Source of the DNA: an uncultured Candidatus Saccharibacteria bacterium
GTDB taxonomy: Bacteria; Patescibacteriota; UBA1384; JAMDBS01; DAOVQR01
Direction: 5' to 3'
NCBI GenBank assembly: GCA_964481135.1
Contig: CAYZSW010000005.1
Location: 28,126-92,125 of the forward strand
Length of the DNA stretch: 64,000 nucleotides
Position 1 is the first letter of the stretch, and every line of letters starts with the position of its first letter. The notes under the pieces were generated by a model. That model ran no database searches, was not told the origin of the DNA, and worked only from the letters and a program-made list of their open reading frames with translations. The position numbers were made by a program, and so were the translations under genes. This document shows, piece by piece, positions 1-64,000 of the stretch.

Positions 1-519
1 GGTCGTGGAACAGTAGCTACCGGAAGAATTGAAAGAGGTATTGTAAAAGTTAACGAAGAAGTAGAGGTAGTGGGAATTAAACCAACTAAAAAAACTGTTG
101 TTACTGGTGTAGAAATGTTTAGAAAACTATTAGATGAAGGAAGAGCCGGAGATAATGTTGGATGTTTATTAAGAGGAGTCAATAAAGAAGATATTGAAAG
201 AGGACAAGTTCTTGCAAAACCAGGTTCAATAACACCTCATACCGAATTCGAATCAGAAGTCTATATTCTTTCTAAAGAAGAAGGTGGAAGACATACCCCA
301 TTCTTTAAAGGTTATAAACCTCAATTTTATGTCAGAACTACTGATGTAACAGGAGAAGTTGAACTTCCAGAAAAAACAGAAATGGTTATGCCAGGAGACA
401 CTATAACTTTTAAAGTTAAATTACAAGTACCAGTGGCTATGGAAAAAGGAATGAAATTTGCAATTAGAGAAGGTGGTAAGACGGTCGGAGCAGGAGTAGT
501 AACAAATATTATTAAATAA
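1..519 (+). CDS. tuf: elongation factor Tu, C-terminal part (5' end lies upstream of window)
   Basis: Frame 1 from nt 1 translates [13 protein letters not shown]...[21 protein letters not shown] (EF-Tu domains 2-3); TAA at 517-519; followed by rpsJ as in str/S10 junction. Confidence 0.93.
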
Positions 520-543
520 TATTAGAAAGCAAGAATTAATCTA

Positions 544-876
544 ATGGCAAAACAAACTAAAAAAACTCAAATTAAACAAAAAATTCGTATTCGTCTCAAA
601 GCTTACGATCATCGGATCATTGACAAATCTACTCATAAAATTTTAGACACAGTGCTTCGTTCAGGAGCTAAAGTGATCGGACCGATCCCTTTACCTATTG
701 AAAAAAAGAAAGTTACTGTTTTAAAATCAACTTTTGTTCATAAAGATTCTCGAGAACAGTTTGAACAAAGAATCCATAAGAGATTAATAGATGTGATTGA
801 TCCGACATCAAAGACAATAGATAATTTAATGAGTTTGGATATGCCTGCTGGCGTGTCAATCGAAATCAAAACTTAA
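544..876 (+). CDS. rpsJ: 30S ribosomal protein S10
   Basis: MAKQ...[16 protein letters not shown]...PIPLP motif typical of uS10; position after tuf. Confidence 0.93.
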
Positions 877-892
877 TTTATTTAGTTTATAA

Positions 893-926
893 ACAAAAAA
901 GTACTCCTTGCAGAGTATTTTTTTGT
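893..926 (+). terminator. rho-independent terminator-like hairpin after rpsJ
   Basis: aaaaaagtactc-cttgca-gagtattttttt: ~12 bp stem with 6-nt loop followed by T-run. Confidence 0.5.
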
Positions 927-936
927 TTTTATCACC

Positions 937-1006
937 CTTCGCCAGCCCGCCCCGCTTCGCGGAGCGAGGCCGGGAAAAACCCTGTGGTCTTAAGTCACAG
1001 GGAAAT
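937..1006. repeat. GC-rich double-hairpin repeat element, copy A (inverted copy at 38281-38349)
   Basis: ttcgccagcccgccccgcttcgcggagcgaggccggg + ccctgtggtcttaagtcacaggg hairpins; ~93% identical to reverse complement of 38281-38349. Confidence 0.65.
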
Positions 1007-1154
1007 TCATACGAATTTTATATTTTTTTATTAAAACCTTAATTTGTATCAATAATATTTTTAAGTTATAATTAATATTAAATTGTAATGAAAAAATAAA
1101 TTTATGATTATTAACTAGTACTTAAAGCTAACTTAATAAATTTAGGAGGTAAAA

Positions 1155-1316
1155 ATGTCTATTGTTTCAGAATCCGAATACAAAGGTAATCCGATGATTG
1201 TAATTAAAAACAATGAGGAGGATAAATATCCTTTTCAATTCGGAGTTAAAAAAGCTAGGTTAATATTAGAAAATATTGATGAAATTAAAAAATTTGTCGA
1301 TAAATATAATAAATAA
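1155..1316 (+). CDS. small hypothetical protein (53 aa) inserted between rpsJ and rplC
   Basis: ATG 7 nt after perfect SD AGGAGGT; ORF MSIVSESEYKGNPMIVIKNNEEDKYPFQFGVKKARLILENIDEIKKFVDKYNK, TAA stop; below ORF-track size cutoff. Confidence 0.45.
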   Translation: MSIVSESEYKGNPMIVIKNNEEDKYPFQFGVKKARLILENIDEIKKFVDKYNK

Positions 1317-1337
1317 TAGAAAGTTTAATTTTTTAAT

Positions 1338-1530
1338 TCCCCTCTGCGGGATTTCCCGACCATAAAGTCGTGGGATGTTGACGGATTATGCTTCGGAGGG
1401 ATTTTACTTCGAAGTGCTACAAGGGTTCCTTGACCACCTGCCTTGTCTGTCTTGCTTGCCTTGTCGACAGGACAGGTCAGCAGACAGGTCGGTTCGCTTT
1501 GCGAAGCGTGCAGACAGGTAAGGTTGTTGA
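1338..1530. other. GC-rich highly structured island (candidate ncRNA or repeat-derived element)
   Basis: ~55% GC in 30% GC genome; multiple hairpins (cgctt-tgcg-aagcg tetraloop; long imperfect stem ctgccttgtctgtcttgcttgccttgtc/gacaggacaggtcagcagacaggtcgg with gtcgac tip); no ORF. Confidence 0.3.
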
Positions 1531-1579
1531 AACTTCAATAAAAAACATAGTTTAAATTAAAAAAATTTAATATTATTTG

Positions 1580-1608
1580 TTGACAAGATTAAATTAAACT
1601 GTTAAAAT
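1580..1608 (+). promoter_or_regulatory. sigma70-like promoter upstream of rplC (TTGACA-N17-TGtTAAAAT)
   Basis: Near-consensus -35 TTGACA 1580-1585, 17-nt spacer, extended -10 TGtTAAAAT 1600-1608; ~110 nt before rplC start. Confidence 0.5.
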
Positions 1609-1717
1609 TAATATATAAATAAAAATCAATTATACATTTCGATCTGGAAAACTGCCCTTGTTAGTTTAAGGGAGAATGATCTAGATCATATGTTTATTTA
1701 ACCAAAATAATAAATAT

Positions 1718-2323
1718 ATGAAAAATGCGATTATTGGAAAAAAAATTGGTATGACAAGAATTTTTGACAAAGAAGGAAATAGTGTTCCTGTTACTTTAGT
1801 TTATGTAGAACCAGTAGTCGTTACTCAGGTAAAAAAGATAGAAAAAAATGGTTTCTATGCAGTACAAGTTGGCTATCAAAATAAAAAAAATCTCAATAAA
1901 CCAGAAAAGGGACATCTCCAAGAATCAAAAGCTAATTCAAAATACCTAGCAGAGTTTAATGATCTACAAAAAGAATTAAATGTAGGCGATAAAATTAATA
2001 TAGATTGTATAAAAGTAGATGATTTAGTGTCGGTTACAGGAATATCAAAAGGAAAAGGATTCTCCGGAGTTATCAAAAGACATGGTTTTTCTAGAGGTCC
2101 TGAATCTCATGGTTCAGATCATCATAGAGCTCCCGGCTCAATAGGCGGTGGATATCCACAAAGAGTAATCAAGGGAAAAAGAATGGCTGGACGAATGGGT
2201 AATCAAAATATAACTATAAAAAATTTAAAAGTTTTAGATGTAAATTTACAAGATAACACACTGTTGTTAAAAGGTTCAGTTCCAGGACCAAAAAATTCTA
2301 TTTTAAAAATTAAGGTATATTAA
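1718..2323 (+). CDS. rplC: 50S ribosomal protein L3
   Basis: MKNAIIGKKIGMTRIFDKEGN...; uL3 N-terminus and S10-operon position. Confidence 0.93.
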   Translation: MKNAIIGKKIGMTRIFDKEGNSVPVTLVYVEPVVVTQVKKIEKNGFYAVQVGYQNKKNLNKPEKGHLQESKANSKYLAEFNDLQKELNVGDKINIDCIKVDDLVSVTGISKGKGFSGVIKRHGFSRGPESHGSDHHRAPGSIGGGYPQRVIKGKRMAGRMGNQNITIKNLKVLDVNLQDNTLLLKGSVPGPKNSILKIKVY

Positions 2324-3012
2324 TGGTTAATGCAAAATTATACAATTTAGATGCAAAATCAACACAAACCGTGACTTTGGCTGATGATATTTTCAATGTA
2401 TCGTGTAGTGATAATTTGTTGCATCAGGTTATTGTAAGTTTCCAAGCCAATCAGAGAAAATCTTATGCCCACACTAAAGACAGATCTGAGGTTCGTGGTG
2501 GTGGAATAAAACCTTTTAGACAAAAAGGTACCGGTAGAGCAAGAGCTGGTTCTTCTCGTTCGCCAATTTGGTCAGGCGGAGGGACTACTTTTGGTCCTAG
2601 AAATACAGACAATTACTCAAGAAAAATTACAAAGAAAATGCTAAAAAAAGCACTTTCTGTGGCATTGTCATCGAAACTTAAAAATAATTCATTATACATT
2701 GTTGATTTAAGCGATACAAAAGACATAAATACAAAAAAAGCATTAAATTTAATAAAAAATTTTTTACATAAAAATAAAACCTTATTAATACTATTAAATT
2801 CTACATATAAAAACTTAAAATTTTCATTAAGAAATGTGCAAGGTATTAAAATTGTCATGATAGAAAATATTAATTTAATTGATATAGTAAAATTTGATAA
2901 TATAATTATTCCAAAAAGTGTTACAGATGATTTAGAAAAAAATAAAGGTATTAAAAAAGATGCGTTGTTAAATAATAAGAAAAAAAATATTTCTAAAGGT
3001 AAAAAAGAATGA
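2323..3012 (+). CDS. rplD: 50S ribosomal protein L4 (with Lys/Asn-rich C-terminal extension)
   Basis: ...GGGIKPFRQKGTGRARAGSSRSPIWSGGGTTFGP uL4 signature; ATGA overlap with rplC. Confidence 0.9.
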   Translation: MVNAKLYNLDAKSTQTVTLADDIFNVSCSDNLLHQVIVSFQANQRKSYAHTKDRSEVRGGGIKPFRQKGTGRARAGSSRSPIWSGGGTTFGPRNTDNYSRKITKKMLKKALSVALSSKLKNNSLYIVDLSDTKDINTKKALNLIKNFLHKNKTLLILLNSTYKNLKFSLRNVQGIKIVMIENINLIDIVKFDNIIIPKSVTDDLEKNKGIKKDALLNNKKKNISKGKKE

Positions 3013-3293
3013 AGCAAATTTTAATTAAGCCACTTATTACAGAAAAATCAATGCAAATTGTTACAAAAAACAAATATAGTTTTAAAGTAAATAAAAGTGC
3101 TAATAAAGTGCAAATCGCAGATGCAATCAAAAAGCAATACAATGTTGACGCAATTTCTATTCAAACAATTACTGTTAAAGGAAAAATTAAAAATTTTCGA
3201 GGCAAAAAATCTGGTAGAACAAAAGACTTTAAAAAGGCAGTAGTAACTTTGCCAAAAGGTCAGAAAATTGCAGATTTTTCTATCAAAAACTAA
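3009..3293 (+). CDS. rplW: 50S ribosomal protein L23
   Basis: MKQILIKPLITEKS...YSFKVNKSANKVQIADAIKK uL23 pattern; operon order. Confidence 0.9.
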   Translation: MKQILIKPLITEKSMQIVTKNKYSFKVNKSANKVQIADAIKKQYNVDAISIQTITVKGKIKNFRGKKSGRTKDFKKAVVTLPKGQKIADFSIKN

Positions 3294-3305
3294 TTTAAGG
3301 TACAT

Positions 3306-4148
3306 ATGAGTATAAAATATTACAAACCAACAACTTCATCTAGACGCAAAGCCAGTGTTATTTGTGATGCAGTAATTTCCAAAAAAAAGCCAGAAAAATC
3401 ATTAACTGTAAAACTTAAGAAACATGCAGGTCGAGATAATCTAGGTAAAATTAGTGTAAGACACCAAGGAGGAGGTTGTAAAAGAAAATATAGAATAATC
3501 TCATCTTTACAAGATAAAATAAATAGTCAAGCAAAAGTTGTTGCAATTGAATACGATCCAAACAGATCTTCTTTTATTGCTTTAATAAAGTATGAAGACA
3601 ATCAAAAAGCTTATATTATTTGTCCAAATAAAATTAAGATTAATCAAAGCGTTAAGGCATCAGAAACAGGAGATATTGTTATTGGTAATAGGATAAAATT
3701 GAAAAATATTCCAACTGGTACAATAATTCATGACATAGAAATAGTTCCAGGCAAAAGAAGCAGAATGGTTAGAAGTGCTGGAAGTTTTGCGTCGGTAGCT
3801 GCCCTAGCCCAAGGATCCGGGAAAAGAAATAAATATGTTCAAATTAAGTTACCATCAGGTGAAATAAGATTAATCCACGGTGAATGTTTTGCATCAATTG
3901 GGCAAGTAAGTAATCCAAGCCATTCATTAGTAAGAGTTGGGAAAGCTGGTAGAAACAGATTAAAAGGTATAAGACCAACGGTAAGAGGTAAAGCAATGAA
4001 CCCTTGTGATCATCCGCATGGAGGTGGTGAGGGAAATACTTCAATTGGTCTTAAGCACCCTAAAACACCATGGGGGAAACCAGCAATGGGTTATAAAACT
4101 AGAAAAAATTTGCGTACCGATAAATTTATTGTAAAGAGGAGAAAATAA
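3306..4148 (+). CDS. rplB: 50S ribosomal protein L2
   Basis: [14 protein letters not shown]...[13 protein letters not shown] uL2 signature. Confidence 0.94.
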
Positions 4149-4471
4149 TGTCTAGATCAATCAAAAAAGGTCCATGGGTAGATCCAAAAATAATTAAAAA
4201 GACCCAAATTGCAATAAAAAACAACGACACTAAACCAATTAAAACATGGTCTAGAGCTTGTACAATTTCACCAGAAATGGTAGGATTAACATTTGCAGTT
4301 CATAATGGTAAAGAACATATTAGCGTGAAAATTATTGAGGAAATGGTGGGTCATAAATTAGGTGAATTTGCCCCAACACGAAAATTTAGAAAACATGGTG
4401 GTAAGATTGCACGCGACGAAGCTGCTTCTAACGGTGAAACAAAGCCACAACCAGCAGAGAATAAGAAATAA
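4148..4471 (+). CDS. rpsS: 30S ribosomal protein S19
   Basis: [12 protein letters not shown]...[29 protein letters not shown] uS19. Confidence 0.92.
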
Positions 4472-4483
4472 TTAAGGTAATAT

Positions 4484-4870
4484 ATGGATATTATAGTTAA
4501 ATCAAAATACATTAAAACTAGTCCAAGTAAGCTAAGATTGCTAACAAATTTAGTAAAAAATCTTAATGTTAATGACGCTATAGATCAGCTTAATTTTTCT
4601 AATAAGATGATTAAAGATCCTGTAATTCATTTAATCAAATCTGGAATAAGTGCAGCAAAAAACAAAGATTTAGATACAGAAAAGCTATATATCAAATCAA
4701 TTACATGTAATCAAGGGCCTGCATTTAAAAGAATGCAATATAAACCACGAGGCAGGGCAGCAAAAATCAAGAAAAGAACAAGTCATGTAGTTTTAGTGAT
4801 TTCTGATCAAAAGAGTGTCAATAAAAATAAAACAACACAAACTCAGCTAAATAAGGTTAATAAGGAATAA
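4484..4870 (+). CDS. rplV: 50S ribosomal protein L22
   Basis: YIKTSPSKLRLLTNLVKN...RMQYKPRGRAAKIKKRTSHVVLVISD uL22. Confidence 0.9.
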   Translation: MDIIVKSKYIKTSPSKLRLLTNLVKNLNVNDAIDQLNFSNKMIKDPVIHLIKSGISAAKNKDLDTEKLYIKSITCNQGPAFKRMQYKPRGRAAKIKKRTSHVVLVISDQKSVNKNKTTQTQLNKVNKE

Positions 4871-4872
4871 AT

Positions 4873-5577
4873 ATGGGACAAAAAGCTTCACCAATTAGTT
4901 TAAGACTGCCGATAACTAAAGATTGGTCATCAAGATGGTTTTCTGAAAAGAAAATGAGTGATTTTATTGCCGAAGATGATTTAATTAAATCACTTATTAT
5001 TAAAAAAATTGGTTTTCAAGGCGGCATAAATAAAGTAGTTATTAATAGAAGCGCTCAAGAAATTAAAATTATTATTAATACTTCAAAGCCCGGTATTATT
5101 ATTGGTAGAAGTGGTCAAGGCGTTAATGATTTAAAAAAACTTATATCAAATAAAATTATGTCTTTTCGCCAAAAGACAAACCAAATCAAAACCTGGAAAA
5201 TTAAAAATTATTCAAAACCAAAAATTACATTAGATAAAATTGATATTAAGGTAAATGAAATTAGAGAACCAGAAACATACGCAAATTTAGTTGCACAAAA
5301 TATTGCATCCCAAATTGAAAAAAGAGTAGCATATAGAAGAGCAATCAAACAAGCCATTACTAAATCATCTGCAAATAAAAAAGTTTTAGGCATTAAAGTT
5401 TCTGTATCGGGCAGATTGGATGGAGTAGAAATAGCTAGAAACGAAAAGTTCGGAATAGGATCAATCCCTCTTTCTAAATTTAAAAAAACAATTGATTACG
5501 CAAAACAAACTGCGAACACAACTTACGGTGCAGTAGGTATAAAAGTTTGGATATATAAACAGGAAATCAGTGAATAA
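4873..5577 (+). CDS. rpsC: 30S ribosomal protein S3
   Basis: MGQKASPISLRLPITKDWSSRWF... KH domain IIGRSGQGVNDLKK uS3. Confidence 0.93.
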   Translation: MGQKASPISLRLPITKDWSSRWFSEKKMSDFIAEDDLIKSLIIKKIGFQGGINKVVINRSAQEIKIIINTSKPGIIIGRSGQGVNDLKKLISNKIMSFRQKTNQIKTWKIKNYSKPKITLDKIDIKVNEIREPETYANLVAQNIASQIEKRVAYRRAIKQAITKSSANKKVLGIKVSVSGRLDGVEIARNEKFGIGSIPLSKFKKTIDYAKQTANTTYGAVGIKVWIYKQEISE

Positions 5578-5592
5578 TACAAGGAAAAAACA

Positions 5593-6000
5593 ATGTTAAT
5601 TCCCAAGAAATTAAAACATAGAAAACAATATCGAGGCAAAATGAGACAGGTTAGTAAATCTGGCTATTCAATTAGTTTTGGTACCTATGCTCTTAAATCT
5701 GTTGAATCGAGTTGGGTAACTACACGACAAATTGAAGCGGCAAGACGAGCCATGACTAGATTTATGAAGCGCGGCGGTAAGATATGGATAAGAATTTTTC
5801 CTGATAAACCTGTCACACAGCAACCAGCAGAAACAGGCATGGGTGGAGGCAAGGGTGCATTAGATCATTTTGTAGCAGTTGTTGAAGCCGGACGAATTAT
5901 TTTTGAAATTGACGGTGTGGATGAAAAAACGGCTAATGAATCTTTAAGGCTAGCTGCTCAAAAACTCCCATTAAAAACTAAATTTGTTGTTAAGGATTAA
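5593..6000 (+). CDS. rplP: 50S ribosomal protein L16
   Basis: [24 protein letters not shown]...[23 protein letters not shown] uL16. Confidence 0.93.
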
Positions 6001-6001
6001 A

Positions 6002-6205
6002 ATGAAAAGTAAAGAAGAATTAAAAAATTTAAGATCAAAAAGCAATAAAGATCTAACTAAACTTTTACAAGAAAATTATGAAAAGTTGTCCAAAAGTAAA
6101 TTAGAAATTTATTCCAAAAATAATAAGAAATCAGAAAATATCCAAAATATTAGAAAATCTATTGCAAGAATTTGGACAGTTTTAAATGAAAAATCAATTC
6201 AATAA
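6002..6205 (+). CDS. rpmC: 50S ribosomal protein L29
   Basis: MKSKEELKNLRSKSNKDLTKLLQENYEKL uL29; start chosen at ATG 6002 with GGA upstream rather than ORF-track 5984. Confidence 0.85.
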   Translation: MKSKEELKNLRSKSNKDLTKLLQENYEKLSKSKLEIYSKNNKKSENIQNIRKSIARIWTVLNEKSIQ

Positions 6206-6218
6206 AAACGGAAAATTT

Positions 6219-6455
6219 ATGAATAAAAATTTGCAAACAAAATCAGGCAGAGTTATCAGTAACAAAATGAAAAATTGTTTAGTTATTGAGATAGAATCGA
6301 TTTCTTTTCATCCTTTGTATAAAAAACAAATAAAGAAAAATAAAAAATATCATGTGCATTGTGAAGACAATCAAGCTTATCAATTAAACCAAGTAGTTAA
6401 CATCGTACAGTGCAGACCAATTTCAAAAACCATTCGATGGAAGGTAGTAAAATGA
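6219..6455 (+). CDS. rpsQ: 30S ribosomal protein S17
   Basis: ...[29 protein letters not shown]...[12 protein letters not shown] uS17; TGA stop; start ambiguous (6186 or 6219). Confidence 0.85.
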
Positions 6456-6820
6456 TCCAGATGTATACAAAACTAAATATTGCCGACAACAGTGGAGCCA
6501 AAAAGGCAATGTGTATTAAAGTTATTAAAAAAGGCAATAAGCGGACAGCACAAATTGGCGATATTATTATAGTTAGTGTTAAAGATGCTATTCCTTCGGG
6601 TAATGTAAAGAAAAAATCAGTAAATAAAGCAGTTATTGTTAGACAGTGCTTTCCTTTAAAGAGAAAAAATGGTCAAGTAATTCGTTTTGACGATAATGCA
6701 GTAGTTTTAATAGATGACGAAAAAAATCCAAAAGGTACAAGAATTATCGGACCAGTTGCTCGCGAATTAAAAGTTAAAGGATTTAATAAGATTATTTCAT
6801 TAGCACCTGAAGTTTTATAA
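6452..6820 (+). CDS. rplN: 50S ribosomal protein L14
   Basis: [24 protein letters not shown] uL14 N-terminus; ATGA overlap with rpsQ. Confidence 0.93.
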
Positions 6821-6845
6821 AATTTCAAAATTTTAAGGAATTGAT

Positions 6846-7160
6846 ATGAAAATTAAGAAAAATGATAAAGTGTTGGTTATGAAGGGTAAAGACAGTGGTA
6901 AAACTGGTAAAGTAGAAAAAGTAATACCTAACATTAATAAAATCGTAGTTGCAGGTTTAAATAAATATAAAAGAAGTAGTAAACCGACAAAAGCCAATCC
7001 TCAGGGTGGTATTATGGATATATATGCACCCATTAGTTTAGCTAATGTAAAAATTATCTGCCCAAGATGCAATAAAGCTACTTCAGTTAAATATAATATC
7101 AATCAAAAAAATAAAACTAGAATATGTAAAAAATGCAAAGAAACACTAGAGGTGAAATAA
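6846..7160 (+). CDS. rplX: 50S ribosomal protein L24 (KOW) with C-terminal CxxC...CxxC extension
   Basis: KIKKNDKVLVMKGKDSGKTGKVEKV KOW motif; C-term CPRCN...CKKCK. Confidence 0.88.
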   Translation: MKIKKNDKVLVMKGKDSGKTGKVEKVIPNINKIVVAGLNKYKRSSKPTKANPQGGIMDIYAPISLANVKIICPRCNKATSVKYNINQKNKTRICKKCKETLEVK

Positions 7161-7175
7161 TTTCTGGAGAATTAA

Positions 7176-7742
7176 ATGAATAAATTAAAAGACGAATACA
7201 AAAAAAATATTATACCAAAGATTGTTAAAGATCACAAAATCACAAATGTACATTTGGTGCCTAAGGTTGATAAAGTTGTGATAAATGTTGGAATAGGTAA
7301 AATTAAAGACGATAAAAAAATGGTAAATATGATTAAATCCGATGTAGCAGCAATTACCGGTCAAAAACCTTTAGAATGTCAATCCAAAAAAGCAATATCT
7401 GGTTTTAAACTTAGACAAGGCGATGTGGTAGGTATTTCAGTAACACTCAGAGGTAAGAAAATGTATGATTTTATTGAAAAATTAATTCATGTTGCTTTGC
7501 CACGCGTTAGGGATTTTAAAGGTATAGATGAGAAAAAATTTGATAAGCAGGGTAATCTAAATATTGGAATAAAAGAACATATTATTTTTCCTGAAATTAA
7601 ATACGAAGATGTTGAGAAAATTTACAGCATTCAAATTACCATAGTAACTAACACCAATGATCCAAAACTAGCAAAAGCATTGATAGAAAGTTTTGGCTTT
7701 CCTTTTAAGAAAAAAAATACACAAACTAAATATAATAAATAA
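7176..7742 (+). CDS. rplE: 50S ribosomal protein L5
   Basis: [34 protein letters not shown] uL5. Confidence 0.92.
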
Positions 7743-7764
7743 TTTACACCTAACCGGAGCAAAT

Positions 7765-7950
7765 ATGGCTAAAAAAGCTTTAATAGAAAAAGCAAACAGA
7801 AAACCAAAATACAGGACAAGAATTATAAGACGCTGTTCAAAGTGTGGCAGAATTCATGGTTATTTGAGAAAATATGGATTGTGTCGAATTTGTTTTAGAG
7901 AAAAAGTCAATAAAGGTGAAATTCCTGGTGTAATTAAGTCATCTTGGTAA
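7765..7950 (+). CDS. rpsN: 30S ribosomal protein S14 type Z (zinc-binding)
   Basis: [46 protein letters not shown]; start at ATG 7765. Confidence 0.9.
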
Positions 7951-7964
7951 AATATAGGAGTATT

Positions 7965-8345
7965 ATGATAACCGATCCAATTTCAGATATGTTAACAAGA
8001 ATAAGAAATGCCCAATTAGTTGGCGCTAGTGAAACCAAAGTAGCTACTTCAAAATTTAAAGTTGCAACTCTTAAAGTACTGAAAGAAAATGATTATATTA
8101 GTGATTTTATTATTAAAGATAAAGAAATAATTATTAAATTAAATTATATCAGCAATAAACCAAAAATTAATAAAATTCAAAAAATTAGTAAGCCAGGCTT
8201 AAGAATATATACAAAAAGCAAAAAGATGCCTAAAGTTTTGCAAGGTTTCGGCATGTTAATTGTTTCAACCCCTCAAGGAGTTATGTCTGGCAAAGAAGCC
8301 CGTAGTAAAAATCTAGGTGGTGAAATAATTTGTAAAATATATTAA
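7965..8345 (+). CDS. rpsH: 30S ribosomal protein S8
   Basis: MITDPISDMLTRIRNAQ uS8 N-terminus; GGAG SD upstream. Confidence 0.92.
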   Translation: MITDPISDMLTRIRNAQLVGASETKVATSKFKVATLKVLKENDYISDFIIKDKEIIIKLNYISNKPKINKIQKISKPGLRIYTKSKKMPKVLQGFGMLIVSTPQGVMSGKEARSKNLGGEIICKIY

Positions 8346-8355
8346 AAGGATTTGT

Positions 8356-8907
8356 ATGTCTAGAATAGGAAGAAAAAATATTTTAATTTCAGATAAAGTT
8401 GATGTTCAATATGAAAACAATATTGTTACTGTTAAAGGTCCAAAAGGTGAATTAAGTTTGGAATTACACCCCAAGGTTTCTATTGAAATTAAAGATAAAT
8501 ATGTTGCAGTTATTAAAAAAACGAACGATAAATTATCAAGGTCTTTATACGGATTAACGCAAAGGTTAATAAGCAACATGGTATCTGGTGTAGTAGAAGG
8601 TTTTGAAAAAAAACTTGAAGTTAAGGGTGTTGGATACAGAACAGAATTAAAAGGTAAAAATTTAGTGTTGCATGTAGGTTATTCTCATCCTGTTGAAATT
8701 ACTATACCCGAAGGTTTAGAAGTTAAAGTACAAAAAAATATAATATCAGTTTCAGGTATTGATAAACAAAAAGTTGGTCAATTCGCAGCAAATATTAGAC
8801 AAGTAAGAAAACCTGAACCATATAAAGGCAAGGGTATCAGATATCAAGACGAGATAGTTAGAAGAAAATCTGGTAAAACTGCCAAAACAGCAACTGCTGG
8901 AGCATAA
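8356..8907 (+). CDS. rplF: 50S ribosomal protein L6
   Basis: MSRIGRKNILISDKVDVQYENNIVTVKGPKGEL uL6. Confidence 0.92.
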   Translation: MSRIGRKNILISDKVDVQYENNIVTVKGPKGELSLELHPKVSIEIKDKYVAVIKKTNDKLSRSLYGLTQRLISNMVSGVVEGFEKKLEVKGVGYRTELKGKNLVLHVGYSHPVEITIPEGLEVKVQKNIISVSGIDKQKVGQFAANIRQVRKPEPYKGKGIRYQDEIVRRKSGKTAKTATAGA

Positions 8908-8909
8908 TT

Positions 8910-9260
8910 ATGAATAAAAAAATTTCAATAAGACAAAGAAAAATTAATAAAAGAAGATCTAAAATTGTTGGTAGTAATGAAATCCCTAGATTGTCAATTT
9001 TTAGAAGTAATAAATATATTAAAGCACAGCTTATAGACGACAGCACTAGTAAAACAATACTCTATATAGATCAAAAAAAATTTCCTAAAACAAAAGATAT
9101 TTCAAATATGGAATATTCTTATGAGTCAGGAATAAAGCTGGGAAAAGAAATTTTGAATAAAAAAATTTCGAAAATTAAATTTGATAGTAGATGGTATAAG
9201 TATCATGGAAAAGTTAAAAAATTTGCAGATGGACTAAGAAAAGCAGGCGTAAATTTTTAA
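8910..9260 (+). CDS. rplR: 50S ribosomal protein L18
   Basis: RLSIFRSNKYIKAQLIDD uL18 pattern. Confidence 0.88.
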   Translation: MNKKISIRQRKINKRRSKIVGSNEIPRLSIFRSNKYIKAQLIDDSTSKTILYIDQKKFPKTKDISNMEYSYESGIKLGKEILNKKISKIKFDSRWYKYHGKVKKFADGLRKAGVNF

Positions 9261-9270
9261 AGGAATAATA

Positions 9271-9771
9271 ATGTATAAAAGCAAACCAAATCAAAAAAAA
9301 TCAGAATTCGATGAAAAAGTTATATGCATCGATAGAGTATGTAGAACTGTTAAGGGTGGTCGGCGAATGAGTTTTCGAGCACTTGTTGCTATTGGCAATA
9401 GAAAAGATAAGGTCGGTATTGGTACAGGCAAAGCAAAAGAAGTTTTAACTGCAGTCAATAAAGCAGTTGCAAAAGCAAAAAAGAAAATGATAACCGTTAA
9501 CTCTCAAAATGGGACCATACCTCATGAGATAATTATCGACTATGGAAGTTCTAAATTATTTATGAAACCAGCAAGCTCAGGAACTTCACTAATTGCTGGT
9601 GGCTCTGTTAGAACTATTTTGGAGTTAGCAGGAATAAAAAATATCTTAACAAAGATTATTGGTAGTTCCAGTAAAATTAATAATGCTAAAGCTACAATAA
9701 TTGCTTTAAAGCTTCTAAACAATCGAAGCAAGGAAACAGTCGTAGCAAAAAAAGATATTAAAGAAGAATAA
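9271..9771 (+). CDS. rpsE: 30S ribosomal protein S5
   Basis: RVCRTVKGGRRMSFRALVAIGN... uS5. Confidence 0.92.
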   Translation: MYKSKPNQKKSEFDEKVICIDRVCRTVKGGRRMSFRALVAIGNRKDKVGIGTGKAKEVLTAVNKAVAKAKKKMITVNSQNGTIPHEIIIDYGSSKLFMKPASSGTSLIAGGSVRTILELAGIKNILTKIIGSSSKINNAKATIIALKLLNNRSKETVVAKKDIKEE

Positions 9772-9789
9772 TATATTACGGGAAAATTT

Positions 9790-10209
9790 ATGAAATTAAA
9801 TCAACTTACTTCAGTTAATAAATCAAAAAAAAGAATTGGAAGAGGTAATTCAGGTAAATGTGGAACTACAGCTGGTCGAGGTATGAAAGGTCAAAAATCA
9901 AGATCAGGCTTTAATATTCCTAAAAGATTTGAAGGTGGACAAACATCACTTATTCAAAGATTGCCCAAAAAAGGTGGTTTTAAAAGTTTAAATAAAAAAC
10001 CACAAATAGTTAAAATTTCATTGCTTGAGAAAAAATTTAACGATAACGACAAAATAAGTCCTGAAACCTTATTTGCAAAGAAAATTATTTCTTCAAAAAA
10101 GACACAGGTCAAAATTTTGTTTGATAAAAAAATATCAAAGAAATTTGTTTTAAAAAAATGTAAGGTATCTAGTAAGGCCAAAGAATATTTTAAATTATCT
10201 GTAAAATAA
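9790..10209 (+). CDS. rplO: 50S ribosomal protein L15
   Basis: KKRIGRGNSGKCGTTAGRGMKGQKSRSG uL15; follows rpsE directly (no L30 gene). Confidence 0.9.
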   Translation: MKLNQLTSVNKSKKRIGRGNSGKCGTTAGRGMKGQKSRSGFNIPKRFEGGQTSLIQRLPKKGGFKSLNKKPQIVKISLLEKKFNDNDKISPETLFAKKIISSKKTQVKILFDKKISKKFVLKKCKVSSKAKEYFKLSVK

Positions 10210-10212
10210 TTT

Positions 10213-11481
10213 ATGTTTGACTCAATTAAAAAAATTTTTTCTTCCAAAGAACTAACTAAAAAAATCATATTTGTGGTATCTATTTTAATTATATTTAGGA
10301 TTTTATCGCATATACCAATGCCAGGTGTAGATATTGTTTCACTGAAAGATTTTTTCGATAAAAATCAGGCATTTGGGTTACTAAACATGTTCACCGGTGG
10401 CGCAATGCGTAATTTCTCAATTGTTATGTTGGGTGTTGGTCCATATATTACTGCATCGATTATTTTTCAATTACTACAAATGATAGTGCCATCTTTAGAA
10501 GCTTTATCAAAAGAAGGAGAGCAAGGAAGAGAAAAAATCAATCACTATACTAGAATTGCAACCGTGCCATTGGCTTTTTTACAATCATATGCCATGATTG
10601 CACTTCTTAGAAATCAAGGGATTGTTATTGAAGGAAATACATTCGACCTAATTACAAATTTATGTAGTTTAACAGCAGGTACCATGCTGCTAACCTGGAT
10701 GGGTGAGTTAATTTCAGAAAAAGGTATTGGTAACGGAGTTTCTTTAATAATTGCTTTAGGAATTATTTCTGGCTTTCCAATGCAACTGGCGCAAACTATT
10801 GCGGTTGCAGATTCTACAAGAATAATTGGTTTAGTAATATTTGGTGTATTAGGATTGTTAGTAACAGCATCTATTGTTTTTATAAACGAAGGCGAACGAC
10901 AAGTTCCAATAACTTATGCTAGAAGAGTGAGGGGCAATAAAAGTTATGGTGGAGTTGATACATACCTACCAATAAGAGTTACTCTTGCTGGAGTTATACC
11001 AATTATATTTGCTCTTTCAGTTATGGTTATACCTTCCGTATTAGCTAAATTTTTAGAACAAGCAAAATCTGGCTGGCTAGTAAACTTTGGTTCATGGCTA
11101 AATACAACTTTTTCAAACGATGTTTATTATAGTATTATCTATTTTTTCTTAGTTATTGCATTTACATTTTTTTATACTTCTGTTGTTTTTCAGCCCAATC
11201 AGATTGCTGAGAATCTGCAGAAAAGAGGCGGTTTTATCCCCGGGATAAGACCTGGCAAAGAAACATCAGATTACTTAGTTGATGTTTTATTTAAAGTTAC
11301 ATTTGTTGGAGCTTTGTTTCTAGCTGTAATTGCGGTATTACCTTATATCGTTCAAGCAATGACTAATTTAAAAACTCTGGCAGTTGGTGGAACAGGAATT
11401 TTGATTGTAATTTCAGTAATACTTGAAACTAAAAGACAAATTGAAGCACAGTTAATAATGCATAAATACGATAATTATTAA
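10213..11481 (+). CDS. secY: preprotein translocase subunit SecY
   Basis: 10 TM protein; ...RILSHIPMPGVD...GGAMRNFSIVMLGVGPYITASIIFQLL SecY signatures. Confidence 0.93.
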   Translation: MFDSIKKIFSSKELTKKIIFVVSILIIFRILSHIPMPGVDIVSLKDFFDKNQAFGLLNMFTGGAMRNFSIVMLGVGPYITASIIFQLLQMIVPSLEALSKEGEQGREKINHYTRIATVPLAFLQSYAMIALLRNQGIVIEGNTFDLITNLCSLTAGTMLLTWMGELISEKGIGNGVSLIIALGIISGFPMQLAQTIAVADSTRIIGLVIFGVLGLLVTASIVFINEGERQVPITYARRVRGNKSYGGVDTYLPIRVTLAGVIPIIFALSVMVIPSVLAKFLEQAKSGWLVNFGSWLNTTFSNDVYYSIIYFFLVIAFTFFYTSVVFQPNQIAENLQKRGGFIPGIRPGKETSDYLVDVLFKVTFVGALFLAVIAVLPYIVQAMTNLKTLAVGGTGILIVISVILETKRQIEAQLIMHKYDNY

Positions 11482-11490
11482 AGGAGGAAT

Positions 11491-12507
11491 ATGAAAAACA
11501 AAAGCAATAAAATAATTTACAGTATTATAATTTTAGTAATTGTGGTTTTTGCGAGTGTATGGTATGTGATTGGTAGAAATCAAAACAATGAAAACGATTT
11601 AAATCAAGAAGAGCCAGAGCAATTCAATCAGGAAGATATTAAAGATTTGCAATTAGAAGGGGCAATTTATACTGCAAAAACTAGTCAGAACGAAACGATT
11701 ATTCATAAATTTAACTTAGATACTAGTGAGGAAAAAGTCGTGTTTTCTGATCAAAAAGAAAAAGAAAAAATAAAATCATTAGCTGGAATAATTAATGATA
11801 AATATATTTTGGCTCAATTTATGGTTACAGGTCAGGAATTTATAGGATCATTGTACAAAGTTTCCTTAGATGCTTCAGCTAAAAAGGAAGAAATTGCTCA
11901 AGATTTTGCAAGTTCCCAACCACCAAAAGCTTCACCAGACGGTAAGAAAATTGCTTATACTATGTTTAGTAATGCTGAGTTTGATTTCGGATTTAAATTA
12001 ATTATTGCAAATATTGACAATACTTCTATGACTGAAATTGACTCAGATAAATCAAATATCACTATTTATTCTTGGGATCCTAATAGTAAAAAAATTTGTT
12101 ATAAAAAAGGTAACGACGAAGATTCTACAAAATTATATTATGCAGATGTTTCTTCTGGAAAAATCTCAAATTTAGCAGAAATAAAAGGTAGGGTTCATGA
12201 TTTGTTCTGGGGAAATGAAGATTTATTTGTTTCAAGTATTCAAGAAAAAGGTAAATCACTTAATCAAACAGAATTATTTAAATTTTCCTTGAATAATATC
12301 AAATTAGATCAAATTACAAAAAATGATAAATTTGAATCATCTGTTGTAGTATCCCCGGATTTAAAGGGAATTAGTTATTTTTCAACTACATTTGAGGGAG
12401 AAGAGAAAACAGCCATGAAAGACGGAGAAATTTTTATATCTCAAATTTCTGGAGAGAATGTAAAAAAAATTAATGATGGGAATATTGTTTTAGGTTGGAT
12501 GCAATAA
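11491..12507 (+). CDS. membrane-anchored PD40/TolB-like beta-propeller repeat protein (hypothetical)
   Basis: N-terminal TM helix; repeated SPDGKKIAY / WDPNSKKICY / SPDLKGISY PD40-like motifs; lies between secY and adk. Confidence 0.6.
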   Translation: MKNKSNKIIYSIIILVIVVFASVWYVIGRNQNNENDLNQEEPEQFNQEDIKDLQLEGAIYTAKTSQNETIIHKFNLDTSEEKVVFSDQKEKEKIKSLAGIINDKYILAQFMVTGQEFIGSLYKVSLDASAKKEEIAQDFASSQPPKASPDGKKIAYTMFSNAEFDFGFKLIIANIDNTSMTEIDSDKSNITIYSWDPNSKKICYKKGNDEDSTKLYYADVSSGKISNLAEIKGRVHDLFWGNEDLFVSSIQEKGKSLNQTELFKFSLNNIKLDQITKNDKFESSVVVSPDLKGISYFSTTFEGEEKTAMKDGEIFISQISGENVKKINDGNIVLGWMQ

Positions 12508-13187
12508 TGAAATTATTAGAAAAACCAGTATGTATAGTAATATATGGCCCACAAGCTTCTGGAAAAGGAACTCAAGCAGAAAATATTGTTCGTGCTGTTA
12601 ATTTAAAATTAATTACAACTGGTAATCTTTTGCGCAATGAGCAAAAAAAGAAGACAGCACTGGCTAAAAAAATTCATCTTAGTATGCAAAAAGGTGAGTT
12701 AGTTGATGATAAAACTATTGCAACTTTACTTAATAATGAGTTATCTAAAAATGAAAATACAAATGGAGTATTAATTGATTGTTTCCCCAGAAATAAAGCT
12801 CAAATCATATATTTTAAAGATATTTTAAAAAAGTATAATTTTAAAAAGGTAATTGCAATATTTTTAAAAATTAATCAACAAACAGCAGTTAGTCGGATCA
12901 TTAATCGCAAAATTTGTACAAATTGTCAAACTCCTTATGGGCCAATGCATAAAGATTATAAAAAAAATATCTGCTCAAAATGTAAAGGCAAATTAACTAA
13001 AAGATCTGACGATACGCCCGAGGCGTTAAAAAAAAGATTAGAGGCATATTACAATGAAACACTGCCCGCAATAGAGTATTTTAAGAAAAACTACCTGTTA
13101 TTAGAAATAGATGGGGAACCAAACATAGATACGGTGTCAAAAACAGTTTTTGAACAATTAATTGTTAAAGGTGTTATTAAGAAATGA
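12507..13187 (+). CDS. adk: adenylate kinase (zinc-lid type)
   Basis: IVIYGPQASGKGTQAE P-loop; CTNCQ...CSKCKGKL zinc lid; start ATG 12507 overlapping TAATG (ORF-track TTG 12495 alternative). Confidence 0.88.
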   Translation: MKLLEKPVCIVIYGPQASGKGTQAENIVRAVNLKLITTGNLLRNEQKKKTALAKKIHLSMQKGELVDDKTIATLLNNELSKNENTNGVLIDCFPRNKAQIIYFKDILKKYNFKKVIAIFLKINQQTAVSRIINRKICTNCQTPYGPMHKDYKKNICSKCKGKLTKRSDDTPEALKKRLEAYYNETLPAIEYFKKNYLLLEIDGEPNIDTVSKTVFEQLIVKGVIKK

Positions 13188-13927
13188 ACATTAAGAGCAA
13201 AAAAGAAATTGATTTAATGAGACACTCAGGAAAAATTTTAAGTAAAACTTTAAATCAATTAAAAAAAGAAATTAAACCAGGTGTCTGTGCAAAATATTTA
13301 GACGATTTGGCAGAAAAGATTATTGCCAGCAGTAACGCAAAACCTGCTTTTAAAGGTTTTAATGGTTATAAATATACAATTTGTGCGTCTTTAAATAATG
13401 AAGTTGTTCACGGTTTACCTCTAAAAAATAAATTCATTAAAAAAAACGATATAGTAAGTATTGATTGTGGAGTAAATTTCAATGGGTATCATACTGATGC
13501 GGCTTTTACGCTAGCGGTCGGCGAGGCAAATGAAAAAACAAACTTATTAATTGAAACAACAAAACAATCCTTACACAATGCAATTAAAATAATTAAACAC
13601 AAAATTCCATTAATCAAAGTTCAAAAAATTGTTCAAAACACAATTGAAAAACCAGGTTTTTCAGTGATAAGATCGCTTTCCGGTCACGGAATAGGTAAAA
13701 GATTACATGAACCACCATCAATATTTAATTTTGTCGGTAAAAATTCGGATATTATTTTACAAAAAGGTATGACTTTTTGTTTAGAACCAATGAGTTCTAT
13801 GGGTAGGTTTGATGTACAAACCAAAGAAGATGGCTGGACTATTGTTACTTCAGATAATAGTCTTTCAGCACACTTTGAGCATACCATTTTGGTTACAGAA
13901 AATGGTTTTGAAATCTTAACACAATGA
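13184..13927 (+). CDS. map: type I methionine aminopeptidase
   Basis: VVHGLP...DCGVNFNGYHTDAAFT...HGIGKRLHEPP...FEHTILVTENGFEIL. Confidence 0.9.
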   Translation: MNIKSKKEIDLMRHSGKILSKTLNQLKKEIKPGVCAKYLDDLAEKIIASSNAKPAFKGFNGYKYTICASLNNEVVHGLPLKNKFIKKNDIVSIDCGVNFNGYHTDAAFTLAVGEANEKTNLLIETTKQSLHNAIKIIKHKIPLIKVQKIVQNTIEKPGFSVIRSLSGHGIGKRLHEPPSIFNFVGKNSDIILQKGMTFCLEPMSSMGRFDVQTKEDGWTIVTSDNSLSAHFEHTILVTENGFEILTQ

Positions 13928-13960
13928 TAAAAAATAATTTTTTAGTGTATTTCATAGGTA

Positions 13961-13989
13961 TTGACCAAAATATATATTTATGATAATAT
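13961..13989 (+). promoter_or_regulatory. sigma70-like promoter upstream of infA (TTGACC-N17-TGaTAATAT)
   Basis: -35 TTGACC 13961-66, 17-nt spacer, extended -10 TGaTAATAT. Confidence 0.45.
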
Positions 13990-14017
13990 AACTAAGAATA
14001 GATAAGGTTTATTGTAA

Positions 14018-14230
14018 ATGACAAAACAAGTTATAGAGCAAGAAGGTATTGTAACTGAAGCTTTGCCTTCAGCTATGTTTAAAGTTAGTTTAGATTCAGG
14101 GCAAGAAATAATTGCCCATATTTCAGGCAAAATAAGACTTAATTACATAAAAATTATTCCAGGAGACAAGGTTAGGGTGGAAATTACTCCTTACGATTTG
14201 TCAAAGGGAAGGATTACTAGAAGGCTTTAG
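14018..14230 (+). CDS. infA: translation initiation factor IF-1
   Basis: [69 protein letters not shown]. Confidence 0.93.
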
Positions 14231-14239
14231 GTTATAAAA

Positions 14240-14384
14240 TATGAAAGTTAGATCATCTGTTAAGAAAATTTGTAAAGATTGTCAAATTATAACAAGACGC
14301 AAATCAGGCAAATCTGGTAAGTCAAAAAAACCAGTCAAATTTGTAATTTGCAAAAATCCAAAACATAAACAAAGACAAGGATAA
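14240..14384 (+). pseudogene. rpmJ: 50S ribosomal protein L36 with apparent +1 frameshift (extra G near 14280)
   Basis: Frame A: [13 protein letters not shown] then stops after 13 more codons; frame B continues [33 protein letters not shown] (classic bL36 C-terminus); join at gattGGtcaa. Confidence 0.6.
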
Positions 14385-14392
14385 AGGAATTT

Positions 14393-14776
14393 ATGGCTAG
14401 ATTACTTGGGGTAAATATCCCAGACAATAAAAATATTCAATACTCACTTACTTACATTTATGGTATTGGTCCTTCTACTGCAAAAAAGATATTAAATCAA
14501 TGCAATATTGATATATTCACTAAAACAAAAGACATAAAAACTACCGAGCTTGATAGAATCAAAGAAGTAATTGAAAAAAATTTTAAGACCGAAGGTGATC
14601 TTAAGATGGAAGTAAATCAGAATATTAAGAGATTGAAAGAAATAAGTTGCTATAGAGGTACACGACACATGAAAGGTCTGCCCGCAAGAGGACAAAGAAC
14701 AAAAACAAATGCAAGGACAAAAAGAGGAAAAAGAGTTTGTGTCGGTAGTGGTCGTAGAAAAGTAGAAAAAACATAA
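14393..14776 (+). CDS. rpsM: 30S ribosomal protein S13
   Basis: MARLLGVNIPDNKNIQYSLTYIYGIG uS13. Confidence 0.93.
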   Translation: MARLLGVNIPDNKNIQYSLTYIYGIGPSTAKKILNQCNIDIFTKTKDIKTTELDRIKEVIEKNFKTEGDLKMEVNQNIKRLKEISCYRGTRHMKGLPARGQRTKTNARTKRGKRVCVGSGRRKVEKT

Positions 14777-14792
14777 AATAATGGAGTAATTA

Positions 14793-15179
14793 ATGGCAAT
14801 AAAAACTGTTAAGAAAAAAGTTCGAAAAGAGGTTGTGAGTGGTAGAATTTATGTACAATCAACTTTCAACAACACAATTATTACAATTACCGACTCAACA
14901 GGCAATTCATTGGTTGCAGTTTCAGCTGGCAGTTTAGGTTTTAAAGGAGCAAGAAAAACAACACCATACGCTGCTCAAATGATAATGCAAAGTGCGGTTG
15001 ATAAAGTAAAAAATTTATATGGCTTTAAACAGGCGGAAGTTTTTGTCTCAGGGGTTGGTAACGGAAGAGAAGCAGCAATAAAAGCACTTAATAATTCACA
15101 AATAACAATTACAAATATCGAAGATAAAACTCCTGTGCCACACAATGGCTGCAGAGCTAAAAAATTAAGAAGAGTATAA
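14793..15179 (+). CDS. rpsK: 30S ribosomal protein S11
   Basis: GRIYVQSTFNNTIITITDSTGN...TPYAAQ uS11. Confidence 0.93.
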   Translation: MAIKTVKKKVRKEVVSGRIYVQSTFNNTIITITDSTGNSLVAVSAGSLGFKGARKTTPYAAQMIMQSAVDKVKNLYGFKQAEVFVSGVGNGREAAIKALNNSQITITNIEDKTPVPHNGCRAKKLRRV

Positions 15180-15182
15180 ATT

Positions 15183-15776
15183 ATGAATAATATTCAAAGT
15201 GTATGTAGAATTTGTAGAAAATATAAAACAAAACTTTTTTTAAAGGGTGATCGTTGTAATACACCAAAATGTGCTTTGACAAAAAGACCATATGGTCCTG
15301 GTATTCATGGCCAATCCCGACACAGAATGACAGAATATGCAATCCAGTTAGCAGAAAAACAAAAAGCTAAGGCAATTTATTCAATAAGAGAAAAACAATT
15401 TAAAAATTATTATTTGATGTCGGTTAAATCAAAAAGCAATACTTCAGAAGAATTATTGCGTCAATTAGAATTAAGATTCGATAGTATTGTTTATCGTTTA
15501 GGTTTTGCTTCTTCAAGATTAGAAGCACGACAAATGATAAGACATAATAAATTTTTAATTAACAACAAAAAAACAAATATTCCATCATACACTTTAAAAG
15601 CGAAAGATATTATTAAGCCAAAAAACAGTAAAATAAAACTTGTAAAAACAGAAATACCTGTTTGGCTTAGTTTTGATAAAAAACAAATGACAGGCGAGGT
15701 TATTAAACTTCCCGAAAGAAAAGAAATGCCAATTGATTTTTCAGATCAGTTAATTGTTGAATTTTATAGCAGATAA
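15183..15776 (+). CDS. rpsD: 30S ribosomal protein S4
   Basis: CRICRKYKTKLFLKGDRCNTPKCA zinc-type uS4 N-terminus; S4 domain. Confidence 0.92.
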   Translation: MNNIQSVCRICRKYKTKLFLKGDRCNTPKCALTKRPYGPGIHGQSRHRMTEYAIQLAEKQKAKAIYSIREKQFKNYYLMSVKSKSNTSEELLRQLELRFDSIVYRLGFASSRLEARQMIRHNKFLINNKKTNIPSYTLKAKDIIKPKNSKIKLVKTEIPVWLSFDKKQMTGEVIKLPERKEMPIDFSDQLIVEFYSR

Positions 15777-15813
15777 TTATAAATAATTAATTAAATACAA
15801 ATAAGGATATAAT

Positions 15814-16608
15814 ATGTTTACATTGCCGGGCACAGAATTAGTAAATATTAAAAAAATTAACGAAAAAGAAAATACCTCGACATTTATTATTGAACCATTG
15901 CTTCCAGGTTATGGTATGACTATTGGTAATTCTTTAAGAAGAGTGTTGCTTTCATCTTTACCTGGATCTGCAATTACATGGGTAAAAATCGCAGGAACAA
16001 CACACGAATTTTCTTCGATACCGGGCGTAAAAGAAGATATTGTTGATATAATTTTGAACTTAAAGGGTTTAAAAGTAAAATTACTTTCAGAAGAAGAAGC
16101 AGTGCTTAAACTTAACGCTAAAGGACCTGGCGTAGTGACAGCAAAAGATTTTTCAAAAAATGCACAAGTAGAGATACCAGATTCAAAATATCATATTGCT
16201 ACATTGGACAAAAATGGTAAACTAAATATTGAAGCAACAATTAAAAATGGCAGAGGTTATGTAACTGTAGAACAAAGAAAAGATGAAAAATTACCACTTG
16301 GGACTATTGCAATAGACAGTATTTTTACTCCAATCAAAAAAGTACATTATGAAGTTGATAACACTCGTGTTGGTGGAATGACTAACTACGATAAATTAAC
16401 TATCAACTTAACGACCGACGGTACAATAAATCCGGATCAAGCTATGCACACAGCAGCAAAAATTCTTACAGAGCATTTTGATATAGTTAAAGCTGTTTTT
16501 ACTGATAAAAAAGCTACCCCAAACACTACTAAAAAAACTAAAGTCAAAAAAGAAACTAGTGCTAAAAAAAGTACTGCCAAAAAAACTAAGAAAGTAAAAA
16601 ATGATTAA
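15814..16608 (+). CDS. rpoA: DNA-directed RNA polymerase alpha subunit, N-terminal domain only with Lys-rich tail
   Basis: alpha-NTD motifs (EPLLPGYGMTIGNSLRRVLLSSLPGSAITWVKI); 264 aa, ends KKTKVKKETSAKKSTAKKTKKVKND; no alpha-CTD. Confidence 0.85.
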   Translation: MFTLPGTELVNIKKINEKENTSTFIIEPLLPGYGMTIGNSLRRVLLSSLPGSAITWVKIAGTTHEFSSIPGVKEDIVDIILNLKGLKVKLLSEEEAVLKLNAKGPGVVTAKDFSKNAQVEIPDSKYHIATLDKNGKLNIEATIKNGRGYVTVEQRKDEKLPLGTIAIDSIFTPIKKVHYEVDNTRVGGMTNYDKLTINLTTDGTINPDQAMHTAAKILTEHFDIVKAVFTDKKATPNTTKKTKVKKETSAKKSTAKKTKKVKND

Positions 16609-17038
16609 AAGAAAGTTAAGTAAAAAAACTAAATATAGAAACATGATGTTACGAAATATGGCAACATCGCTTATATTATACGAACGGATTATTACTACAT
16701 CACCAAAAGCCAAGGAATTAAGAGGTGTTGTTGATAAGGTAATAAATATTGGCAAAAAAAACACACTTGAATCTAGAAGAAAATTATTAGGATACTTAAC
16801 AGACAAAAATGCGGTTAAAAAGATTTTTGAAATATTGGTTCCAAGATATAATGATAGAAATTCTGGATATACACGAATATTTAAAATTTCACCCAGAGTA
16901 GGTGATTCTGCTTCTAGATCAATTATTCAGTTAATTGGTTATAAATCAATTAAAGAAGAAAAAGAGAAAACAAAAGTTACAACTAAAGTAAAATCTAATG
17001 AAGTTGAAAATAAAAACAAAGAGGAAAAGAATGCATAA
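16601..17038 (+). CDS. rplQ: 50S ribosomal protein L17
   Basis: KLSKKTKYRNMMLRNMATSLILYERIITTSPKAKELRGVVDKVI bL17. Confidence 0.9.
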   Translation: MIKRKLSKKTKYRNMMLRNMATSLILYERIITTSPKAKELRGVVDKVINIGKKNTLESRRKLLGYLTDKNAVKKIFEILVPRYNDRNSGYTRIFKISPRVGDSASRSIIQLIGYKSIKEEKEKTKVTTKVKSNEVENKNKEEKNA

Positions 17039-17426
17039 AACTACACTTTACAACAAAGAAATTAAAGAAAATACAACAAAAATTGACGCGAAAAATAAGG
17101 TTTTAGGCAAGCTAGCTGTGCAGGTTGCGGATATTCTGAGAGGCAAGAACCGTGCAGATTTCAGTTATCACCAAATCCCACTGAATAAAGTTATTGTTTA
17201 TAATGTTAAACATATTGCAATAAGTGGAACAAAGTTACACGATAAAAAATACTATCATCATACCGGGTATTTGGGAAATTTAAAAACAGAAGTTTTGGGT
17301 GATTTGATGCAAAAAAATCCTGAAAAAGTTTTTATTCATGCTGTTTCCGGCATGCTTCCAAAAAATCGCTTGCAAGCAAAATTTCTGGCTAATTTAAAGG
17401 TTTATAAAGAAGATATTAAGGATTAA
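17031..17426 (+). CDS. rplM: 50S ribosomal protein L13
   Basis: [10 protein letters not shown]...[25 protein letters not shown] uL13; start ATG 17031 after GAGGAAAAG. Confidence 0.9.
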
Positions 17427-17428
17427 TA

Positions 17429-17836
17429 ATGCAAAAAAAACAAGACAAAACAGAATTTAAGCCAAAAGGTAAATATTTTCAAGCAATTGGCAGAAGAAAA
17501 AGATCTACTGCACTAGTTCGTTTATATAGTGGTAAGGGTACCATTTATATTAATAGTAAACAAATCGAAAAACCACAAGAAATTTATTTGAAACCTCTTA
17601 AGGATACAAATAATTTAACTAAATTTGATATTTCAATAATTGTAAAAGGTGGTGGTAGAATTGGTCAAATAGAGGCAATTCGTTTAGGTATTTCAAGAGC
17701 TTTGCTTAAGTACAATGATCAATTAAAACAAACACTTAAAAAAGAAGGTTATTTAACTCGAGATCCTCGCGAAAAAGAAAGAAAGAAACCAGGTTTAAAA
17801 AGAGCCAGAAAAGCTCCTCAGTGGCAAAAAAGATAA
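17429..17836 (+). CDS. rpsI: 30S ribosomal protein S9
   Basis: ...[20 protein letters not shown]...RKAPQWQKR uS9 C-terminus. Confidence 0.92.
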
Positions 17837-17865
17837 TTTGTTTTTAATAGTTCCTTATATATTGT

Positions 17866-17900
17866 TTAAAAAACCTTCTGGAAATTCCAGAAGGTTTTTT
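17866..17900 (+). terminator. rho-independent terminator after rpsI
   Basis: ccttctgg-aaatt-ccagaagg stem-loop followed by TTTTTT. Confidence 0.7.
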
Positions 17901-17943
17901 GATATAATAGATTTATTGCTAATTAAAATATAAAAGGAAAAAT

Positions 17944-18309
17944 ATGAGTATATCAGAAATCCAAAAAAGAATTAAAATAATCGAAGACTATAAAGAGGAA
18001 AATAAAAAATCTTTAGAAATGATTAAATCAACTTTGGAAAATGATTCAAAATATTCCGAAGTTTTAGAAACAGCAAAAGAAGCCAATAAATTAAAAAAAG
18101 AAATTAAAGATAAGATTATGGGTGAGCCCAATATGGAAGAGTTGTATTGGAAAATTAAAGAAAATCGTGAAGAAATAAAAATTAACAATCAAATTTTAGC
18201 TCAGCAATTATCACAATATTTAAATACGACTAAAACTAATCAAATTGAAGATTCAGAGGGGCAACTTAGGACATTTGAAATTTCTGTTAAATTAAGCAAA
18301 AAAAACTAA
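17944..18309 (+). CDS. hypothetical coiled-coil protein (121 aa)
   Basis: ORF with GGAAAAA SD-like upstream; Lys/Glu-rich helical protein, no recognisable motif. Confidence 0.5.
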   Translation: MSISEIQKRIKIIEDYKEENKKSLEMIKSTLENDSKYSEVLETAKEANKLKKEIKDKIMGEPNMEELYWKIKENREEIKINNQILAQQLSQYLNTTKTNQIEDSEGQLRTFEISVKLSKKN

Positions 18310-18347
18310 ACATTGACATATTTTATTTATGTTCGTATTATTAATTT

Positions 18348-19586
18348 ATGGCAAACAAAGACCGAACTAAAATAAATATTGTTAAAGATACTCAATTTTT
18401 ATTTATTGACATGAATGCTTTTTTTGCTTCTTGTGAACAGCAAACAAATTTTAACCTAAGACATAAACCGGTTGCAATTGCTCCATACAAAGGTAATACA
18501 GGGTGTATTATCTCCCCAAGCTATGAAGCAAAAGCATATGGAGTAAAAACAAGCATGCTTGTTAAAAAGGCAAAAGAAATTTGTCCTAATATTATAATTT
18601 TAGAATCAAATGTATCCATGTATCTCAATATTCACCATGAAATCAAAAAAATACTTTTTTCTTTTTCTCCTTTTGTAAAAATTTTGAGCGTAGATGAAGC
18701 GGTTATTTTTCTTTCCCCGTCGGAACAGAAAACCGAATTAGCTTTTAATATTGCCAGAAAAATTAAAAATGCAATTTATCAAAAAATAGGCAAATGTATG
18801 CGTTCTTCTATTGGGATCGGTCCAAGCATATATTTAGCTAAGCAAGCTTCTGAAATAGAAAAGCCAAATGGTCTACAAGAAATAAAAATCAAAGATATAC
18901 CCAATTATTTAAGTAAAATATCTCTCACTGACTTAAAAGGTATTAATACGCGAATGAAAATTCGTTTTAATAATCTAGGAATATATACCCCACTTGATTT
19001 ATACAATACTCCGGTGCAAAATCTGAGAGAAAAATTAGGTATAGTAGGTGAATATTGGTACCTATTATTAAGAGGAAAAGATATAACCAATTTTAATACT
19101 TGTGAAAAATCAATTGGTCATTCACATGTTTTAGAACCAAAATATCGTAAATGGGATTTTGCATGGTCTGTGTGTCAGAAATTAATTTCTAAAGCAGGAT
19201 ATCGTTTAAGAAAAACAGGTCTTACGGCAGGTGGTGTTTATTTACAAGTAAATTGTTTTAATAAATATAGTTTTCATAAAGCTTTCAAAACTAGAAGCTT
19301 TGCGGACGATTTTGCTTTTAATCGATACATTAAATTTTTATTTCAACAGATAGATAAATCTTATAAACCAATTAGGGTAGCGGTAGGATTATTCAATCTT
19401 AGTAAAAATAATTCTTTTCAAAACGATTTATTTTTAAAAAATTATAAAAACAAATTAATTTATGATATTGTTGATAAGATCAATAATAAATACGGTGCTT
19501 TTACAATTAAAAGTTCATCGATACTTTTGGCAGATGATTCTGCCCCAAATCGGATCTCATTTGGCAGACCAGATAATAATTTTTAA
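18348..19586 (+). CDS. dinB: DNA polymerase IV (Y-family translesion polymerase)
   Basis: FLFIDMNAFFASCEQQ...KPVAIAP...GVKTSMLVKKA...SVDEA UmuC/DinB motifs. Confidence 0.85.
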   Translation: MANKDRTKINIVKDTQFLFIDMNAFFASCEQQTNFNLRHKPVAIAPYKGNTGCIISPSYEAKAYGVKTSMLVKKAKEICPNIIILESNVSMYLNIHHEIKKILFSFSPFVKILSVDEAVIFLSPSEQKTELAFNIARKIKNAIYQKIGKCMRSSIGIGPSIYLAKQASEIEKPNGLQEIKIKDIPNYLSKISLTDLKGINTRMKIRFNNLGIYTPLDLYNTPVQNLREKLGIVGEYWYLLLRGKDITNFNTCEKSIGHSHVLEPKYRKWDFAWSVCQKLISKAGYRLRKTGLTAGGVYLQVNCFNKYSFHKAFKTRSFADDFAFNRYIKFLFQQIDKSYKPIRVAVGLFNLSKNNSFQNDLFLKNYKNKLIYDIVDKINNKYGAFTIKSSSILLADDSAPNRISFGRPDNNF

Positions 19587-19650
19587 ATAAAAATTTGAAT
19601 TTAATAATTCTTAAAGATATAATAATATATAAGATACAGAAAATAAATCA

Positions 19651-19740
19651 ACTACCTCGCAGCAAGCTACGAGGTATAAATTGAAATAATTTATACGAAG
19701 CATGCTTCGAGGAGTTCACCCACTTGTCCGCCTTTGGCGG
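19651..19740. repeat. GC-rich triple-hairpin element at island boundary (REP-like)
   Basis: tacctcg-cagcaagcta-cgaggta; cgaagcatgcttcg perfect palindrome; ccgcc-ttt-ggcgg; shares acctc/gaggt core with REPs at 28.2-29.7 kb. Confidence 0.5.
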
Positions 19741-19767
19741 ATCAAAAATATTAATTATAGGAGATTT

Positions 19768-20085
19768 ATGAAAACCAAAAAATGTGATTGCGAAAAAGAT
19801 TTTGAAAAAGAAATAGAAAAGGAATTTGGTAAAAATTGGGAAGAAAAGTTGGAGAAAAAGTTTGAAAAATGGGGAGATAAATTTGAAAAATACGGGAGTT
19901 GTTGTAATACTCATTCTTCATCAAGTTTCATGGGCGGAGGATTTTACTTTCTGTGTTTCCTTGGTACAGCGATTTATTATATCGGACAAGCACCAGATTT
20001 TTGGATGGGAGTTGTTGGAGTACTCAAAGCCCTTGTCTGGCCAGCAATGTTAATTTATGAAGTATTCACTCGTTTAAATATGTAA
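19768..20085 (+). CDS. small Cys-rich protein with C-terminal TM segment (hypothetical, 105 aa)
   Basis: ATG 19768 after AGGAG SD; MKTKKCDCEKDFEKE...GSCCNTHSSSS...hydrophobic tail; ORF-track start 19702 would run through GC hairpins. Confidence 0.5.
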   Translation: MKTKKCDCEKDFEKEIEKEFGKNWEEKLEKKFEKWGDKFEKYGSCCNTHSSSSFMGGGFYFLCFLGTAIYYIGQAPDFWMGVVGVLKALVWPAMLIYEVFTRLNM

Positions 20086-20144
20086 TAAACCATAAAAAAC
20101 CAATTGTACTAACAAGCATCAAAACAATTAAAACAACAATAACC

Positions 20145-20173
20145 AAAAAGTACACCTCCGAGGTGTACTTTTT
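20145..20173. repeat. perfect palindromic hairpin flanking RAYT copy 1 (left)
   Basis: aaaaagtacacctccgaggtgtacttttt; identical sequence again at 20867-20897. Confidence 0.7.
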
Positions 20174-20189
20174 GTGGTATAATAATTAT

Positions 20190-20864
20190 ATGGTTCAATA
20201 TAGAAAAGATAAATTGGTAAATGGGGAATACTATCATATATTCTCTAGAAGTATTGCTAAATATGTAATTTTTAATAATGATAAAGAATATTTGCGCATG
20301 CTAGATTCTATTAATTTATTGAGATTTATTGATTTTGATTATAAAATGTCAAAATTTAATGAATTAAAAATACAAAAACAAAATGAGATTATCAATATAC
20401 TAAAGACTAACAATAAAACTTTTACCGATATTGTTGCATATTGTATTATGCCTACTCATATTCATTTGATATTAAAACAAAATATTGATAATGGCATTAC
20501 AAAATATATGGCTAAACTTTTAAATAGTTATGCAAAATATTTTAATACTAAACATAAAAGAAAAGGACATCTTTGGACTGATAGATTTAAAAGCGTGCTC
20601 ATTACAAACAATGAGCAAATACTGCATCTTACAAGATATATTCACTTAAACCCTGTTTCTGCTAAATTAGTTAGGTCACCTAAAAAATGGCAGTACTCTT
20701 CATTTTTTGAATACATTAATCCAGATAAAAATAACATCTGCACTTACAAAAACATATTTGACCTAAAGACAGAAGAATATGAAAAATTTGTTTTGAATAG
20801 AATTGATTATCAGCAAAAATTATCACTCATAAAAAATCTGATTATAGATGAATATTCAGGATAA
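20190..20864 (+). CDS. IS200/IS605-like Y1 (HUH) transposase / REP-associated tyrosine transposase (RAYT), copy 1
   Basis: MVQYRKDKLVNGEYYHIFSR...YCIMPTHIHLIL (HuH motif)...GHLWTDRFKSVLI...LTRYIHLNPV; paralog at 28901-29575; start at ATG 20190 (ORF-track GTG 20163 lies in hairpin). Confidence 0.72.
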   Translation: MVQYRKDKLVNGEYYHIFSRSIAKYVIFNNDKEYLRMLDSINLLRFIDFDYKMSKFNELKIQKQNEIINILKTNNKTFTDIVAYCIMPTHIHLILKQNIDNGITKYMAKLLNSYAKYFNTKHKRKGHLWTDRFKSVLITNNEQILHLTRYIHLNPVSAKLVRSPKKWQYSSFFEYINPDKNNICTYKNIFDLKTEEYEKFVLNRIDYQQKLSLIKNLIIDEYSG

Positions 20865-20866
20865 CC

Positions 20867-20897
20867 AAAAAAGTACACCTCCGAGGTGTACTTTTTT
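20867..20897. repeat. perfect palindromic hairpin flanking RAYT copy 1 (right)
   Basis: aaaaaagtacacctccgaggtgtactttttt immediately after RAYT stop. Confidence 0.7.
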
Positions 20898-21161
20898 GGT
20901 TTAGAGGTTGAGATAGGGGAATATAAGGAGTATAATTTGAAGTAGGAAAAGAGGATTAGAATTTGTCATTCTGAGCGAAGCCGAAGAATCTATCACTACA
21001 AATTCTAAATTTACTTTATCCTACAATATTACCTACCAGTATATAGTCAGAAAATAGATTCATAAATATCATATTCTCATTGGTGTCATTCGCATATATT
21101 AGCGTATTAGCATCTTTATCGTTCGAACGAAAGTGAGAACTACCAGATTTCAATGTAGGCA

Positions 21162-21210
21162 AATACAAATACCGGCAATACGCCAATGATTTAGTAAATA
21201 GAGATTTTTA
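21162..21210 (+). repeat. 48-bp direct repeat, copy 1 (partner at 21852-21900)
   Basis: ccggcaatacgccaatgatttagtaaatagagatttttataaaaatgaa vs ctggcaatacgccaacgatttggtaaatagagattttataaaaaatgaa. Confidence 0.65.
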
Positions 21211-21274
21211 TAAAAATGAATATAATAAATAAGGACTCAAAATATCAGAAGAGCAATAATGAAATAAGGAAAAT

Positions 21275-21847
21275 ATGAGTGAAACTATAATATATAACCC
21301 AAACGAATTTAATCCGAATTACATAACAGAACTCTCAAAAAATGCTGAAAGTGTAATTTTTGATAAAATTTTAGAAAAAGCAAAAGATCTAGGAGTTCAA
21401 ACTAGTTCAATTAATTTAGATAAAAGTTATCTATTACAATTAATTAAAAAATATATACCAGATAGATTAGATAAAATTAATAATAAAATAAACGAAAATA
21501 TTGTAGATGCTTCTACTGAACAAATATTAGATAAAATATTAAATGTAGATAAAATTATAAAACACGATAATAAATATATTTTTATTGATATTACCACTGG
21601 AAAAGCAAGTTCCATTATTAATAAGTTGAAAAAAATAAATACAAATTATAAATCTGGAATATTTAATGAATTAAAATGCCATAATTTTATTGTATTAAGA
21701 ATAAATAAAGATGATGAAGAAATTTCAGATGATAAAGTATTAAATATTTTTACACAATTGGAAAATTTAAATACATTTAGTAGTGTAATTGATCTTAAAA
21801 ATACCGAACCAACTATATCTAAAAGATACTTTACTAAATATAAATAA
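21275..21847 (+). CDS. hypothetical protein (190 aa) bracketed by direct repeats
   Basis: ORF with AGGAAAA SD; no recognisable motifs; Asn/Lys/Ile-rich. Confidence 0.5.
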   Translation: MSETIIYNPNEFNPNYITELSKNAESVIFDKILEKAKDLGVQTSSINLDKSYLLQLIKKYIPDRLDKINNKINENIVDASTEQILDKILNVDKIIKHDNKYIFIDITTGKASSIINKLKKINTNYKSGIFNELKCHNFIVLRINKDDEEISDDKVLNIFTQLENLNTFSSVIDLKNTEPTISKRYFTKYK

Positions 21848-21851
21848 AATA

Positions 21852-21900
21852 CTGGCAATACGCCAACGATTTGGTAAATAGAGATTTTATAAAAAATGAA
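21852..21900 (+). repeat. 48-bp direct repeat, copy 2
   Basis: see 21162-21210; 4 mismatches. Confidence 0.65.
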
Positions 21901-21964
21901 AATCCATCTCTGAAAAAATCAACTTGTTAGTTAAAATTTGTAAAAAATTGCGCGATTATTAAAT

Positions 21965-22273
21965 TTGCTAGAAAAATTAAAACAAGCATTAGTAGCATTT
22001 TGTAAAAAAGAAGGTGTAGTTGTAGTTATTGGAGCAGATAATAAAATATCTGTAAAACCAACACAAAGTATTAAATTCCCGTTAAAAGGAACACCAGAGC
22101 GTGATAAATTAGTTAAATTATTAAAGCATATTCACAAATACAATGAAGTAGTAGATTTAAATGTTAGTATGCTTTCAAATGTTTGTGATAATTGGGATAA
22201 AAAAGATATGGAAAAGATAAAAAAATTCCAAACTATAACAAATGATTTTAAATTAAGTATTAGTAAAAAATAA
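21965..22273 (+). CDS. hypothetical protein (102 aa, TTG start)
   Basis: ORF upstream of R-M operon; MLEKLKQALVAFCKKEGVVVVIGADNK...; no motif recognised. Confidence 0.4.
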   Translation: MLEKLKQALVAFCKKEGVVVVIGADNKISVKPTQSIKFPLKGTPERDKLVKLLKHIHKYNEVVDLNVSMLSNVCDNWDKKDMEKIKKFQTITNDFKLSISKK

Positions 22274-22507
22274 CCTGTTAAAAAATGCGGAAATATGGTA
22301 AGATTGCGATATAAAGAAAAGAAAAAAAGGTATAAATATTAAGGACATAAGATGTCAGATGATAAAAAATAACTAAAAGTTTAAAAGAAATTTTAATTAA
22401 TAAATTGTCTTTCAAAGTCTATTCGAGTAAAATAATTATAGAATTGAATAGGAGGAAATATCAATAAATCATATAATAATCAAGTTTTTTATCAAGATGC
22501 TAGAAAC

Positions 22508-23314
22508 ATGAAGGAATTGCCAAATAACTCTGTTCATTTAATTATTACAAGCCCTCCATACTTTAATATTAAAGATTATTCCAAAGATGGCTATCAGTCG
22601 TCTAAAATTTCTAAAAAACAAAAAGGACAAATAGGAGATATTAAAAATTATAAAAACTACATTAAGGAAATGCTCAAAGTATGGAAAGAATGTCAAAGAG
22701 TACTTAAACCAAACGGAAAATTAATAATTAATGTTCCTTTAATGCCTATGCTTAAAAAAAGTCTTAATACTCATTACAATAGACATATATTCGATATAAA
22801 TGCTGCAATTGAACAATCAATATTAGTAAATACTAAATTATACTTATACGACATATATATTTGGAATAGAACAAATACAAGTAAAAAGTTAATGTTTGGT
22901 TCATATCCATATCCTAGAAATTTTTATGCACAAAACACCTGTGAATTTATTACAGTTTATGTAAAAGATGGTAAACCAGATAATAATATATGTAGAACAA
23001 CAAAAGAAAAAAGTAAGTTAAGTGAAAAAGAATGGATAACTTTCACAAAACAAATTTGGGATATACCAATTCCTAATAAAAGTGACGTTGCTTTTGGAAA
23101 GCATTCCGCTATTATGCCAGAAGAAATTGTCAGAAGATGTATTAAATTATTTACTTTTATCGATGATACTGTACTTGATCCGTTTGCAGGATCAGGAACG
23201 ACATTAAAAATTGCAAAAGAATTAAAAAGAAATTATATAGGATATGAAATAATGAGATCATACGAGCATATTATTAAACAAAAATTAATGCAAACCAAGC
23301 AAAAATTATTATAA
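22508..23314 (+). CDS. DNA methyltransferase, beta-class N6-adenine/N4-cytosine (M1); true start probably upstream non-ATG (~22460)
   Basis: motif IV IITSPPY before motif I VLDPFAGSGTT (beta-class order); conserved N-terminal region continues upstream of first ATG. Confidence 0.8.
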   Translation: MKELPNNSVHLIITSPPYFNIKDYSKDGYQSSKISKKQKGQIGDIKNYKNYIKEMLKVWKECQRVLKPNGKLIINVPLMPMLKKSLNTHYNRHIFDINAAIEQSILVNTKLYLYDIYIWNRTNTSKKLMFGSYPYPRNFYAQNTCEFITVYVKDGKPDNNICRTTKEKSKLSEKEWITFTKQIWDIPIPNKSDVAFGKHSAIMPEEIVRRCIKLFTFIDDTVLDPFAGSGTTLKIAKELKRNYIGYEIMRSYEHIIKQKLMQTKQKLL

Positions 23315-23317
23315 ATT

Positions 23318-24106
23318 ATGTTAGATAAAAATAAAGTATACTTAATGGATTGTATAAAATTTTTAAGCAAAATTGACAAGCAGTCAATTGATTTAGCAGT
23401 AATTGACCCACCTTATAACCTCAAAAAAGCAAAATGGGATACTTTTAAAACACAAAATGATTTTCTAGATTTTACATTTTGTTGGTTAGATGCATTAATA
23501 CCTAAACTTAAACAAACTGGTAGTTTATATATTTTTAATACCCCGTTTAATTCTTCTTTTATTTTAAAATACTTACTAGATAAAAAAATGATTTTTCGCA
23601 ATTGGATTACTTGGGATAAGAGAGATGGCTTATCAAATGGAACTAAAAAATATGCAAATGGACAAGAAACAATTTTATTCTTTACTAAATCTCAAAATTA
23701 TACTTTTAATTACGATGAAATTCGTATTCCGTATGAGTCAAAAAGTAGAATTAAACATGCTGAAAAAAAAGGAATTTTAAAAAATGGAAAAAGATGGTTT
23801 CCAAATCCTAAAGGAAAATTATGTTCTGAAGTATGGCATATCTCTAGCGAAAGACACAAAAATAAAATTAACGGTAAAACTCCAAAATTATCTCATTTAA
23901 CGCCTAAACCATTAGATATGATTGAAAGAATTATTACAGCAAGTAGTAATCCAGGTGATTTAATATTAGATTGTTTTGTTGGTAGCGGTACAACAGCGAT
24001 AGCTGCAAAAAAAATAAATAGGAATTTTATTTGCTCTGATAATAATAAATACTATATTGAATTAACCAAAAGGAATTTAAAAAAATATGACAGTTATAAA
24101 AATTAA
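23318..24106 (+). CDS. DNA methyltransferase, beta-class N6-adenine/N4-cytosine (M2)
   Basis: VIDPPYN motif IV; ILDCFVGSGTTAIAA motif I; 3 nt after M1 stop. Confidence 0.82.
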   Translation: MLDKNKVYLMDCIKFLSKIDKQSIDLAVIDPPYNLKKAKWDTFKTQNDFLDFTFCWLDALIPKLKQTGSLYIFNTPFNSSFILKYLLDKKMIFRNWITWDKRDGLSNGTKKYANGQETILFFTKSQNYTFNYDEIRIPYESKSRIKHAEKKGILKNGKRWFPNPKGKLCSEVWHISSERHKNKINGKTPKLSHLTPKPLDMIERIITASSNPGDLILDCFVGSGTTAIAAKKINRNFICSDNNKYYIELTKRNLKKYDSYKN

Positions 24107-25313
24107 TCCTGGCAATAAGGCTTTAGAATTTATTGATTCTAGAATTAGTGATGAAAAATATCGCGGAGTACCATCGTCGGAACATAACAGATACGATATG
24201 ATAAAAATTGTTTCTATTCTTGAATTATTAAATAAATACGCTCCTAATCAGCAGCTTATGAGTATTAGAACAACAGATGTTTCTAAAAGACCAGAAAATG
24301 AATCGAAAGAATATGTTTATGCAAAATTTTGCAATGAAACTAAACAAAAAACAGGAATTGGAACACAAGATGCAATGCGCAAAAATTTATTTGTTGATTT
24401 ACATAGAATGAATTTTATTATTAGATATGATAAAAATAAACAACAAACAGATCCTTTTTCAAAACAACAAGTTAAATTTGTATCGATTAGTAAACAAGGG
24501 TTAAAACTAATTAAGGCAAAAAATTTGCTTGATAAATATTTTATTTTTTCTAAAGGAATTGATCAACTTGTGGGAGGATACATAGATATTATATTAGATA
24601 TTCTAAGAGATAAAGAATATAAAATCGATAAAATTAGTATTTATGAATATATGTTCTTTATTTCTGCAATTAATACAAAATCGAGTTTTAATATAAGTAC
24701 GGAATATGCTGTTAAATTAATCAAACATTACAGAAATCTGACTCCAATTCAAAGAAAATCAGTAATAGAAACATTAAAAGTTACATTAAACCCAAAAAAC
24801 TATGATGGGAATAAAAATAAAAAAAAGGATTTTCATAATTGGCATAACAAAACTGCTCAAATATTTCATTTATTGAATCAAACCGTTTATTTTGAAGTCA
24901 GAGGTGAACAATTAGTACTTAAATCAGGAAAAGACAGTTATGAGACAATTTCTGCAAAATTAGATAGATCACTAAATGAAAAATATCAATATTTTATCAA
25001 TCACAATATTGACAAAAAGCCAGGATTTGAATTGCATCATATTGTACCCATTTCTTGGTCAGAAAACATCCATCATTTTAAAATTCTCGATAAATGGGAA
25101 AATATGTTATATATTGATGGGTTTAGTCATGCAAAAATTACTCAAAATAAAAATAGAAACATTATTCTGCAAATAAAAAATAAAGACTTAAAATTACTAG
25201 ATTACTCCGATAATGAAGTTTATCTACAATATATGAAAAATGTAGTATACCAATACAAACAACAACCGATTCTTAAAAAATATAACAAGGACCTCTTATC
25301 AACTATTAAATAA
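24087..25313 (+). CDS. putative restriction endonuclease with C-terminal HNH-like motif
   Basis: Overlaps M2 by 20 nt (coupled); C-terminus ELHHIVPISWSEN...WENMLYIDGFSHAKIT resembles HNH (HH...N...H); rest unrecognised. Confidence 0.5.
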   Translation: MTVIKINPGNKALEFIDSRISDEKYRGVPSSEHNRYDMIKIVSILELLNKYAPNQQLMSIRTTDVSKRPENESKEYVYAKFCNETKQKTGIGTQDAMRKNLFVDLHRMNFIIRYDKNKQQTDPFSKQQVKFVSISKQGLKLIKAKNLLDKYFIFSKGIDQLVGGYIDIILDILRDKEYKIDKISIYEYMFFISAINTKSSFNISTEYAVKLIKHYRNLTPIQRKSVIETLKVTLNPKNYDGNKNKKKDFHNWHNKTAQIFHLLNQTVYFEVRGEQLVLKSGKDSYETISAKLDRSLNEKYQYFINHNIDKKPGFELHHIVPISWSENIHHFKILDKWENMLYIDGFSHAKITQNKNRNIILQIKNKDLKLLDYSDNEVYLQYMKNVVYQYKQQPILKKYNKDLLSTIK

Positions 25314-25470
25314 AGTAGTTTTTATAAAATGCCAATACTAAGTTGATTAAATGGTTTGTTTATTATTCTTAATTTACTGCGACATACCGGGGTATTGACG
25401 AACGGTGGGCAAATTTAAATAAACTTTATGATCTAACTAACGATGAAATAAAAATTGTGGAAGGGAAAAA

Positions 25471-25833
25471 ATGAATAAAGTAAGTATTGATGAAGAAATA
25501 TCAAATTTAAAATTAAGATTAAGTGAATTAGAAGATATTCATCCTGATTATACTTCCCTAGAACTAAAAGATTTACAAACTAAAACACTAACTACACACG
25601 CTCATTTAGAGAATGCTCTTGATAATAGAATACGTTTAAAAATTTTAGGATTAAGAGAAATAAAAAACTCAGAAAAATGGGACAAAGCTGCTCCAAAATT
25701 ACAACAATTATTAAATCTTTTATCATACAGAAATAAATTAGAAATAGTGAAAAGTTACAATGATTCATCAGATATTTTTATTAGTTCTCTTGGTCGCGTC
25801 AATACATATAGAATTAAATTTGCACATCCATAA
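25471..25833 (+). CDS. small protein ending in R-x4-H (RIKFAH) HEPN-like motif; frame stays open past TAA to 25974
   Basis: ...VNTYRIKFAHP*; same frame after TAA encodes GAKLGEKF...RDLLRSLNEAYEQMDKYFSKIMKDKNY* to 25974. Confidence 0.45.
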   Translation: MNKVSIDEEISNLKLRLSELEDIHPDYTSLELKDLQTKTLTTHAHLENALDNRIRLKILGLREIKNSEKWDKAAPKLQQLLNLLSYRNKLEIVKSYNDSSDIFISSLGRVNTYRIKFAHP

Positions 25834-25980
25834 GGGGCTAAATTAGGAGAAAAATTTAATAATAATACTTGCAAAAATAAACAAAATATTCGGGATTTAC
25901 TAAGATCTCTTAATGAAGCTTATGAGCAAATGGATAAATATTTCAGTAAAATAATGAAAGATAAGAATTATTAAAAAAAT

Positions 25981-26553
25981 ATGACAAACAAAAATAAAAT
26001 CAATAAATTATTTGAATTATTAAACCAAATCCCTCAAAATCAAAGACCAAATTTATTAATTTATCTTGATAATGAATTCATAATTAGTTATAAAGGTATA
26101 TTAAAATCAGCTTATTCAAGATATAAAAATGAAGATGTAAGGAATTATGATTTTAATGAAAGAGGAGATGTTTTAGAATTTTTTACGAATATTGAATACT
26201 TAATTAACAAAATCATAATTGCATATTTAAAAATTGATTATACTAATAATGAAAAAGCAGATGCGTTATTAAATACCTCAGACTTATTTTACAAAGTTAA
26301 ACTTTTAAATGAATGGGGGTTATTTTCAAGTAAAGATACGGAATTATTTTTTTGTTTAAAATCGATAAGAAATGGCTTTGCGCATACTTGGGTAATAGAA
26401 AGTATTAAATATAAAGGAAAAAGTTATAAACAAAATATTAGTAAATTTAATGAAGATGCTGCAATTATATGGAAATTGTTACTAAATATTTATAAAAAAT
26501 ACCAAATAGATATTGATGAAATTATTGAAAAATTAGAATTGAGAAATAAATAA
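25981..26553 (+). CDS. HEPN-motif protein, Abi_2 (AbiD/AbiF)-like candidate abortive-infection RNase
   Basis: all-alpha composition; CLKSIRNGFAHTW matches R-[N]-x-x-A-H HEPN/Abi_2 motif. Confidence 0.5.
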   Translation: MTNKNKINKLFELLNQIPQNQRPNLLIYLDNEFIISYKGILKSAYSRYKNEDVRNYDFNERGDVLEFFTNIEYLINKIIIAYLKIDYTNNEKADALLNTSDLFYKVKLLNEWGLFSSKDTELFFCLKSIRNGFAHTWVIESIKYKGKSYKQNISKFNEDAAIIWKLLLNIYKKYQIDIDEIIEKLELRNK

Positions 26554-26568
26554 CAACCTAACCCAACC

Positions 26569-26613
26569 CAAGCTTTTTTCTTCGACTACGCTCAACACAG
26601 GCAAAAAAGCTTG
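26569..26613 (+). promoter_or_regulatory. 11-bp-stem hairpin between HEPN and OLD genes (possible terminator/attenuator)
   Basis: caagctttttt ...23-nt loop... aaaaaagcttg. Confidence 0.35.
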
Positions 26614-26636
26614 TTGCAAAAGATGTTTATATAGAT

Positions 26637-28091
26637 ATGAAAAACGAAATTAAAACTAAAAGAATATTACATAATGGTAAATCTGAAGATTTAACTTTAA
26701 AAAATCTTGAAAAAATTAATATTTTATTTGGAAAAAATGGTTCAGGAAAAAGTAGTTTTCTAAGAAATTTATATCAAAATAATGACAGTGAATTTCATTT
26801 AGTAATACCGGAAAGAGGTGGAAATATACAACATAATTCAGGTATAGCTGATCAGGAATTTAATCCTAATGAAAGAAAAAATGTAAGAAAACATAATTCT
26901 GATAATAGCTATAGAGAAAGAGCTATATCGCGAACATCGATTATACCAAGTAGCATCGGCCGTAAATTAATGGGCGGCGAAACACCTTTTAAACTAGATA
27001 ATTCTGAAATTATAGAATTATTTAGCATATTATTGCCAGAATTTAAAATTTCTTTTTCGAATCAATCACCATACCATCTAGAGATTCATAAAAACTATGA
27101 TAATAATGAATTAAAAGTAAATAATGTAGATGAATTATCTTCTGGACAAGCAGAAACAATATCTTTAGCCGCTGATATAATTACACAGGGTGTTATATGG
27201 AACAATCAAGATAAAACATTATTAATTGATGAGCCTGATGCTCATTTACATTTAGATTTACAAAACAGATTTTCAATTTTTATATCAGAAATTTCAAAAA
27301 GATTTAATATTCAAATAATTATTGCAACACATAGTCCTGCATTAATTGCTAGTTTATTAAGTTTATCTGATGATATTGGAATATTTTGTCTAGATTTATT
27401 TTCAGAAGAAATTAACGCAGTTAAAAAATCTAATCAAACAATATTTAGTAATCTTTTAAATATTGATTTAGGATTATCTGTTTTGTTAAAAAGGAAAATA
27501 ATAATTTTAGAAGGTAATGATGATTATTTAGTTTGGAATCAAGCTTGCAGATGCCCTAAATTTGATGATATTGCAATAATTCAAGCAAATGGTGATGATA
27601 TTATGCGATATAAAAGAAATGCAGAAAAAATTATTTTATCTGTTTTAGATATAGATAAGCAAGTTGGAATTACCATGAGAGATAAAGACAATAATTCTGG
27701 AAAAAATAATGATAATTCTACTATTTTGCCATTAAAACGTCTTCAGTGTTATAGTTTGGAAAATTTATTTTTAACAAAAGAGGTATTAAATAGTATTAAA
27801 CCAAATATTGATTTTGTATCAGAAATGAATAAATTAAAGATAAAATTAAATAAAAAAGAAAAAAGTGAGTTAGATAATATTATTAATGACAAAAAGGTAA
27901 CAAAAATATCTAAAGAGCTATTAATTAAAATTCATCATAAAATTGACGAACATTATAGTTCAAGAGATTGGCGAATAATTTTAGGAAAATACTTAGGGAA
28001 CAATAAGCCCACAGGAGAGATTTTAGACTTTATTGGAAAAGATATAGTTAACTATATTTGGGATAAAAAAATGACCATACAATCTGAATAG
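26637..28091 (+). CDS. OLD-family ABC-ATPase/Toprim nuclease (class 1 OLD / GajA-like)
   Basis: Walker A FGKNGSGKSSFL; Walker B LLIDEPDAHLH; H-loop ATHSP; Toprim start IIILEGNDDYLV and ANGDD. Confidence 0.72.
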   Translation: MKNEIKTKRILHNGKSEDLTLKNLEKINILFGKNGSGKSSFLRNLYQNNDSEFHLVIPERGGNIQHNSGIADQEFNPNERKNVRKHNSDNSYRERAISRTSIIPSSIGRKLMGGETPFKLDNSEIIELFSILLPEFKISFSNQSPYHLEIHKNYDNNELKVNNVDELSSGQAETISLAADIITQGVIWNNQDKTLLIDEPDAHLHLDLQNRFSIFISEISKRFNIQIIIATHSPALIASLLSLSDDIGIFCLDLFSEEINAVKKSNQTIFSNLLNIDLGLSVLLKRKIIILEGNDDYLVWNQACRCPKFDDIAIIQANGDDIMRYKRNAEKIILSVLDIDKQVGITMRDKDNNSGKNNDNSTILPLKRLQCYSLENLFLTKEVLNSIKPNIDFVSEMNKLKIKLNKKEKSELDNIINDKKVTKISKELLIKIHHKIDEHYSSRDWRIILGKYLGNNKPTGEILDFIGKDIVNYIWDKKMTIQSE

Positions 28092-28248
28092 AAATTAAAA
28101 TAAGGAATCCATAAGGGACGGTTCTGGTTCGATTAGATTTATCATGAGTAATGTCAAAGTACTCACCACCGACTTCCCACACCTTACCGCCCTTTTCATT
28201 ATTTATAAATTCAACTACACCCCACACACCCCACCGACCTACACACCT

Positions 28249-28322
28249 CACCGACCTCGTAGGTCAGAGTAAATTTTACAGGTTCAAGACCTACTCCAAC
28301 CTACGAGGTCAGAGTAAATTGG
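28249..28322 (+). repeat. REP-like palindromic element, copy a (preceded by degenerate caccgac arms from ~28218)
   Basis: caccgacctcgtaggtcagagtaaattttacaggttcaagacctactccaacctacgaggtcagagtaaattgg. Confidence 0.7.
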
Positions 28323-28382
28323 CATCAAAACTAAAATATATCCGGTTGTTAGTATTCAATACGCGTATGGTATAATTAAGAT

Positions 28383-28730
28383 ATGATTCCGTATAAAACA
28401 AAATCTCAAGAAATTCCCGGTACAAATTTAGGAGAAACATACAGAAGTGCTTATTTTAAAAAAGAAAAGATATTTTTTGATTTTTTCTGGAATCATCTAA
28501 AACAAAAATCTCCTAAAGAAAGATTTAAAAGATTAAAATTATTTAAATCTGCAATAGAAGTAATTAAAAATTCTAGAAATAAACCAGAAACTAAGACTAA
28601 TCCAAATAAGAAAACTGAAATATTTTATAGGTTTGCTGGTCTTACTAAAAGTCAGTTATTTATTGTTCAAATTAAAGAAAATAAAAGAAGTAAAAATAAA
28701 TATTTAATGTCTTGTTTTTCTATAAAATAA
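28383..28730 (+). CDS. hypothetical basic protein (115 aa) embedded between REP copies
   Basis: ORF MIPYKTKSQEIPGTNLGETYRSAYFKK...; Lys-rich; no motif. Confidence 0.4.
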   Translation: MIPYKTKSQEIPGTNLGETYRSAYFKKEKIFFDFFWNHLKQKSPKERFKRLKLFKSAIEVIKNSRNKPETKTNPNKKTEIFYRFAGLTKSQLFIVQIKENKRSKNKYLMSCFSIK

Positions 28731-28829
28731 AAAGATCTCCGCCTAAGTGGAGTATGGAAACTCATGGCCGAGAACTTTTCTATAATAATTATTACAAAGA
28801 TTATATTTTTTGTCAATGTTGAAAACTTA

Positions 28830-28906
28830 CACCACGCCGACCTCGTAGGTCAGAGTAAATTTTACAGGTTCAACATCTACTCCGACCTACGAGGTCAAAG
28901 TTAACC
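28830..28906 (+). repeat. REP-like palindromic element, copy b
   Basis: caccacgccgacctcgtaggtcagagtaaattttacaggttcaacatctactccgacctacgaggtcaaagttaacc. Confidence 0.7.
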
Positions 28907-29575
28907 GGCATAATTTTCAATAATTAAACTTTTTATTGCAGACAGCTGTCTTTGATAATCAATTCTATTATTTACAAATTCTTTATACTTTTTTGGATCA
29001 ATCTCTAATATATTTTTATAATTGCATATTTTAGATGCTGTTTTTTCTAGGTATTCTTTATACGAGCTAAATTGCCAATCAAAAGGATTACTTACTACAT
29101 TAGCAGAAACCGGATTAAGATGAATATACCTAGTCAGATGTAATAGTTGTTCATCGTCTTGAACTCTGACGCTTTTAAATCGGCTAGACCAAAGTGGTCC
29201 AGATCGATGATGTTTTGTGTTAAAATATTTTGAGTAGCTATTAGAAATTTTTGCGATATATTTAATAATTCCTAGATTTTTATTTTGTCGGATTATTAGA
29301 TGAAAATGAGTCGGCATGATGCAATAGGCAACTATATCAACCAATGTTTTGTTTTCAATACGCAATTTTTCCAATTCAATAAATTGATTTTTATCACTTA
29401 ATTTTTTGAAATGTGAAAATTGATAATTAAAGTTTTTAAATCTTAATATGTCAATGAGTTCAATCATTCTTTGACATTCTTCACTGGAACTAAATATCAC
29501 AAAACCCGCAATACTGCGATTGTAAATATGATAACACTCTCCATTTACAAGCTCATCTTTTCTATACTGCACCAT
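28901..29575 (-). CDS. IS200/IS605-like Y1 (HUH) transposase / RAYT, copy 2
   Basis: MVQYRKDELVNGECYHIYNR...YCIMPTHFHLII...GPLWSSRFKSVRV...LTRYIHLNPV; ~60% identical to copy 1. Confidence 0.72.
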   Translation of the reverse strand: MVQYRKDELVNGECYHIYNRSIAGFVIFSSSEECQRMIELIDILRFKNFNYQFSHFKKLSDKNQFIELEKLRIENKTLVDIVAYCIMPTHFHLIIRQNKNLGIIKYIAKISNSYSKYFNTKHHRSGPLWSSRFKSVRVQDDEQLLHLTRYIHLNPVSANVVSNPFDWQFSSYKEYLEKTASKICNYKNILEIDPKKYKEFVNNRIDYQRQLSAIKSLIIENYAG

Positions 29576-29592
29576 ACTCCAATTATATCATA

Positions 29593-29671
29593 CACCACAC
29601 CGACCTCGTAGGTCAGAGTAATTTTTACAGGTTCAAGACCTACTCCGACCTACGAGGTCAGAGTAAATTGG
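29593..29671 (+). repeat. REP-like palindromic element, copy c
   Basis: caccacaccgacctcgtaggtcagagtaatttttacaggttcaagacctactccgacctacgaggtcagagtaaattgg. Confidence 0.7.
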
Positions 29672-29730
29672 TTAAAATAATAAATATGATATAATATAAA
29701 TATAATATTAGTATTAATAAAAGGAGGAAT

Positions 29731-29928
29731 ATGAAAGCTCTAAAATGGATTGCCTTGATTTTGATAATCGTAGGTGGTCTTAACTGGGGTTTAGTTGGAC
29801 TCTTTAATTTTGATCTAGTTGCAACAATTTTTGGAGACATGTCTACACTTTCAAGAATTGTTTATAGTTTAGTTGGTTTAAGTGCAATTTATATTGCATT
29901 TGTAAGTCCAAGCATGATGAAGGACTAA
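29731..29928 (+). CDS. DUF378-like small membrane protein
   Basis: AGGAGG SD; MKALKWIALILIIVGGLNWGLVGLFNFDLVATIFG... two TM helices. Confidence 0.65.
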   Translation: MKALKWIALILIIVGGLNWGLVGLFNFDLVATIFGDMSTLSRIVYSLVGLSAIYIAFVSPSMMKD

Positions 29929-29945
29929 TTTAATAAAACTATTTA

Positions 29946-29986
29946 AAAACACCCTATGTATTATGGGGTGTTTTTTTAAATTAAAC
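29946..29986 (+). terminator. rho-independent terminator
   Basis: aacaccc-tatgtattatg-gggtgtt followed by TTTTTTT. Confidence 0.6.
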
Positions 29987-29999
29987 AAATAAAAATAAA

Positions 30000-30986
30000 G
30001 TGCAAAAAACAGTAAATAATATTTGTGATATAATAAAATCAAATATTAAACATTTAGGATTTTTTATGTCGGAAATTAAAAAATATAATCCAGAAAATAA
30101 TCAAATCAAGCAAGATGATAAAAATTTAGGCAAAAATAAAATTACTAGAAGAGAATTTTTGAAAAAATCAGGTCTTGCTCTTTTAGGATTAACTTTGTTT
30201 GGTACTAAAGCTTTAGGAAAAGCCGAGAAACAGCCAGATAAGAAATTATCAGATCAGCCAGAAGCTAAACTAGAGCCAGAAAAGCCCAAAGTTGAAGAAA
30301 AAGAAAACAAACTAGAAATTGATGAAAACTATAAAGATAAGATTGATGAGAAAGTTAAAAAAGAAATCAATAATATTTTTAAAACAAATAATTTTGATGA
30401 TTTAATAAAAATATGTGAAAAAGTACAAGGATATTCTGAATCAGTAAAAAAATATGCAAAAGAATATAATGTAGACGAAAGATATCTTTATGCCATAATT
30501 TTTGTTGAATCCAAGGGCGACCCTTCTGCTTACAATGAAAATTCCGGAGCATTTGGTTTGTGTCAGTTTACTCAAGACACAGCACAGCAATTTAATCTTT
30601 CCGACAGAGGAAATGAAGATGATTCAATAAGAGCAACAGCCAAATATTTGCAGTATTATAAAAATTTTATTGGTCGAGATGATTTGAATATTACTTCGTT
30701 TAATATTGGCTACGGTAGATTGCAAGAATTACTGGAGAAATTTACCGATAAAAAAATTCAACAATTTCCTAAAGAATTAGTAATTTCAGAAGAACTGTCT
30801 TATCCAAAAATTTATTTTGAGGCAACCAAAGAAGCTCACCCAAACACTAATTTATATATGAATAAAGAGCTTGGTGAAGAGGGAAAGAATTATTATTTTA
30901 AAATATTAGCAGCAATAGAAGTGTTAAAAATGCATCGCAAAGATCCTGAAAATTTCAAAAGATTAAGCCAAGAAAATTTTAAGTAG
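30000..30986 (+). CDS. lytic transglycosylase (SLT domain) with twin-arginine signal peptide
   Basis: TRREFLKKSGLALLGL Tat motif; ESKGDPSAYNENSGAFGLCQFTQDTA SLT catalytic region; alternative ATG start at 30066. Confidence 0.7.
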   Translation: MQKTVNNICDIIKSNIKHLGFFMSEIKKYNPENNQIKQDDKNLGKNKITRREFLKKSGLALLGLTLFGTKALGKAEKQPDKKLSDQPEAKLEPEKPKVEEKENKLEIDENYKDKIDEKVKKEINNIFKTNNFDDLIKICEKVQGYSESVKKYAKEYNVDERYLYAIIFVESKGDPSAYNENSGAFGLCQFTQDTAQQFNLSDRGNEDDSIRATAKYLQYYKNFIGRDDLNITSFNIGYGRLQELLEKFTDKKIQQFPKELVISEELSYPKIYFEATKEAHPNTNLYMNKELGEEGKNYYFKILAAIEVLKMHRKDPENFKRLSQENFK

Positions 30987-31019
30987 GTATTTAAGAACTA
31001 ATTAGTATCAAAAGTAAAT

Positions 31020-31817
31020 CTAGTTTTTAGTAGTAGAGGGCTTTTTTACTAAGAAATAAATAGTGGTTATTAAGAATAGCCCTAAACAAATATAAAGAGT
31101 ATAAATAATAAGTGAATATTGGTTGTTAAAACCATTTAAAGAAGTGTGTTTTGAAAGTATGCCATAGTACGCCCAAATAAAAACTAAAATATAAGCAATT
31201 TTTTTATCATAAAAAGTTCTAGCTATGCCAACAAAGGTAGCAACCAGTAAGATAATACTTGTCCAAACATAATCTGCTACACCAAATCCATTCCAGCCGG
31301 TGCTTACCAAAAATACAGTAATATTGGCAACTGTTGCTACTGTGATCCAGCCAAAATAAATACTAAAAGGGACAGAAAGAAATAAGTTTTTCATAAATTC
31401 AAGTTTTTGATCTCGCATAATGTTAGCAATTTTAATCAAGCAATATAAAATACCAAGCATTAAAATTACACTTAAAAATATTTGCTCATAATGCCAAGCA
31501 AATATCCAAGTAGCGTTAATAAGCGAAGAAGCGATATAGTACGGACTTATTTTTTTAATAATTTCTTCATCTTTGCCTTTTAGAAAAAATTGATAAATTG
31601 TGTAGATAAAAAGAAGTAAATAAATTAATCCCCAAATAGAAAAAGTAAACCCAGCCGGAGCAAAGAGATTTGGATAACTATCAGATATTTGACCAGTAGT
31701 AATATTGTTTATTGGCAAAATATTGGCAAGTGCATTTGCCACGATCATCACCAAAAACGATACTAGTGCTAAAATTTTTAGATAAATTGTTTTCATGGTT
31801 CTATTATAACACGGCAA
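31020..31817 (-). CDS. polytopic integral membrane protein (Trp-rich; TspO-related?)
   Basis: ~8 predicted TM helices; N-terminus ANALANILPINNITTGQISDSYPNLFAPAGFTFSIWGLIYLLLF. Confidence 0.55.
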   Translation of the reverse strand: MPCYNRTMKTIYLKILALVSFLVMIVANALANILPINNITTGQISDSYPNLFAPAGFTFSIWGLIYLLLFIYTIYQFFLKGKDEEIIKKISPYYIASSLINATWIFAWHYEQIFLSVILMLGILYCLIKIANIMRDQKLEFMKNLFLSVPFSIYFGWITVATVANITVFLVSTGWNGFGVADYVWTSIILLVATFVGIARTFYDKKIAYILVFIWAYYGILSKHTSLNGFNNQYSLIIYTLYICLGLFLITTIYFLVKKPSTTKN

Positions 31818-31898
31818 TATTAATCGGCAAAATAAAAAACTTACATTATTTAATAATTTATATTATAATATATAGTAAGATTCATTAATTAAAAAAAT

Positions 31899-32567
31899 AT
31901 GTTGCACGGACAATTTACATTACCTTTTGCCTATGAGTTAACAGCTGTTTTTTTATTGGCTATAACAGGCGCAATGGTAGCTATAGAAAAGGACTATGAT
32001 TTTTCTGGAGTTTTAATTTTGGCTTTTATTGCTGGTGCGAGCGGGGCCATTATTCGTGATGGAATATTTTTAAATAAAGTACCAATAATGGTAGAAAAAT
32101 GGCAGTACTTAGCTGCCATTTTAGCAGGTGCTGTAATTACAGCTTTATTTATTGGCTTAATTAAAAAATTTAATACTGTTTTTGTATTAATAGATGCGCT
32201 AGGTTTAGGAATTTTTGGAATTATTGCAGCACAACTTGCCCTAATGCAAGATTTAAATGTGTTGTCAGCGGTTTTAATTGGTATTGTTGGTGCTACTACA
32301 GGTGGGCTTTTACGCGACTTAATAACTACCAATGAGCCGCTACTTTTAAAACCAGGACAATATTATTTTTCAGCGGCTTTAATTGGAATTATTGCCTTTA
32401 TTGCCCTGGCAGTCTATGCAGATGTTAATGCTCAAATAGCTGCTATCATCGGTATTTTTATAGTATTTGTTTTAAGAGTTTTGTCATTTGCTTTAAATTG
32501 GCAATCATTTCCTGCAGTTAATATTTCCAAAACTTTAAAATTAAATAAAGACAAAGAAAATAAATAA
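31899..32567 (+). CDS. trimeric intracellular cation channel / UPF0126 (YicG-like) membrane protein
   Basis: two glycine-rich repeats AITGAMVAIEKDYDFSGVL... and GIVGATTGGLLRDL. Confidence 0.65.
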   Translation: MLHGQFTLPFAYELTAVFLLAITGAMVAIEKDYDFSGVLILAFIAGASGAIIRDGIFLNKVPIMVEKWQYLAAILAGAVITALFIGLIKKFNTVFVLIDALGLGIFGIIAAQLALMQDLNVLSAVLIGIVGATTGGLLRDLITTNEPLLLKPGQYYFSAALIGIIAFIALAVYADVNAQIAAIIGIFIVFVLRVLSFALNWQSFPAVNISKTLKLNKDKENK

Positions 32568-32600
32568 CTTAAAATTATCTAGAATGATTTTTTAGAAATT

Positions 32601-33269
32601 CTATTTTAAGAATTCTTTGAAAAAGTATAAAGCAAAAAGCATAAATACTACGCCAACAATATATTTTCCATATTTAGTAAAAAATGTATTAATTGGTGTA
32701 AGTATTGTTTGAGCTTTAGTTGGAAAAATCAGATAAATAATAAGCGGAACGCTAACTGGAACAGAAAAACACAATATTCCGAAAATTGCTAGCAGTATTG
32801 CAGTAGGAATATTTAAGCTAGATAAAGGAATTTCTTTAGATGCTGCAAATAAAGCAACTATTGAGTTTAAATTTACTAAATTTATCATAAAACCAATTTT
32901 CAAAAACTTTCTTGAATCTAAAGATTCAAGATTGGATATATTATTTTTAGTATTTGCTTTGCCAAAAAGTGTCTTAAGTCCTAAAAATATAAATATAATT
33001 ATTAGTAATACATCAATAATTTTTCCGAATTCCTGATGAATGTTGGGTGGTCCTATTCTTTTTCCAATAATAAGTCCAAGTAGAATAACAATTATTGCAA
33101 CTAATACAGAACCAATCATAAAATAAAAAGCATTTTTTGATGCATTTTTCTTTTGGCTTAAAATTATAAGTGCGATACTAAAAATTACCGGGCTAATAAT
33201 AGCTGCTATTTGCAAGGTCAAAATTTTTACAATTTCTGTATTCATACAAATATTATACAATAAAAACAC
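32601..33269 (-). CDS. integral membrane protein (hypothetical)
   Basis: ~6 TM helices; no motif recognised. Confidence 0.5.
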   Translation of the reverse strand: MFLLYNICMNTEIVKILTLQIAAIISPVIFSIALIILSQKKNASKNAFYFMIGSVLVAIIVILLGLIIGKRIGPPNIHQEFGKIIDVLLIIIFIFLGLKTLFGKANTKNNISNLESLDSRKFLKIGFMINLVNLNSIVALFAASKEIPLSSLNIPTAILLAIFGILCFSVPVSVPLIIYLIFPTKAQTILTPINTFFTKYGKYIVGVVFMLFALYFFKEFLK

Positions 33270-33477
33270 AATTTAATAAATTTTCCAATTATAAAAATAA
33301 ATGATATAATGTATATAACAATTAAAGGAGGGTAGTGAAAAAATTTTTATATAATTTACTTATGAGATATGCAACAAATTTTGCATTTTTTGTATTTGTT
33401 CAAATATCTTTTTTTAGAAATATTAATATTAATGTCATTAAATGTGATTATTTTAGATAACAAGAGGAAAGGTCTTT

Positions 33478-34149
33478 ATGCAAAAAGGAAATGTTTGGAT
33501 TATTGTAGGTATTGTAGTGATTATTTTAGGAGCTGGTTTAGTTACTTGGAATATGAATAAAAATTCAAAAACTAGTCAGCCACAAGATGATTTAGTTGAA
33601 ATTACAGATATCACAATGTACGATTGTAAAGATAATAAAAATATCCATGCCACATATTATTTAGACAAAGTAGATCTAAGATTAAGCGACGGGCGAACCA
33701 TAACTTTATCAAAAGCAATTTCTGCAAATTATCAAAGATATGTTAACGAGGATGAAACAATTACTTTTTGGGACAAAATTGACACAGTTAATCTTATTGA
33801 ATCAGATAAAGAAACATATGTTGATTGTGTTGAAACTTTATTAAGTAGTAATACCAAATTAGAAATGAAAGTTTATGATAAAGTAGATGAAAAAACAAAC
33901 AGTATTTGGGATAAAAAAGTTACTATTAACGAAACATATCAAGACAATAAGGCAGCAAAAGGTAAGTGGTGGGCAAATGATGCTTGGGACTGGATTGCTT
34001 GGAAACAAGGCGGCGAATGGATAGTACTTGTAAGCATGGATGGATTTGATTGTAATGAGCTAAAGCAAATTCCCGAAGAATATAATGAATTTTTTAAGAA
34101 TACTATTTACGATACAAGTGGAAACTTAATTTGTTACGATGATAAATAA
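33478..34149 (+). CDS. MliC-like lysozyme-inhibitor domain protein, paralog 1 (signal-anchored)
   Basis: N-terminal TM; ...DCKDNKNIHATYYLDKVDLRLSDGRTITLSKAISANYQRYVNEDETITFWDK...C MliC pattern. Confidence 0.6.
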   Translation: MQKGNVWIIVGIVVIILGAGLVTWNMNKNSKTSQPQDDLVEITDITMYDCKDNKNIHATYYLDKVDLRLSDGRTITLSKAISANYQRYVNEDETITFWDKIDTVNLIESDKETYVDCVETLLSSNTKLEMKVYDKVDEKTNSIWDKKVTINETYQDNKAAKGKWWANDAWDWIAWKQGGEWIVLVSMDGFDCNELKQIPEEYNEFFKNTIYDTSGNLICYDDK

Positions 34150-34200
34150 AAAATAAATTTAGTAATTAATTAGTGAAACTAATTAATTCTAGGAGGTTTT

Positions 34201-34557
34201 ATGCAAAAAGGAAATGTTTGGATTATTGTGCTAGTCGTGGTAGTTGTTTTAGGTGTTGGTTTACTAGTTTGGAATAATAATAAGCAACCAACAACCCAAG
34301 AAGTTGAGCCACAAGTTACTCTTACAACAGTTAAATTTACATGTGACAACGAGAAAGAAATCGATGCAACCTTTCATAGTGATAAAGTAGATTTAGTTTT
34401 AAGTGATGATCGTGTTATGACATTGCCCCAAGCAACTTCAGCTTCTGGCGCAAGATACGCAAATTCTGACGAAACAATTGTTTTTTGGAATAAAGGCGAA
34501 ACAGCGTTTGTTATGGAAAACGACAAAGAAACATTTTCAAATTGTGTAGAAAAATAA
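34201..34557 (+). CDS. MliC-like lysozyme-inhibitor domain protein, paralog 2
   Basis: same N-terminus MQKGNVWIIV; CDNEKEIDATFHSDKVDLVLSDDRVMTLPQATSASGARYANSDETIVFWNKGE...C (SASGARY motif). Confidence 0.7.
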   Translation: MQKGNVWIIVLVVVVVLGVGLLVWNNNKQPTTQEVEPQVTLTTVKFTCDNEKEIDATFHSDKVDLVLSDDRVMTLPQATSASGARYANSDETIVFWNKGETAFVMENDKETFSNCVEK

Positions 34558-34577
34558 TAATTACAAGGAGTATAATA

Positions 34578-35450
34578 ATGAATACTAATTCAGAAGATAA
34601 GCAAAATAAACCCAAATCAAACACTGCGTTAATCGTTGTACTAGTAATTATTGTTGTATTGCTAATATTTGGTATTGGAGGTTATTTCACCTGGAAATAT
34701 ATTTCGGGATTGTTAGATAATACACAAGAAACAACACAAGAAACATTAGAAGTAAAAAAACATTCACAAAAAATTAATGTTTTAGAAAATGTGCTTAGAT
34801 ACCCAAATTTTCTTGAATTGGACAAAGAAACAAACACAGATACTGGATCAAAATTAACAATGAAAATGCTTACATCAGATGATGTTAAAACTGTTTATTT
34901 ATATTACGAAGAGCTAATATTGGGAAATAATTGGTTAGAAAATGGCAAAGGTCTAGCGACTGATTTAACAGGTGGATATTTTCGAATTGAAGAAAAAGAT
35001 TTTCAAGCAGATATAAATATTAAGCAGTTATTTTCAAACACAAGCATTGAAATTTCAATTTATTTTGAGAATGATGATATAAATTTTAGTCATATAAAAC
35101 CAGATATTTCAATCAACAATACTTCCAACACTAGTATCAATGCGAAAATGCAAAATGGGTTTATTTTTTATGATTCAGATACTAGAATAATTAATGAAAA
35201 TGAGCTTTATGATTTATCTCATTGGGAACTTAAGGTTGCTAGAAACGAAATTTATGCTCGTCACGGTCGTAAATTTGTTCATAAAGATTTATCCTGCTAT
35301 TTTGCTCAACAAACATGGTATAGTATTGATACAAATTATCAGGAAGGTAATTTAAGTAAAACAGAACAAAAAAATATTGCAACAATCTTAGCATATGAAG
35401 AAAAAATTGATAGTTCTTATTTAAGACACGATAGCGGTTGTCATAATTAA
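34578..35450 (+). CDS. membrane-anchored YARHG-domain protein
   Basis: ATG 34578 after AAGGAG; TM helix; C-terminal NEIYARHGRKFVHKDLSCYFAQQTWY YARHG motif. Confidence 0.7.
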   Translation: MNTNSEDKQNKPKSNTALIVVLVIIVVLLIFGIGGYFTWKYISGLLDNTQETTQETLEVKKHSQKINVLENVLRYPNFLELDKETNTDTGSKLTMKMLTSDDVKTVYLYYEELILGNNWLENGKGLATDLTGGYFRIEEKDFQADINIKQLFSNTSIEISIYFENDDINFSHIKPDISINNTSNTSINAKMQNGFIFYDSDTRIINENELYDLSHWELKVARNEIYARHGRKFVHKDLSCYFAQQTWYSIDTNYQEGNLSKTEQKNIATILAYEEKIDSSYLRHDSGCHN

Positions 35451-35537
35451 TACTACAAGTTGCATTAAATAGTTCTGCGTGATTTATTGCTAAATAAAAA
35501 ACCACCAATATTTTTGGTGGTTTTTGAAAATTAAAAT

Positions 35538-37514
35538 TTACTGATTGCTGTATTCGTAAATAACTCCGTTATTTCCCACAGCCCAACCTGATGGTGAGTT
35601 TGGAAAATAAACGCAGTTTATATCAGCAGATGTTGCAGGACTTAAGTTTTGTACTGCCCATGCAGATCCACCATTTGTAGTTTGGAAAATTTTCCCATTG
35701 CCAGCAGCAATGAATCCTGTTTGTGTATTTGTGAAATACACACCGTTAAACGGCGGAGGATTTGTAGCTACGGTTTGCTGCTGCCAAGGTGACGACAAAC
35801 TACTGGTTTTATATAAAAACCCATATCCATTATTTCCGGTACCTACTGCATACCAGGCTGATCCGGAATAACAAATCGAGTTTATTTTACCATCAGCGCA
35901 AATACTTGAATAATCCCAAGTACTTCCGCCATTGTCAGTATATCGGATATCAGGATAGTAACTGCCGCTAGAGTAAACATATCCAGCAATTACCCCATAG
36001 ACTCCATTGTAGTATACATTGCTAAATGATCCGGGATATGAATTTGAAGTAAAGATTGGAGACCAAGTTTGATTTGTATTGTTATATTGGGCTGCAACTT
36101 GGTATCCATCGGTACTCGTTCCTACAGCAGTCAAAATACCCGTATCATCCCAATAATGCGTATCTTCTATAATACTTATAGTTGCAATTGGGCTCGGAAA
36201 AGATGTAGGCATAGGAATTGGAGTGTAATTGCTTCCATCATTTGTGGTTACAATTACGCCCAAACCATTACTTTGCCCACTTACAATGTGTCCGGTACTA
36301 CCATATGGCGAAGTAGACATGGAATCATCTGGCAGAGGGGTTGCGGTATGCATAGCCCACGGAGAACTAGATGAGGGTTTGCGAACATATGTCCCTCCAT
36401 AGGCATGGTGCCCGGTTTGGCTATTATAAAAAATAGTTCTTAAATTACCACTTGTATTACTTTCCCTTGCTACCCACCGGTAGGGTGATGATGTGGGTGA
36501 AGGTCCAGGACTACTAGTTGGAATTGGCGTTGGATTGTAGTAGGTCATATCAATATCAGTAGTAGTGGTTTGACCACCTCTAATATTGACGGTTGTCGAA
36601 TAATTATGATACCCAGAACTGATTGCTCTTAGTTCATAAATTCCAGCTTGGATATCATTTATCCTATATGAACCAGTCGGATCTGAGTATGTCTGATACC
36701 AACGAGATTGATTATATAAATCAATTTGAACATTATAAATAGGCTGCCCGCCTGAATTTCTTACTGTCCCGTTCAAATTTCCAATCATGCTCGTCGGTAC
36801 GGGCTGTGGAATTTGAGATATATTAATCCTTTGAGGATTGTAATATGTAGTAGTAATTGTCCCACCAAAATTATTAGTAGGATTTTGCACAGTATATCCA
36901 TAATTACTACTCGGGCCAAGTTGTCCTGTACAATAATAGCCATGTTCATTAATTGGCACTATCGCAACAGTAAAAATCGGTGTCGGAGTTCTTAAATCTG
37001 TGTTTACAGAATCCACAGTAATTATTAACTCCCCACCTCCAACTATTTCATTTTCGATATTGGTTATTTCGCCATAGACCATAAGCCCTGGCGTGACAGT
37101 AGGTACTATGCCTTCAGTAGGATCATATATGTACAATCCTAAACCATTATTGTTTCTAGTAGTTTGCTGAAAAACAGCAATAATGGTTTTTTGGTATTTA
37201 TTGAGATACATATTAGACGCACCATCGTCATCAGTAATCGATTGATAGTATTCGTTTTGACTATCAAGTCCAACGAAATCCTTCCATAAATAGGCAATAC
37301 ATGTTGCGCCTTTAATAGGATTGCCATTTGCATCTTTAACAGTCAGCAGAACAATCTCGTGATTATCAACTGGTGTATCGCCATGAGGCGTAAACAATCC
37401 TCCACCTGAACCCGTGGAACAGCCAGTCGAAAAACAGTAAGCAACTAGCATTGCAACCAGTAGATTGATCACTAAAAACATTTTTGCCTTGCCATTTCTT
37501 TCCATTTTTAGCAC
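35538..37514 (-). CDS. large surface lipoprotein with CarboxypepD_reg-like and BNR/beta-propeller repeats
   Basis: lipobox ...LVAYCFSTGC; TDNGGSTWD / TTNGGSAW BNR-like motifs; GTVRNSGGQPIYNVQIDLYN; G/S/T/Y-rich, GC-elevated. Confidence 0.65.
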   Translation of the reverse strand: MLKMERNGKAKMFLVINLLVAMLVAYCFSTGCSTGSGGGLFTPHGDTPVDNHEIVLLTVKDANGNPIKGATCIAYLWKDFVGLDSQNEYYQSITDDDGASNMYLNKYQKTIIAVFQQTTRNNNGLGLYIYDPTEGIVPTVTPGLMVYGEITNIENEIVGGGELIITVDSVNTDLRTPTPIFTVAIVPINEHGYYCTGQLGPSSNYGYTVQNPTNNFGGTITTTYYNPQRINISQIPQPVPTSMIGNLNGTVRNSGGQPIYNVQIDLYNQSRWYQTYSDPTGSYRINDIQAGIYELRAISSGYHNYSTTVNIRGGQTTTTDIDMTYYNPTPIPTSSPGPSPTSSPYRWVARESNTSGNLRTIFYNSQTGHHAYGGTYVRKPSSSSPWAMHTATPLPDDSMSTSPYGSTGHIVSGQSNGLGVIVTTNDGSNYTPIPMPTSFPSPIATISIIEDTHYWDDTGILTAVGTSTDGYQVAAQYNNTNQTWSPIFTSNSYPGSFSNVYYNGVYGVIAGYVYSSGSYYPDIRYTDNGGSTWDYSSICADGKINSICYSGSAWYAVGTGNNGYGFLYKTSSLSSPWQQQTVATNPPPFNGVYFTNTQTGFIAAGNGKIFQTTNGGSAWAVQNLSPATSADINCVYFPNSPSGWAVGNNGVIYEYSNQ

Positions 37515-37629
37515 CTCTTATTAAAATAAAATTTCAACGAGCGTTGAGATGAAACTATTTTACACTATTTTCTTTATTAAATCAATAAAAAATTATGTAA
37601 TTTTTATAAATTTGTGTTATAATCAATTT

Positions 37630-38223
37630 ATGCAAAAAAAATCAACAATTTGGATATATATTTTAGTAGTATTTTTAATCCTTTCATTATTTTTTGGAGG
37701 TATTTATTATTATTTTCTCAGAGAAAAATTTGCAATAGAAACATTCGAAGAAATAACACGCAATGAGCAATCAGAAAAATTTTCTTCCTGTACGATATTT
37801 GATTCAAATCAAACTAAAGAGCTAACAGAAAATTGGGTTGTTTATGAAAACGAATATGTTAGTTTTATGCATCCTGACCAATGGACAATCACAACCAACA
37901 CCTCAGATCTAATAATATTTCAAGACTCATCTCAGTCAGATAAAAAAAATGAAACTGAATTCGCGGTCAGAATTAACGAGATGTCAAATTTAGGTTTGGA
38001 GGAATTTGACTTAGTAGAAAATAAAAAAAATCAGGTTGGCTGTGCATTGTCTGATCAAACAATTTTAAAATCAGCAAATTCTGATATTTTAATAGCCAAT
38101 TCCTTTTATGAAAAAGGTAATAAATACTTATTAACTTTTTATTACAGAGATATAAATCAAAAACATTCACAAGATTTGCAGGAAATTCACGATTTAATTA
38201 TTAAGACATTTGAATTTAAGTAA
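37630..38223 (+). CDS. signal-anchored hypothetical protein (197 aa)
   Basis: start ATG 37630 after TATAAT-like box; TM helix IWIYILVVFLILSLFFGGIYYYF. Confidence 0.55.
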   Translation: MQKKSTIWIYILVVFLILSLFFGGIYYYFLREKFAIETFEEITRNEQSEKFSSCTIFDSNQTKELTENWVVYENEYVSFMHPDQWTITTNTSDLIIFQDSSQSDKKNETEFAVRINEMSNLGLEEFDLVENKKNQVGCALSDQTILKSANSDILIANSFYEKGNKYLLTFYYRDINQKHSQDLQEIHDLIIKTFEFK

Positions 38224-38280
38224 CTATATTATAAAAATTGATTTTGCACATTATACCTAAATTTGATATCATTAATATGA

Positions 38281-38349
38281 ATTTCCTTGTGGCTTAAGAC
38301 CACAGGGTTTTCCCCGGCCTCGCTGCGCGAAGCGGGGCGGGCTGGCGAA
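38281..38349. repeat. GC-rich double-hairpin repeat element, copy B (inverted relative to 937-1006)
   Basis: atttccttgtggcttaagaccacagggttttccccggcctcgctgcgcgaagcggggcgggctggcgaa. Confidence 0.65.
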
Positions 38350-38434
38350 TTGTGATAAATCTCTGGCAATACATGAGATGTTAATTGAATATATTCGATT
38401 TATTAATGAATAAAAAATAATTATCAAGGCAAAA

Positions 38435-38785
38435 ATGACTGAAAGAATGAATAAAGTAAACGAACTATTGACACAGGAATTATCTAAAATATTTTTAAAA
38501 GAATACCAAGAAGATTTTGGTTTTATAAGCTTAACATATGTATTATGCGCCCCTGATCTAAAAACTGCCGAAGTTGGTATAAGTTTATTTAATAAATCAA
38601 ATCAAGAAATGCTAGTGAAAAAACTTAATATAGATTCAGAAAAAATTAGAAGAATGCTGGGTCAAAGTATTGTTCTTAAAAATATGCCGAAAATAAATTT
38701 TAAACAGGATAATGGAGTAGAAAAAGTTATTCAAATTGAATCGATATTAAACAAAATTTCAAAAGAAAATAAAAATGAAAATTAA
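38435..38785 (+). CDS. rbfA: ribosome-binding factor A
   Basis: RMNKVNELLTQELSKIF...GFISLTYVLCAPDLKTAEVGISL...IRRMLGQSIVLKNMPKINFKQD RbfA pattern. Confidence 0.75.
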   Translation: MTERMNKVNELLTQELSKIFLKEYQEDFGFISLTYVLCAPDLKTAEVGISLFNKSNQEMLVKKLNIDSEKIRRMLGQSIVLKNMPKINFKQDNGVEKVIQIESILNKISKENKNEN

Positions 38786-39149
38786 GCTATATTTATTCAC
38801 AATTTTTATTATTACACTCATTGCTTTAGGAACATGGTTTTTAATATTATTTAATATTAACCCATACCAAACAGATATAATAAGTAGAGCTTCATTTTTT
38901 GTAAGTTTATTAATTTGGATTACAGGAATTCTATCATTAATATTATTTTACCTTAGAATAAAACTTTCTAACAAAGAAATTATTTTTGCATTTTTACCAC
39001 TTTCTGTAAGACAGTCATTTTTATTTTCACTGTCATTAGTACTAATATTAATCTTATCTTCTTTAAATGTTTTGACATGGTGGAGTGCTGTTTTAGCTGT
39101 AGCATCAATTTTAATCTTAGATTTATTTTTTAAAACAAGGAAAGCATGA
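38775..39149 (+). CDS. small membrane protein (4 TM, hypothetical)
   Basis: hydrophobic ORF overlapping rbfA stop and pheS start. Confidence 0.5.
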   Translation: MKIKLYLFTIFIITLIALGTWFLILFNINPYQTDIISRASFFVSLLIWITGILSLILFYLRIKLSNKEIIFAFLPLSVRQSFLFSLSLVLILILSSLNVLTWWSAVLAVASILILDLFFKTRKA

Positions 39150-39847
39150 AAACAAAAGGAAACTTACATCCTATTACACAATTCAACCGTGAAGCATTAA
39201 AATACTTTATTAACCGTGGTTTTAAAATTTTAGAAGGCAATGAAATTGAATCTGAATGGTATAATTTTGATGCACTTAATGTGCCGACAGATCATCCCTC
39301 AAGAGATTTACAAGATACTTTCTGGGTGAAATCTAAAAAAACTCCAGAAGCACTAAGAGTTCACACTACAGCATCAGAATCGCGTATTATATTTGAAAGA
39401 AAAATTAAACCGCCATTTAAGATTATTGTTCCAGGTAGAACATTTCGCAACGAAAGAACTGATGCTACTCACGAACACACATTTAATCAAATTGATGGAA
39501 TTGTCGTAGATAAAAATATTAATATGGGGCACTTAATTGGGACGCTTGAAGATTGGATGAAGACAGTTTTTGGTAAAGATATTAAAATTAGAACAAGACC
39601 ACATTTGTTTCCTTTTGTAGAACCAGGACTTGAAATGGATGTTATGCTTTCTGATGGAAAGTGGCGTGAAATGCTTGGTGCTGGTATGGCTCATCCAGTG
39701 GTACTTAAAAATATGGGCATAGATCCAGAAAAATGGCAAGCAATTATGTGGGGAGCGGGAATTGACAGATATGCAATGATCAAATACAAAATTAGAGACA
39801 TTAGAAAATTTCACTCACAGGATCTAAGATTTATTAAACAATTTTAA
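39146..39847 (+). CDS. pheS: phenylalanine--tRNA ligase alpha subunit (short form, catalytic core)
   Basis: FRNERTDATHEHTFNQIDG; FPFVEPGLEMDV; GAGMAHPVVLKNMGID class II motifs. Confidence 0.88.
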   Translation: MKTKGNLHPITQFNREALKYFINRGFKILEGNEIESEWYNFDALNVPTDHPSRDLQDTFWVKSKKTPEALRVHTTASESRIIFERKIKPPFKIIVPGRTFRNERTDATHEHTFNQIDGIVVDKNINMGHLIGTLEDWMKTVFGKDIKIRTRPHLFPFVEPGLEMDVMLSDGKWREMLGAGMAHPVVLKNMGIDPEKWQAIMWGAGIDRYAMIKYKIRDIRKFHSQDLRFIKQF

Positions 39848-39861
39848 AATTTAAATTTATT

Positions 39862-41748
39862 ATGAAAATATTATATAACTGGATAAAAGAATTTGTTCCA
39901 TTAAATGTAAAGCCAAATAAACTGTCGCATGATTTAAGTTTGTTTGGACACGAAGTTGAAAAAATCGAAAAATACAAAAAAGATTTTGTACTTGATTTTG
40001 AAATTACACCAAACAGAGGCGATCTCTTATCACACATCGGAATGTCTAGAGAAATTGCATCTCTTTACAATTTAAAAATGAAAATACTAAGCATTAAAAT
40101 AAATGAAAATAAATTAAGTAAAAAAATAAACATAAACATTTTAAATTATGATGTTTGCCAAAGATTTACCGCTCGTGTAATTGATAATATTCAAGTGAAA
40201 GAATCACCCCAATGGATTAAAGACAGATTAATTGCGTATGGTTTTCGCCCAATCAATAATATTGTTGATATTACAAATTATGTAATGATAGAAACAGGTC
40301 AACCACTTCACGCTTTCGACTACAATAAAATTTCAAACGGAATAATAAAAATCCGTAATGCTAAGCACAATGAAAGCATTGTTACTTTAGACGGTAAAAA
40401 TAGAATTTTGAACGAAGATTCTATTGTAATAGAAGATCGTAAAAAAATTTACGATTTGGCTGGAATTATGGGTGGTTATAATTCTGAGATTGATACAAAA
40501 ACCAAAACAATTGTTCTGCAAGGTGCAATTTTTAACCCAAAGCACATACGAAGGACATCAAAAAAATTAAAACTCATAACAGATGCTTCGTACCGTTATG
40601 AGCGCGGAGTAGATTTTAATGGAACACAATTTGGAGTTGATAGAGCTACTTTTATTATTCAATCAATATGTAAAAAAAGTATTATTAGTAAGATATATGA
40701 TGTAAAAAGCAATTACAAAGAATCTAAAATCAAAGTTGATTTTAATAAAATTAATAATTTAATTGGTACAAATTTAAAAGAAACAGAGATTAAAAAAATA
40801 CTTACAAGTTTAAATTTTAAAGTAAATTCAAATATAATTACAGTTCCAAGTTATAGGATAAATGATGTTAAAATATGGCAGGATATTGCAGAAGAGGTAG
40901 CTAGAAAATTCGGATATAATAATATTCGAAAACTTTATTTAAAAAAAGAAAAACCACTTCAAAATAATGATTTTTCTCAAAAAGAAAATTTGCGAGATTT
41001 ATTATTTCAACATGGATTTTCTGAAGTATATTCGTATACCTTTTGTGATGAAAAGCTAATTAAATTATTAAAATTTAATCTTAATAATTGCAGATATGTA
41101 ATAAATTCAATTTCTCCGGAAAATAAATACTTAAGACCAAGTTTGACCATCTCACTTTTAAGCGCAGTCGCAAAAAATCCATGGGCTCCTGAAATAAATA
41201 TTTTTGAGATCGGAAAAATTTTTTATAATAATAAAGAAAAATGGCAATTAGGAATTGTTACAACCAATAAAAAAGCTGAAAATATTAAAGAAATATTATT
41301 AAAACTTAACATAAAAAATGAAATTATGCCAGTTCCGCAAAATACATTAGATTACCTAAAAATTCGAAAACAAATAAAATATGCTGTCGTGGATTTAATA
41401 GAAATTAAAAAATTAAGTAATCATTATTTAGATCATTTTCCCAATATTGAGTACAATCTAATTTCTGATTATCCACCTACAATAAGAGATTTGGCTTTTA
41501 TAGTTGATAAAAAAATTGATTCAAATTTATTAATCAACGATATTAAATCATTAAATAAAAAAATTTTCTTAGTTGAATTATTTGATGAGTTTATATCGGA
41601 TAAGTTTGGAAAAAATAAAAAAAATTTAGCATTTCATATATGGATGCAAAATATCTCAAGTCCAATGAAAGACAAAGAAATTAAAACAATAATTAATAAA
41701 ATAATTTGCTTTATTGAGCAAAAATATCAAGCAAAACTAAGAGGTTAA
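39862..41748 (+). CDS. pheT: phenylalanine--tRNA ligase beta subunit (short form)
   Basis: B3/B4 and B5 region similarity; adjacent to pheS. Confidence 0.8.
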   Translation: MKILYNWIKEFVPLNVKPNKLSHDLSLFGHEVEKIEKYKKDFVLDFEITPNRGDLLSHIGMSREIASLYNLKMKILSIKINENKLSKKININILNYDVCQRFTARVIDNIQVKESPQWIKDRLIAYGFRPINNIVDITNYVMIETGQPLHAFDYNKISNGIIKIRNAKHNESIVTLDGKNRILNEDSIVIEDRKKIYDLAGIMGGYNSEIDTKTKTIVLQGAIFNPKHIRRTSKKLKLITDASYRYERGVDFNGTQFGVDRATFIIQSICKKSIISKIYDVKSNYKESKIKVDFNKINNLIGTNLKETEIKKILTSLNFKVNSNIITVPSYRINDVKIWQDIAEEVARKFGYNNIRKLYLKKEKPLQNNDFSQKENLRDLLFQHGFSEVYSYTFCDEKLIKLLKFNLNNCRYVINSISPENKYLRPSLTISLLSAVAKNPWAPEINIFEIGKIFYNNKEKWQLGIVTTNKKAENIKEILLKLNIKNEIMPVPQNTLDYLKIRKQIKYAVVDLIEIKKLSNHYLDHFPNIEYNLISDYPPTIRDLAFIVDKKIDSNLLINDIKSLNKKIFLVELFDEFISDKFGKNKKNLAFHIWMQNISSPMKDKEIKTIINKIICFIEQKYQAKLRG

Positions 41749-41752
41749 AAAT

Positions 41753-43204
41753 ATGAAAAATAGAATTTTATCAGATAAAATCAACTCAATGGTTGGAAAA
41801 AAAATTAAAATGGCAGGATGGGTCCATTCCAGAAGAGATCATGGAAAACTAATTTTTATAGATCTCAAAGATGATAAAGGAATAACACAATTAGTTTTTT
41901 TACCAAACAATAAAAATGCATACCAAAACGCAAAAGTACTAAAAACCAATTATGTTATCGAGGTTGGTGGTAATGTTAATAATAGACCCCCTAAATTAAT
42001 TAATAAAGACATAATCAGTGGTAGTGTAGAGTTAGAGGTTAACGAGTTAGAAATTCTAAACAAGTCACAAAATCCTCCTTTTGAAATTGATAAAAACACT
42101 GTACTTGTTGATGAAGAGTTAAGGTTAAAATATCGATATTTAGATCTTAAATCTAAACGAATGCGTACAAATATTCACAATAGATACAAAATCCTATATT
42201 TTTTAAGAAATTTTTTAAATGAACAAAATTTTATTGAAATACAAACTCCGATTTTATCTAAATCAACGCCAGAAGGTGCTAGAGATTATTTAGTACCTTC
42301 TAGATTGCATCCGGGTAAGTTTTTTGCCTTGCCTCAATCTCCCCAACAATATAAACAACTTATAATGATTTCCGGATTTGAAAAATATTTTCAAGTTGCA
42401 CCTTGTTTTCGCGACGAAGATGCAAGAGCTGACAGAAGTCCAGGAGAATTTTATCAACTAGATATGGAAATGTCCTTTATGTCACAAGAAGAAATATTAG
42501 ATTTAGTTGAAAAAATGTTTACTCAATTAATTAAGAAAATATTTCCTAACAAAGTTATTACAAAATCACCTTGGCCAAGACTAACGCACGATGAAGTAAT
42601 GAAAAAATACAAATCAGATAAGCCAGATTTACGAAAAAATAAAAATAATCCTGATGAATTAGCTTTCACCTGGATATTAGATTTTCCTTTGTTTAATAAA
42701 CAAACTAAAGAAGATTTTTTTCATGGATCTGGCTCTAATCTTGCACCTTCGCATCACATGTTTACAGCACCTAAAAAAGAAGATATTAAACTACTTGAAA
42801 AAGATCCATTAAAAGTTAAGTCTTATCAACATGACCTAGTATTAAATGGATTAGAGCTCGGTGGTGGTAGCATTAGAATTCATGAGTGGGAAATACAGGA
42901 AAAAATTTTTGATCTTTTGGGTTTTACTAAGCAACAAAAAGAACAATTTAATCACCTAAAAACAGCTTTTTCTTATGGAGTACCTCCGCATGGAGGAATA
43001 GCACCAGGTATTGATAGATTAGTTAGTATCCTCTGTAATGAAAATAATATTAAAGAAGTTATTGCATTTCCACTTACAGGAGAGGCGAGAGATCCGTTAA
43101 TGGATTCACCGACCGAAGTCACCAAAAAGCAGCTTAAAGATGTTCATATTAAAACTGATTTTGAGCAAAAACCAAATCAAAACAAACATTATAAAAAACT
43201 ATGA
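41753..43204 (+). CDS. aspS: aspartate--tRNA ligase, archaeal/eukaryal-type (no GAD insertion)
   Basis: FIDLKDDKGITQLVF; LRLKYRYLDLK; QSPQQYKQL; FRDEDARADRSPGEFYQLDME; FTWILDFPLF; GGGSIRIH; GIDRLV. Confidence 0.8.
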   Translation: MKNRILSDKINSMVGKKIKMAGWVHSRRDHGKLIFIDLKDDKGITQLVFLPNNKNAYQNAKVLKTNYVIEVGGNVNNRPPKLINKDIISGSVELEVNELEILNKSQNPPFEIDKNTVLVDEELRLKYRYLDLKSKRMRTNIHNRYKILYFLRNFLNEQNFIEIQTPILSKSTPEGARDYLVPSRLHPGKFFALPQSPQQYKQLIMISGFEKYFQVAPCFRDEDARADRSPGEFYQLDMEMSFMSQEEILDLVEKMFTQLIKKIFPNKVITKSPWPRLTHDEVMKKYKSDKPDLRKNKNNPDELAFTWILDFPLFNKQTKEDFFHGSGSNLAPSHHMFTAPKKEDIKLLEKDPLKVKSYQHDLVLNGLELGGGSIRIHEWEIQEKIFDLLGFTKQQKEQFNHLKTAFSYGVPPHGGIAPGIDRLVSILCNENNIKEVIAFPLTGEARDPLMDSPTEVTKKQLKDVHIKTDFEQKPNQNKHYKKL

Positions 43205-44169
43205 ATAAACAAAAAAAATATATTATTCTAATAATTATTCTACTTGTATTAGTAGCAATAGTTCAATATAAAATTCTAAAAATAGCACCCGGTAATGCTA
43301 ATAATATTAAAACTGACTTTAAAAATAATGAAGAAATTTTGGATTATAATATTGATGACATTAAAATTAGTGATATAAATTTACCTCCACAAAAAAAAGA
43401 AACATATACTGAACCAAAGATTTTTGCAAAAAATTACATTTTAGTAGATGCAAATTCTTTTTACACGCTTACCGAAAAAGACTCAAATGCGTATGTACCA
43501 ATAGCTAGCACAACAAAAATAATGACAGCAATTATAGTATTAGAGAACTATAATTTGAATGAAGTAATAACTGTATCCGAAAAAGCATGTAATCAAATTG
43601 GTTCAAGTATATTTCTTAGAAAAAACGAAACAATTAGTATTGAAAATTTACTTTTTGGTCTTTTGATTTCTTCTGGCAATGACAGCGCAATGGCACTCGC
43701 TGAAAATATCGGCTTACCTGAATTTGTAGATAAAATGAATGAAAAAGCTAAAAGTTTAAATCTTGATAATACAGTTTTTAAAGACCCTGCCGGACTAGAT
43801 GACAATGGTAAATCATCAGCAAAAGATTTGGCAATACTTACGGCATATGCTTTAAAAAATGATGATTTTAGAAGGATAATAAAAATATCAGATTTAACTA
43901 TTTACTCAGAAGATAAAAAAATCACTCATACGCTAAAAGGATCAAACAGATTAGTAACAATTAATGAACCGTTGTTTTATAAATACGCCTTGGGTGTTAA
44001 AACAGGGTTCACCCCTGAAGCGGGTCACTGTCTAGTCGCAGCAGCAGAAAAAGAAGATAATATGCTAATTTCGGTCGTACTTAATACCTCTTATTCTTCA
44101 AAAGATGCTAGTGCTAGAGAATCAAAAAAATTATTAGAATGGGGTTTTGAAAATTATAATTTTCAATAG
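43201..44169 (+). CDS. D-alanyl-D-alanine carboxypeptidase (peptidase S11, PBP5-like)
   Basis: SxxK IASTTKIMTA; SxN ISSGND; KTG VKTGFT; N-terminal TM. Confidence 0.82.
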   Translation: MNKQKKYIILIIILLVLVAIVQYKILKIAPGNANNIKTDFKNNEEILDYNIDDIKISDINLPPQKKETYTEPKIFAKNYILVDANSFYTLTEKDSNAYVPIASTTKIMTAIIVLENYNLNEVITVSEKACNQIGSSIFLRKNETISIENLLFGLLISSGNDSAMALAENIGLPEFVDKMNEKAKSLNLDNTVFKDPAGLDDNGKSSAKDLAILTAYALKNDDFRRIIKISDLTIYSEDKKITHTLKGSNRLVTINEPLFYKYALGVKTGFTPEAGHCLVAAAEKEDNMLISVVLNTSYSSKDASARESKKLLEWGFENYNFQ

Positions 44170-44233
44170 TTGACAAAAATTATTACTCTAGATATTATTA
44201 AATTGTCGTTCGTATTTAATCAAAAGGAGTATT

Positions 44234-44959
44234 ATGTCAATTATTGATGATATGTTGATTTTAGTAGAAGATCAAAATGAAATTTCGCTTCAAAACGCTT
44301 TTAAAAAAATGAGTAAATTTAAAAAGCAAACTATTTCCTCGAGCTTAGGTAGATTATCAGCAAAAGGACTAATAGATAAATACTCTAGGAATCAAGAAAA
44401 ATTTTATAAAATTAATCGATCAGGAACTAAGCTGATCGATAAAGAATTAGAATATATTAATTACATTGACCCAAAAAATATTCCTAACGAATGGAATATG
44501 GTGATATTCAACATACCCGAAAAACTAAGGAAGCACAGGGATGAATTAAGAAGACAATTAGTAAATCATGGATTTGGTAGATTACATGACAGTTTGTGGT
44601 TTTCAAAATGTAATCTTAATAACCAAATAAAAGAAATTGCTTTAACAATGCAAATTGAAAAAAATTTATTATTTATCAAAACTACTATTTTAGATCAAAA
44701 GGAAGAAAAACAAATAATCGCAAAGTTATATTGGGATTGGCAAAAAATTGAAAAAAGTTATAATCAGTTTTGTAGCGTCTGTAAAAATTTTTTACAAAAA
44801 ACTAACAAAGATAAATTTCAAGCAAAGCAATTAGTTTATCAATTATCTAAAATAATTAAAGCAGATCCAAAAATTAATGAAATTTATTATCCAGAGGGTA
44901 TTAAAAAAGAACAAGCGATATCATACTATAAAAAAATTAGACCTTATTGCTATAATTGA
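44234..44959 (+). CDS. PaaX-like winged-helix regulator family protein (tentative)
   Basis: WNMVIFNIPEKLRKHRDELRRQLVNHGFGRLHDSLWFS resembles PaaX middle domain. Confidence 0.4.
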   Translation: MSIIDDMLILVEDQNEISLQNAFKKMSKFKKQTISSSLGRLSAKGLIDKYSRNQEKFYKINRSGTKLIDKELEYINYIDPKNIPNEWNMVIFNIPEKLRKHRDELRRQLVNHGFGRLHDSLWFSKCNLNNQIKEIALTMQIEKNLLFIKTTILDQKEEKQIIAKLYWDWQKIEKSYNQFCSVCKNFLQKTNKDKFQAKQLVYQLSKIIKADPKINEIYYPEGIKKEQAISYYKKIRPYCYN

Positions 44960-45642
44960 TCAATTTTTTCAATAGCAGATTTTGCAGCTGCTTGTTCTGC
45001 TTCCTGTTTTGAGGATCCACGACCGACACCTAATTGCTTTTCTCCAATCAAAACTCCGATTTCAAAAACTTTATTATGATCTGGGCCAGATTCTTCTATT
45101 AATATATAAGAAGGTGTAATAGAAAATTTCTCTTGAGATAATTCTTGTAAATTACTTTTTGCATCTAAATATGTTTTGTTTTTAATAATATCGGGCAATT
45201 TAATTATTAGATGTTTAAAAACAAATTTTTTTGCCTCATCATAACCTCTATCGAGATAAATTCCACCAATAAGGGCTTCAAAAGCATTTGCCAAAATGAT
45301 TTGCCTGGCCTTACCAGTGCTTTTTTGTTCGCCATGGGAAAGATATAGATAATCATCTATTTCAATCTCTGAAGCTAAATTTGAAAGCATTTGACCTTTT
45401 ACAAGTGCGCTTCTCCAATTAGTTAATTCTCCTTCAGGGTTATTAAAATTTCTATACAAATAGTCAGTAACAATTAATTCCAGTACCGCATCACCTAAAA
45501 ATTCTAATCTTTCATTATGATCAATTTTAATATCCGTATGCTCATTCAGGTAGGATCTATGAATAAATATCGATTTTAGAATGTCTTTATTTTTAAAATA
45601 TAATTTATTTTTTTGCTCAAATTTTGATAAATCTTTTTTCAT
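44950..45642 (-). CDS. rnc: ribonuclease III
   Basis: ERLEFLGDAVLELIV signature; C-terminal dsRBD. Confidence 0.92.
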   Translation of the reverse strand: MKKDLSKFEQKNKLYFKNKDILKSIFIHRSYLNEHTDIKIDHNERLEFLGDAVLELIVTDYLYRNFNNPEGELTNWRSALVKGQMLSNLASEIEIDDYLYLSHGEQKSTGKARQIILANAFEALIGGIYLDRGYDEAKKFVFKHLIIKLPDIIKNKTYLDAKSNLQELSQEKFSITPSYILIEESGPDHNKVFEIGVLIGEKQLGVGRGSSKQEAEQAAAKSAIEKIDQL

Positions 45643-45647
45643 TGTAT

Positions 45648-46148
45648 TTATTTATTAATATCTATTAAATTTATGTCGTCGTTGTATTCAGGAATATCTT
45701 GCTCAGCTTCAACAATGTTGTCGTCGATGCCGTCTTGACTATATCTAGGGTCATTTTTGAATAAGGTACCAAGTACTCCGTTTACAAATTTTGAAGAATT
45801 TTCACTTCCGTATATTTTTGCAATTTCAACTGCTTCATTAATAACAACTTTTGGAGGAATATCTCTTGAAAACAATAGTTCATAAATCGCAACCCTTAAT
45901 ATTGCTTTATCAATTTTTGCAATTTGATCTATCGGCCACTCGGGTGCAGCATCAGAAATAATTTTGTCAATTTTTTTTAAATTTTTAATTACTTCACCAA
46001 CGCATTTATGAATATATGTTTTATCACATTCTTCTTGATATGCTGAAATATTTCTATTTGCAATATCATAAATATTAGAATCTGATCTAAAATCAGATTC
46101 ATATAAAGATTGCATAATTATTACTCTTGAAAGATGTCGGTTTGCCAA
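45648..46148 (-). CDS. nusB: transcription antitermination factor NusB
   Basis: [17 protein letters not shown]...[27 protein letters not shown]. Confidence 0.82.
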
Positions 46149-46156
46149 CTTTTCTC

Positions 46157-46333
46157 CTATTTTACATTAATTATTTTTTCGTTTTTATAAAAACCACAAT
46201 TTTCACAAATATAATGTGAGAGTTTTGTGCTATTACATTTAGGACAACTACTCAAATTCTTTTTTTTGAGCGCTAAATGAGATTTTTTATGTCCACTTCG
46301 ACTTCTTGATAATTTTTTCTTTGGTTCTGCCAT
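46157..46333 (-). CDS. rpmF: 50S ribosomal protein L32
   Basis: rev-comp [61 protein letters not shown]; not in ORF track (58 aa). Confidence 0.85.
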
Positions 46334-46370
46334 ATAATCCCTTTTTAATTAATAATTAATAACATAAACA

Positions 46371-48773
46371 TTATACCACAATAGAAATAATTTTTCCAGT
46401 TATATAAATTGTTTTTTTAATTTTATTATTTTTTAGATATTTTTTAACATTTTCTTGATTAAAAGCTAAATTTGTAATTTCTTTGTCTGATAATTTTTTG
46501 GCATTTTCTATTGCCAAAACAGCTCTTTTTTTACCATTTATCATAATTGGTATTTCTGAACAACTTTGCTTTATATTAGCTGTTATTTTAGGCCATTTTG
46601 ATACAAATATTGATTTTTTATTTTTCAATTTTTCCCATATTTCTTCGCTCAAATGAGGTGCAAAAGGGGACAGTATAATTAAAAAATTTTCAACTTGTTC
46701 TTTACTAAGTTTATGCTTATTTTTAATTATAAAATTTATAAAAATCATTAGTTGGCTTACAGCAGTATTAAAATTAAATGTCTGGATATCTTTTGATACT
46801 TTATTAATTGTAAATTGTAAATTATTATTTATATAATCATTGCTACTATCTTGTATGTTGTTTGATAAATAATTAAATATTTTATCTAAAAATCTTTTAA
46901 TTCCTTTAATTCCGTTCGTATTCCAAGCAACTGATTCTTCAAAAGGACCCATAAACATTTCGTATATTCTAAAAGCATCGGCACCGAATTGTTCTACGAC
47001 CACATCGGGATTAATAACATTACCCCATCTTTTACTCATTTTTCTTTCATCTTCTCCACGAATTAAACCAACATGCTGTAACCGATCAAATGGTTCTTTA
47101 GTGCTGACTAGTTTAATATCATACAAAAATTTATGCCAAAAACGAGCGTATAACAAATGACGAGTAGCGTGCTCCGCACCTCCTACATATAAATCCACTC
47201 CTTTTGGCTTCATCCAATACTCTTCTTTAATTTTATCAACAAGCTTTTGATTGTTTTTTGGATCTAAGTATCTTAAATAATACCAACAACTTCCAGCCCA
47301 TTGAGGCATTGTATTTGTTTCCCTTTTAGCTTTTCCTCCGCATTTAGGACATTTTGTATTAACCCAATTAATAATATCAGCAAGAGGTGATTCACCAGTA
47401 CCTGTAGGTTCATATTTTTTTACATTTGGTAATTTCAATGGTAAATCATTTTCGTTAAGTGGGACTACACCGCATTTTTCACAGTGAATAAGTGGAATTG
47501 GTTCACCCCAGTATCGTTGTCTGGAAAATATCCAATCACGCATCTTGTAATTAACTGTTTCTTTTCCTTTAACATAGTTTGTAGTTTCTTTACGCGCCTT
47601 TTCACTAGAAAGATTATTAAATTTTCCAGAATTAACTAATACACCTTCACCAATATATGGTAATTCATGTTTATTCTTTGATTTAATCACTTCAATAATT
47701 GGAATAGAATATTTTTTTGCAAATTCATAATCTCTTTCATCGTGAGCAGGAACCGCCATAATTGCACCTGTGCCGTAATTCGATAATACATAATCAGCCA
47801 CAAAAATTGGAATTTCTTTATTGTTTGCCGGATTGATTGCCCTAACACCTTTTATTTCAATACCTGTCTTTTTTTTAGCTAAATCTGTTCTTTCAAGATC
47901 TGATTTATTTTTAGCTTTTTGAATATATTTTTGCAATTCATCAAAATTTAAGATTTGAGATTTAAGTTTTAAAATAATATCATGCTCTGGTGCAATTACC
48001 ATGTATGTTGCTCCAAATAAAGTATCCGCTCGTGTAGTAAATACCTTAAGCTTTTGTATTGTGTTCGTAAGCTTAAAATCAATTTCAGATCCTTCTGACC
48101 TGCCGATCCAATTAATCTGCTGATCAATAATTGATTTTTCCCAATTAACTAATTTTAAATCATCGAGTAATCTTTGGGCATAATCTGTCATTTTTAAAAC
48201 CCATTGACGAATTGGTTTTTTTTCTACAGTTGAATTACATCTTTCACACTTACCATTTTCTAAATCTTCATTTGCAAGCCCTGTTTTACATTTAGGACAC
48301 CAATTAATTGGTTCCTTACTTTCATAGGCAAGACCATTTTTAAACATTTGAATAAAAATCCACTGCGTCCATTTATAATAATCTGGGTCAGAAGTAATAA
48401 TTTCTCGATCCCAATCATATGTAAAACCAAATTGTTTTAGTTGTTTTTTAAATCTTGCAATATTTTTTTCAACTGCTTTTTTTGGGTGCACTTTATTTTT
48501 GATAGCGTAATTTTCTGCAGGTAAACCAAAAGAATCAAAACCCATAGGGTGAATCACATTTTTATTGTTGAGCGTCATATACCTAGCAAAAACATCTGTT
48601 GCTACATAACCTTTTGGATGACCAACATGAAGTCCATCTCCTGAAGGATAGGGGAACATATCAAGAACATAAAACTTATCTTTTTTATTATCTTCCTTAA
48701 CTTTAAAAATATTGTTTTCTTCCCAATATTTTTGCCACTTTTTTTCAATTTTAGTAAAATCATACTTTTTCAT
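46371..48773 (-). CDS. leuS: leucine--tRNA ligase
   Basis: HIGH motif PYPSGDGLHVGHPKGY; KMSKS motif KMSKRWGN; CP1 editing domain. Confidence 0.93.
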   Translation of the reverse strand: MKKYDFTKIEKKWQKYWEENNIFKVKEDNKKDKFYVLDMFPYPSGDGLHVGHPKGYVATDVFARYMTLNNKNVIHPMGFDSFGLPAENYAIKNKVHPKKAVEKNIARFKKQLKQFGFTYDWDREIITSDPDYYKWTQWIFIQMFKNGLAYESKEPINWCPKCKTGLANEDLENGKCERCNSTVEKKPIRQWVLKMTDYAQRLLDDLKLVNWEKSIIDQQINWIGRSEGSEIDFKLTNTIQKLKVFTTRADTLFGATYMVIAPEHDIILKLKSQILNFDELQKYIQKAKNKSDLERTDLAKKKTGIEIKGVRAINPANNKEIPIFVADYVLSNYGTGAIMAVPAHDERDYEFAKKYSIPIIEVIKSKNKHELPYIGEGVLVNSGKFNNLSSEKARKETTNYVKGKETVNYKMRDWIFSRQRYWGEPIPLIHCEKCGVVPLNENDLPLKLPNVKKYEPTGTGESPLADIINWVNTKCPKCGGKAKRETNTMPQWAGSCWYYLRYLDPKNNQKLVDKIKEEYWMKPKGVDLYVGGAEHATRHLLYARFWHKFLYDIKLVSTKEPFDRLQHVGLIRGEDERKMSKRWGNVINPDVVVEQFGADAFRIYEMFMGPFEESVAWNTNGIKGIKRFLDKIFNYLSNNIQDSSNDYINNNLQFTINKVSKDIQTFNFNTAVSQLMIFINFIIKNKHKLSKEQVENFLIILSPFAPHLSEEIWEKLKNKKSIFVSKWPKITANIKQSCSEIPIMINGKKRAVLAIENAKKLSDKEITNLAFNQENVKKYLKNNKIKKTIYITGKIISIVV

Positions 48774-48848
48774 AATTTTATTTACCTACTAGATATAACA
48801 CTTATATGCGATTGGATGTCATTATGTAAAAATAATTATTATTTTTAT

Positions 48849-48923
48849 ATTTTTCTATTGGTGGACCAGATGGGAATCGAACCCACAACCTCCTCCATGC
48901 CATGGAGACGCGCTACCGTTGCG
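48849..48923 (-). tRNA. tRNA-Ala (anticodon GGC)
   Basis: rev-comp GGGCCAGTAGCGCAACGGTAGCGCGTCTCCATGGCATGGAGGAGGTTGTGGGTTCGATTCCCATCTGGTCCACCA; G3:U70 Ala identity pair; GGTTCGATTCC T-arm; encoded CCA. Confidence 0.85.
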
Positions 48924-49063
48924 CTACTGGCCCGTAACGGAGGACTTATATAAAATATTATAACAGTAATATAGCACTTTTGTAAAACTTGATTTTAATA
49001 CTATATCCTGCTAATTTGATAGACAAGGGAATTACATTAACAAATTAATAAGAGGTGACTTAG

Positions 49064-50209
49064 ATGAAAAAAGTTTCTTACCAAAAAGCAACAAAAAGAT
49101 CTCACAATGAAAGAGAATGTTCACACGACCAATCAGAATTCAAAAAAGATCAGTCAAGAATTCTATACTCAATCGCCTCTAGGATATCTGCTGGTAAAAC
49201 ACAAGTTTTACCTGTTAACGACTGCTGTTTTTTACCCAGAACAAGAATGCAACACATGCAAGAAGTTGCCGAAACTTCTTATAGAATAGCTAAAAAATTA
49301 GGACTACATAGTGATACTGCCAGAGCCATAGGACTTGGCCACGATCTTGGTCATACAATTGGTGGTCATGCAGGAGAATTTGCATTAAGTGAAATATATA
49401 AACAAAATAATTTTAGTCCTATAATATTTAGTCATGATAAACAACTCATCCATGTTGTAACGAATCTCGAAAAAATAAAAAAAGGTTTTTCAGGACTAAA
49501 TTTAACTCAATTCACATTAGATTCATTTAAAGCAAGATCAGATCGCGGTATTATTAAAATGATTAATAGTGGTCAGGAAAGATATAAAATTGACAGTCAG
49601 TTGTCTCACATTTTAGATACACTTGAGGGTCAATTGGTCGAAGTAGTTGATAAGATGGTATACATTGTCCACGATATAGAAGATGCAATAAGATTTAATT
49701 TGATAAAAATTAAAGATATTGCAAATCTACCATGTTTTTGCAGTAATTTATGGAAAAAGATTAATGAAAATATCAATGTAGCTAAATCTAAATCTGAAAC
49801 AAACTTAGTAATTTCTGAAATAAAACGACAATTATACTACTATTTTTTTAATTCAATTATTGAAAATTGCAAACATATCAATAATGAATTAGATCCGAAA
49901 TCATACTACTATGTATCAGAAAAGATAATCGCTTTTACTGACACTGTTAGCGATGATTTTATGAATCTGAAAAAATTTATGTACGAAAATATTTACCAAG
50001 GTAAATATTGCCTAGAACGAGATCAAATATTTAAGGACAAAATTCACTTTTTGTTTGATAGATTAATGTCAGATAAAAAATTACGCCAAAGAGTAAATAT
50101 TTGGCAATACCAGTGGCCCAAAGAAACACCTGATCATGCTCAGGTAACTGATTTAATTTGGTCATTAACAGAACATATGGCAGACCAAATTATTTTAAAA
50201 ATAAAATGA
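49064..50209 (+). CDS. HD-domain phosphohydrolase, dGTP triphosphohydrolase-like
   Basis: RMQHMQEVAETSYRIAKKLG...LGHDLGHTIGGHAGE H..HD motifs. Confidence 0.65.
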   Translation: MKKVSYQKATKRSHNERECSHDQSEFKKDQSRILYSIASRISAGKTQVLPVNDCCFLPRTRMQHMQEVAETSYRIAKKLGLHSDTARAIGLGHDLGHTIGGHAGEFALSEIYKQNNFSPIIFSHDKQLIHVVTNLEKIKKGFSGLNLTQFTLDSFKARSDRGIIKMINSGQERYKIDSQLSHILDTLEGQLVEVVDKMVYIVHDIEDAIRFNLIKIKDIANLPCFCSNLWKKINENINVAKSKSETNLVISEIKRQLYYYFFNSIIENCKHINNELDPKSYYYVSEKIIAFTDTVSDDFMNLKKFMYENIYQGKYCLERDQIFKDKIHFLFDRLMSDKKLRQRVNIWQYQWPKETPDHAQVTDLIWSLTEHMADQIILKIK

Positions 50210-50335
50210 AATTTTATAGCGAGTTTATTTATAAGCTCGCTTTTATTTTTTCCAAATATCTTTTTTAAACGCAACAAGAATAAACACAAAAACTATAATA
50301 AGTGCTATAAACAATTGCCATCTCATACAAATTCC

Positions 50336-51682
50336 TTATTTAATATAATTTGTAAAATTATTTTTGATATATTTTACTGCTTGATTTTTAGTTTTAATTT
50401 TATCTTCAAGTTGTGCCTCTTCGACTTTTTTAAGAATTTTGCCGATTTTAGGTCCACTTTTAAGATTAAATTGAGTCATTAAATCGTTTCCAGTCAACAA
50501 AAGCTTAAAATTTGGTTTGTTTTGTTCCTTTTCGTATTCAGATTTAATTTTTTCGTAAAGTATTACATTTTTGTTATACAAGTCAAATCTTCTAGGTTTG
50601 GTACCCATAATATCAGCTTTAAATAATTTAAGTAACCATGGAAATCTTGGATCAAGCATCATCTTTCTTTTGTTTAACTTATTCATTTTTAAAATACTAG
50701 CGATTTCCATATGATTTTTTACTAAATATACTATCATTTGTCTCTCGGTATTTGAAAATTTATAACGCCTTGTTACCTTTGAAGCTATTCCCGCAGAAAA
50801 CTTAACATGTTTATTAAACCTGATTCTATCAGACGCAGTTTGAGGATAAGATATAGTATCTGGTTTACCAGAATCATGTAATAGTACTGCCCAAACCAAA
50901 GCTAATGGTGATTTTTCAGGCAATGATTTTAGGGCTTCTAAGGTATGGATATATACATCACCTTCTTTATGAAATTGATCTGGTTGTCTAACACCTTTCA
51001 TTCTTTCAATTTCTGGCAAAATATATTTTAAAATATTTAATTGACTTAAATCGTCTAAGGCTTTTGCTCTATTTTTATGTGAAAAAATCTTATTTAGTTC
51101 CTGAGCAACTCTTTCTTTACTAACCTTTTCAATTCTGTACGCATTTTGCATAATTGCTTCGAAACTTCTTTTATCATATTTAAAATCATAAGCATTTTTA
51201 AATCTAACCGCCCTTAATATTCTTAAATAATCTTCTTTTATTCTGTCATTAGGGTTCCCAATAAAACGGATAGTTCGATTTTTTAAATCATCGAGCCCAT
51301 TAACATAATCAATCACTTGCTTGTTAACTGGATCATAAAACATTCCATTAATTGTAAAATCTCTGCGTTTTGCATCTTCTTTTGCATTAGACCAAAAAAC
51401 CTTATCAGGTCTTCTTGAATCAGAATATTTACCTTCACTACGAAAAGTGGCTATTTCGAAATTTTGATTATCGATTTTCACTAAAATTACACCAAAAGAT
51501 TTTCCAACAGATGATGTATTCTTAAGAATATTTTGAATTTGAGAAGGTGTGGCAGAAGTTACAACATCAAAATCGTGAGGCTCTTTATTAAGTAAAATAT
51601 CTCTTACACAACCTCCAGCCCAATAAGCCTCGAATCCTAATTTGCGAAGCTTAAGAACGATATTTAATGCATTGTTTTTCAT
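50336..51682 (-). CDS. cca: CCA-adding tRNA nucleotidyltransferase / poly(A) polymerase family with HD domain
   Basis: YWAGGCVRDILLNKEPHDFDVVT head motif; HD domain WAVLLHDSGKP. Confidence 0.82.
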   Translation of the reverse strand: MKNNALNIVLKLRKLGFEAYWAGGCVRDILLNKEPHDFDVVTSATPSQIQNILKNTSSVGKSFGVILVKIDNQNFEIATFRSEGKYSDSRRPDKVFWSNAKEDAKRRDFTINGMFYDPVNKQVIDYVNGLDDLKNRTIRFIGNPNDRIKEDYLRILRAVRFKNAYDFKYDKRSFEAIMQNAYRIEKVSKERVAQELNKIFSHKNRAKALDDLSQLNILKYILPEIERMKGVRQPDQFHKEGDVYIHTLEALKSLPEKSPLALVWAVLLHDSGKPDTISYPQTASDRIRFNKHVKFSAGIASKVTRRYKFSNTERQMIVYLVKNHMEIASILKMNKLNKRKMMLDPRFPWLLKLFKADIMGTKPRRFDLYNKNVILYEKIKSEYEKEQNKPNFKLLLTGNDLMTQFNLKSGPKIGKILKKVEEAQLEDKIKTKNQAVKYIKNNFTNYIK

Positions 51683-51688
51683 TATAAT

Positions 51689-52471
51689 TTATTTCTTTTT
51701 ATTAACCTTAATAGCAGCGTCCGGACAAATTTGTTCACATAAACCACAACCAGTACATTTCTTAATATCTACTTTTGGTATTGGTTTTGATAAGAAATTA
51801 TATTTTTCATTATCCCAACTCAGAGCATTAACAGGACACTTAATAAGACAAAAACCACAACTTTTACATACATCTGGGTATTTAATATGTGTTTTCTGAG
51901 AATCACTGTCAACTACCGGATTATACTTATCCGCTCGTATATTATCTATTGTTTTTTTATATAAAGATTCATCTAAATCATAACCCACCTCGAAAGCAAC
52001 TCTATTTTTTGTAATATCAGGCTTATCCGATAAAAAATTATTAATAGATTCTAAAATTTTTTCTTTTGATATTATATTTTCGCTTTTATTAAGCTCTTTG
52101 ATAATTATTCCTAACACTATCATATTGAATGACTGCTTTGGCAAATTTCTTTCTCTTGGTAAATTATTTAGTGTGATAGCGTTAATAACCAAAGTATTTT
52201 TATTAATGTATGTCTTAGGTATGTCTATATTTCTTTTTGTCATAATAACTAAAATATCTGCCTTTGAAAATTTTGGATAGGTAATTGGAGATTTAGAGAT
52301 AGTAATATAAGCCATAGATATACCCATTCTCATCTCAACTCCATAATGGGGCATAAAAGTAATGTGTAATTTTTGTTTATATAAAGCATTAGACAATATC
52401 TTTGCCATAAGCTGGATACCTTGTCCACCTTCACCACTTAATAATATTTTTATTTCTTTATCGGTTTGCAT
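51689..52471 (-). CDS. 2-oxoacid:ferredoxin oxidoreductase gamma subunit fused to delta (2x[4Fe-4S]) subunit
   Basis: N-term ILLSGEGGQGIQLMAKIL; C-term CKSCGFCLIKCP and CTGCGLCEQICP ferredoxin motifs. Confidence 0.78.
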   Translation of the reverse strand: MQTDKEIKILLSGEGGQGIQLMAKILSNALYKQKLHITFMPHYGVEMRMGISMAYITISKSPITYPKFSKADILVIMTKRNIDIPKTYINKNTLVINAITLNNLPRERNLPKQSFNMIVLGIIIKELNKSENIISKEKILESINNFLSDKPDITKNRVAFEVGYDLDESLYKKTIDNIRADKYNPVVDSDSQKTHIKYPDVCKSCGFCLIKCPVNALSWDNEKYNFLSKPIPKVDIKKCTGCGLCEQICPDAAIKVNKKK

Positions 52472-52473
52472 AA

Positions 52474-53211
52474 TTAGATTTCTCCTAAATTGCTAAAATA
52501 AGTTGCCATCTTGTCATCAAGCATGTCAAAACTTTTTTGAGCATCTGTTTTCCAGTTAGTAGGACAAGTAGATAACACTTCAACAAAAGAAAATGATTTA
52601 TTCTTTATCTGGTTAGTTATTGCTTTTTTTAAAACTTTTCTTAGTTCATAAGGTTTACTAATGATCGATCGAGCAATGTATGCGTTTTTGTTTTTTAAAC
52701 ATTTAATTAACTCTGGACCCATTACAGGATTTCCTTTTTCTAGAATATTTTTTCCTTTAGGTGTAGTCGTTGTTATTTCTTGACTTAAAGTTGTTGGCGC
52801 CATTTGACCACCGGTCATTGCATAAAGAGTATTGTTTACGACAATAACTAAGATTGCATCATTTCTATTCGCAGAAGTAAGTAAAGATTGTAATCCTATA
52901 GCATAAGCACCTCCGTCACCAACATAAGCAATACAAACTTTATCTTGTTTAATAAGCTTATAACCACTTACTACAGGAACCGTACGACCGTGATGTGTTT
53001 GGACAGTATCAACATCAAAAAAATCCCAGGCTAAAAGCGAACAACCAATATCTATACCGAATAAAATATCTTTTTGTATTTTCATTTCATCAATAGCAAA
53101 ACCTAATTCTTTAAGTACAATCGAATGCCCACATCCAGGACAAAATTTATTTGGCTTAGAGCTATTTTTAAAACATTTTGGATATGATTTTTTTTCGTTT
53201 GATAAAAACAT
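52474..53211 (-). CDS. 2-oxoacid:ferredoxin oxidoreductase beta (TPP-binding) subunit
   Basis: CPGCGH and YVGDGG TPP motifs. Confidence 0.8.
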   Translation of the reverse strand: MFLSNEKKSYPKCFKNSSKPNKFCPGCGHSIVLKELGFAIDEMKIQKDILFGIDIGCSLLAWDFFDVDTVQTHHGRTVPVVSGYKLIKQDKVCIAYVGDGGAYAIGLQSLLTSANRNDAILVIVVNNTLYAMTGGQMAPTTLSQEITTTTPKGKNILEKGNPVMGPELIKCLKNKNAYIARSIISKPYELRKVLKKAITNQIKNKSFSFVEVLSTCPTNWKTDAQKSFDMLDDKMATYFSNLGEI

Positions 53212-53220
53212 ATTTATTCC

Positions 53221-54261
53221 TTATTTAAATAAAGCAATAATTTCTTCTGCTGAAATTGGCAATACCGGTTTCTGATAAATTTCAATTTTTGCCAAACCAT
53301 ACAAACGATTTTTTACTATTCTTTCTAGGTGACCAAAAGAAGATTCAACAATAATAATTTTTCTTGCTTTTGCAGCATAATGAGATAATTTCTGATGATC
53401 AAAAGGCCTTAAAGTAATTGGTCTAAATAACCCAACCTTAACATTTTTATCTCTTAAAATTTTTACTGCTTTTTTACAAGCTTGTGAAACTATACCATGA
53501 GCTACTATAATTACATCTGCATCGTTACACATTATTGATTCTGATTCTTTGATTTGATCTGCAAACTTCTTCCAGTCATCAATATTTTTTGACAAGTTTT
53601 CATTAAGCTCATTTTCATAATTGAAACAATTGCGCAAATTTTTTGGATTAATAGTTTCACCAATTAAACATTTAGATTTGATATTAATTTTGGGAGCATG
53701 TAAAACAACTTTACTTTGCATTTTTGAAACATATCCATCTCCCAAGACAAAGCTTGGAAATTTAGTATACCAAGCAGCGTTAAAAGCTTGCATTGTATAA
53801 GAATATGCTTCCTGAGGACTTGAAATTGAATAAACATTCCTCAATCCTTCGCCATTGCCTCCGTAACAAGCCATAGTAACTTCTTGTTGACCATATATCA
53901 CTGTACCAGTAGAAGGACCTCCTCGCTGCATAATTACACCCATAAAAGGAATTCTCATAGCTTCTGCCATAGCAATAGCATCTTGCATAAGAATATGTCC
54001 AGGGCCTGCAGTAGCAGTAAATGCTTTAGATCCTGCTAAAATTGCACCTATTAAATTAAAACCAGCAGAAATTTCATCTTCTGATTGAATAAATTTAAAT
54101 CTTTCTGGATCATTATCATGCAATTTTGCCCATTCTTGCATAATCTCTGTTGTTGGGGTTATTGGATAACCACAATAGCAATTTGCTCCAATTCTTAAGG
54201 CACCCTCAATAACCGCTTGATTTCCAGTTATAAATTTTTCTTTATTTAAAATAAACATCAT
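53221..54261 (-). CDS. 2-oxoacid:ferredoxin oxidoreductase alpha subunit
   Basis: GNQAVIEGALRIGANCYCGYPITPTTEI N-terminus. Confidence 0.78.
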   Translation of the reverse strand: MMFILNKEKFITGNQAVIEGALRIGANCYCGYPITPTTEIMQEWAKLHDNDPERFKFIQSEDEISAGFNLIGAILAGSKAFTATAGPGHILMQDAIAMAEAMRIPFMGVIMQRGGPSTGTVIYGQQEVTMACYGGNGEGLRNVYSISSPQEAYSYTMQAFNAAWYTKFPSFVLGDGYVSKMQSKVVLHAPKINIKSKCLIGETINPKNLRNCFNYENELNENLSKNIDDWKKFADQIKESESIMCNDADVIIVAHGIVSQACKKAVKILRDKNVKVGLFRPITLRPFDHQKLSHYAAKARKIIIVESSFGHLERIVKNRLYGLAKIEIYQKPVLPISAEEIIALFK

Positions 54262-54291
54262 TGACCTTAATTTAATAATATTTTATTTAAT

Positions 54292-55446
54292 TCATTTTTG
54301 CAAATAAGGGATAATTTCTTTAGCAATTTGCATTTCCTCATCCGTAGGTATAACTAAAATTTTTGATTGAGAAAAAATATGTTCTAAACCCAAAGTAATT
54401 GATTTTCTAATTAAATTTGATCCTACACCAATATTACCAGTAAAAGTTAAAACATCTGTACCGCCCAAAATTGCATTATACGCACCTAAATATTTTTTGA
54501 TTCTATATATAAACATTTCTAGTGCGAGTTGTGCTTTTTTACGATAAATTTGTGGTAAATTTTCTATTCTGGAAGATGGTCTATAATTATTATCTTCTAC
54601 CTTGTATCCGGCTAAATACAATAAATCTTTCATATCGGATGTTACTTCTGAAATACCAAGTAAACCAGATTGATTCTGTAATACATCATTTATTTCATCG
54701 ATATTAAACTTACCTTGTTTTATTAAATAAATTATTATTCCTGGGTCTATATCTCCTGAACGAGTCCCCATCATTAATCCTTCTAGCGGAGTAAAACCCA
54801 TTGAAGTATCAATAGCAACCGAATCCTTTATTGCTGTAATTGAACATCCTGCACCTAAATGCACGGAAATTAAAGTTTTAAACTTACCTTTAAAACTATT
54901 TTTTGCATATTCTAAAGAATTTTTGTGAGACAAACCATGAAAACCAAATTTTTGAATATTTTCATTTTGAAAAAGATAATATGGAATCGGATAAATGCTC
55001 GCATAATTTGGCATATCTGAATAAAAAGAAGTGTCAAAAACAGCATAATTTGGAATTACTCGATGACCTTTAACACCGCAATTTTCAAAAACCTCTTCCA
55101 TAACCTCGATAATCGCAGGATTATGAAGTGGTGCTAAATCGCTAACTTTTTTAATATTTTTTATAAATCTATCATCAACTATCTGAGTATTTCTATACAA
55201 ATTTCCTCCATGCACAACCCTATGACCTATTGCCGCTAAATCTGTAATCTTATGTAAAAATCCAGTACTTCTTCCAAATCCTTCAAATAAAATTCCTAGG
55301 GCTTCTTTATAATTTTTAGGCCCTTCGTCTGTTTTAATCTTATCAACTTCTCCTTTTTTTTCTAATAAAATATTTTTATTATCATATGCAAATAATTTAA
55401 ATTTTAAACTTGAGCTACCAGTATTAAATACTAAAATTTTTTTCAT
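54292..55446 (-). CDS. ackA: acetate kinase
   Basis: KILVFNTGSSSLKFKLF; VHLGAGCSITAI acetate/propionate kinase motifs. Confidence 0.82.
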   Translation of the reverse strand: MKKILVFNTGSSSLKFKLFAYDNKNILLEKKGEVDKIKTDEGPKNYKEALGILFEGFGRSTGFLHKITDLAAIGHRVVHGGNLYRNTQIVDDRFIKNIKKVSDLAPLHNPAIIEVMEEVFENCGVKGHRVIPNYAVFDTSFYSDMPNYASIYPIPYYLFQNENIQKFGFHGLSHKNSLEYAKNSFKGKFKTLISVHLGAGCSITAIKDSVAIDTSMGFTPLEGLMMGTRSGDIDPGIIIYLIKQGKFNIDEINDVLQNQSGLLGISEVTSDMKDLLYLAGYKVEDNNYRPSSRIENLPQIYRKKAQLALEMFIYRIKKYLGAYNAILGGTDVLTFTGNIGVGSNLIRKSITLGLEHIFSQSKILVIPTDEEMQIAKEIIPYLQK

Positions 55447-55453
55447 ATTTTTC

Positions 55454-56023
55454 CTAAATTATTTGCCCAAAACAATTTTTACTAATTGCCGCCGCATTAG
55501 CTTCATCTGTATCAATTTGAAAAGATAATTGAGTTTTTGATTGTCCTATCCTAACAACAACATCTTCAAAAATTATACTTCTTTTTGTCGCAACTTTGAT
55601 TTTTATTTTTTGTAAATTTATTAAATTATATTTTTTTGCATCTTCCGGAGAAATGTGTAAATGCCTTTTAGCAATTATGATTCTAGAACTTAATGTGATT
55701 TCTTTTTTTTCTCCTTTAATTTTTAATACATCGTTTGCTTTACAATCTGTACCAGAAATTACAATAGGTGGAACTTTTATTCCTAAATTATAAGCATCAG
55801 TAATAGAAAGTTCTAATTGCGTATACTCTCTAAAAGGACCAATAATTCTAACATTTTTTATTAAACTTTTTGGACCAACAACATCAACTGTATGACTCGA
55901 AGCAAATTCTCCTATTTGAGATAAATATTTCATTTTTGACAAAGTTTTTTTTCCAAATAATTCTTGAAAATCCGATTCTTTTAGATGCATATGTCTTGCT
56001 GACACTTCGATTGGAATTTGCAT
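55454..56023 (-). CDS. pduL: PduL/EutD-type phosphate acyltransferase (phosphotransacetylase function)
   Basis: two RHxH repeats: IEVSARHMHLKESDFQELFG and AKRHLHISPEDAKKY. Confidence 0.72.
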   Translation of the reverse strand: MQIPIEVSARHMHLKESDFQELFGKKTLSKMKYLSQIGEFASSHTVDVVGPKSLIKNVRIIGPFREYTQLELSITDAYNLGIKVPPIVISGTDCKANDVLKIKGEKKEITLSSRIIIAKRHLHISPEDAKKYNLINLQKIKIKVATKRSIIFEDVVVRIGQSKTQLSFQIDTDEANAAAISKNCFGQII

Positions 56024-56083
56024 AAATAATCCTTTTAATATCTTTATTAAAAATTATAAATACTGCAAAATTATTATTTTATT

Positions 56084-57652
56084 TTAAGATTGAAAATTTT
56101 TTAAAATTAATGATCTACCATTCATTTCTTTAGGTTTTTCGATATTCATTAACTCAAGTATTGTCGGCGCAATATCAGCCAAAACACCGTCTTGTCTTAA
56201 ATGATACTTTTTATCGTTACTAAAATCAATTAATATAAATGGAACTGGATTGTTACTATGTTGTGTACTTGTGGATCCTGTCTGAGGATTTAATAATTCT
56301 TCAGCATTTCCGTGATCTGCTGTAATTATTAGTGTTCCTTTTTTGTATTTAACGAAATTATATAACTTACCAAGTTGTTCATCTAAAAATTCTATTGCCT
56401 CTATGACAGCATGAAAGTTTCCTGTATGACCAACCATGTCTGGATTAGCATAATTAATAATAACAAAATCATATTTATACATTTTCATTCTTCTGATAAC
56501 TTCTTGTGTAATTTTTTCTGCAGACATTTTTGGTGCCATATCGTATGTTGAAACTCTTGGAGAATTAATAATCATTCTATCTTCTTTGGGAAATTGATTT
56601 TCAATTCCTCCGTTAAAAAAATAAGTTACGTGTGCATATTTTTCTGTTTCAGCAATATGAAATTGCTTTAAATTGTTATTTGACAAAACTTCAGCCAAAG
56701 TATTATCGAGCTTTTGAGGCCCAAAAATACTATGAATATTTTTACCTACCTCTAATTCAGTACCATAAGGAATCATACCTGTAAAATACAGGTTCTGTAT
56801 TTTTTGTCTGCGAAAATTATTAAATTTGTCATCATTAAATGCCTGCGTTATTTGTCTGGCTCTGTCTGATCTAAAATTAAAAAATATCACACTATCGTTA
56901 TCTGAAATTTTTGTAAATTTATTAGATTTATCACTAATTGTAATCGGCTTAATATATTCATCTGTTTCACCATTTTTATAAGAATTAGAAACCGCTGAAA
57001 TAGGGGATTCAAAATTACTACCCATTCCTTGCGTTAAAAGATTATATGCCATTTGAGTTCTATCCCAGTGATTATCTCTATCCATAGCATAGTATCTACC
57101 AATTAATGAATTTATTCTTCCTACACCAATTTGCTTTATTTTATTTTGTAATTTTTCAATTAACTCAATGGCTGACATATTTAAATTATCTCTACCGTCA
57201 GTAAATAAATCTAAGTAAACCCGATCAAAATTCGAATTTCTAGCAAATTGTAGTAAGGCATAAATATGATCCGTATGGGAATGAATTCTACCCGTACTTA
57301 AAAGTCCTATTAAATGTAAATTCGAATTATATTTTTTTGCATGATTAACAGTATTAAATAATTCTTTACTTTTAAAAAAAGATTGGTCTTCAATTGATTT
57401 TGAAATTCTTGAACAATCTTGATAAACTATTCTGCCTGATCCAATGTTTAAATGTCCAACTTCTGAATTTCCTTGTTCGTGTCCAGGAAGACCAACATAT
57501 TTTCCAGAAGCTTCAATTTGCGCATGACTATAATTTTTCCAAAACATATCAAAATTAGGAGTTTTCGACTGAGTAATTGCATTAGCACCCCAAGACGGGG
57601 CAATACCCCAGCCGTCAAGTATTGTTAAAAATACTGGATTTGTATTATTCAT
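56084..57652 (-). CDS. gpmI: 2,3-bisphosphoglycerate-independent phosphoglycerate mutase, paralog 1
   Basis: ILDGWG; NSEVGHLNIGSGR; TADHGN. Confidence 0.88.
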   Translation of the reverse strand: MNNTNPVFLTILDGWGIAPSWGANAITQSKTPNFDMFWKNYSHAQIEASGKYVGLPGHEQGNSEVGHLNIGSGRIVYQDCSRISKSIEDQSFFKSKELFNTVNHAKKYNSNLHLIGLLSTGRIHSHTDHIYALLQFARNSNFDRVYLDLFTDGRDNLNMSAIELIEKLQNKIKQIGVGRINSLIGRYYAMDRDNHWDRTQMAYNLLTQGMGSNFESPISAVSNSYKNGETDEYIKPITISDKSNKFTKISDNDSVIFFNFRSDRARQITQAFNDDKFNNFRRQKIQNLYFTGMIPYGTELEVGKNIHSIFGPQKLDNTLAEVLSNNNLKQFHIAETEKYAHVTYFFNGGIENQFPKEDRMIINSPRVSTYDMAPKMSAEKITQEVIRRMKMYKYDFVIINYANPDMVGHTGNFHAVIEAIEFLDEQLGKLYNFVKYKKGTLIITADHGNAEELLNPQTGSTSTQHSNNPVPFILIDFSNDKKYHLRQDGVLADIAPTILELMNIEKPKEMNGRSLILKNFQS

Positions 57653-57686
57653 ATATCCCTACTATTTATATTTTTTAGTATTATTT

Positions 57687-59267
57687 CTATATTAAATCTT
57701 TTAGTGATTGTCCTGTCATTTCCTCTGGGTGCTGCAAATTGAGTAAATCAATAATAGTTGGTGAAATATCAGCTATAACACCTGTCGGCTCTTGAGAAAA
57801 AAAAGAAATTTTTTCTTCTAAAGAAAAGTTATTATCAGATAATTTTAATTCTGGACAAGCCAAAACCATAGGTACTGGATTAGTGGTATGATTTTTATCA
57901 ATGGAACCATCGTGGGGACTTATCATTTGCTCACAATTGCCGTGATCGGAAGTAATTATTAAATTTGCATCAAGCTCTTGCGATAATTTAATAATTTTTG
58001 CTAAGTTTTTATCTACGAATTCACATGCTTTAATTGCAGATTGCAGATTGCCAGTATGTCCTACCATATCTGGATTTGCAAAATTAATTACCGAAAAATG
58101 TGGCATATTTTTCTTAAAATTTAATATAAACTGATCTACAACTTTTTCCAAAGACATTTCTGGCACCAGATCATAAGATTCAACTTTAGGCGATGGAATT
58201 AAAATTCTACTTTCACCTTGAAATTCTTTTTCGTGGCCACCGTTAAAAAAATAAGTTACATGGGCATATTTTTCTGTTTCCGAAGCATGTAATTGAAGAA
58301 AATTATTTTGACTTACAATACTTGCCAATTGGTTGCTTGTTTCTGATTGAAAAAAAGCAACTTGAGTATTTATATCTGGTTCATCTCCATAAGAAACAAA
58401 ACCTGAAAAAAATATTTTTGGTTGATTTTTACGCTGAAAACTTGAAAAATTGTCATCTATAAGAGTTGAAGCAATTTGAGATGTTCTGTCTTGTCGAAAA
58501 TTAAAACAGATCACTGAATCGTTAGATCGAATTAAGTTTGCATTATCTAATAAGCTTGGCTCAATATTTTCATCATTTTGATTATTCTCGTAGGCATTTT
58601 CAATTGCCGATTGAGCATTTGAAAATTTTTTACCCATACCGCTGACAATTAAATCGTATGCCTTTTGCGTTCTTTCCCAGTTTTTATCCCTATCCATCGC
58701 ATAAAACCTACCACAAATTGTTGAAATTTGACCGATTTTTATTTCATTAATTTTTTTATCAATTATTTGGATAAATTGCTGTGCACTTTTTGCTGGGGTA
58801 TCTCTACCATCAGTAATAATATGTATGGAAAGCTTCTGGACTTGTTGTATCTTAGCTAAATCCATTAAAGCTAAAAGGTGGTTTATGCTAGAATGTACCC
58901 CTCCGTTTGAAACTAAACCAATTAAATGGAGTGTAGAATTGTTTTTGTTCACTTTATTGCATGCATTAATTAAAGATTTGTTCGAAAAAAAAGATTTGTT
59001 TTTTATTGATTCATTAATTCTGGTTAAATCCTGCATAACTATTCTTCCAGTACCCAAATTTAAGTGACCCACCTCTGAATTTCCAACTTCTCCAGGTTCC
59101 AAACCAACCTCACTGGCCGAAGCATGCAAAAGTGTTTTAGGAAAATTTGCATAAAGATAATCAAGATTTGGCATTTTTGCAGATAAAATTGAATTTCCTT
59201 CTTCAACCGAAGAAGCACCAAAACCATCTAATATTACTAAAATAAGGGGTCTAGATTTTATAGACAT
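57687..59267 (-). CDS. gpmI: 2,3-bisphosphoglycerate-independent phosphoglycerate mutase, paralog 2
   Basis: VILDGFG; NSEVGHLNLGTGR; TSDHGN. Confidence 0.88.
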   Translation of the reverse strand: MSIKSRPLILVILDGFGASSVEEGNSILSAKMPNLDYLYANFPKTLLHASASEVGLEPGEVGNSEVGHLNLGTGRIVMQDLTRINESIKNKSFFSNKSLINACNKVNKNNSTLHLIGLVSNGGVHSSINHLLALMDLAKIQQVQKLSIHIITDGRDTPAKSAQQFIQIIDKKINEIKIGQISTICGRFYAMDRDKNWERTQKAYDLIVSGMGKKFSNAQSAIENAYENNQNDENIEPSLLDNANLIRSNDSVICFNFRQDRTSQIASTLIDDNFSSFQRKNQPKIFFSGFVSYGDEPDINTQVAFFQSETSNQLASIVSQNNFLQLHASETEKYAHVTYFFNGGHEKEFQGESRILIPSPKVESYDLVPEMSLEKVVDQFILNFKKNMPHFSVINFANPDMVGHTGNLQSAIKACEFVDKNLAKIIKLSQELDANLIITSDHGNCEQMISPHDGSIDKNHTTNPVPMVLACPELKLSDNNFSLEEKISFFSQEPTGVIADISPTIIDLLNLQHPEEMTGQSLKDLI

Positions 59268-59276
59268 AATTAAATA

Positions 59277-60473
59277 TCAAACTAATTTTTCTTCTATTCT
59301 GATTAATTGATTATATTTCGCAACTCTTTCTCCCCTAGAAGGAGCTCCGGTTTTAATAAAATTTGCATTCACACCCACCGCTAAATCAGAAATAAATGTT
59401 GATTCTGTTTCACCAGAACGATGGGAAATAATAATTGTGTAATTAGCTTCTTTGGCCATCCTAACTGTCTTAAAGGTCTCTGTTAATGTTCCAATTTGGT
59501 CAGGTTTTATGATTACACCATTAGCACATTTTTGGATAATACCTTTTTGCAATCTTTGAGGGTTTGTAGTGTAAATATCATCGCCAATTATTTTAACTTT
59601 ACTGCCAATTGCTTGATTAAGCTTTGTCCAATTTTCCCAATCATCTTCGCCTAAACCATCTTCTATTAAAATAATTGGGTAATTTTCTGTTATTTTTTGA
59701 TAATAGGCAATTGGAGAAAGAGGATAAGTAACAGCAGGTAAATTTGAAATTGAGCTTGCTGCCACATCAAGACCAATACTTACATCTTCTCGTGGTTTGT
59801 GACCAGATTTGATTATTGCATTTGTAATTAATTCTATAGCTTCTTCGTTGGTATTTAACTTAGGAGCAAAACCACCCTCGTCGCCAACATTAGTCGATAA
59901 TTTCATTTTTTTCATATCTGATTTTAACTGATGAAAAATTTCTGTTCCATCTTCAACCATTTGCTTAAAGCTCCTATTGCCGACAGGAATGATCATAAAT
60001 TCTTGAAAAGATAAATTATTATCAGCATGCTGCCCACCGTTAATAATATTAAACATAGGAAATGGCAGTTTAAAATCATTTTCATTTATTTTTGAGATTT
60101 CTCTTAAATATTTGAACAATGGCATCTTCTTTGAATTAGCAGCTGCTACCGATGTTGCTAAAGATAAAGCCAAAATTACATTACCTCCTAAATTACTTTT
60201 GTTTGCAGTACCATCCGTATTAATCATTGAAATATCTATTCTTTCTTGATCAAAAGCATTTTGACCAATAAGAATTTTTGATAATATTTCAATATTTTGG
60301 ATTGCTTTGTCTATATCTGTTACTCTAAAAGCTTCGTACTTTCCTTTAGATGCCCCAGAAGGAACAGATGTTCTACCAAAAGAACCGTCATCCAAATAAA
60401 TATCAACTTCAATAGTAAAATCTCCTCTTGAGTCCAAAATTTTTCGAGGAATAATTTTTTGTATTATTGCCAT
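59277..60473 (-). CDS. eno: enolase
   Basis: ILDSRG; SHRSGETEST; active-site regions. Confidence 0.92.
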   Translation of the reverse strand: MAIIQKIIPRKILDSRGDFTIEVDIYLDDGSFGRTSVPSGASKGKYEAFRVTDIDKAIQNIEILSKILIGQNAFDQERIDISMINTDGTANKSNLGGNVILALSLATSVAAANSKKMPLFKYLREISKINENDFKLPFPMFNIINGGQHADNNLSFQEFMIIPVGNRSFKQMVEDGTEIFHQLKSDMKKMKLSTNVGDEGGFAPKLNTNEEAIELITNAIIKSGHKPREDVSIGLDVAASSISNLPAVTYPLSPIAYYQKITENYPIILIEDGLGEDDWENWTKLNQAIGSKVKIIGDDIYTTNPQRLQKGIIQKCANGVIIKPDQIGTLTETFKTVRMAKEANYTIIISHRSGETESTFISDLAVGVNANFIKTGAPSRGERVAKYNQLIRIEEKLV

Positions 60474-60520
60474 AAACCCTCCAATTCATTATTATAGTTG
60501 TTAGTTTATAAAACTAAGCT

Positions 60521-61633
60521 TTATTTATTATCTGCCAATTTATCTTTTAGAAATTGTATAATATCTACCGGAGATGGATCAACTTGGTTTAAAATACTTA
60601 AATAATACGAAACAAAATCAACAAACATAATATTATGTAATATTTCTGAAAGTTCTCCGCCTTTTTGATTTATAAAAATATTTTCAAATTTTATTCCTTT
60701 TTTAGATAAAATTTGTTGTAAAACTTGATATCTAATTTTGTTTCGAGGATTGTCAAATTTTGATTGAAGTAAAATTGTTAGTGTATAATTTTGCAAATCT
60801 TTTGGATAATCAAGTCCAACAATATGATTATGACAAAGTTCTGGAACTTCATCATACATCGCGATATTTTTTGCATTCTCGTTTATTTGATCCTTAAATC
60901 TTCTAGCAATATTTTTAAGATTTCCACTAGCAAATATAACCGGTATTTTTTGGTGGATTTTTTCTGCTAATTTTTTTGCTTCATTATTGTTAGTTGTGAT
61001 ATCAAAATTAATTTTTTGTCGATAAATTTTTGTATTTTGAATAGAATCAAGTGCCTCATCTTTTCCAAACTCAATGTACCCAAGCTTGTTAAAAATGCAA
61101 ATTAATGGCATAAATGAATATGCAATTGCTGCTCTTGGGGCAGAGGAATAATCAATTTCAAAAATTGGTATTTTATGTTTTCTAGCCATCGAAGCCATTT
61201 TCCCACCCGTAGTTATTGCGATACATTTTGCTCCTACATCGATTGCTTTTTGAAAAGTGGTTAATGTCTCTTCGGTATTGCCAGAATAACTTGAAGCTAA
61301 AACTAAAGTATCGTTACCAACAAAATTTGGTAAATCGTAATCTCTAACAACAAAAACTGGAATTTTTGATGTCTTATAAATTAAATCTTTTGCTAAATCT
61401 CCACCGATAGCTGAACCACCTAATCCTAAAACCACAATATTTTTAGCTTTAATATAATGCGTAGGAACAATAAATTTTTTAGATTTTGTCCATGCTATCT
61501 CAAAATTTTCAGGTAATTCCGAAATCTTTCCAAGCATGTTATCTTTGTCAAACTTACTATATAACTCAATATCGTCTAACAATTTCATAATTTGTCCTTT
61601 CTGTCTATATTTCAGTAAAATTTTATCATCCAT
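60521..61633 (-). CDS. pgi: SIS-domain sugar-phosphate isomerase, bifunctional PGI/PMI family
   Basis: VVLGLGGSAIGGDL SIS motif; two SIS-like halves. Confidence 0.6.
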   Translation of the reverse strand: MDDKILLKYRQKGQIMKLLDDIELYSKFDKDNMLGKISELPENFEIAWTKSKKFIVPTHYIKAKNIVVLGLGGSAIGGDLAKDLIYKTSKIPVFVVRDYDLPNFVGNDTLVLASSYSGNTEETLTTFQKAIDVGAKCIAITTGGKMASMARKHKIPIFEIDYSSAPRAAIAYSFMPLICIFNKLGYIEFGKDEALDSIQNTKIYRQKINFDITTNNNEAKKLAEKIHQKIPVIFASGNLKNIARRFKDQINENAKNIAMYDEVPELCHNHIVGLDYPKDLQNYTLTILLQSKFDNPRNKIRYQVLQQILSKKGIKFENIFINQKGGELSEILHNIMFVDFVSYYLSILNQVDPSPVDIIQFLKDKLADNK

Positions 61634-61654
61634 AGAAGTAATTGTAAATAATTT

Positions 61655-62191
61655 TTATAAATTTTGATTTGATCTAACTCTTGTCTTGTAAATACGAATT
61701 TGTTCTTGAATTTGATTAGCTCTTAGTTTTGGCGATTCAATTGATTTAAATAAAATAAAATTTCCCTCAGACGCAGAATTAATTGTTACATCGCCAGCAT
61801 TAAATAAACTATCTATATAACCTTGTTTATATCTAACAAACTGAATATGACTATTAGCAATTGATTTTTCAGTTTTTAAAATTATTCCTTGCTCTATTTC
61901 AACTCTTTTGGTTGTAAGAACATAAAATTTGTTGATATTGTCCAAATAAATAACAACTATTACTAACAATATAACTAAAAGTGGAACAATGCTTACCCAA
62001 ATTTTATCACCTGGTAAAAATTCTAGTGCTTCTGGAATATTTAATATATCAAAAAGGATAAATATTACAACACCAAGCAAAATAAGACCAAAAACTATGG
62101 ACATAAATTTCTTTTTTTCTGGATTAACTTTAAATATCTCTTTTTCTCCTCTAAATTCTGGCATTTTCATTAATTCATCGTTTGGATTCAT
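61655..62191 (-). CDS. membrane protein with bacterial PH (bPH_2/YdbT-like) domain
   Basis: two TM helices then YVLTTKRVEIEQGIILKTEKSIANSHIQFV PH-like. Confidence 0.6.
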   Translation of the reverse strand: MNPNDELMKMPEFRGEKEIFKVNPEKKKFMSIVFGLILLGVVIFILFDILNIPEALEFLPGDKIWVSIVPLLVILLVIVVIYLDNINKFYVLTTKRVEIEQGIILKTEKSIANSHIQFVRYKQGYIDSLFNAGDVTINSASEGNFILFKSIESPKLRANQIQEQIRIYKTRVRSNQNL

Positions 62192-62541
62192 TCTTTATCC
62201 TTTGAGTCAAACAAAAGCGCATTAGTTAAAATTGTAATAATCCAATATATTATTGCTGCCCAAAACGCGGTCATATAATTAGTAATATAAAATCCATTGG
62301 TAAAACTCGCTACAAACCATAACATTAAAGCATTAATGAATAATGTAAATATTCCAAGTGTTAAAATATTTATTGGCAAAGTTAATAAAAGCAAAATTGG
62401 TCTAATAAGTGCATTAACAATAGCCAAAAAGAATACTGCAATCAATGCGGTAAAAAAATTATTTATTTCAACACCTGGCATTATATAAGCTACTAGTAGT
62501 AAACTGAGTGAATTAATAAACCATCGTAAAATTAGAATCAT
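62188..62541 (-). CDS. phage-holin family 4_2 (DUF360/YvlD-like) membrane protein
   Basis: MILILRWFINSLSLLLVAYIMPGVEINNFFTALIAVFFLAIVNALIRPILLLLTLPINILTLGIFTLFINALML. Confidence 0.65.
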   Translation of the reverse strand: MILILRWFINSLSLLLVAYIMPGVEINNFFTALIAVFFLAIVNALIRPILLLLTLPINILTLGIFTLFINALMLWFVASFTNGFYITNYMTAFWAAIIYWIITILTNALLFDSKDKE

Positions 62542-62542
62542 A

Positions 62543-62833
62543 TTAAACCTTAGTTATATGTTTTTTTTTAATTATCTTTTTTTCAATAAATTCTTTAATT
62601 GGAATGTAACAAGTTTTTCCGATGTCTTCGTCTTGGGAAATAATTTTAACTTTTACCCAATCATCTGAAATATCTGGCGTGTTTTTTCTATCATAACTCA
62701 AAACTTCTGCAATAGCACCTTTATTTATTCGTGTTGTAGTCCACGCTCCAGGTCTTGAAATACCTTTTCCTTCGACCATGGTTCGAAAATAAATTTTAAC
62801 TCCAGGCGTAAATTGTAATTGTGGAAATTTCAT
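62543..62833 (-). CDS. hypothetical protein (96 aa)
   Basis: ORF adjacent/co-directional with holin-like gene; no motif. Confidence 0.45.
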   Translation of the reverse strand: MKFPQLQFTPGVKIYFRTMVEGKGISRPGAWTTTRINKGAIAEVLSYDRKNTPDISDDWVKVKIISQDEDIGKTCYIPIKEFIEKKIIKKKHITKV

Positions 62834-62948
62834 ATTAAAACATTTTCATTTAAATTCTAATTCAATTTTATTATATAATAAAATTCTTCTAAATCAAAAT
62901 ATTAAACATGATATTGAGGTTTTTAATAAACTATAGTAAGATTTTAGT

Positions 62949-63554
62949 ATGAAGGTTATAAAAATTAACCCAAATAATCCTCACCCCGACATTTTAACCG
63001 AATCAGTAAAGTGCCTTAGTGCTGGTGGTACTTTAGTTTATCCTACTGATACCTGCTATGGCTTGGGAGCTGACATGCTAAACCCGATTGCAGTAAACAA
63101 AATCTATAAGATTAAAAACCGTCAGGATAGAAAACCACTATCGTTAATCATAAGAAACATCTCTCAATTGAAAAAATATGCTTTTGTAGAAAACAAACAA
63201 GAACTAATTTTAAAACGCCATCTACCGGGTCAATTCACTTTTGTTTTACTTAGTATAAATTATGATATTTTTAAACAATCAAGTGTTGGCATAAGAATGC
63301 CAAATTATAAATTTACCAAATTACTCTCTGATAAATTTTCAAATCCTTATTGCACAACTAGTGCAAATATATCAGGACACGAACCATGTTACGATATAAA
63401 TTGCATTCTTAAACAATTCACAAATGCCCAAGCTCAGCCAAATTTAATTTTAGATGCAGGGCAATTACCAAAAAATCTACCCTCAACTGTGGTAGATTTA
63501 ACAAATTGGCCACCAAATATTATTAGACAAGGTGCCGAAAAATTAATAATTTAA
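62949..63554 (+). CDS. tsaC: L-threonylcarbamoyladenylate synthase (YrdC/TsaC)
   Basis: SAGGTLVYPTDTCYGLGAD YrdC motif. Confidence 0.85.
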   Translation: MKVIKINPNNPHPDILTESVKCLSAGGTLVYPTDTCYGLGADMLNPIAVNKIYKIKNRQDRKPLSLIIRNISQLKKYAFVENKQELILKRHLPGQFTFVLLSINYDIFKQSSVGIRMPNYKFTKLLSDKFSNPYCTTSANISGHEPCYDINCILKQFTNAQAQPNLILDAGQLPKNLPSTVVDLTNWPPNIIRQGAEKLII

Positions 63555-63562
63555 ATTTATAT

Positions 63563-63649
63563 TGGTGCCGTGGGAGAGAATCGAACTCTCAAGGTTTTGC
63601 AACCATAGGTTTTTGAGACCTACGCGTATACCAATTCCGCCACCACGGC
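63563..63649 (-). tRNA. tRNA-Leu (anticodon CAA), long variable arm
   Basis: rev-comp GCCGTGGTGGCGGAATTGGTATACGCGTAGGTCTCAAAAACCTATGGTTGCAAAACCTTGAGAGTTCGATTCTCTCCCACGGCACCA. Confidence 0.85.
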
Positions 63650-63778
63650 ATTAAATGTTAATTATTATTTGTTTATTGTTATTTGCTAATTGTTAATTGA
63701 TAGATGTTCTTTGTTTATTATTTTTAAGCTTTATGATATACTAAATAATAGCAGAAAACTAACTTTATAACAAGAAAA

Positions 63779-64000
63779 ATGGAGGGGGATTTGACGCAAG
63801 AAAAAAATATTCCAATCAAAATTAGTAAAAAAGATGTAGAAGATCTTTTTCAAAAACCAACTGACTCTAAATCTACAAAAATAACAAAAAATGTTTTTAA
63901 ATGGCTAGGAATTTTTATTTTAGTAATTTTTTTAGGATTTGCGTTTGTCAATGGTCCAGCAATTTATGCCAATGCTAAATATTTTACTTATGTTGATTTA
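63779..64000 (+). CDS. hypothetical signal-anchored protein, 5' part (continues beyond window)
   Basis: GGAGGGGG SD then ATG 63779; MEGDLTQEKNIPIK...WLGIFILVIFLGFAFVNGP TM helix. Confidence 0.45.
   Translation, partial: MEGDLTQEKNIPIKISKKDVEDLFQKPTDSKSTKITKNVFKWLGIFILVIFLGFAFVNGPAIYANAKYFTYVDL

Follow-up and report, generated by a model that had tools for sequence, protein, structure and literature searches.

REP-associated tyrosine transposases (RAYTs) and their REP or REPIN repeats have been described previously (PMC2817692, PMC3116915, PMC5581495, PMC3479197), and TnpA_REP from Escherichia coli (PDB 4ER8) is known to bind and cleave REPs (PMC3479197). RAYTs of groups 2 and 3 are accompanied by dozens to hundreds of repeats, and the repeats that flank classic RAYT genes are inverted. 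Y1 enzymes are also found in the IS200/IS605 family, as in the TnpA proteins of IS200 and IS608. Defense islands were reportedly described by Makarova in 2011. Those of CPR bacteria are catalogued in PMC12259885, which quotes a strict rule of at least five genes in at least three families.

We analyzed a 64-kb stretch of DNA (the window) from a Berkelbacteria-like member of the CPR (Patescibacteria): the nearest named homologues of its DinB are from Berkelbacteria or Patescibacteria. A 9.5-kb part of the window, from 20,175/20,190 to 29,684, is probably an accessory patchwork in a spot prone to recombination, made up of independent modules rather than a single mobile element. It combines a defense gene hotspot with RAYT-like modules of Y1 genes and hairpins, and both kinds of element are already known. 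The RAYTs described above are not from CPR bacteria, and among the matches listed by our literature search, nothing joined RAYT or REP terms with Patescibacteria.

Limits and composition of the region

A preliminary description placed a defense island at 19640-29700, with REP-like hairpins at both boundaries. The dinB gene on its left is confirmed (18348-19586; IMS and IMS_C domains). The left edge was misplaced, however, because it takes in a gene for a small membrane protein (19768-20085, + strand; 105 amino acids) that is conserved in relatives and is the left anchor, not cargo. This gene follows dinB in the closest relative (L030); in L036, L038, and L042, homologues of it come after either dinB-helicase or a helicase. 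We therefore moved the edge to about 20,175-20,190. The three GC-rich hairpins that had been taken as the left boundary do exist (19653-19676, 19696-19709, and about 19727-19741, within a block at 19625-19741; DNA fold z = -7.3), but they lie upstream of the conserved gene, in the spacer between it and dinB. L030, whose DinB is 81% identical, does not have the block: homology breaks off at 19624 and picks up at 19741. We read the block as an independent indel of about 100 nucleotides that is separate from the island. Nor do the outermost repeats of the revised region form a matched boundary, as they are of two types and belong to two Y1 units.

The right edge stands, as does the return of housekeeping genes at 29731. 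The last repeat ends at 29,684, and homology to two relatives (L039 and L041) starts at 29683. Next are the conserved DUF378 gene (29731-29928, + strand; Pfam, 1.6e-25) and an SLT gene (30000-30986, by profile match). A relative of the DUF378 gene (83% identical) occurs in a different gene context.

The proposed check of composition, which we ran for GC content, agrees with an accessory origin: the region is 25.8% GC, as compared to 29.5% for the rest of the window, and the lowest-GC stretch of 7.2 kb begins within it, at 21001. Just 2.9% of the 1-kb windows outside the region have GC content as low as its mean. Profile searches did not identify an integrase among the region's open reading frames (ORFs), and there is no tRNA inside or adjoining it; in these respects it differs from described defense islands.

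No homologue of the cargo was found at the locus of any relative that we recovered, except for distant similarity to a methyltransferase. After the same anchor gene, L042 carries a different set of defense genes: a methyltransferase-endonuclease fusion, DUF3800, PD-(D/E)XK, DUF4268, and a type I restriction-modification system with RhuM. Yet the window matches L042 at 20864-20992 (90% identity), 21150-21232 (88%), and 21968-22320 (96.6%), while the core tuf-rpsJ segment is just 75.8% identical. The low GC content, the absence of the cargo from relatives, the different set in L042, and fragments that are more alike than the core genes indirectly show horizontal turnover, so that the cargo probably arrived, and is still exchanged, by horizontal transfer and recombination. 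The view of the region as accessory, variable, and rich in defense genes is thus borne out. We did not find a sister genome with an empty site across the junction (L030 breaks off within the small gene, and the other relatives show rearrangement), so "acquired" rests on composition and on comparisons between nonorthologous sequences.

We also considered whether the region might be ancestral core genome, without recent acquisition, that differs from its relatives only because they are so distant. The relatives are indeed distant and rearranged, and the region seems to be fixed: all of the contigs from this population are 100% identical across it, so no presence/absence polymorphism was seen. 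However, the GC trough, the fragments shared with L042, the defense-type content, and the presence of one truncated gene, one ORF broken by a nonsense codon, and orphan ORFs make this explanation highly improbable.

Defense-related and orphan genes

The reported restriction-modification system is present, and its identification as a type II operon (22508-25313, + strand) is solid at the level of sequence. It comprises two methyltransferases, M1 (22508-23314) and M2 (23318-24106), which match Pfam's N6_N4_Mtase (1.8e-48 and 7.9e-61), and a putative endonuclease, R (24087-25313), which overlaps M2 and matches REase_II from PADLOC (2.4e-130). Homologues of R on Helicobacter suis plasmids are annotated as type II endonucleases and adjoin a methyltransferase.

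The "OLD nuclease" is reasonably supported as an OLD-like ABC ATPase with a Toprim domain (26637-28091, + strand; 484 amino acids). Like single-gene OLD of class 1, PARIS AriA/AriB, the retron Eco8 effector, and Gabija GajA, it has an N-terminal ABC-type ATPase (AAA_21 and AAA_15), and its C-terminal region aligns with the Toprim part of several profiles: PADLOC's AriAB (7e-18; residues 160-436) and ATPase-Toprim_I-B, and NCBIfam's retron Eco8 effector (residues 194-419). All of these matches are under the curated cutoffs. The match to Pfam's OLD-like_TOPRIM has just E = 0.13. Toprim-like motifs (ILEGNDD and RDKD) are visible in the sequence. Its matches in PDB include the ATPases PtuA and AriA; the predicted structure has a pLDDT of 34. 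The protein is short, and its gene is not accompanied by a helicase, a retron, or a separate AriB partner; a homologue from E. coli (25% identity) is also encoded by a stand-alone gene.

Two ORFs between these systems had been described as HEPN-motif proteins. Both contain the Rx4H motif, but their assignment to HEPN is unproven. The second (25981-26553, + strand; 190 amino acids, with RNGFAH) has a weak match to pEK499_p136 HEPN in Pfam (E = 0.0027; 17.9 bits, with a cutoff of 26.6) and no homologue in a search of plasmid sequences. The first (25471-25974, + strand; 120 amino acids) has no family match in profile searches. It is probably a disrupted gene, as its reading frame continues past an in-frame TAA (25831-25833) to 25974; independent assemblies have the same sequence.

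To the left of the operon are elements that seem to be orphaned, truncated, or shared with L042. A junction element (20864-20992, + strand) contains a hairpin (type B, described below), a promoter-like TTGAGA-17-TATAAT, and the hairpin motif GTCATTCTGAGCGAAGCCGAAGAATC. It corresponds to 12372-12501 of L042, and part of it occurs three times there. Next is a segment (21167-21903, + strand) with an ORF of 190 amino acids (21275-21847; 19.5% GC) that has no family match in a profile search. Direct repeats of 57 nucleotides bracket it (21167-21223 and 21847-21903; 88% alike), and L042 has one copy of this repeat. Finally, 21965-22320 (+ strand) is a 5'-truncated remnant of a PD-(D/E)XK-like gene for 222 amino acids; its nucleotides match the 3' part of 14022-14690 in L042 at 96.6% identity.

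Clustered restriction-modification and OLD-like genes, mixed with decayed, orphan, and mobile-element genes, are typical of defense islands and hotspots, as are low GC content and different cargo beside the same anchor gene. However, the region is small and has just about four confident defense genes, from two families, so it falls short of the strict definition.

Y1 genes and their hairpins

The two Y1 transposases that were reported are confirmed. Y1#1 (20190-20864, + strand, with its real start at the ATG at 20190) and Y1#2 (28901-29575, - strand) each encode a RAYT-like HUH/Y1 protein of 224 amino acids, and the proteins are 57% identical. Y1#1 matches Pfam's Y1_Tnp (2e-10) and NCBIfam's REP_Tyr_transpos (68.5 bits, with a cutoff of 80); Y1#2 matches Pfam's Y1_Tnp and NCBIfam as well, and its sole sequence match in PDB is E. 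coli TnpA_REP (4ER8). Both the HUH and the Y motif can be made out when the proteins are aligned.

Each gene has its own type of hairpin on both sides. Hairpin B, A5-GTACACCTC-C-GAGGTGTAC-T5, lies 17 nucleotides upstream of Y1#1 (20144-20174) and 4 nucleotides past its stop (20863-20901), in direct orientation and with 29 identical nucleotides (20145-20173 and 20868-20896). Hairpin B resembles an ordinary bidirectional terminator, as found elsewhere in the window, and in L042 the site orthologous to the first copy also holds a hairpin, with no Y1 gene beside it. REP A is a 93-nucleotide doublet of GACCT-NNN-AGGTC mini-hairpins with three copies (all + strand), which are 83-90% alike (none are expected by chance). 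Copy a (28243-28335) folds as a long imperfect stem and is preceded by C-rich partial repeats of 18 nucleotides (28176-28257). Copy b (28829-28921) overlaps the 3' end of Y1#2, and copy c (29592-29684), the right limit of the region, is 16 nucleotides upstream of that gene. An ORF of 115 amino acids (28383-28730, + strand) lies between copies a and b and has no family match in profile searches. The ACCTC...GAGGT core was said to be common to all of the hairpins. With spacers of 0-12 nucleotides, it occurs 3 times in 64 kb (0.11 expected), always within 19.6-20.9 kb, and it is missing from left hairpins 2 and 3. REP A has the same two pentamers in the outer part of its long stem, and the first left hairpin is similar to a REP A arm (CTACGAGGT...TAAATT).

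When we compared the two 150-nucleotide flanks of 58 Y1 homologues, 86% of these genes had matching repeats, as compared to 2.7% of 183 control ORFs from the same loci (Mann-Whitney P = 4e-29). The repeats lie about 25-70 nucleotides before the start and 0-40 nucleotides after the stop, and ACCY...RGGT is present in 42 of 49 hairpin cores. Paired flanking repeats thus appear to be a property of the whole Y1 family, and from this pairing we infer that the hairpins serve the Y1 enzymes as DNA partners. The earlier suggestion that they are substrates gains support in this way, with less certainty for type B because of its terminator-like look and the hairpin in L042.

Alternatively, the hairpins might be mere intrinsic terminators, or generic palindromes of an AT-rich genome, so that their closeness to Y1 genes is meaningless. 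A terminator scan detects hairpin B; its A5-stem-T5 layout is like those after rpsI, DUF378, and other genes; a CACCC...GGGTG stem likewise closes the DUF378 gene; and the L042 hairpin stands without a Y1 gene. However, repeats that match between the two flanks are 30-fold more common at Y1 genes than at the control ORFs, the type of hairpin changes with the Y1 paralogue, and the REP A doublet is unlike a terminator, so we consider this explanation unlikely.

Among known systems, the Y1 units are close to RAYTs. The proteins are single-domain HUH/Y1 enzymes whose HUH motif (THxHL), catalytic Tyr (in RYIHLNP), and C-terminal DWxFSS align to TnpA_REP. As in RAYT systems, short GC-rich palindromes lie on both sides of each gene, paralogues have separate repeat types, the REP A doublet makes a long hairpin in the manner of a REPIN, and Y1 genes in other genomes have housekeeping neighbors. 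On the other hand, the proteins score 68-69 bits, below NCBIfam's RAYT cutoff, and are about 60 amino acids longer than the 165-residue chain of 4ER8. The repeats are few (2-4 in the 64-kb window, and essentially the two flanking copies at other loci), and both pairs in the window are in direct orientation. IS200/IS605 elements share Pfam's Y1_Tnp and a similar layout, with a unit of about 0.75-0.85 kb that has a subterminal hairpin, a Y1 gene, and a similar hairpin in the same orientation. However, the match to NCBIfam's transpos_IS200 has just E = 0.009, and the window's Y1 protein has about 70 extra N-terminal amino acids and a C-terminal extension. Instead of multiple near-identical copies, each cluster at 90% identity represents one population and one locus, and we found no sign of recent transposition.

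Could the Y1 enzymes have built the region, by mobilizing in trans any DNA between two cognate hairpins, cassette by cassette, as in IS200/IS605 or PATE-like elements? Where the window has Y1#1 between two B hairpins, L042 has a methyltransferase-endonuclease and an ORF of 110 amino acids between related hairpins (B' and B''), and the sequences outside both hairpins are homologous. Also, REP A copies bracket the 115-amino-acid ORF as well as Y1#2, and the repeats at both genes are in direct orientation, as are the two ends (left and right) of IS200/IS605. But the L042 hairpins have diverged, and we found no Y1 gene in the 20 kb of L042 that we examined; no hairpins flank the restriction-modification or OLD-like modules; many Y1 loci have inverted rather than direct flanking repeats; and a third copy that brackets a neighboring gene is rare (about 3 of 47 other Y1 loci, with just about 5 extra copies in 389 kb). 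Ordinary homologous recombination at the shared junction repeats would give the same pattern, and we view such cassettes as doubtful.

It is even less plausible that the Y1 units are terminal insertion sequences of a composite transposon that moves all 9.5 kb. They do lie inverted around the cargo (an inverted repeat of 263 nucleotides, 72%). However, the proteins are not near-identical, the hairpin types are unrelated, fragments of the interior are in L042 even though its 20 kb had no Y1 gene, and our searches did not find a second copy of the unit. Furthermore, the HUH Y1 enzymes of IS200/IS605 work on one strand, and inverted units have their ends on opposite strands. More broadly, a role for the Y1 genes as the vehicle of the region is not supported, since their homologues usually lie among tRNA synthetases, penicillin-binding proteins (PBPs), glycosyltransferases, and similar housekeeping genes without linkage to defense: the 509 kb around 80 Y1 homologues contained no homologues of the island's cargo.

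A proposed patchwork of five modules

Overall, we propose that the site downstream of the conserved small membrane-protein gene is a spot for the exchange of cargo. The first of five modules would be Y1#1 with its own pair of B hairpins. The second would comprise the terminator/promoter junction repeats, the orphan ORF between 57-nucleotide repeats, and the truncated PD-(D/E)XK gene. In the third, the M1-M2-R operon would methylate the DNA of the cell itself and cut phage DNA that is not methylated. The fourth has the two Rx4H ORFs, one of them disrupted, followed by the OLD-like ATPase-Toprim protein, which may be a nuclease-based antiphage effector. The fifth would be Y1#2 and the 115-amino-acid ORF, each between copies of REP A. 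Acting on single-stranded DNA, each Y1 enzyme would probably bind and cut the hairpin that flanks its own gene, in the way that REPs are bound and cut by E. coli TnpA_REP. The Y1 units would then be self-contained passengers of the region and not its carriers.

Gene content and defence genes

The AT-rich window, with about 29% GC, originates from a candidate-phyla-radiation (CPR) bacterium. Among DinB homologues with names, the nearest are from MAGs of Candidatus Berkelbacteria or Patescibacteria, and exact copies of the window's sequence are confined to one set of related metagenome samples. The ribosomal-protein operon extends up to rpsI and is followed by a 121-aa ORF (17944-18309), dinB (18348-19586), and a gene for a 105-aa membrane protein with a good ribosome-binding site (19768-20085; hereafter, the small gene). 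Next come the first of two Y1 transposase-like genes (Y1#1, 20190-20864, plus strand, identified by Pfam and NCBIfam profiles), an orphan 190-aa ORF (orf190a, 21275-21847), a 102-aa ORF (21965-22273), two N6_N4 methyltransferases (M1, 22508-23314, and M2, 23318-24106), a restriction enzyme (R, 24087-25313), ORFs of 120 aa (25471-25833) and 190 aa (25981-26553) that each contain an Rx4H motif, a 484-aa OLD-like ATPase (26637-28091), a 115-aa ORF (orf115, 28383-28730), and the second Y1 gene (Y1#2, 28901-29575, minus strand). A DUF378 gene (29731-29928) is followed by an SLT transglycosylase and other envelope-type genes. The gene list in the preliminary description was essentially right, as judged by profile searches and ORF calls. 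Neither orf190a nor orf115 matched anything in Pfam, NCBIfam, or PADLOC, and an Rfam scan of the region found no RNA family. Beyond the region, GC rises to about 40% at 35500-37500, which coincides with a minus-strand gene for a 655-aa protein with a CarboxypepD_reg domain. Two adjacent genes with MliC domains have a 90-nt segment in common (33470-33560 and 34194-34283, 82% identical), which points to a probable local tandem gene duplication.

The restriction-modification (R-M) system that had been proposed from the sequence is well supported. M1 and M2 are N6_N4_Mtase genes, R matches PADLOC's REase_II (2.4e-130), the three genes abut or overlap, and homologues of R in Helicobacter suis are annotated as type II restriction enzymes beside a methyltransferase. 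We consider the prediction of a type II R-M system to be secure. In its C-terminal part, R has an HH...N...H arrangement (ELHHIVP...ENMLYIDGFSHAKI) suggestive of an active site of the HNH type, and the presence of two methyltransferases with one nuclease suggests that the recognition site may be asymmetric (type IIS-like).

The putative OLD nuclease is less clear. The 484-aa protein is clearly an ABC-type ATPase, its residues from about 160 to 436 match the Toprim region of AriAB, ATPase-Toprim_I-B, and the retron Eco8 effector (PADLOC and NCBIfam), and ILEGNDD and RDKD motifs are visible; but the matches are below threshold, and Pfam's OLD-like_TOPRIM gave only E = 0.13. Membership in the OLD family is a reasonable, if sub-threshold, assignment from these alignments. 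An AlphaFold model made without an alignment was unusable (pLDDT of 34). When we compared the OLD-like gene to plasmids (tblastn), there was one match, to a stand-alone gene from E. coli without informative neighbours. Contigs from two independent assemblies (ERZ27252296 and JGI 3300033170) both break within this gene, at 27636-27644, even though this sequence occurs just once in the window. A drop in coverage or a strain variant may be responsible.

The two ORFs that were described as HEPN-motif proteins do both contain Rx4H, which is their sole common feature, but profile support is weak or absent. For the 190-aa ORF, it consists of a sub-threshold match to pEK499_p136. The 120-aa ORF had no match in Pfam, NCBIfam, or PADLOC, even if its read-through form was included, and for the HEPN-like 190-aa ORF, tblastn against plasmids returned nothing. 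An in-frame TAA terminates the 120-aa ORF immediately 3' of its motif (RIKFAHP, then the stop), and the frame remains open for 46 more codons (25831-25974). Since the stop region is identical in independent assemblies, the stop is probably a genuine nonsense mutation, as in a gene undergoing decay, rather than an error of sequencing.

One operational rule for defence islands, quoted in PMC12259885, calls for 5 or more defence genes that represent 3 or more families, with gaps of at most 10 genes. The confident calls here are M1, M2, and R, which count as one family, and the OLD-like gene, which is a second; the candidate HEPN-like ORFs are not counted among them. The region is a defence-rich patchwork but falls short of that rule.

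Boundaries and accessory status of the region

The variable region had been placed at 19640-29700, but its left edge is about 550 nt farther in. L030, a contig from a sister organism whose DinB is 81% identical, aligns to the window at 82% identity over 18067-19624; the alignment then jumps to 19741 and runs on into the small gene. The hairpin block at 19625-19740 is therefore a separate indel, and the small gene is conserved backbone. (The triple GC hairpin reported at this edge is present, according to fold analysis and our list of hairpins.) Homologues of the small gene are found downstream of dinB-helicase or a helicase in three other relatives' loci (L036, L038, and L042), and the first copy of hairpin B, a repeat that flanks Y1#1, matches, along with its flanks, a hairpin in L042 at the orthologous position 3' of the small gene. 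Thus, the variable DNA begins at about 20,175-20,190. On the right side, homology to the closest DUF378 relatives begins at 29,683, which is exactly where copy c of REP A, the repeat of Y1#2, ends. This leaves a variable stretch of about 9.5 kb. No matched pair of repeats delimits it, as the repeats at its ends are of different types, so it is not bounded by REP-like hairpins in the sense first proposed. We also considered a wider island, up to 38.4 kb: in L029, a contig with a 55%-identical DinB, rbfA lies directly 3' of dinB (10252-10645 of that contig), whereas in the window it lies about 19 kb beyond dinB, at about 38.4 kb. At the family level, the whole interval from dinB to rbfA therefore lacks conservation. 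L029 is too distant to place a boundary, and we rejected the wider island.

Four indirect lines of evidence agree that the region is accessory: its composition, cargo that is missing from relatives, other cargo at the same anchor, and fragments of high identity. First, the region's GC content is 25.8% (versus 29.5%), no 7-kb stretch elsewhere in the window has a GC content as low as the lowest one here, and just 2.9% of the GC windows outside the region are as low. Second, the cargo proteins had no counterpart in any relative's locus that we recovered. Third, L042, which is from a related species in the same study (75.8% identity across tuf-rpsJ), has a small gene that is 83% identical to the window's and then has other defence genes. 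These are an N6_N4 methyltransferase fused to NA-iREase1/Mrr_cat, DUF3800, two PD-(D/E)XK proteins, DUF4268, a type I hsdM, RhuM, and hsdS; this defence cluster (10472-20318 of ERZ27252294 k141_219150) is larger than the window's. Fourth, the two regions have short pieces in common at 88-97% identity, which is above that of the core genes. These pieces are a 130-nt element 3' of Y1#1, a 57-nt repeat, and 353 nt of a PD-(D/E)XK-like gene that is complete in L042 (222 aa) and 5'-truncated in the window, where the remnant is the 102-aa ORF.

The common intergenic pieces contain a hairpin and a promoter-like TTGAGA-17-TATAAT, with three repeats in L042, and look like junction modules for cargo exchange. 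One intergenic element of about 65 nt (window 20928-20992), preceded by the promoter-like TTGAGA-17-TATAAT, has at its end GTCATTCTGAGCGAAGCCGAAGAATC, a small hairpin in its own right. It occurs once in the window and at 12440-12505, 13300-13365, and 18421-18453 of L042, just 5' of several cargo genes. It has no match in Rfam and looks like a cassette-junction or 5'-leader module.

Among the relatives identified via DinB and DUF378, we did not recover an exact empty site. DinB homologues at 50-57% identity had either lost synteny or were at a contig end right after dinB, and a scan of GTDB species genomes with DinB returned only homologues of at most 40% identity (from Planctomycetota, Chthonomonadales, and others), with no usable synteny. 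The closest DUF378 relative (83%) is in another context (YARHG - DUF378 - oxidoreductase) and so could not provide an empty site. Contigs from the same population were all 100% identical, with no presence/absence variants. The region also does not have the hallmarks of an integrative genomic island (an integrase or recombinase, and a tRNA or att-type repeats at both ends): profile searches found no integrase among its ORFs, the nearest tRNA gene is at 48.9 kb of the window, and the end repeats differ in type. Overall, we read the region as an accessory patchwork, rich in defence genes, at a site that is prone to swaps.

Y1 genes and their private hairpins

Both Y1 proteins have 224 aa, with the HUH motif and the catalytic tyrosine of the Y1 fold, and they match Pfam's Y1_Tnp (2e-10 and 6.6e-10). 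MPTH(I/F)HLI and LTRYIHLNPV are kept in both copies and align to H59-H61 and Y115 of 4ER8 (E. coli TnpA_REP), which is the sole sequence match in the PDB. The best-scoring model for both is the RAYT family NF047646, yet their scores (68.5 and 69.3 bits) are below its curated cut-off of 80. They are only 57% identical to each other. As in RAYTs, which are single-copy without recent duplicates, no near-identical copy was found elsewhere in the window or in other contexts among 90% clusters.

The region contains two unrelated types of repeats, each tied to one Y1 gene. Hairpin B (AAAAAGTACACCTCCGAGGTGTACTTTTT) has two identical copies, which lie in direct orientation 17 nt 5' of the start of Y1#1 and 4 nt 3' of its stop (-46/-17 and +4/+32). 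The corresponding repeat for Y1#2 is REP A: 93 nt with two GACCT-NNN-AGGTC mini-hairpins that jointly form a long imperfect stem, located 5' of orf115, between orf115 and Y1#2, and 5' of Y1#2. All copies within the 64 kb (two of hairpin B and three to four of REP A) are local, and neither repeat occurs elsewhere in the window. An ACCTC...GAGGT core had been attributed to all of the island's hairpins and REPs. It is common to the first hairpin of the left triple, hairpin B, and REP A, but not to the second and third left hairpins; with a gap of at most 12 nt, there are 3 matches versus 0.11 expected. The first left hairpin also has CTACGAGGT...TAAATT in common with an arm of REP A. A C-rich tract at 28150-28260 contains five partial 18-nt repeats (consensus about CACACCNCACCGACCT) that run into copy a of REP A, and the same 18-mer lies 5' of every REP A copy; a 74-aa ORF over this tract (28151-28375) is probably spurious. 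We rejected a composite transposon, since its two end repeats would differ in type and lie on opposite strands.

To see how general this arrangement is, we collected 80 metagenome loci that encode Y1 homologues (34-69% identity). In the 58 that were testable, we compared the 150 nt before the start codon to the 150 nt after the stop codon, with 183 ORFs from the same loci as controls. A repeat was common to both flanks for 86% of the Y1 genes versus 2.7% of the controls. These repeats form small hairpins rich in GC that lie about 25-70 nt 5' of the gene and 0-40 nt 3' of it, in both direct and inverted arrangements, and 42 of 49 have an ACCY-loop-RGGT core. Copies beyond the flanking pair are very rare, with about 5 in the 389 kb of Y1 loci. 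The family is a large one, which comprises 254 clusters at E <= 1e-30 and some 8,000 at E <= 1e-10. Its neighbours are ordinary housekeeping genes, and a survey of them found no enrichment for R-M or other defence genes, so we rejected a link between the family and defence. The closest foreign homologue of Y1#1 (69%; L046 1-900, Ga0209254_10045122) has a 96-nt direct repeat on both sides; each repeat holds two GTACACCTACGAGGTGTAC hairpins, in a doublet form like REP A and with a core like hairpin B.

The hairpins had been proposed to be substrates of the two Y1 enzymes, and the family-wide pairing favours this. The best reading of the hairpins is that they serve as cognate DNA for their respective Y1 enzymes, which, by analogy to E. 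coli TnpA_REP (PMC3479197), would bind and cut them in single-stranded form. On the other side, hairpin B is shaped like a bidirectional terminator, and its counterpart in L042 lacks an adjacent Y1 gene.

These units resemble two known systems. Like RAYTs, the Y1 genes are flanked by cognate REP/REPIN-like palindromes, both in the window and across the family; but RAYTs' flanking REPs are inverted, whereas both units in the window have direct flanks, and RAYT repeats can number tens to hundreds per genome, with few copies seen here within the 64 kb and the Y1 loci surveyed. RAYT groups 1 and 4 also have low repeat counts, and the hairpins here do not look like classical abundant REPs (PMC5581495). 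Imperfect hairpins in subterminal position, one at each end and on the same strand, are a feature of IS200/IS605 elements and of both units in the window, but those elements also have multiple near-identical copies or evidence of transposition, and we found no duplicates and identical population contigs. The clade of Y1 proteins of about 220 aa is thereby intermediate between RAYT/REPIN systems of the classical kind and insertion sequences of the IS200 type.

Implications for CPR genomes and Y1 transposases

The hairpins are private to each Y1 unit and are not island markers. The Y1 enzymes might shuffle hairpin-bounded cassettes, as suggested by B - Y1 - B in the window versus B' - MTase-REase - B'' in L042, and by REP A - orf115 - REP A in the window; however, this has no family-wide support. 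The broader proposal is that in CPR bacteria, the large RAYT-like Y1 clade of about 220 aa uses low-copy CACCY-loop-RGGTG hairpins as the ends of exchangeable cassettes, so that any gene between two cognate hairpins could be excised and swapped as single-stranded DNA; the MTase-REase pair in L042 or orf115 in the window would be fitting cases. We consider this quite unlikely; if true, it would amount to integron-like shuffling of defence genes at fixed hotspots in streamlined genomes. Instead, the RAYT-like Y1/hairpin units are resident modules of the region and not its vehicle. Overall, the observations in the preliminary description are largely correct, and its interpretation is half right.

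At face value, this is another small hotspot of defence genes in a streamlined CPR genome, with value for annotation. It comes as no surprise, given that dense defence repertoires dominated by R-M systems have been described for CPR genomes (PMC12259885). The Y1 clade, a by-product of this analysis, is more useful than the hotspot itself. Its members, from groundwater and other metagenomes, nearly always have their own pair of hairpins, one on each side, with a common CACCY...RGGTG core, and these hairpins do not appear to spread through the genome. The clade could help to reveal how Y1 transposases become domesticated.

What the first reader, a model, noticed from the sequence alone, without database searches (positions are those of the whole stretch)
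25471..28091. Candidate undescribed defence module: tandem HEPN (Abi_2-like) proteins followed by a stand-alone OLD-family ATPase-Toprim nuclease
Two adjacent ORFs carry the HEPN RNase motif R-[NI]-x-F-A-H (Abi_2/AbiD/AbiF-like) and are all-alpha. A long hairpin (26569-26613) separates them from a co-directional 484-aa OLD-family protein. Its motifs (G-x-N-G-S-G-K-S Walker A, DEPDAHLH, ATHSP, Toprim LEG...DD) are clear. Known OLD contexts are Gabija (with a UvrD helicase), retron Eco8, PARIS (AriA/AriB) and class-1 stand-alone OLDs. None of these pairs with Abi_2-type HEPN proteins, so this HEPN(x2)+OLD arrangement may be a new combination. It lies inside an R-M/transposon island, consistent with defence.
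Basis: partly seen in the sequence, partly recalled or inferred. Interest (0 to 1): 0.7.

Follow-up and report, generated by a model that had tools for sequence, protein, structure and literature searches.

The report
Defence island genes, not a module
The three genes are real (one broken and one intact HEPN RNase-type gene, then an ATPase-Toprim nuclease gene), but they occur together only in this genome, so this is an ordinary defence-island cluster and not a new three-gene system; the nuclease's usual neighbour is a restriction-modification gene.

Summary

The proposed HEPNx2+OLD module fails its own refutation test. About 59 independent loci carry ORF3-family genes, and none holds an ORF1- or ORF2-family gene. 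The loci examined for HEPN2 homologues (four informative, two on short contigs) and the two for ORF1 homologues hold no ORF3-like gene and no tandem HEPN.

In the close (Patescibacteria) clade, ORF3 homologues lie directly downstream of R-M genes of four types (I, II, IIG, ISP) in 8 of 9 loci, often overlapping them. In the window the HEPN pair sits inside that R-M-nuclease junction.

Verdict: independent defence genes in an island bracketed by IS200-like transposase genes. ORF3 is a compact, probably autonomous, R-M-linked PARIS/OLD-like nuclease. Interest is low to moderate.

The parts
22508..23314 (+). N6/N4 DNA methyltransferase 1 of a type II R-M system
   Evidence: Pfam N6_N4_Mtase E 1.8e-48
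23318..24106 (+). N6/N4 DNA methyltransferase 2
   Evidence: Pfam N6_N4_Mtase E 7.9e-61
24087..25313 (+). Type II restriction endonuclease
   Evidence: PADLOC REase_II E 2.4e-130, full-length match
25471..25974 (+). ORF1: nonsense-truncated HEPN-like gene. The called ORF is 25471-25833 (120 aa). An in-frame TAA lies at 25831-25833, directly after RIKFAHP, and the ancestral frame continues to the stop at 25972-25974.
   Evidence: Sequence. Homologues P0273 (170 aa, 56% id) and P0274 (165 aa) align through the post-stop region. hhalign to the HEPN2 family gives probability 40%, E 3e-4, including the RxxFAH motif. The same 120-aa call appears in three assemblies.
25981..26553 (+). ORF2 (HEPN2): intact stand-alone HEPN-domain protein with catalytic-type motif R130-N-G-F-A-H135. 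Predicted RNase.
26570..26612 (.). A/T-rich inverted repeat in the 83-nt ORF2-ORF3 spacer; not a demonstrable terminator or RNA element
   Evidence: MFE -11.3 kcal/mol, z -0.88. Not picked up by the terminator scan. Single copy. No Rfam family.
26637..28091 (+). ORF3: single-polypeptide ABC ATPase (res ~1-260) + Toprim (res ~285-385) + C-terminal helical domain. A compact PARIS-fusion/OLD-like nuclease.
   Evidence: Pfam AAA_21 and AAA_15 above their cut-offs. The best PADLOC model is AriAB, E 7e-18. Family alignment A1. AF2 pLDDT 90.3. Foldseek matches PtuA, GajA and Eco8 OLD. hhalign to an AAA+DUF4435 fusion gives 99.6% and runs through the Toprim.
20163..20864 (+). IS200/Y1 transposase-like gene with flanking 29-nt palindromes (20145-20173, 20868-20896); left edge of the island
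   Evidence: Pfam Y1_Tnp E 2e-10; repeats D11 and I5
28901..29575 (-). Second IS200/Y1 transposase-like gene, inverted relative to the first, with 93-nt hairpin repeats at 28243-28335, 28829-28921 and 29592-29684; right edge of the island
   Evidence: Pfam Y1_Tnp E 6.6e-10; repeats D1 and I1-I4

Best explanation
The region is the 3' part of a mobile-element-bracketed defence island in a low-GC, probably Patescibacteria, genome. It holds independently acting genes in one orientation: a type II R-M system, a dead HEPN gene (ORF1), an intact stand-alone HEPN RNase-type gene (ORF2), and a single-gene ABC-ATPase-Toprim nuclease (ORF3). ORF3 belongs to a compact (~480 aa) family related to fused PARIS (AriA-AriB) and OLD nucleases.

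Shown: the domain identities; the nonsense mutation in ORF1; the absence of any conserved HEPN-ORF3 neighbourhood; and the tight linkage of ORF3's close relatives to R-M genes.

Inferred by analogy with PARIS, OLD and PrrC: ORF3's ATPase half senses an infection cue, plausibly an anti-restriction factor or a failure of restriction. It then licenses the Toprim (E292, D349/D351) to cut tRNA or DNA and abort infection. ORF2 acts separately as an Rx4H RNase toxin/effector, of the kind often found beside R-M systems. The HEPN pair looks like a later insertion into an ancestral R-M-nuclease junction.
For: Domain identity of ORF3. HEPN identity of ORF2. ORF1 pseudogene.

No co-occurrence: phmmer and profile HMMs find ORF1- or HEPN2-family ORFs only in copies of the window itself, among 65 loci (about 59 independent) that carry ORF3-family genes. 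Loci of HEPN2 homologues (L001, L153, L154/155, L156-L158) and ORF1 homologues (L159, L160) lack ORF3-like genes and lack the other HEPN. No neighbour cluster is shared across the family. No HEPN-clan Pfam family appears among those matched by at least 2 of 103 neighbours.

R-M linkage in the close clade: L005 HsdS (4-nt overlap), L006 HsdM (3-nt gap, with HsdS downstream), L007 DpnI-like + MTase (overlap), L008 HsdS, L148 type IIG, L149/150 EcoRI-like MTase (overlap), L151 HaeIII R-M (2-nt gap), L152 type ISP (4-nt gap). Also L030, L041 and L047 in the distant clade.

Autonomy: an E. coli family member stands alone between yfgI and guaA. Most distant-clade members have unrelated neighbours.

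Literature: PARIS exists as a single-gene fusion and is triggered by anti-restriction proteins (PMC9122126). ABC-ATPase defence genes are often embedded in other systems (bioRxiv 10.1101/2024.01.29.577857). DUF4145 and pEK499_p136 HEPN genes occur in R-M operons (PMC3710099).
Against: No experiment. ORF3 does not reach the Pfam threshold for DUF4435 or OLD-like_TOPRIM, so the PARIS/OLD analogy rests on sub-threshold profile matches, motifs and a predicted fold. The trigger and substrate are pure inference. All genes from 21275 to 28730 are co-directional with short spacers, and no convincing internal promoter or terminator was found, so co-transcription and some functional cross-talk in this one genome cannot be excluded. 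Only 9 close-clade loci besides the window were available. HEPN2-family contexts were few, and some were on short contigs.
Confidence: 0.75

Rival explanations
1. One reading: the HEPN gene(s) and ORF3 form one multi-gene defence system, with a HEPN RNase effector plus an OLD-type ATPase-nuclease. It would be a new combination specific to this lineage.
For: The genes are adjacent and co-directional. There are 6 nt between the ancestral ORF1 stop and the ORF2 start, and 83 nt between ORF2 and ORF3. They lie inside a defence island. A precedent exists for ABC ATPase + HEPN in one system (PrrC/RloC, PMC3710099).
Against: None of about 59 independent ORF3-family loci has either HEPN family. No HEPN2- or ORF1-family locus examined has an ORF3-like gene or the tandem HEPN arrangement. 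ORF1 carries a premature stop right after its catalytic motif. Each family is found on its own elsewhere.
Confidence: 0.06
2. ORF3 is not autonomous but a dedicated accessory of the adjacent R-M system. It would either guard the R-M complex physically, as PrrC is held by EcoprrI, or degrade DNA after restriction in organisms that may lack RecBCD-type nucleases. The HEPN genes would be passengers.
For: In 8 of 9 close-clade loci the homologue is immediately downstream of an R-M gene, with overlaps or gaps of at most 30 nt. In L006 it is embedded between hsdM and hsdS. In L149 it follows a MTase with no REase in view. Fic and RhuM genes sit in the same operons, as with PrrC (PMC3710099).
Against: The partner R-M systems are of four unrelated types (I, II, IIG, ISP), which argues against a specific protein-protein interface. 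Most distant-clade members and the E. coli member have no R-M neighbour. L037 in the close clade has none in view. In the window, 1.3 kb with two other genes separates ORF3 from the REase.
Confidence: 0.17
3. The cluster has no defence role. ORF3 would be a housekeeping ABC/SMC-like ATPase and the HEPN ORFs decaying remnants.
For: ORF1 is a pseudogene. ORF3 is annotated only as 'AAA family ATPase' in public records. Some distant homologues sit next to uvrA or dnaK.
Against: The Toprim catalytic residues are invariant or nearly so across the family. The best profile matches are all defence nucleases. Distribution is patchy (28 of 5426 E. coli genomes, beside an integrase remnant). There is recurrent R-M, integrase and resolvase context. 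ORF2's catalytic motif is intact and invariant in its family.
Confidence: 0.02

Closest known systems
PARIS, single-gene AriA-AriB fusion form (Rousset et al. 2022, PMC9122126; structures 8UX9/8V45)
   Same: ABC ATPase (AAA_15/AAA_21) followed by a Toprim in one polypeptide. The best PADLOC model is AriAB (E 7e-18). hhalign to a fused AAA+DUF4435 protein (P0105) gives 99.6% and spans the ATPase C-half and the whole Toprim core, including the EG-x-D, DxD and ExENL motifs. The AriA chains are among the best PDB sequence matches. The link to restriction systems fits an anti-restriction sensor.
   Different: ORF3 is much shorter (484 aa, against 660-700 aa for fusions and about 460 + 300 aa for AriA + AriB), so the ATPase inserts are reduced. 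ORF3 does not reach Pfam DUF4435. AriB is not found by the C-terminal-domain profile in the PDB. Trigger and substrate are unknown.
Class 1 (stand-alone) OLD family nucleases (P2 Old, Thermus scotoductus OLD 6P74; PMC10568477)
   Same: Single-gene ABC ATPase + C-terminal Toprim with Glu and DxD. The profile match to 6P74 runs from the ATPase into the Toprim start. OLD-like_TOPRIM is the most frequent sub-threshold Pfam hit of the C-terminal domain (11/16). There is no helicase or RT partner.
   Different: Below the Pfam threshold (13.2 vs 23.2 bits). Smaller than typical OLDs (525-590 aa). The close clade is R-M-linked, whereas class 1 OLDs are described as not adjacent to defence genes.
HEC-04 (Payne et al. 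2024, bioRxiv 10.1101/2024.01.29.577857): validated single-gene ATPase-Toprim defence embedded in Hma systems
   Same: Same size (490 aa) and architecture, with almost the same spacing of Walker A Lys, Toprim Glu and DxD (K62/E319/D375/D377 vs K38/E292/D349/D351). It is also 'embedded' in another defence system. The ATPase domains are homologous (hhalign 97.7%).
   Different: The alignment covers only the ATPase. The E. coli member of ORF3's family shows no significant BLAST similarity to HEC-04. They are different sequence families.
PrrC/RloC anticodon nucleases embedded in type I R-M operons (PMC3710099)
   Same: An ABC-ATPase-based effector sitting inside or next to R-M operons, together with Fic/Doc- or RhuM-type genes (seen in L005 and L008). 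The concept is a second-line defence released when restriction is blocked.
   Different: The PrrC effector is a fused HEPN domain, whereas ORF3's is a Toprim. The HEPN genes in the window are separate, unlinked proteins.
DUF4145 / pEK499_p136-type HEPN proteins (Anantharaman et al. 2013, PMC3710099)
   Same: ORF2's family has the Rx4H motif and a HEPN fold, and its weak Pfam hits go mainly to DUF4145 (17/73) and, for ORF2 itself, pEK499_p136. Both Pfam families are reported in R-M operons.

Membership tests
OLD family nuclease | N-terminal ABC ATPase with Walker A, Walker B/D-loop and H-loop | tested here: met
   AAA_21 58.4 bits (cut-off 27) and AAA_15 41.4 bits (cut-off 32.1). GKNGSGKS, DEPDxHxH and THS are invariant in the family. 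The fold matches PtuA, GajA and Rad50.
OLD family nuclease | C-terminal Toprim with catalytic Glu and DxD | tested here: met
   E292, G293 and D349 are invariant, and D351 is nearly invariant. The AF2 model shows a beta-alpha-beta-alpha-beta-beta unit at 287-368. 6P74, GajA and Eco8 OLD alignments run into this region.
OLD family nuclease | Pfam OLD-like_TOPRIM (PF20469) at gathering score | tested here: not met
   13.2 bits against a cut-off of 23.2 (E 0.14) for ORF3. It is sub-threshold in 11/16 family members.
PARIS (fused AriAB) | AAA_15/AAA_21 ATPase plus DUF4435 (PF14491) Toprim in one protein | tested here: inconclusive
   The ATPase criterion is met. ORF3 gives no DUF4435 hit at E<=1, and 7/16 family members hit sub-threshold (best 3e-4). 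PADLOC AriAB is the best model (62.6 bits), and hhalign to a DUF4435 fusion gives 99.6%. The DefenseFinder fusion profile could not be run.
PARIS (fused AriAB) | Activation by anti-restriction proteins (Ocr) and tRNA cleavage by the Toprim | not testable with these tools
   Needs experiment. The only indirect support is the R-M linkage of the close clade.
Gabija (class 2 OLD) | Adjacent UvrD/PcrA-like helicase GajB | tested here: not met
   No helicase gene within several kb of ORF3. None recurs in family neighbourhoods.
Retron Eco8 (class 3 OLD) | Adjacent reverse transcriptase and msr/msd ncRNA | tested here: not met
   No RT ORF. No Rfam retron RNA in 19500-30500. The NCBIfam Eco8 effector scores 37.6 bits against a cut-off of 250.
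HEC-04 | Sequence-family membership over both domains | tested here: not met
   hhalign aligns only the ATPase. BLASTP of the E. coli family member against HEC-04 is not significant.
HEPN superfamily (ORF2) | Conserved Rx4-6H motif | tested here: met
   R130 and H135 are invariant, and N131 and A134 are nearly invariant, in 73 sequences.
HEPN superfamily (ORF2) | HEPN helical fold | tested here: met
Abi_2 / AbiD / AbiF (PF07751) | Match to the Abi_2 profile | tested here: not met
   ORF1 and ORF2 give no Abi_2 hit at E<=1. None of the 73 HEPN2-family members hits it at E<=0.01. PADLOC gives no Abi hit.
HEPN superfamily (ORF1) | Intact ORF spanning the whole domain | tested here: not met
   An in-frame TAA follows RIKFAHP directly. 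The homologues are 165-170 aa and align past it.
Proposed HEPNx2+OLD module | Conserved co-occurrence of the families in other genomes | tested here: not met
   0 of about 59 independent ORF3-family loci. None of the HEPN2-family loci or the 2 ORF1-family loci examined.

The most novel reading that the evidence does not exclude
In Patescibacteria, the compact (~480 aa) PARIS/OLD-like ATPase-Toprim clade would be a dedicated 'restriction guard'. It would be transcriptionally and translationally coupled to whichever R-M system is present (types I, II, IIG, ISP, or even a lone MTase). It would fire when restriction is blocked, or finish off restricted DNA in hosts that may lack RecBCD-type nucleases. 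The window would then show a further layer, a HEPN RNase cassette inserted into that junction.
Probability: 0.25. Interest if true: 0.45.

Novelty: new member of a known kind. Interest (0 to 1): 0.22.

Why it matters
As proposed, the finding would have added a new multi-gene defence system, and the evidence removes that claim. Three modest points remain.

(1) There is a coherent, unnamed ~480 aa ABC-ATPase-Toprim family related to PARIS fusions and OLD nucleases. It has an E. coli member (WP_085458947.1) that could be tested directly.

(2) Its Patescibacteria clade is almost always fused operonically to R-M genes of very different types. This adds an example to the 'embedded second-line defence' idea in a phylum whose immune systems are little studied.

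(3) A stand-alone HEPN family of 186 clusters has no Pfam model of its own.

None of these points would surprise a specialist.

Tried and rejected
(1) Abi_2/AbiD/AbiF identity for the HEPN ORFs: no profile support.

(2) ORF2 as an orphan: the word-indexed search found only one homologue, but the exhaustive HMMER search found 186 clusters.

(3) The hairpin as a terminator or ncRNA: not better than shuffles, no T-tract, no Rfam hit, single copy.

(4) ORF3 as HEC-04: only the ATPase aligns, and the E. coli family member is unrelated by BLAST.

(6) A PDB search with the C-terminal domain profile alone: no meaningful hits.

(7) Phage or plasmid carriage of ORF3: no phage record, one viral contig with a distant member, and one 'plasmid' hit that is really an E. 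coli chromosome.

(9) A 477-aa gene upstream of a HEPN2 homologue (L154) as a possible ORF3 relative: no similarity.

(10) The genes downstream and upstream of ORF1 homologues (L159, L160) as a second HEPN: hhalign probability below 1%.

(11) The weak PD-T4-10_B hit of ORF1 (E 0.006): treated as noise.

(12) Recoding or read-through of the TAA: no bacterial code reassigns TAA and nothing supports it. It was not tested further.
Full report
**1. What is there**

The window is AT-rich (about 29% GC). The stretch 21-28 kb is even lower, at 0.23-0.27. On the + strand lie:
- two N6/N4 DNA methyltransferases (22508-23314 and 23318-24106) and a type II restriction endonuclease (24087-25313; PADLOC REase_II E 2e-130);
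- ORF1 (25471-25833, 120 aa);
- ORF2 (25981-26553, 190 aa);
- ORF3 (26637-28091, 484 aa).

Two IS200/Y1-transposase-like paralogues in inverted orientation (20163-20864 + and 28901-29575 -) bracket the island. Each has its own palindromic repeats.

**2. ORF3**

Pfam places the N-terminal half in AAA_21 and AAA_15, above their cut-offs.
- The best PADLOC model is the fused PARIS protein AriAB (E 7e-18, residues 160-436). It is followed by NsnB, AriA, PtuA, the retron I-B ATPase-Toprim and GajA.
- NCBIfam gives only far-sub-threshold hits, such as the retron Eco8 effector.
- The protein has about 100 full-length homologues of about 480 aa.
- In a 35-sequence alignment the Walker A (GKNGxGKS), DEPDxHxH, HS, EGxD, D349 and E375 positions are invariant. 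D296, D351 and N376 are nearly invariant.
- A PDB profile search finds AriA, PtuA and retron ATPases for the ATPase. It also finds T. scotoductus OLD, Eco8 OLD and GajA, with alignments that run into the Toprim start.
- The AF2 model is confident (pLDDT 90.3). It shows a beta-alpha-beta-alpha-beta-beta unit at 287-368, followed by a helical C-terminal domain.
- Foldseek aligns the model over its full length to GajA and Eco8 OLD, with low TM-scores because domain orientations differ.
- The isolated C-terminal domain gives only sub-threshold Pfam hits: OLD-like_TOPRIM 11/16, DUF4435 7/16 and DUF3226 7/16 members.
- hhalign to a protein annotated AAA+DUF4435 (P0105) gives 99.6% probability through the entire Toprim core.

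ORF3 is therefore an OLD-type ABC-ATPase-Toprim protein in the broad sense, and it is closest to single-gene PARIS fusions. It is 180-210 residues shorter than those fusions.

It has the same size and residue spacing as the validated HEC-04 protein, but it is not the same sequence family.

**3. ORF2**

The indexed search suggested a near-orphan. The exhaustive HMMER search found 186 representative clusters of about 190-200 aa.
- R61, R130 and H135 are invariant, and the motif reads RNxxAH.
- Members hit several HEPN-clan Pfam families weakly: DUF4145 17/73, plus HepT-like, Cthe_2314, RiboL-PSP, MAE_28990, pEK499_p136 and Swt1. None hits Abi_2.
- The AF2 model (pLDDT 93.6) gave non-significant Foldseek hits.

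The HEPN assignment holds. The 'Abi_2-like' label does not.

**4. ORF1**

The ORF stops at a TAA immediately after RIKFAHP, but the same frame continues for 46 more codons to 25974.
- Its only two homologues are 170 and 165 aa. They align with the window sequence on both sides of the stop and have K or D at the stop position.
- The same 120-aa call occurs in three assemblies.
- hhalign of the read-through sequence against the HEPN2 family aligns the RxxFAH motifs (probability 40%, E 3e-4). Reciprocal HMM hits are weak.

ORF1 is thus a nonsense-truncated, distantly HEPN2-like gene that has lost the helices after the catalytic motif. That it is non-functional is an inference.

**5. The hairpin**

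The inverted repeat at 26570-26612 is real. However, it is A/U-rich, has a large loop of about 20 nt and no T-tract, folds no better than shuffles (z -0.88), is unique in the window, and matches no Rfam family.

**6. Is HEPN+ORF3 a module?**

No.
- I collected 65 loci with ORF3-family genes (about 59 independent) from genomes, metagenomes, assemblies, E. coli and one viral contig.
- Single-sequence phmmer and profile HMMs of both HEPN families find hits only in the three copies of the window itself.
- All-against-all clustering of neighbours shows no partner shared across the family.
- No HEPN-clan family is matched by two or more of 103 neighbours.
- HEPN2 homologues sit next to an ADH/GMC oxidoreductase pair, an HTH+ImmA-like pair beside a ThiF/ubiquitin-like cluster, or RadC.
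- ORF1 homologues sit next to unrelated small genes.
- None of these loci contains an ORF3-like gene or the other HEPN.

This is the result the finding named as refuting.

**7. What ORF3 does travel with**

In the close clade (47-59% identity, Patescibacteria MAGs) the gene directly upstream is an R-M gene in 8 of 9 loci:
- HsdS (L005, 4-nt overlap; L008);
- HsdM, with HsdS further downstream (L006, a true embedding);
- a type II MTase after a DpnI-like enzyme (L007, overlap);
- a type IIG enzyme (L148);
- an EcoRI-like MTase with no REase in view (L149/150, overlap);
- HaeIII R-M (L151, 2-nt gap);
- a type ISP enzyme (L152, 4-nt gap).

L037 is the exception. Fic/SoFic and RhuM genes share these operons.

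In the distant clade (about 30% identity) only L030, L041 and L047 follow HsdR or ResIII genes. Other members sit next to uvrA, dnaK, integrases and so on. An E. coli member stands alone beside an integrase remnant in 28 of 5426 genomes.

In the window, the 1.3 kb between the REase and ORF3 is exactly the HEPN pair. That suggests a secondary insertion into an R-M-nuclease junction (inference).

**8. Mechanism**

Shown: the domain composition, the conservation of catalytic residues, and the neighbourhood statistics.

Inferred from PARIS (PMC9122126, PMC11464382), OLD (PMC10568477), PrrC (PMC3710099) and embedded ABC-ATPase systems (bioRxiv 10.1101/2024.01.29.577857): ORF3 acts on its own as a sensor-effector. 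The ATPase detects a phage cue, plausibly an anti-restriction factor. The Toprim then cleaves tRNA or DNA and aborts infection. ORF2 is a separate Rx4H RNase effector of the R-M-associated HEPN kind. ORF1 is inactive.

A stricter dependence of ORF3 on the R-M system is possible but less likely, because the partner types are so diverse and there are stand-alone members.

**9. Novelty and score**

The claimed new module is not real as a module.

ORF3 and ORF2 are new members of known kinds: PARIS/OLD-type ATPase-Toprim nucleases and HEPN RNases beside R-M systems. The R-M coupling of the Patescibacteria clade fits published ideas about embedded, anti-restriction-triggered defences. Interest is low to moderate (0.22).

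Noticed in passing
window 20145-20173, 20868-20896 (around 20163-20864 +): An identical 29-nt palindrome, AAAAAGTACACCTCCGAGGTGTACTTTTT, flanks the left IS200/Y1_Tnp-like gene on both sides. This is a REP/RAYT-like or IS200-end-like arrangement.
   Followed up: partly
window 28243-28335, 28829-28921, 29592-29684: Three copies (83-100% identical) of a 93-nt repeat, each holding a ~25-nt inverted repeat (GACCTCGTAGGTC...). Two of them flank the right Y1_Tnp-like gene (28901-29575 -), and the third lies upstream of the unknown 115-aa ORF at 28383-28730. The spurious Rfam miRNA hits here are hairpin-driven.
   Followed up: partly
window 21167-21223 and 21847-21903: A 57-nt direct repeat (88% identical), with a terminator-like hairpin on the minus strand, brackets an unknown 190-aa ORF (21275-21847) that has no family match.
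   Followed up: no
L149/L150 3871-6452: An EcoRI-like methyltransferase overlaps the start of an ORF3 homologue by 4 nt, with no restriction endonuclease gene in view. A GmrSD/HNH type IV enzyme and a Bro-N protein follow, and an alanyl-tRNA-synthetase-like gene and a T4SS coupling protein precede.
   Followed up: no
L162 9030-10499 (E. coli NZ_OZ547136.1 424256-425725): WP_085458947.1, annotated 'AAA family ATPase' (489 aa), is a full-length member of ORF3's family (26% identity over the whole length, E 4e-31). It is present in 28 of 5426 complete E. coli genomes, between yfgI and guaA next to an integrase fragment, and it is distinct from HEC-04.
   Followed up: partly
L153 735-5916: The closest HEPN2-family representative in the exhaustive library (P0123) follows an HTH + Peptidase_M78 (ImmA-like) pair. 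It lies next to a ThiF/E1 + multi-ubiquitin-like gene cluster, which may be another defence island.
   Followed up: no
window 18348-19586: A DNA polymerase IV (DinB) gene lies just upstream of the island's left transposase gene (NCBIfam E 6e-59, below the equivalog cut-off).
   Followed up: no
NZ_CP134663.1 (PLSDB record): A 4.9-Mb E. coli replicon is filed in the plasmid collection as 'plasmid unnamed1', with almost no annotation. It is evidently a chromosome.
   Followed up: no
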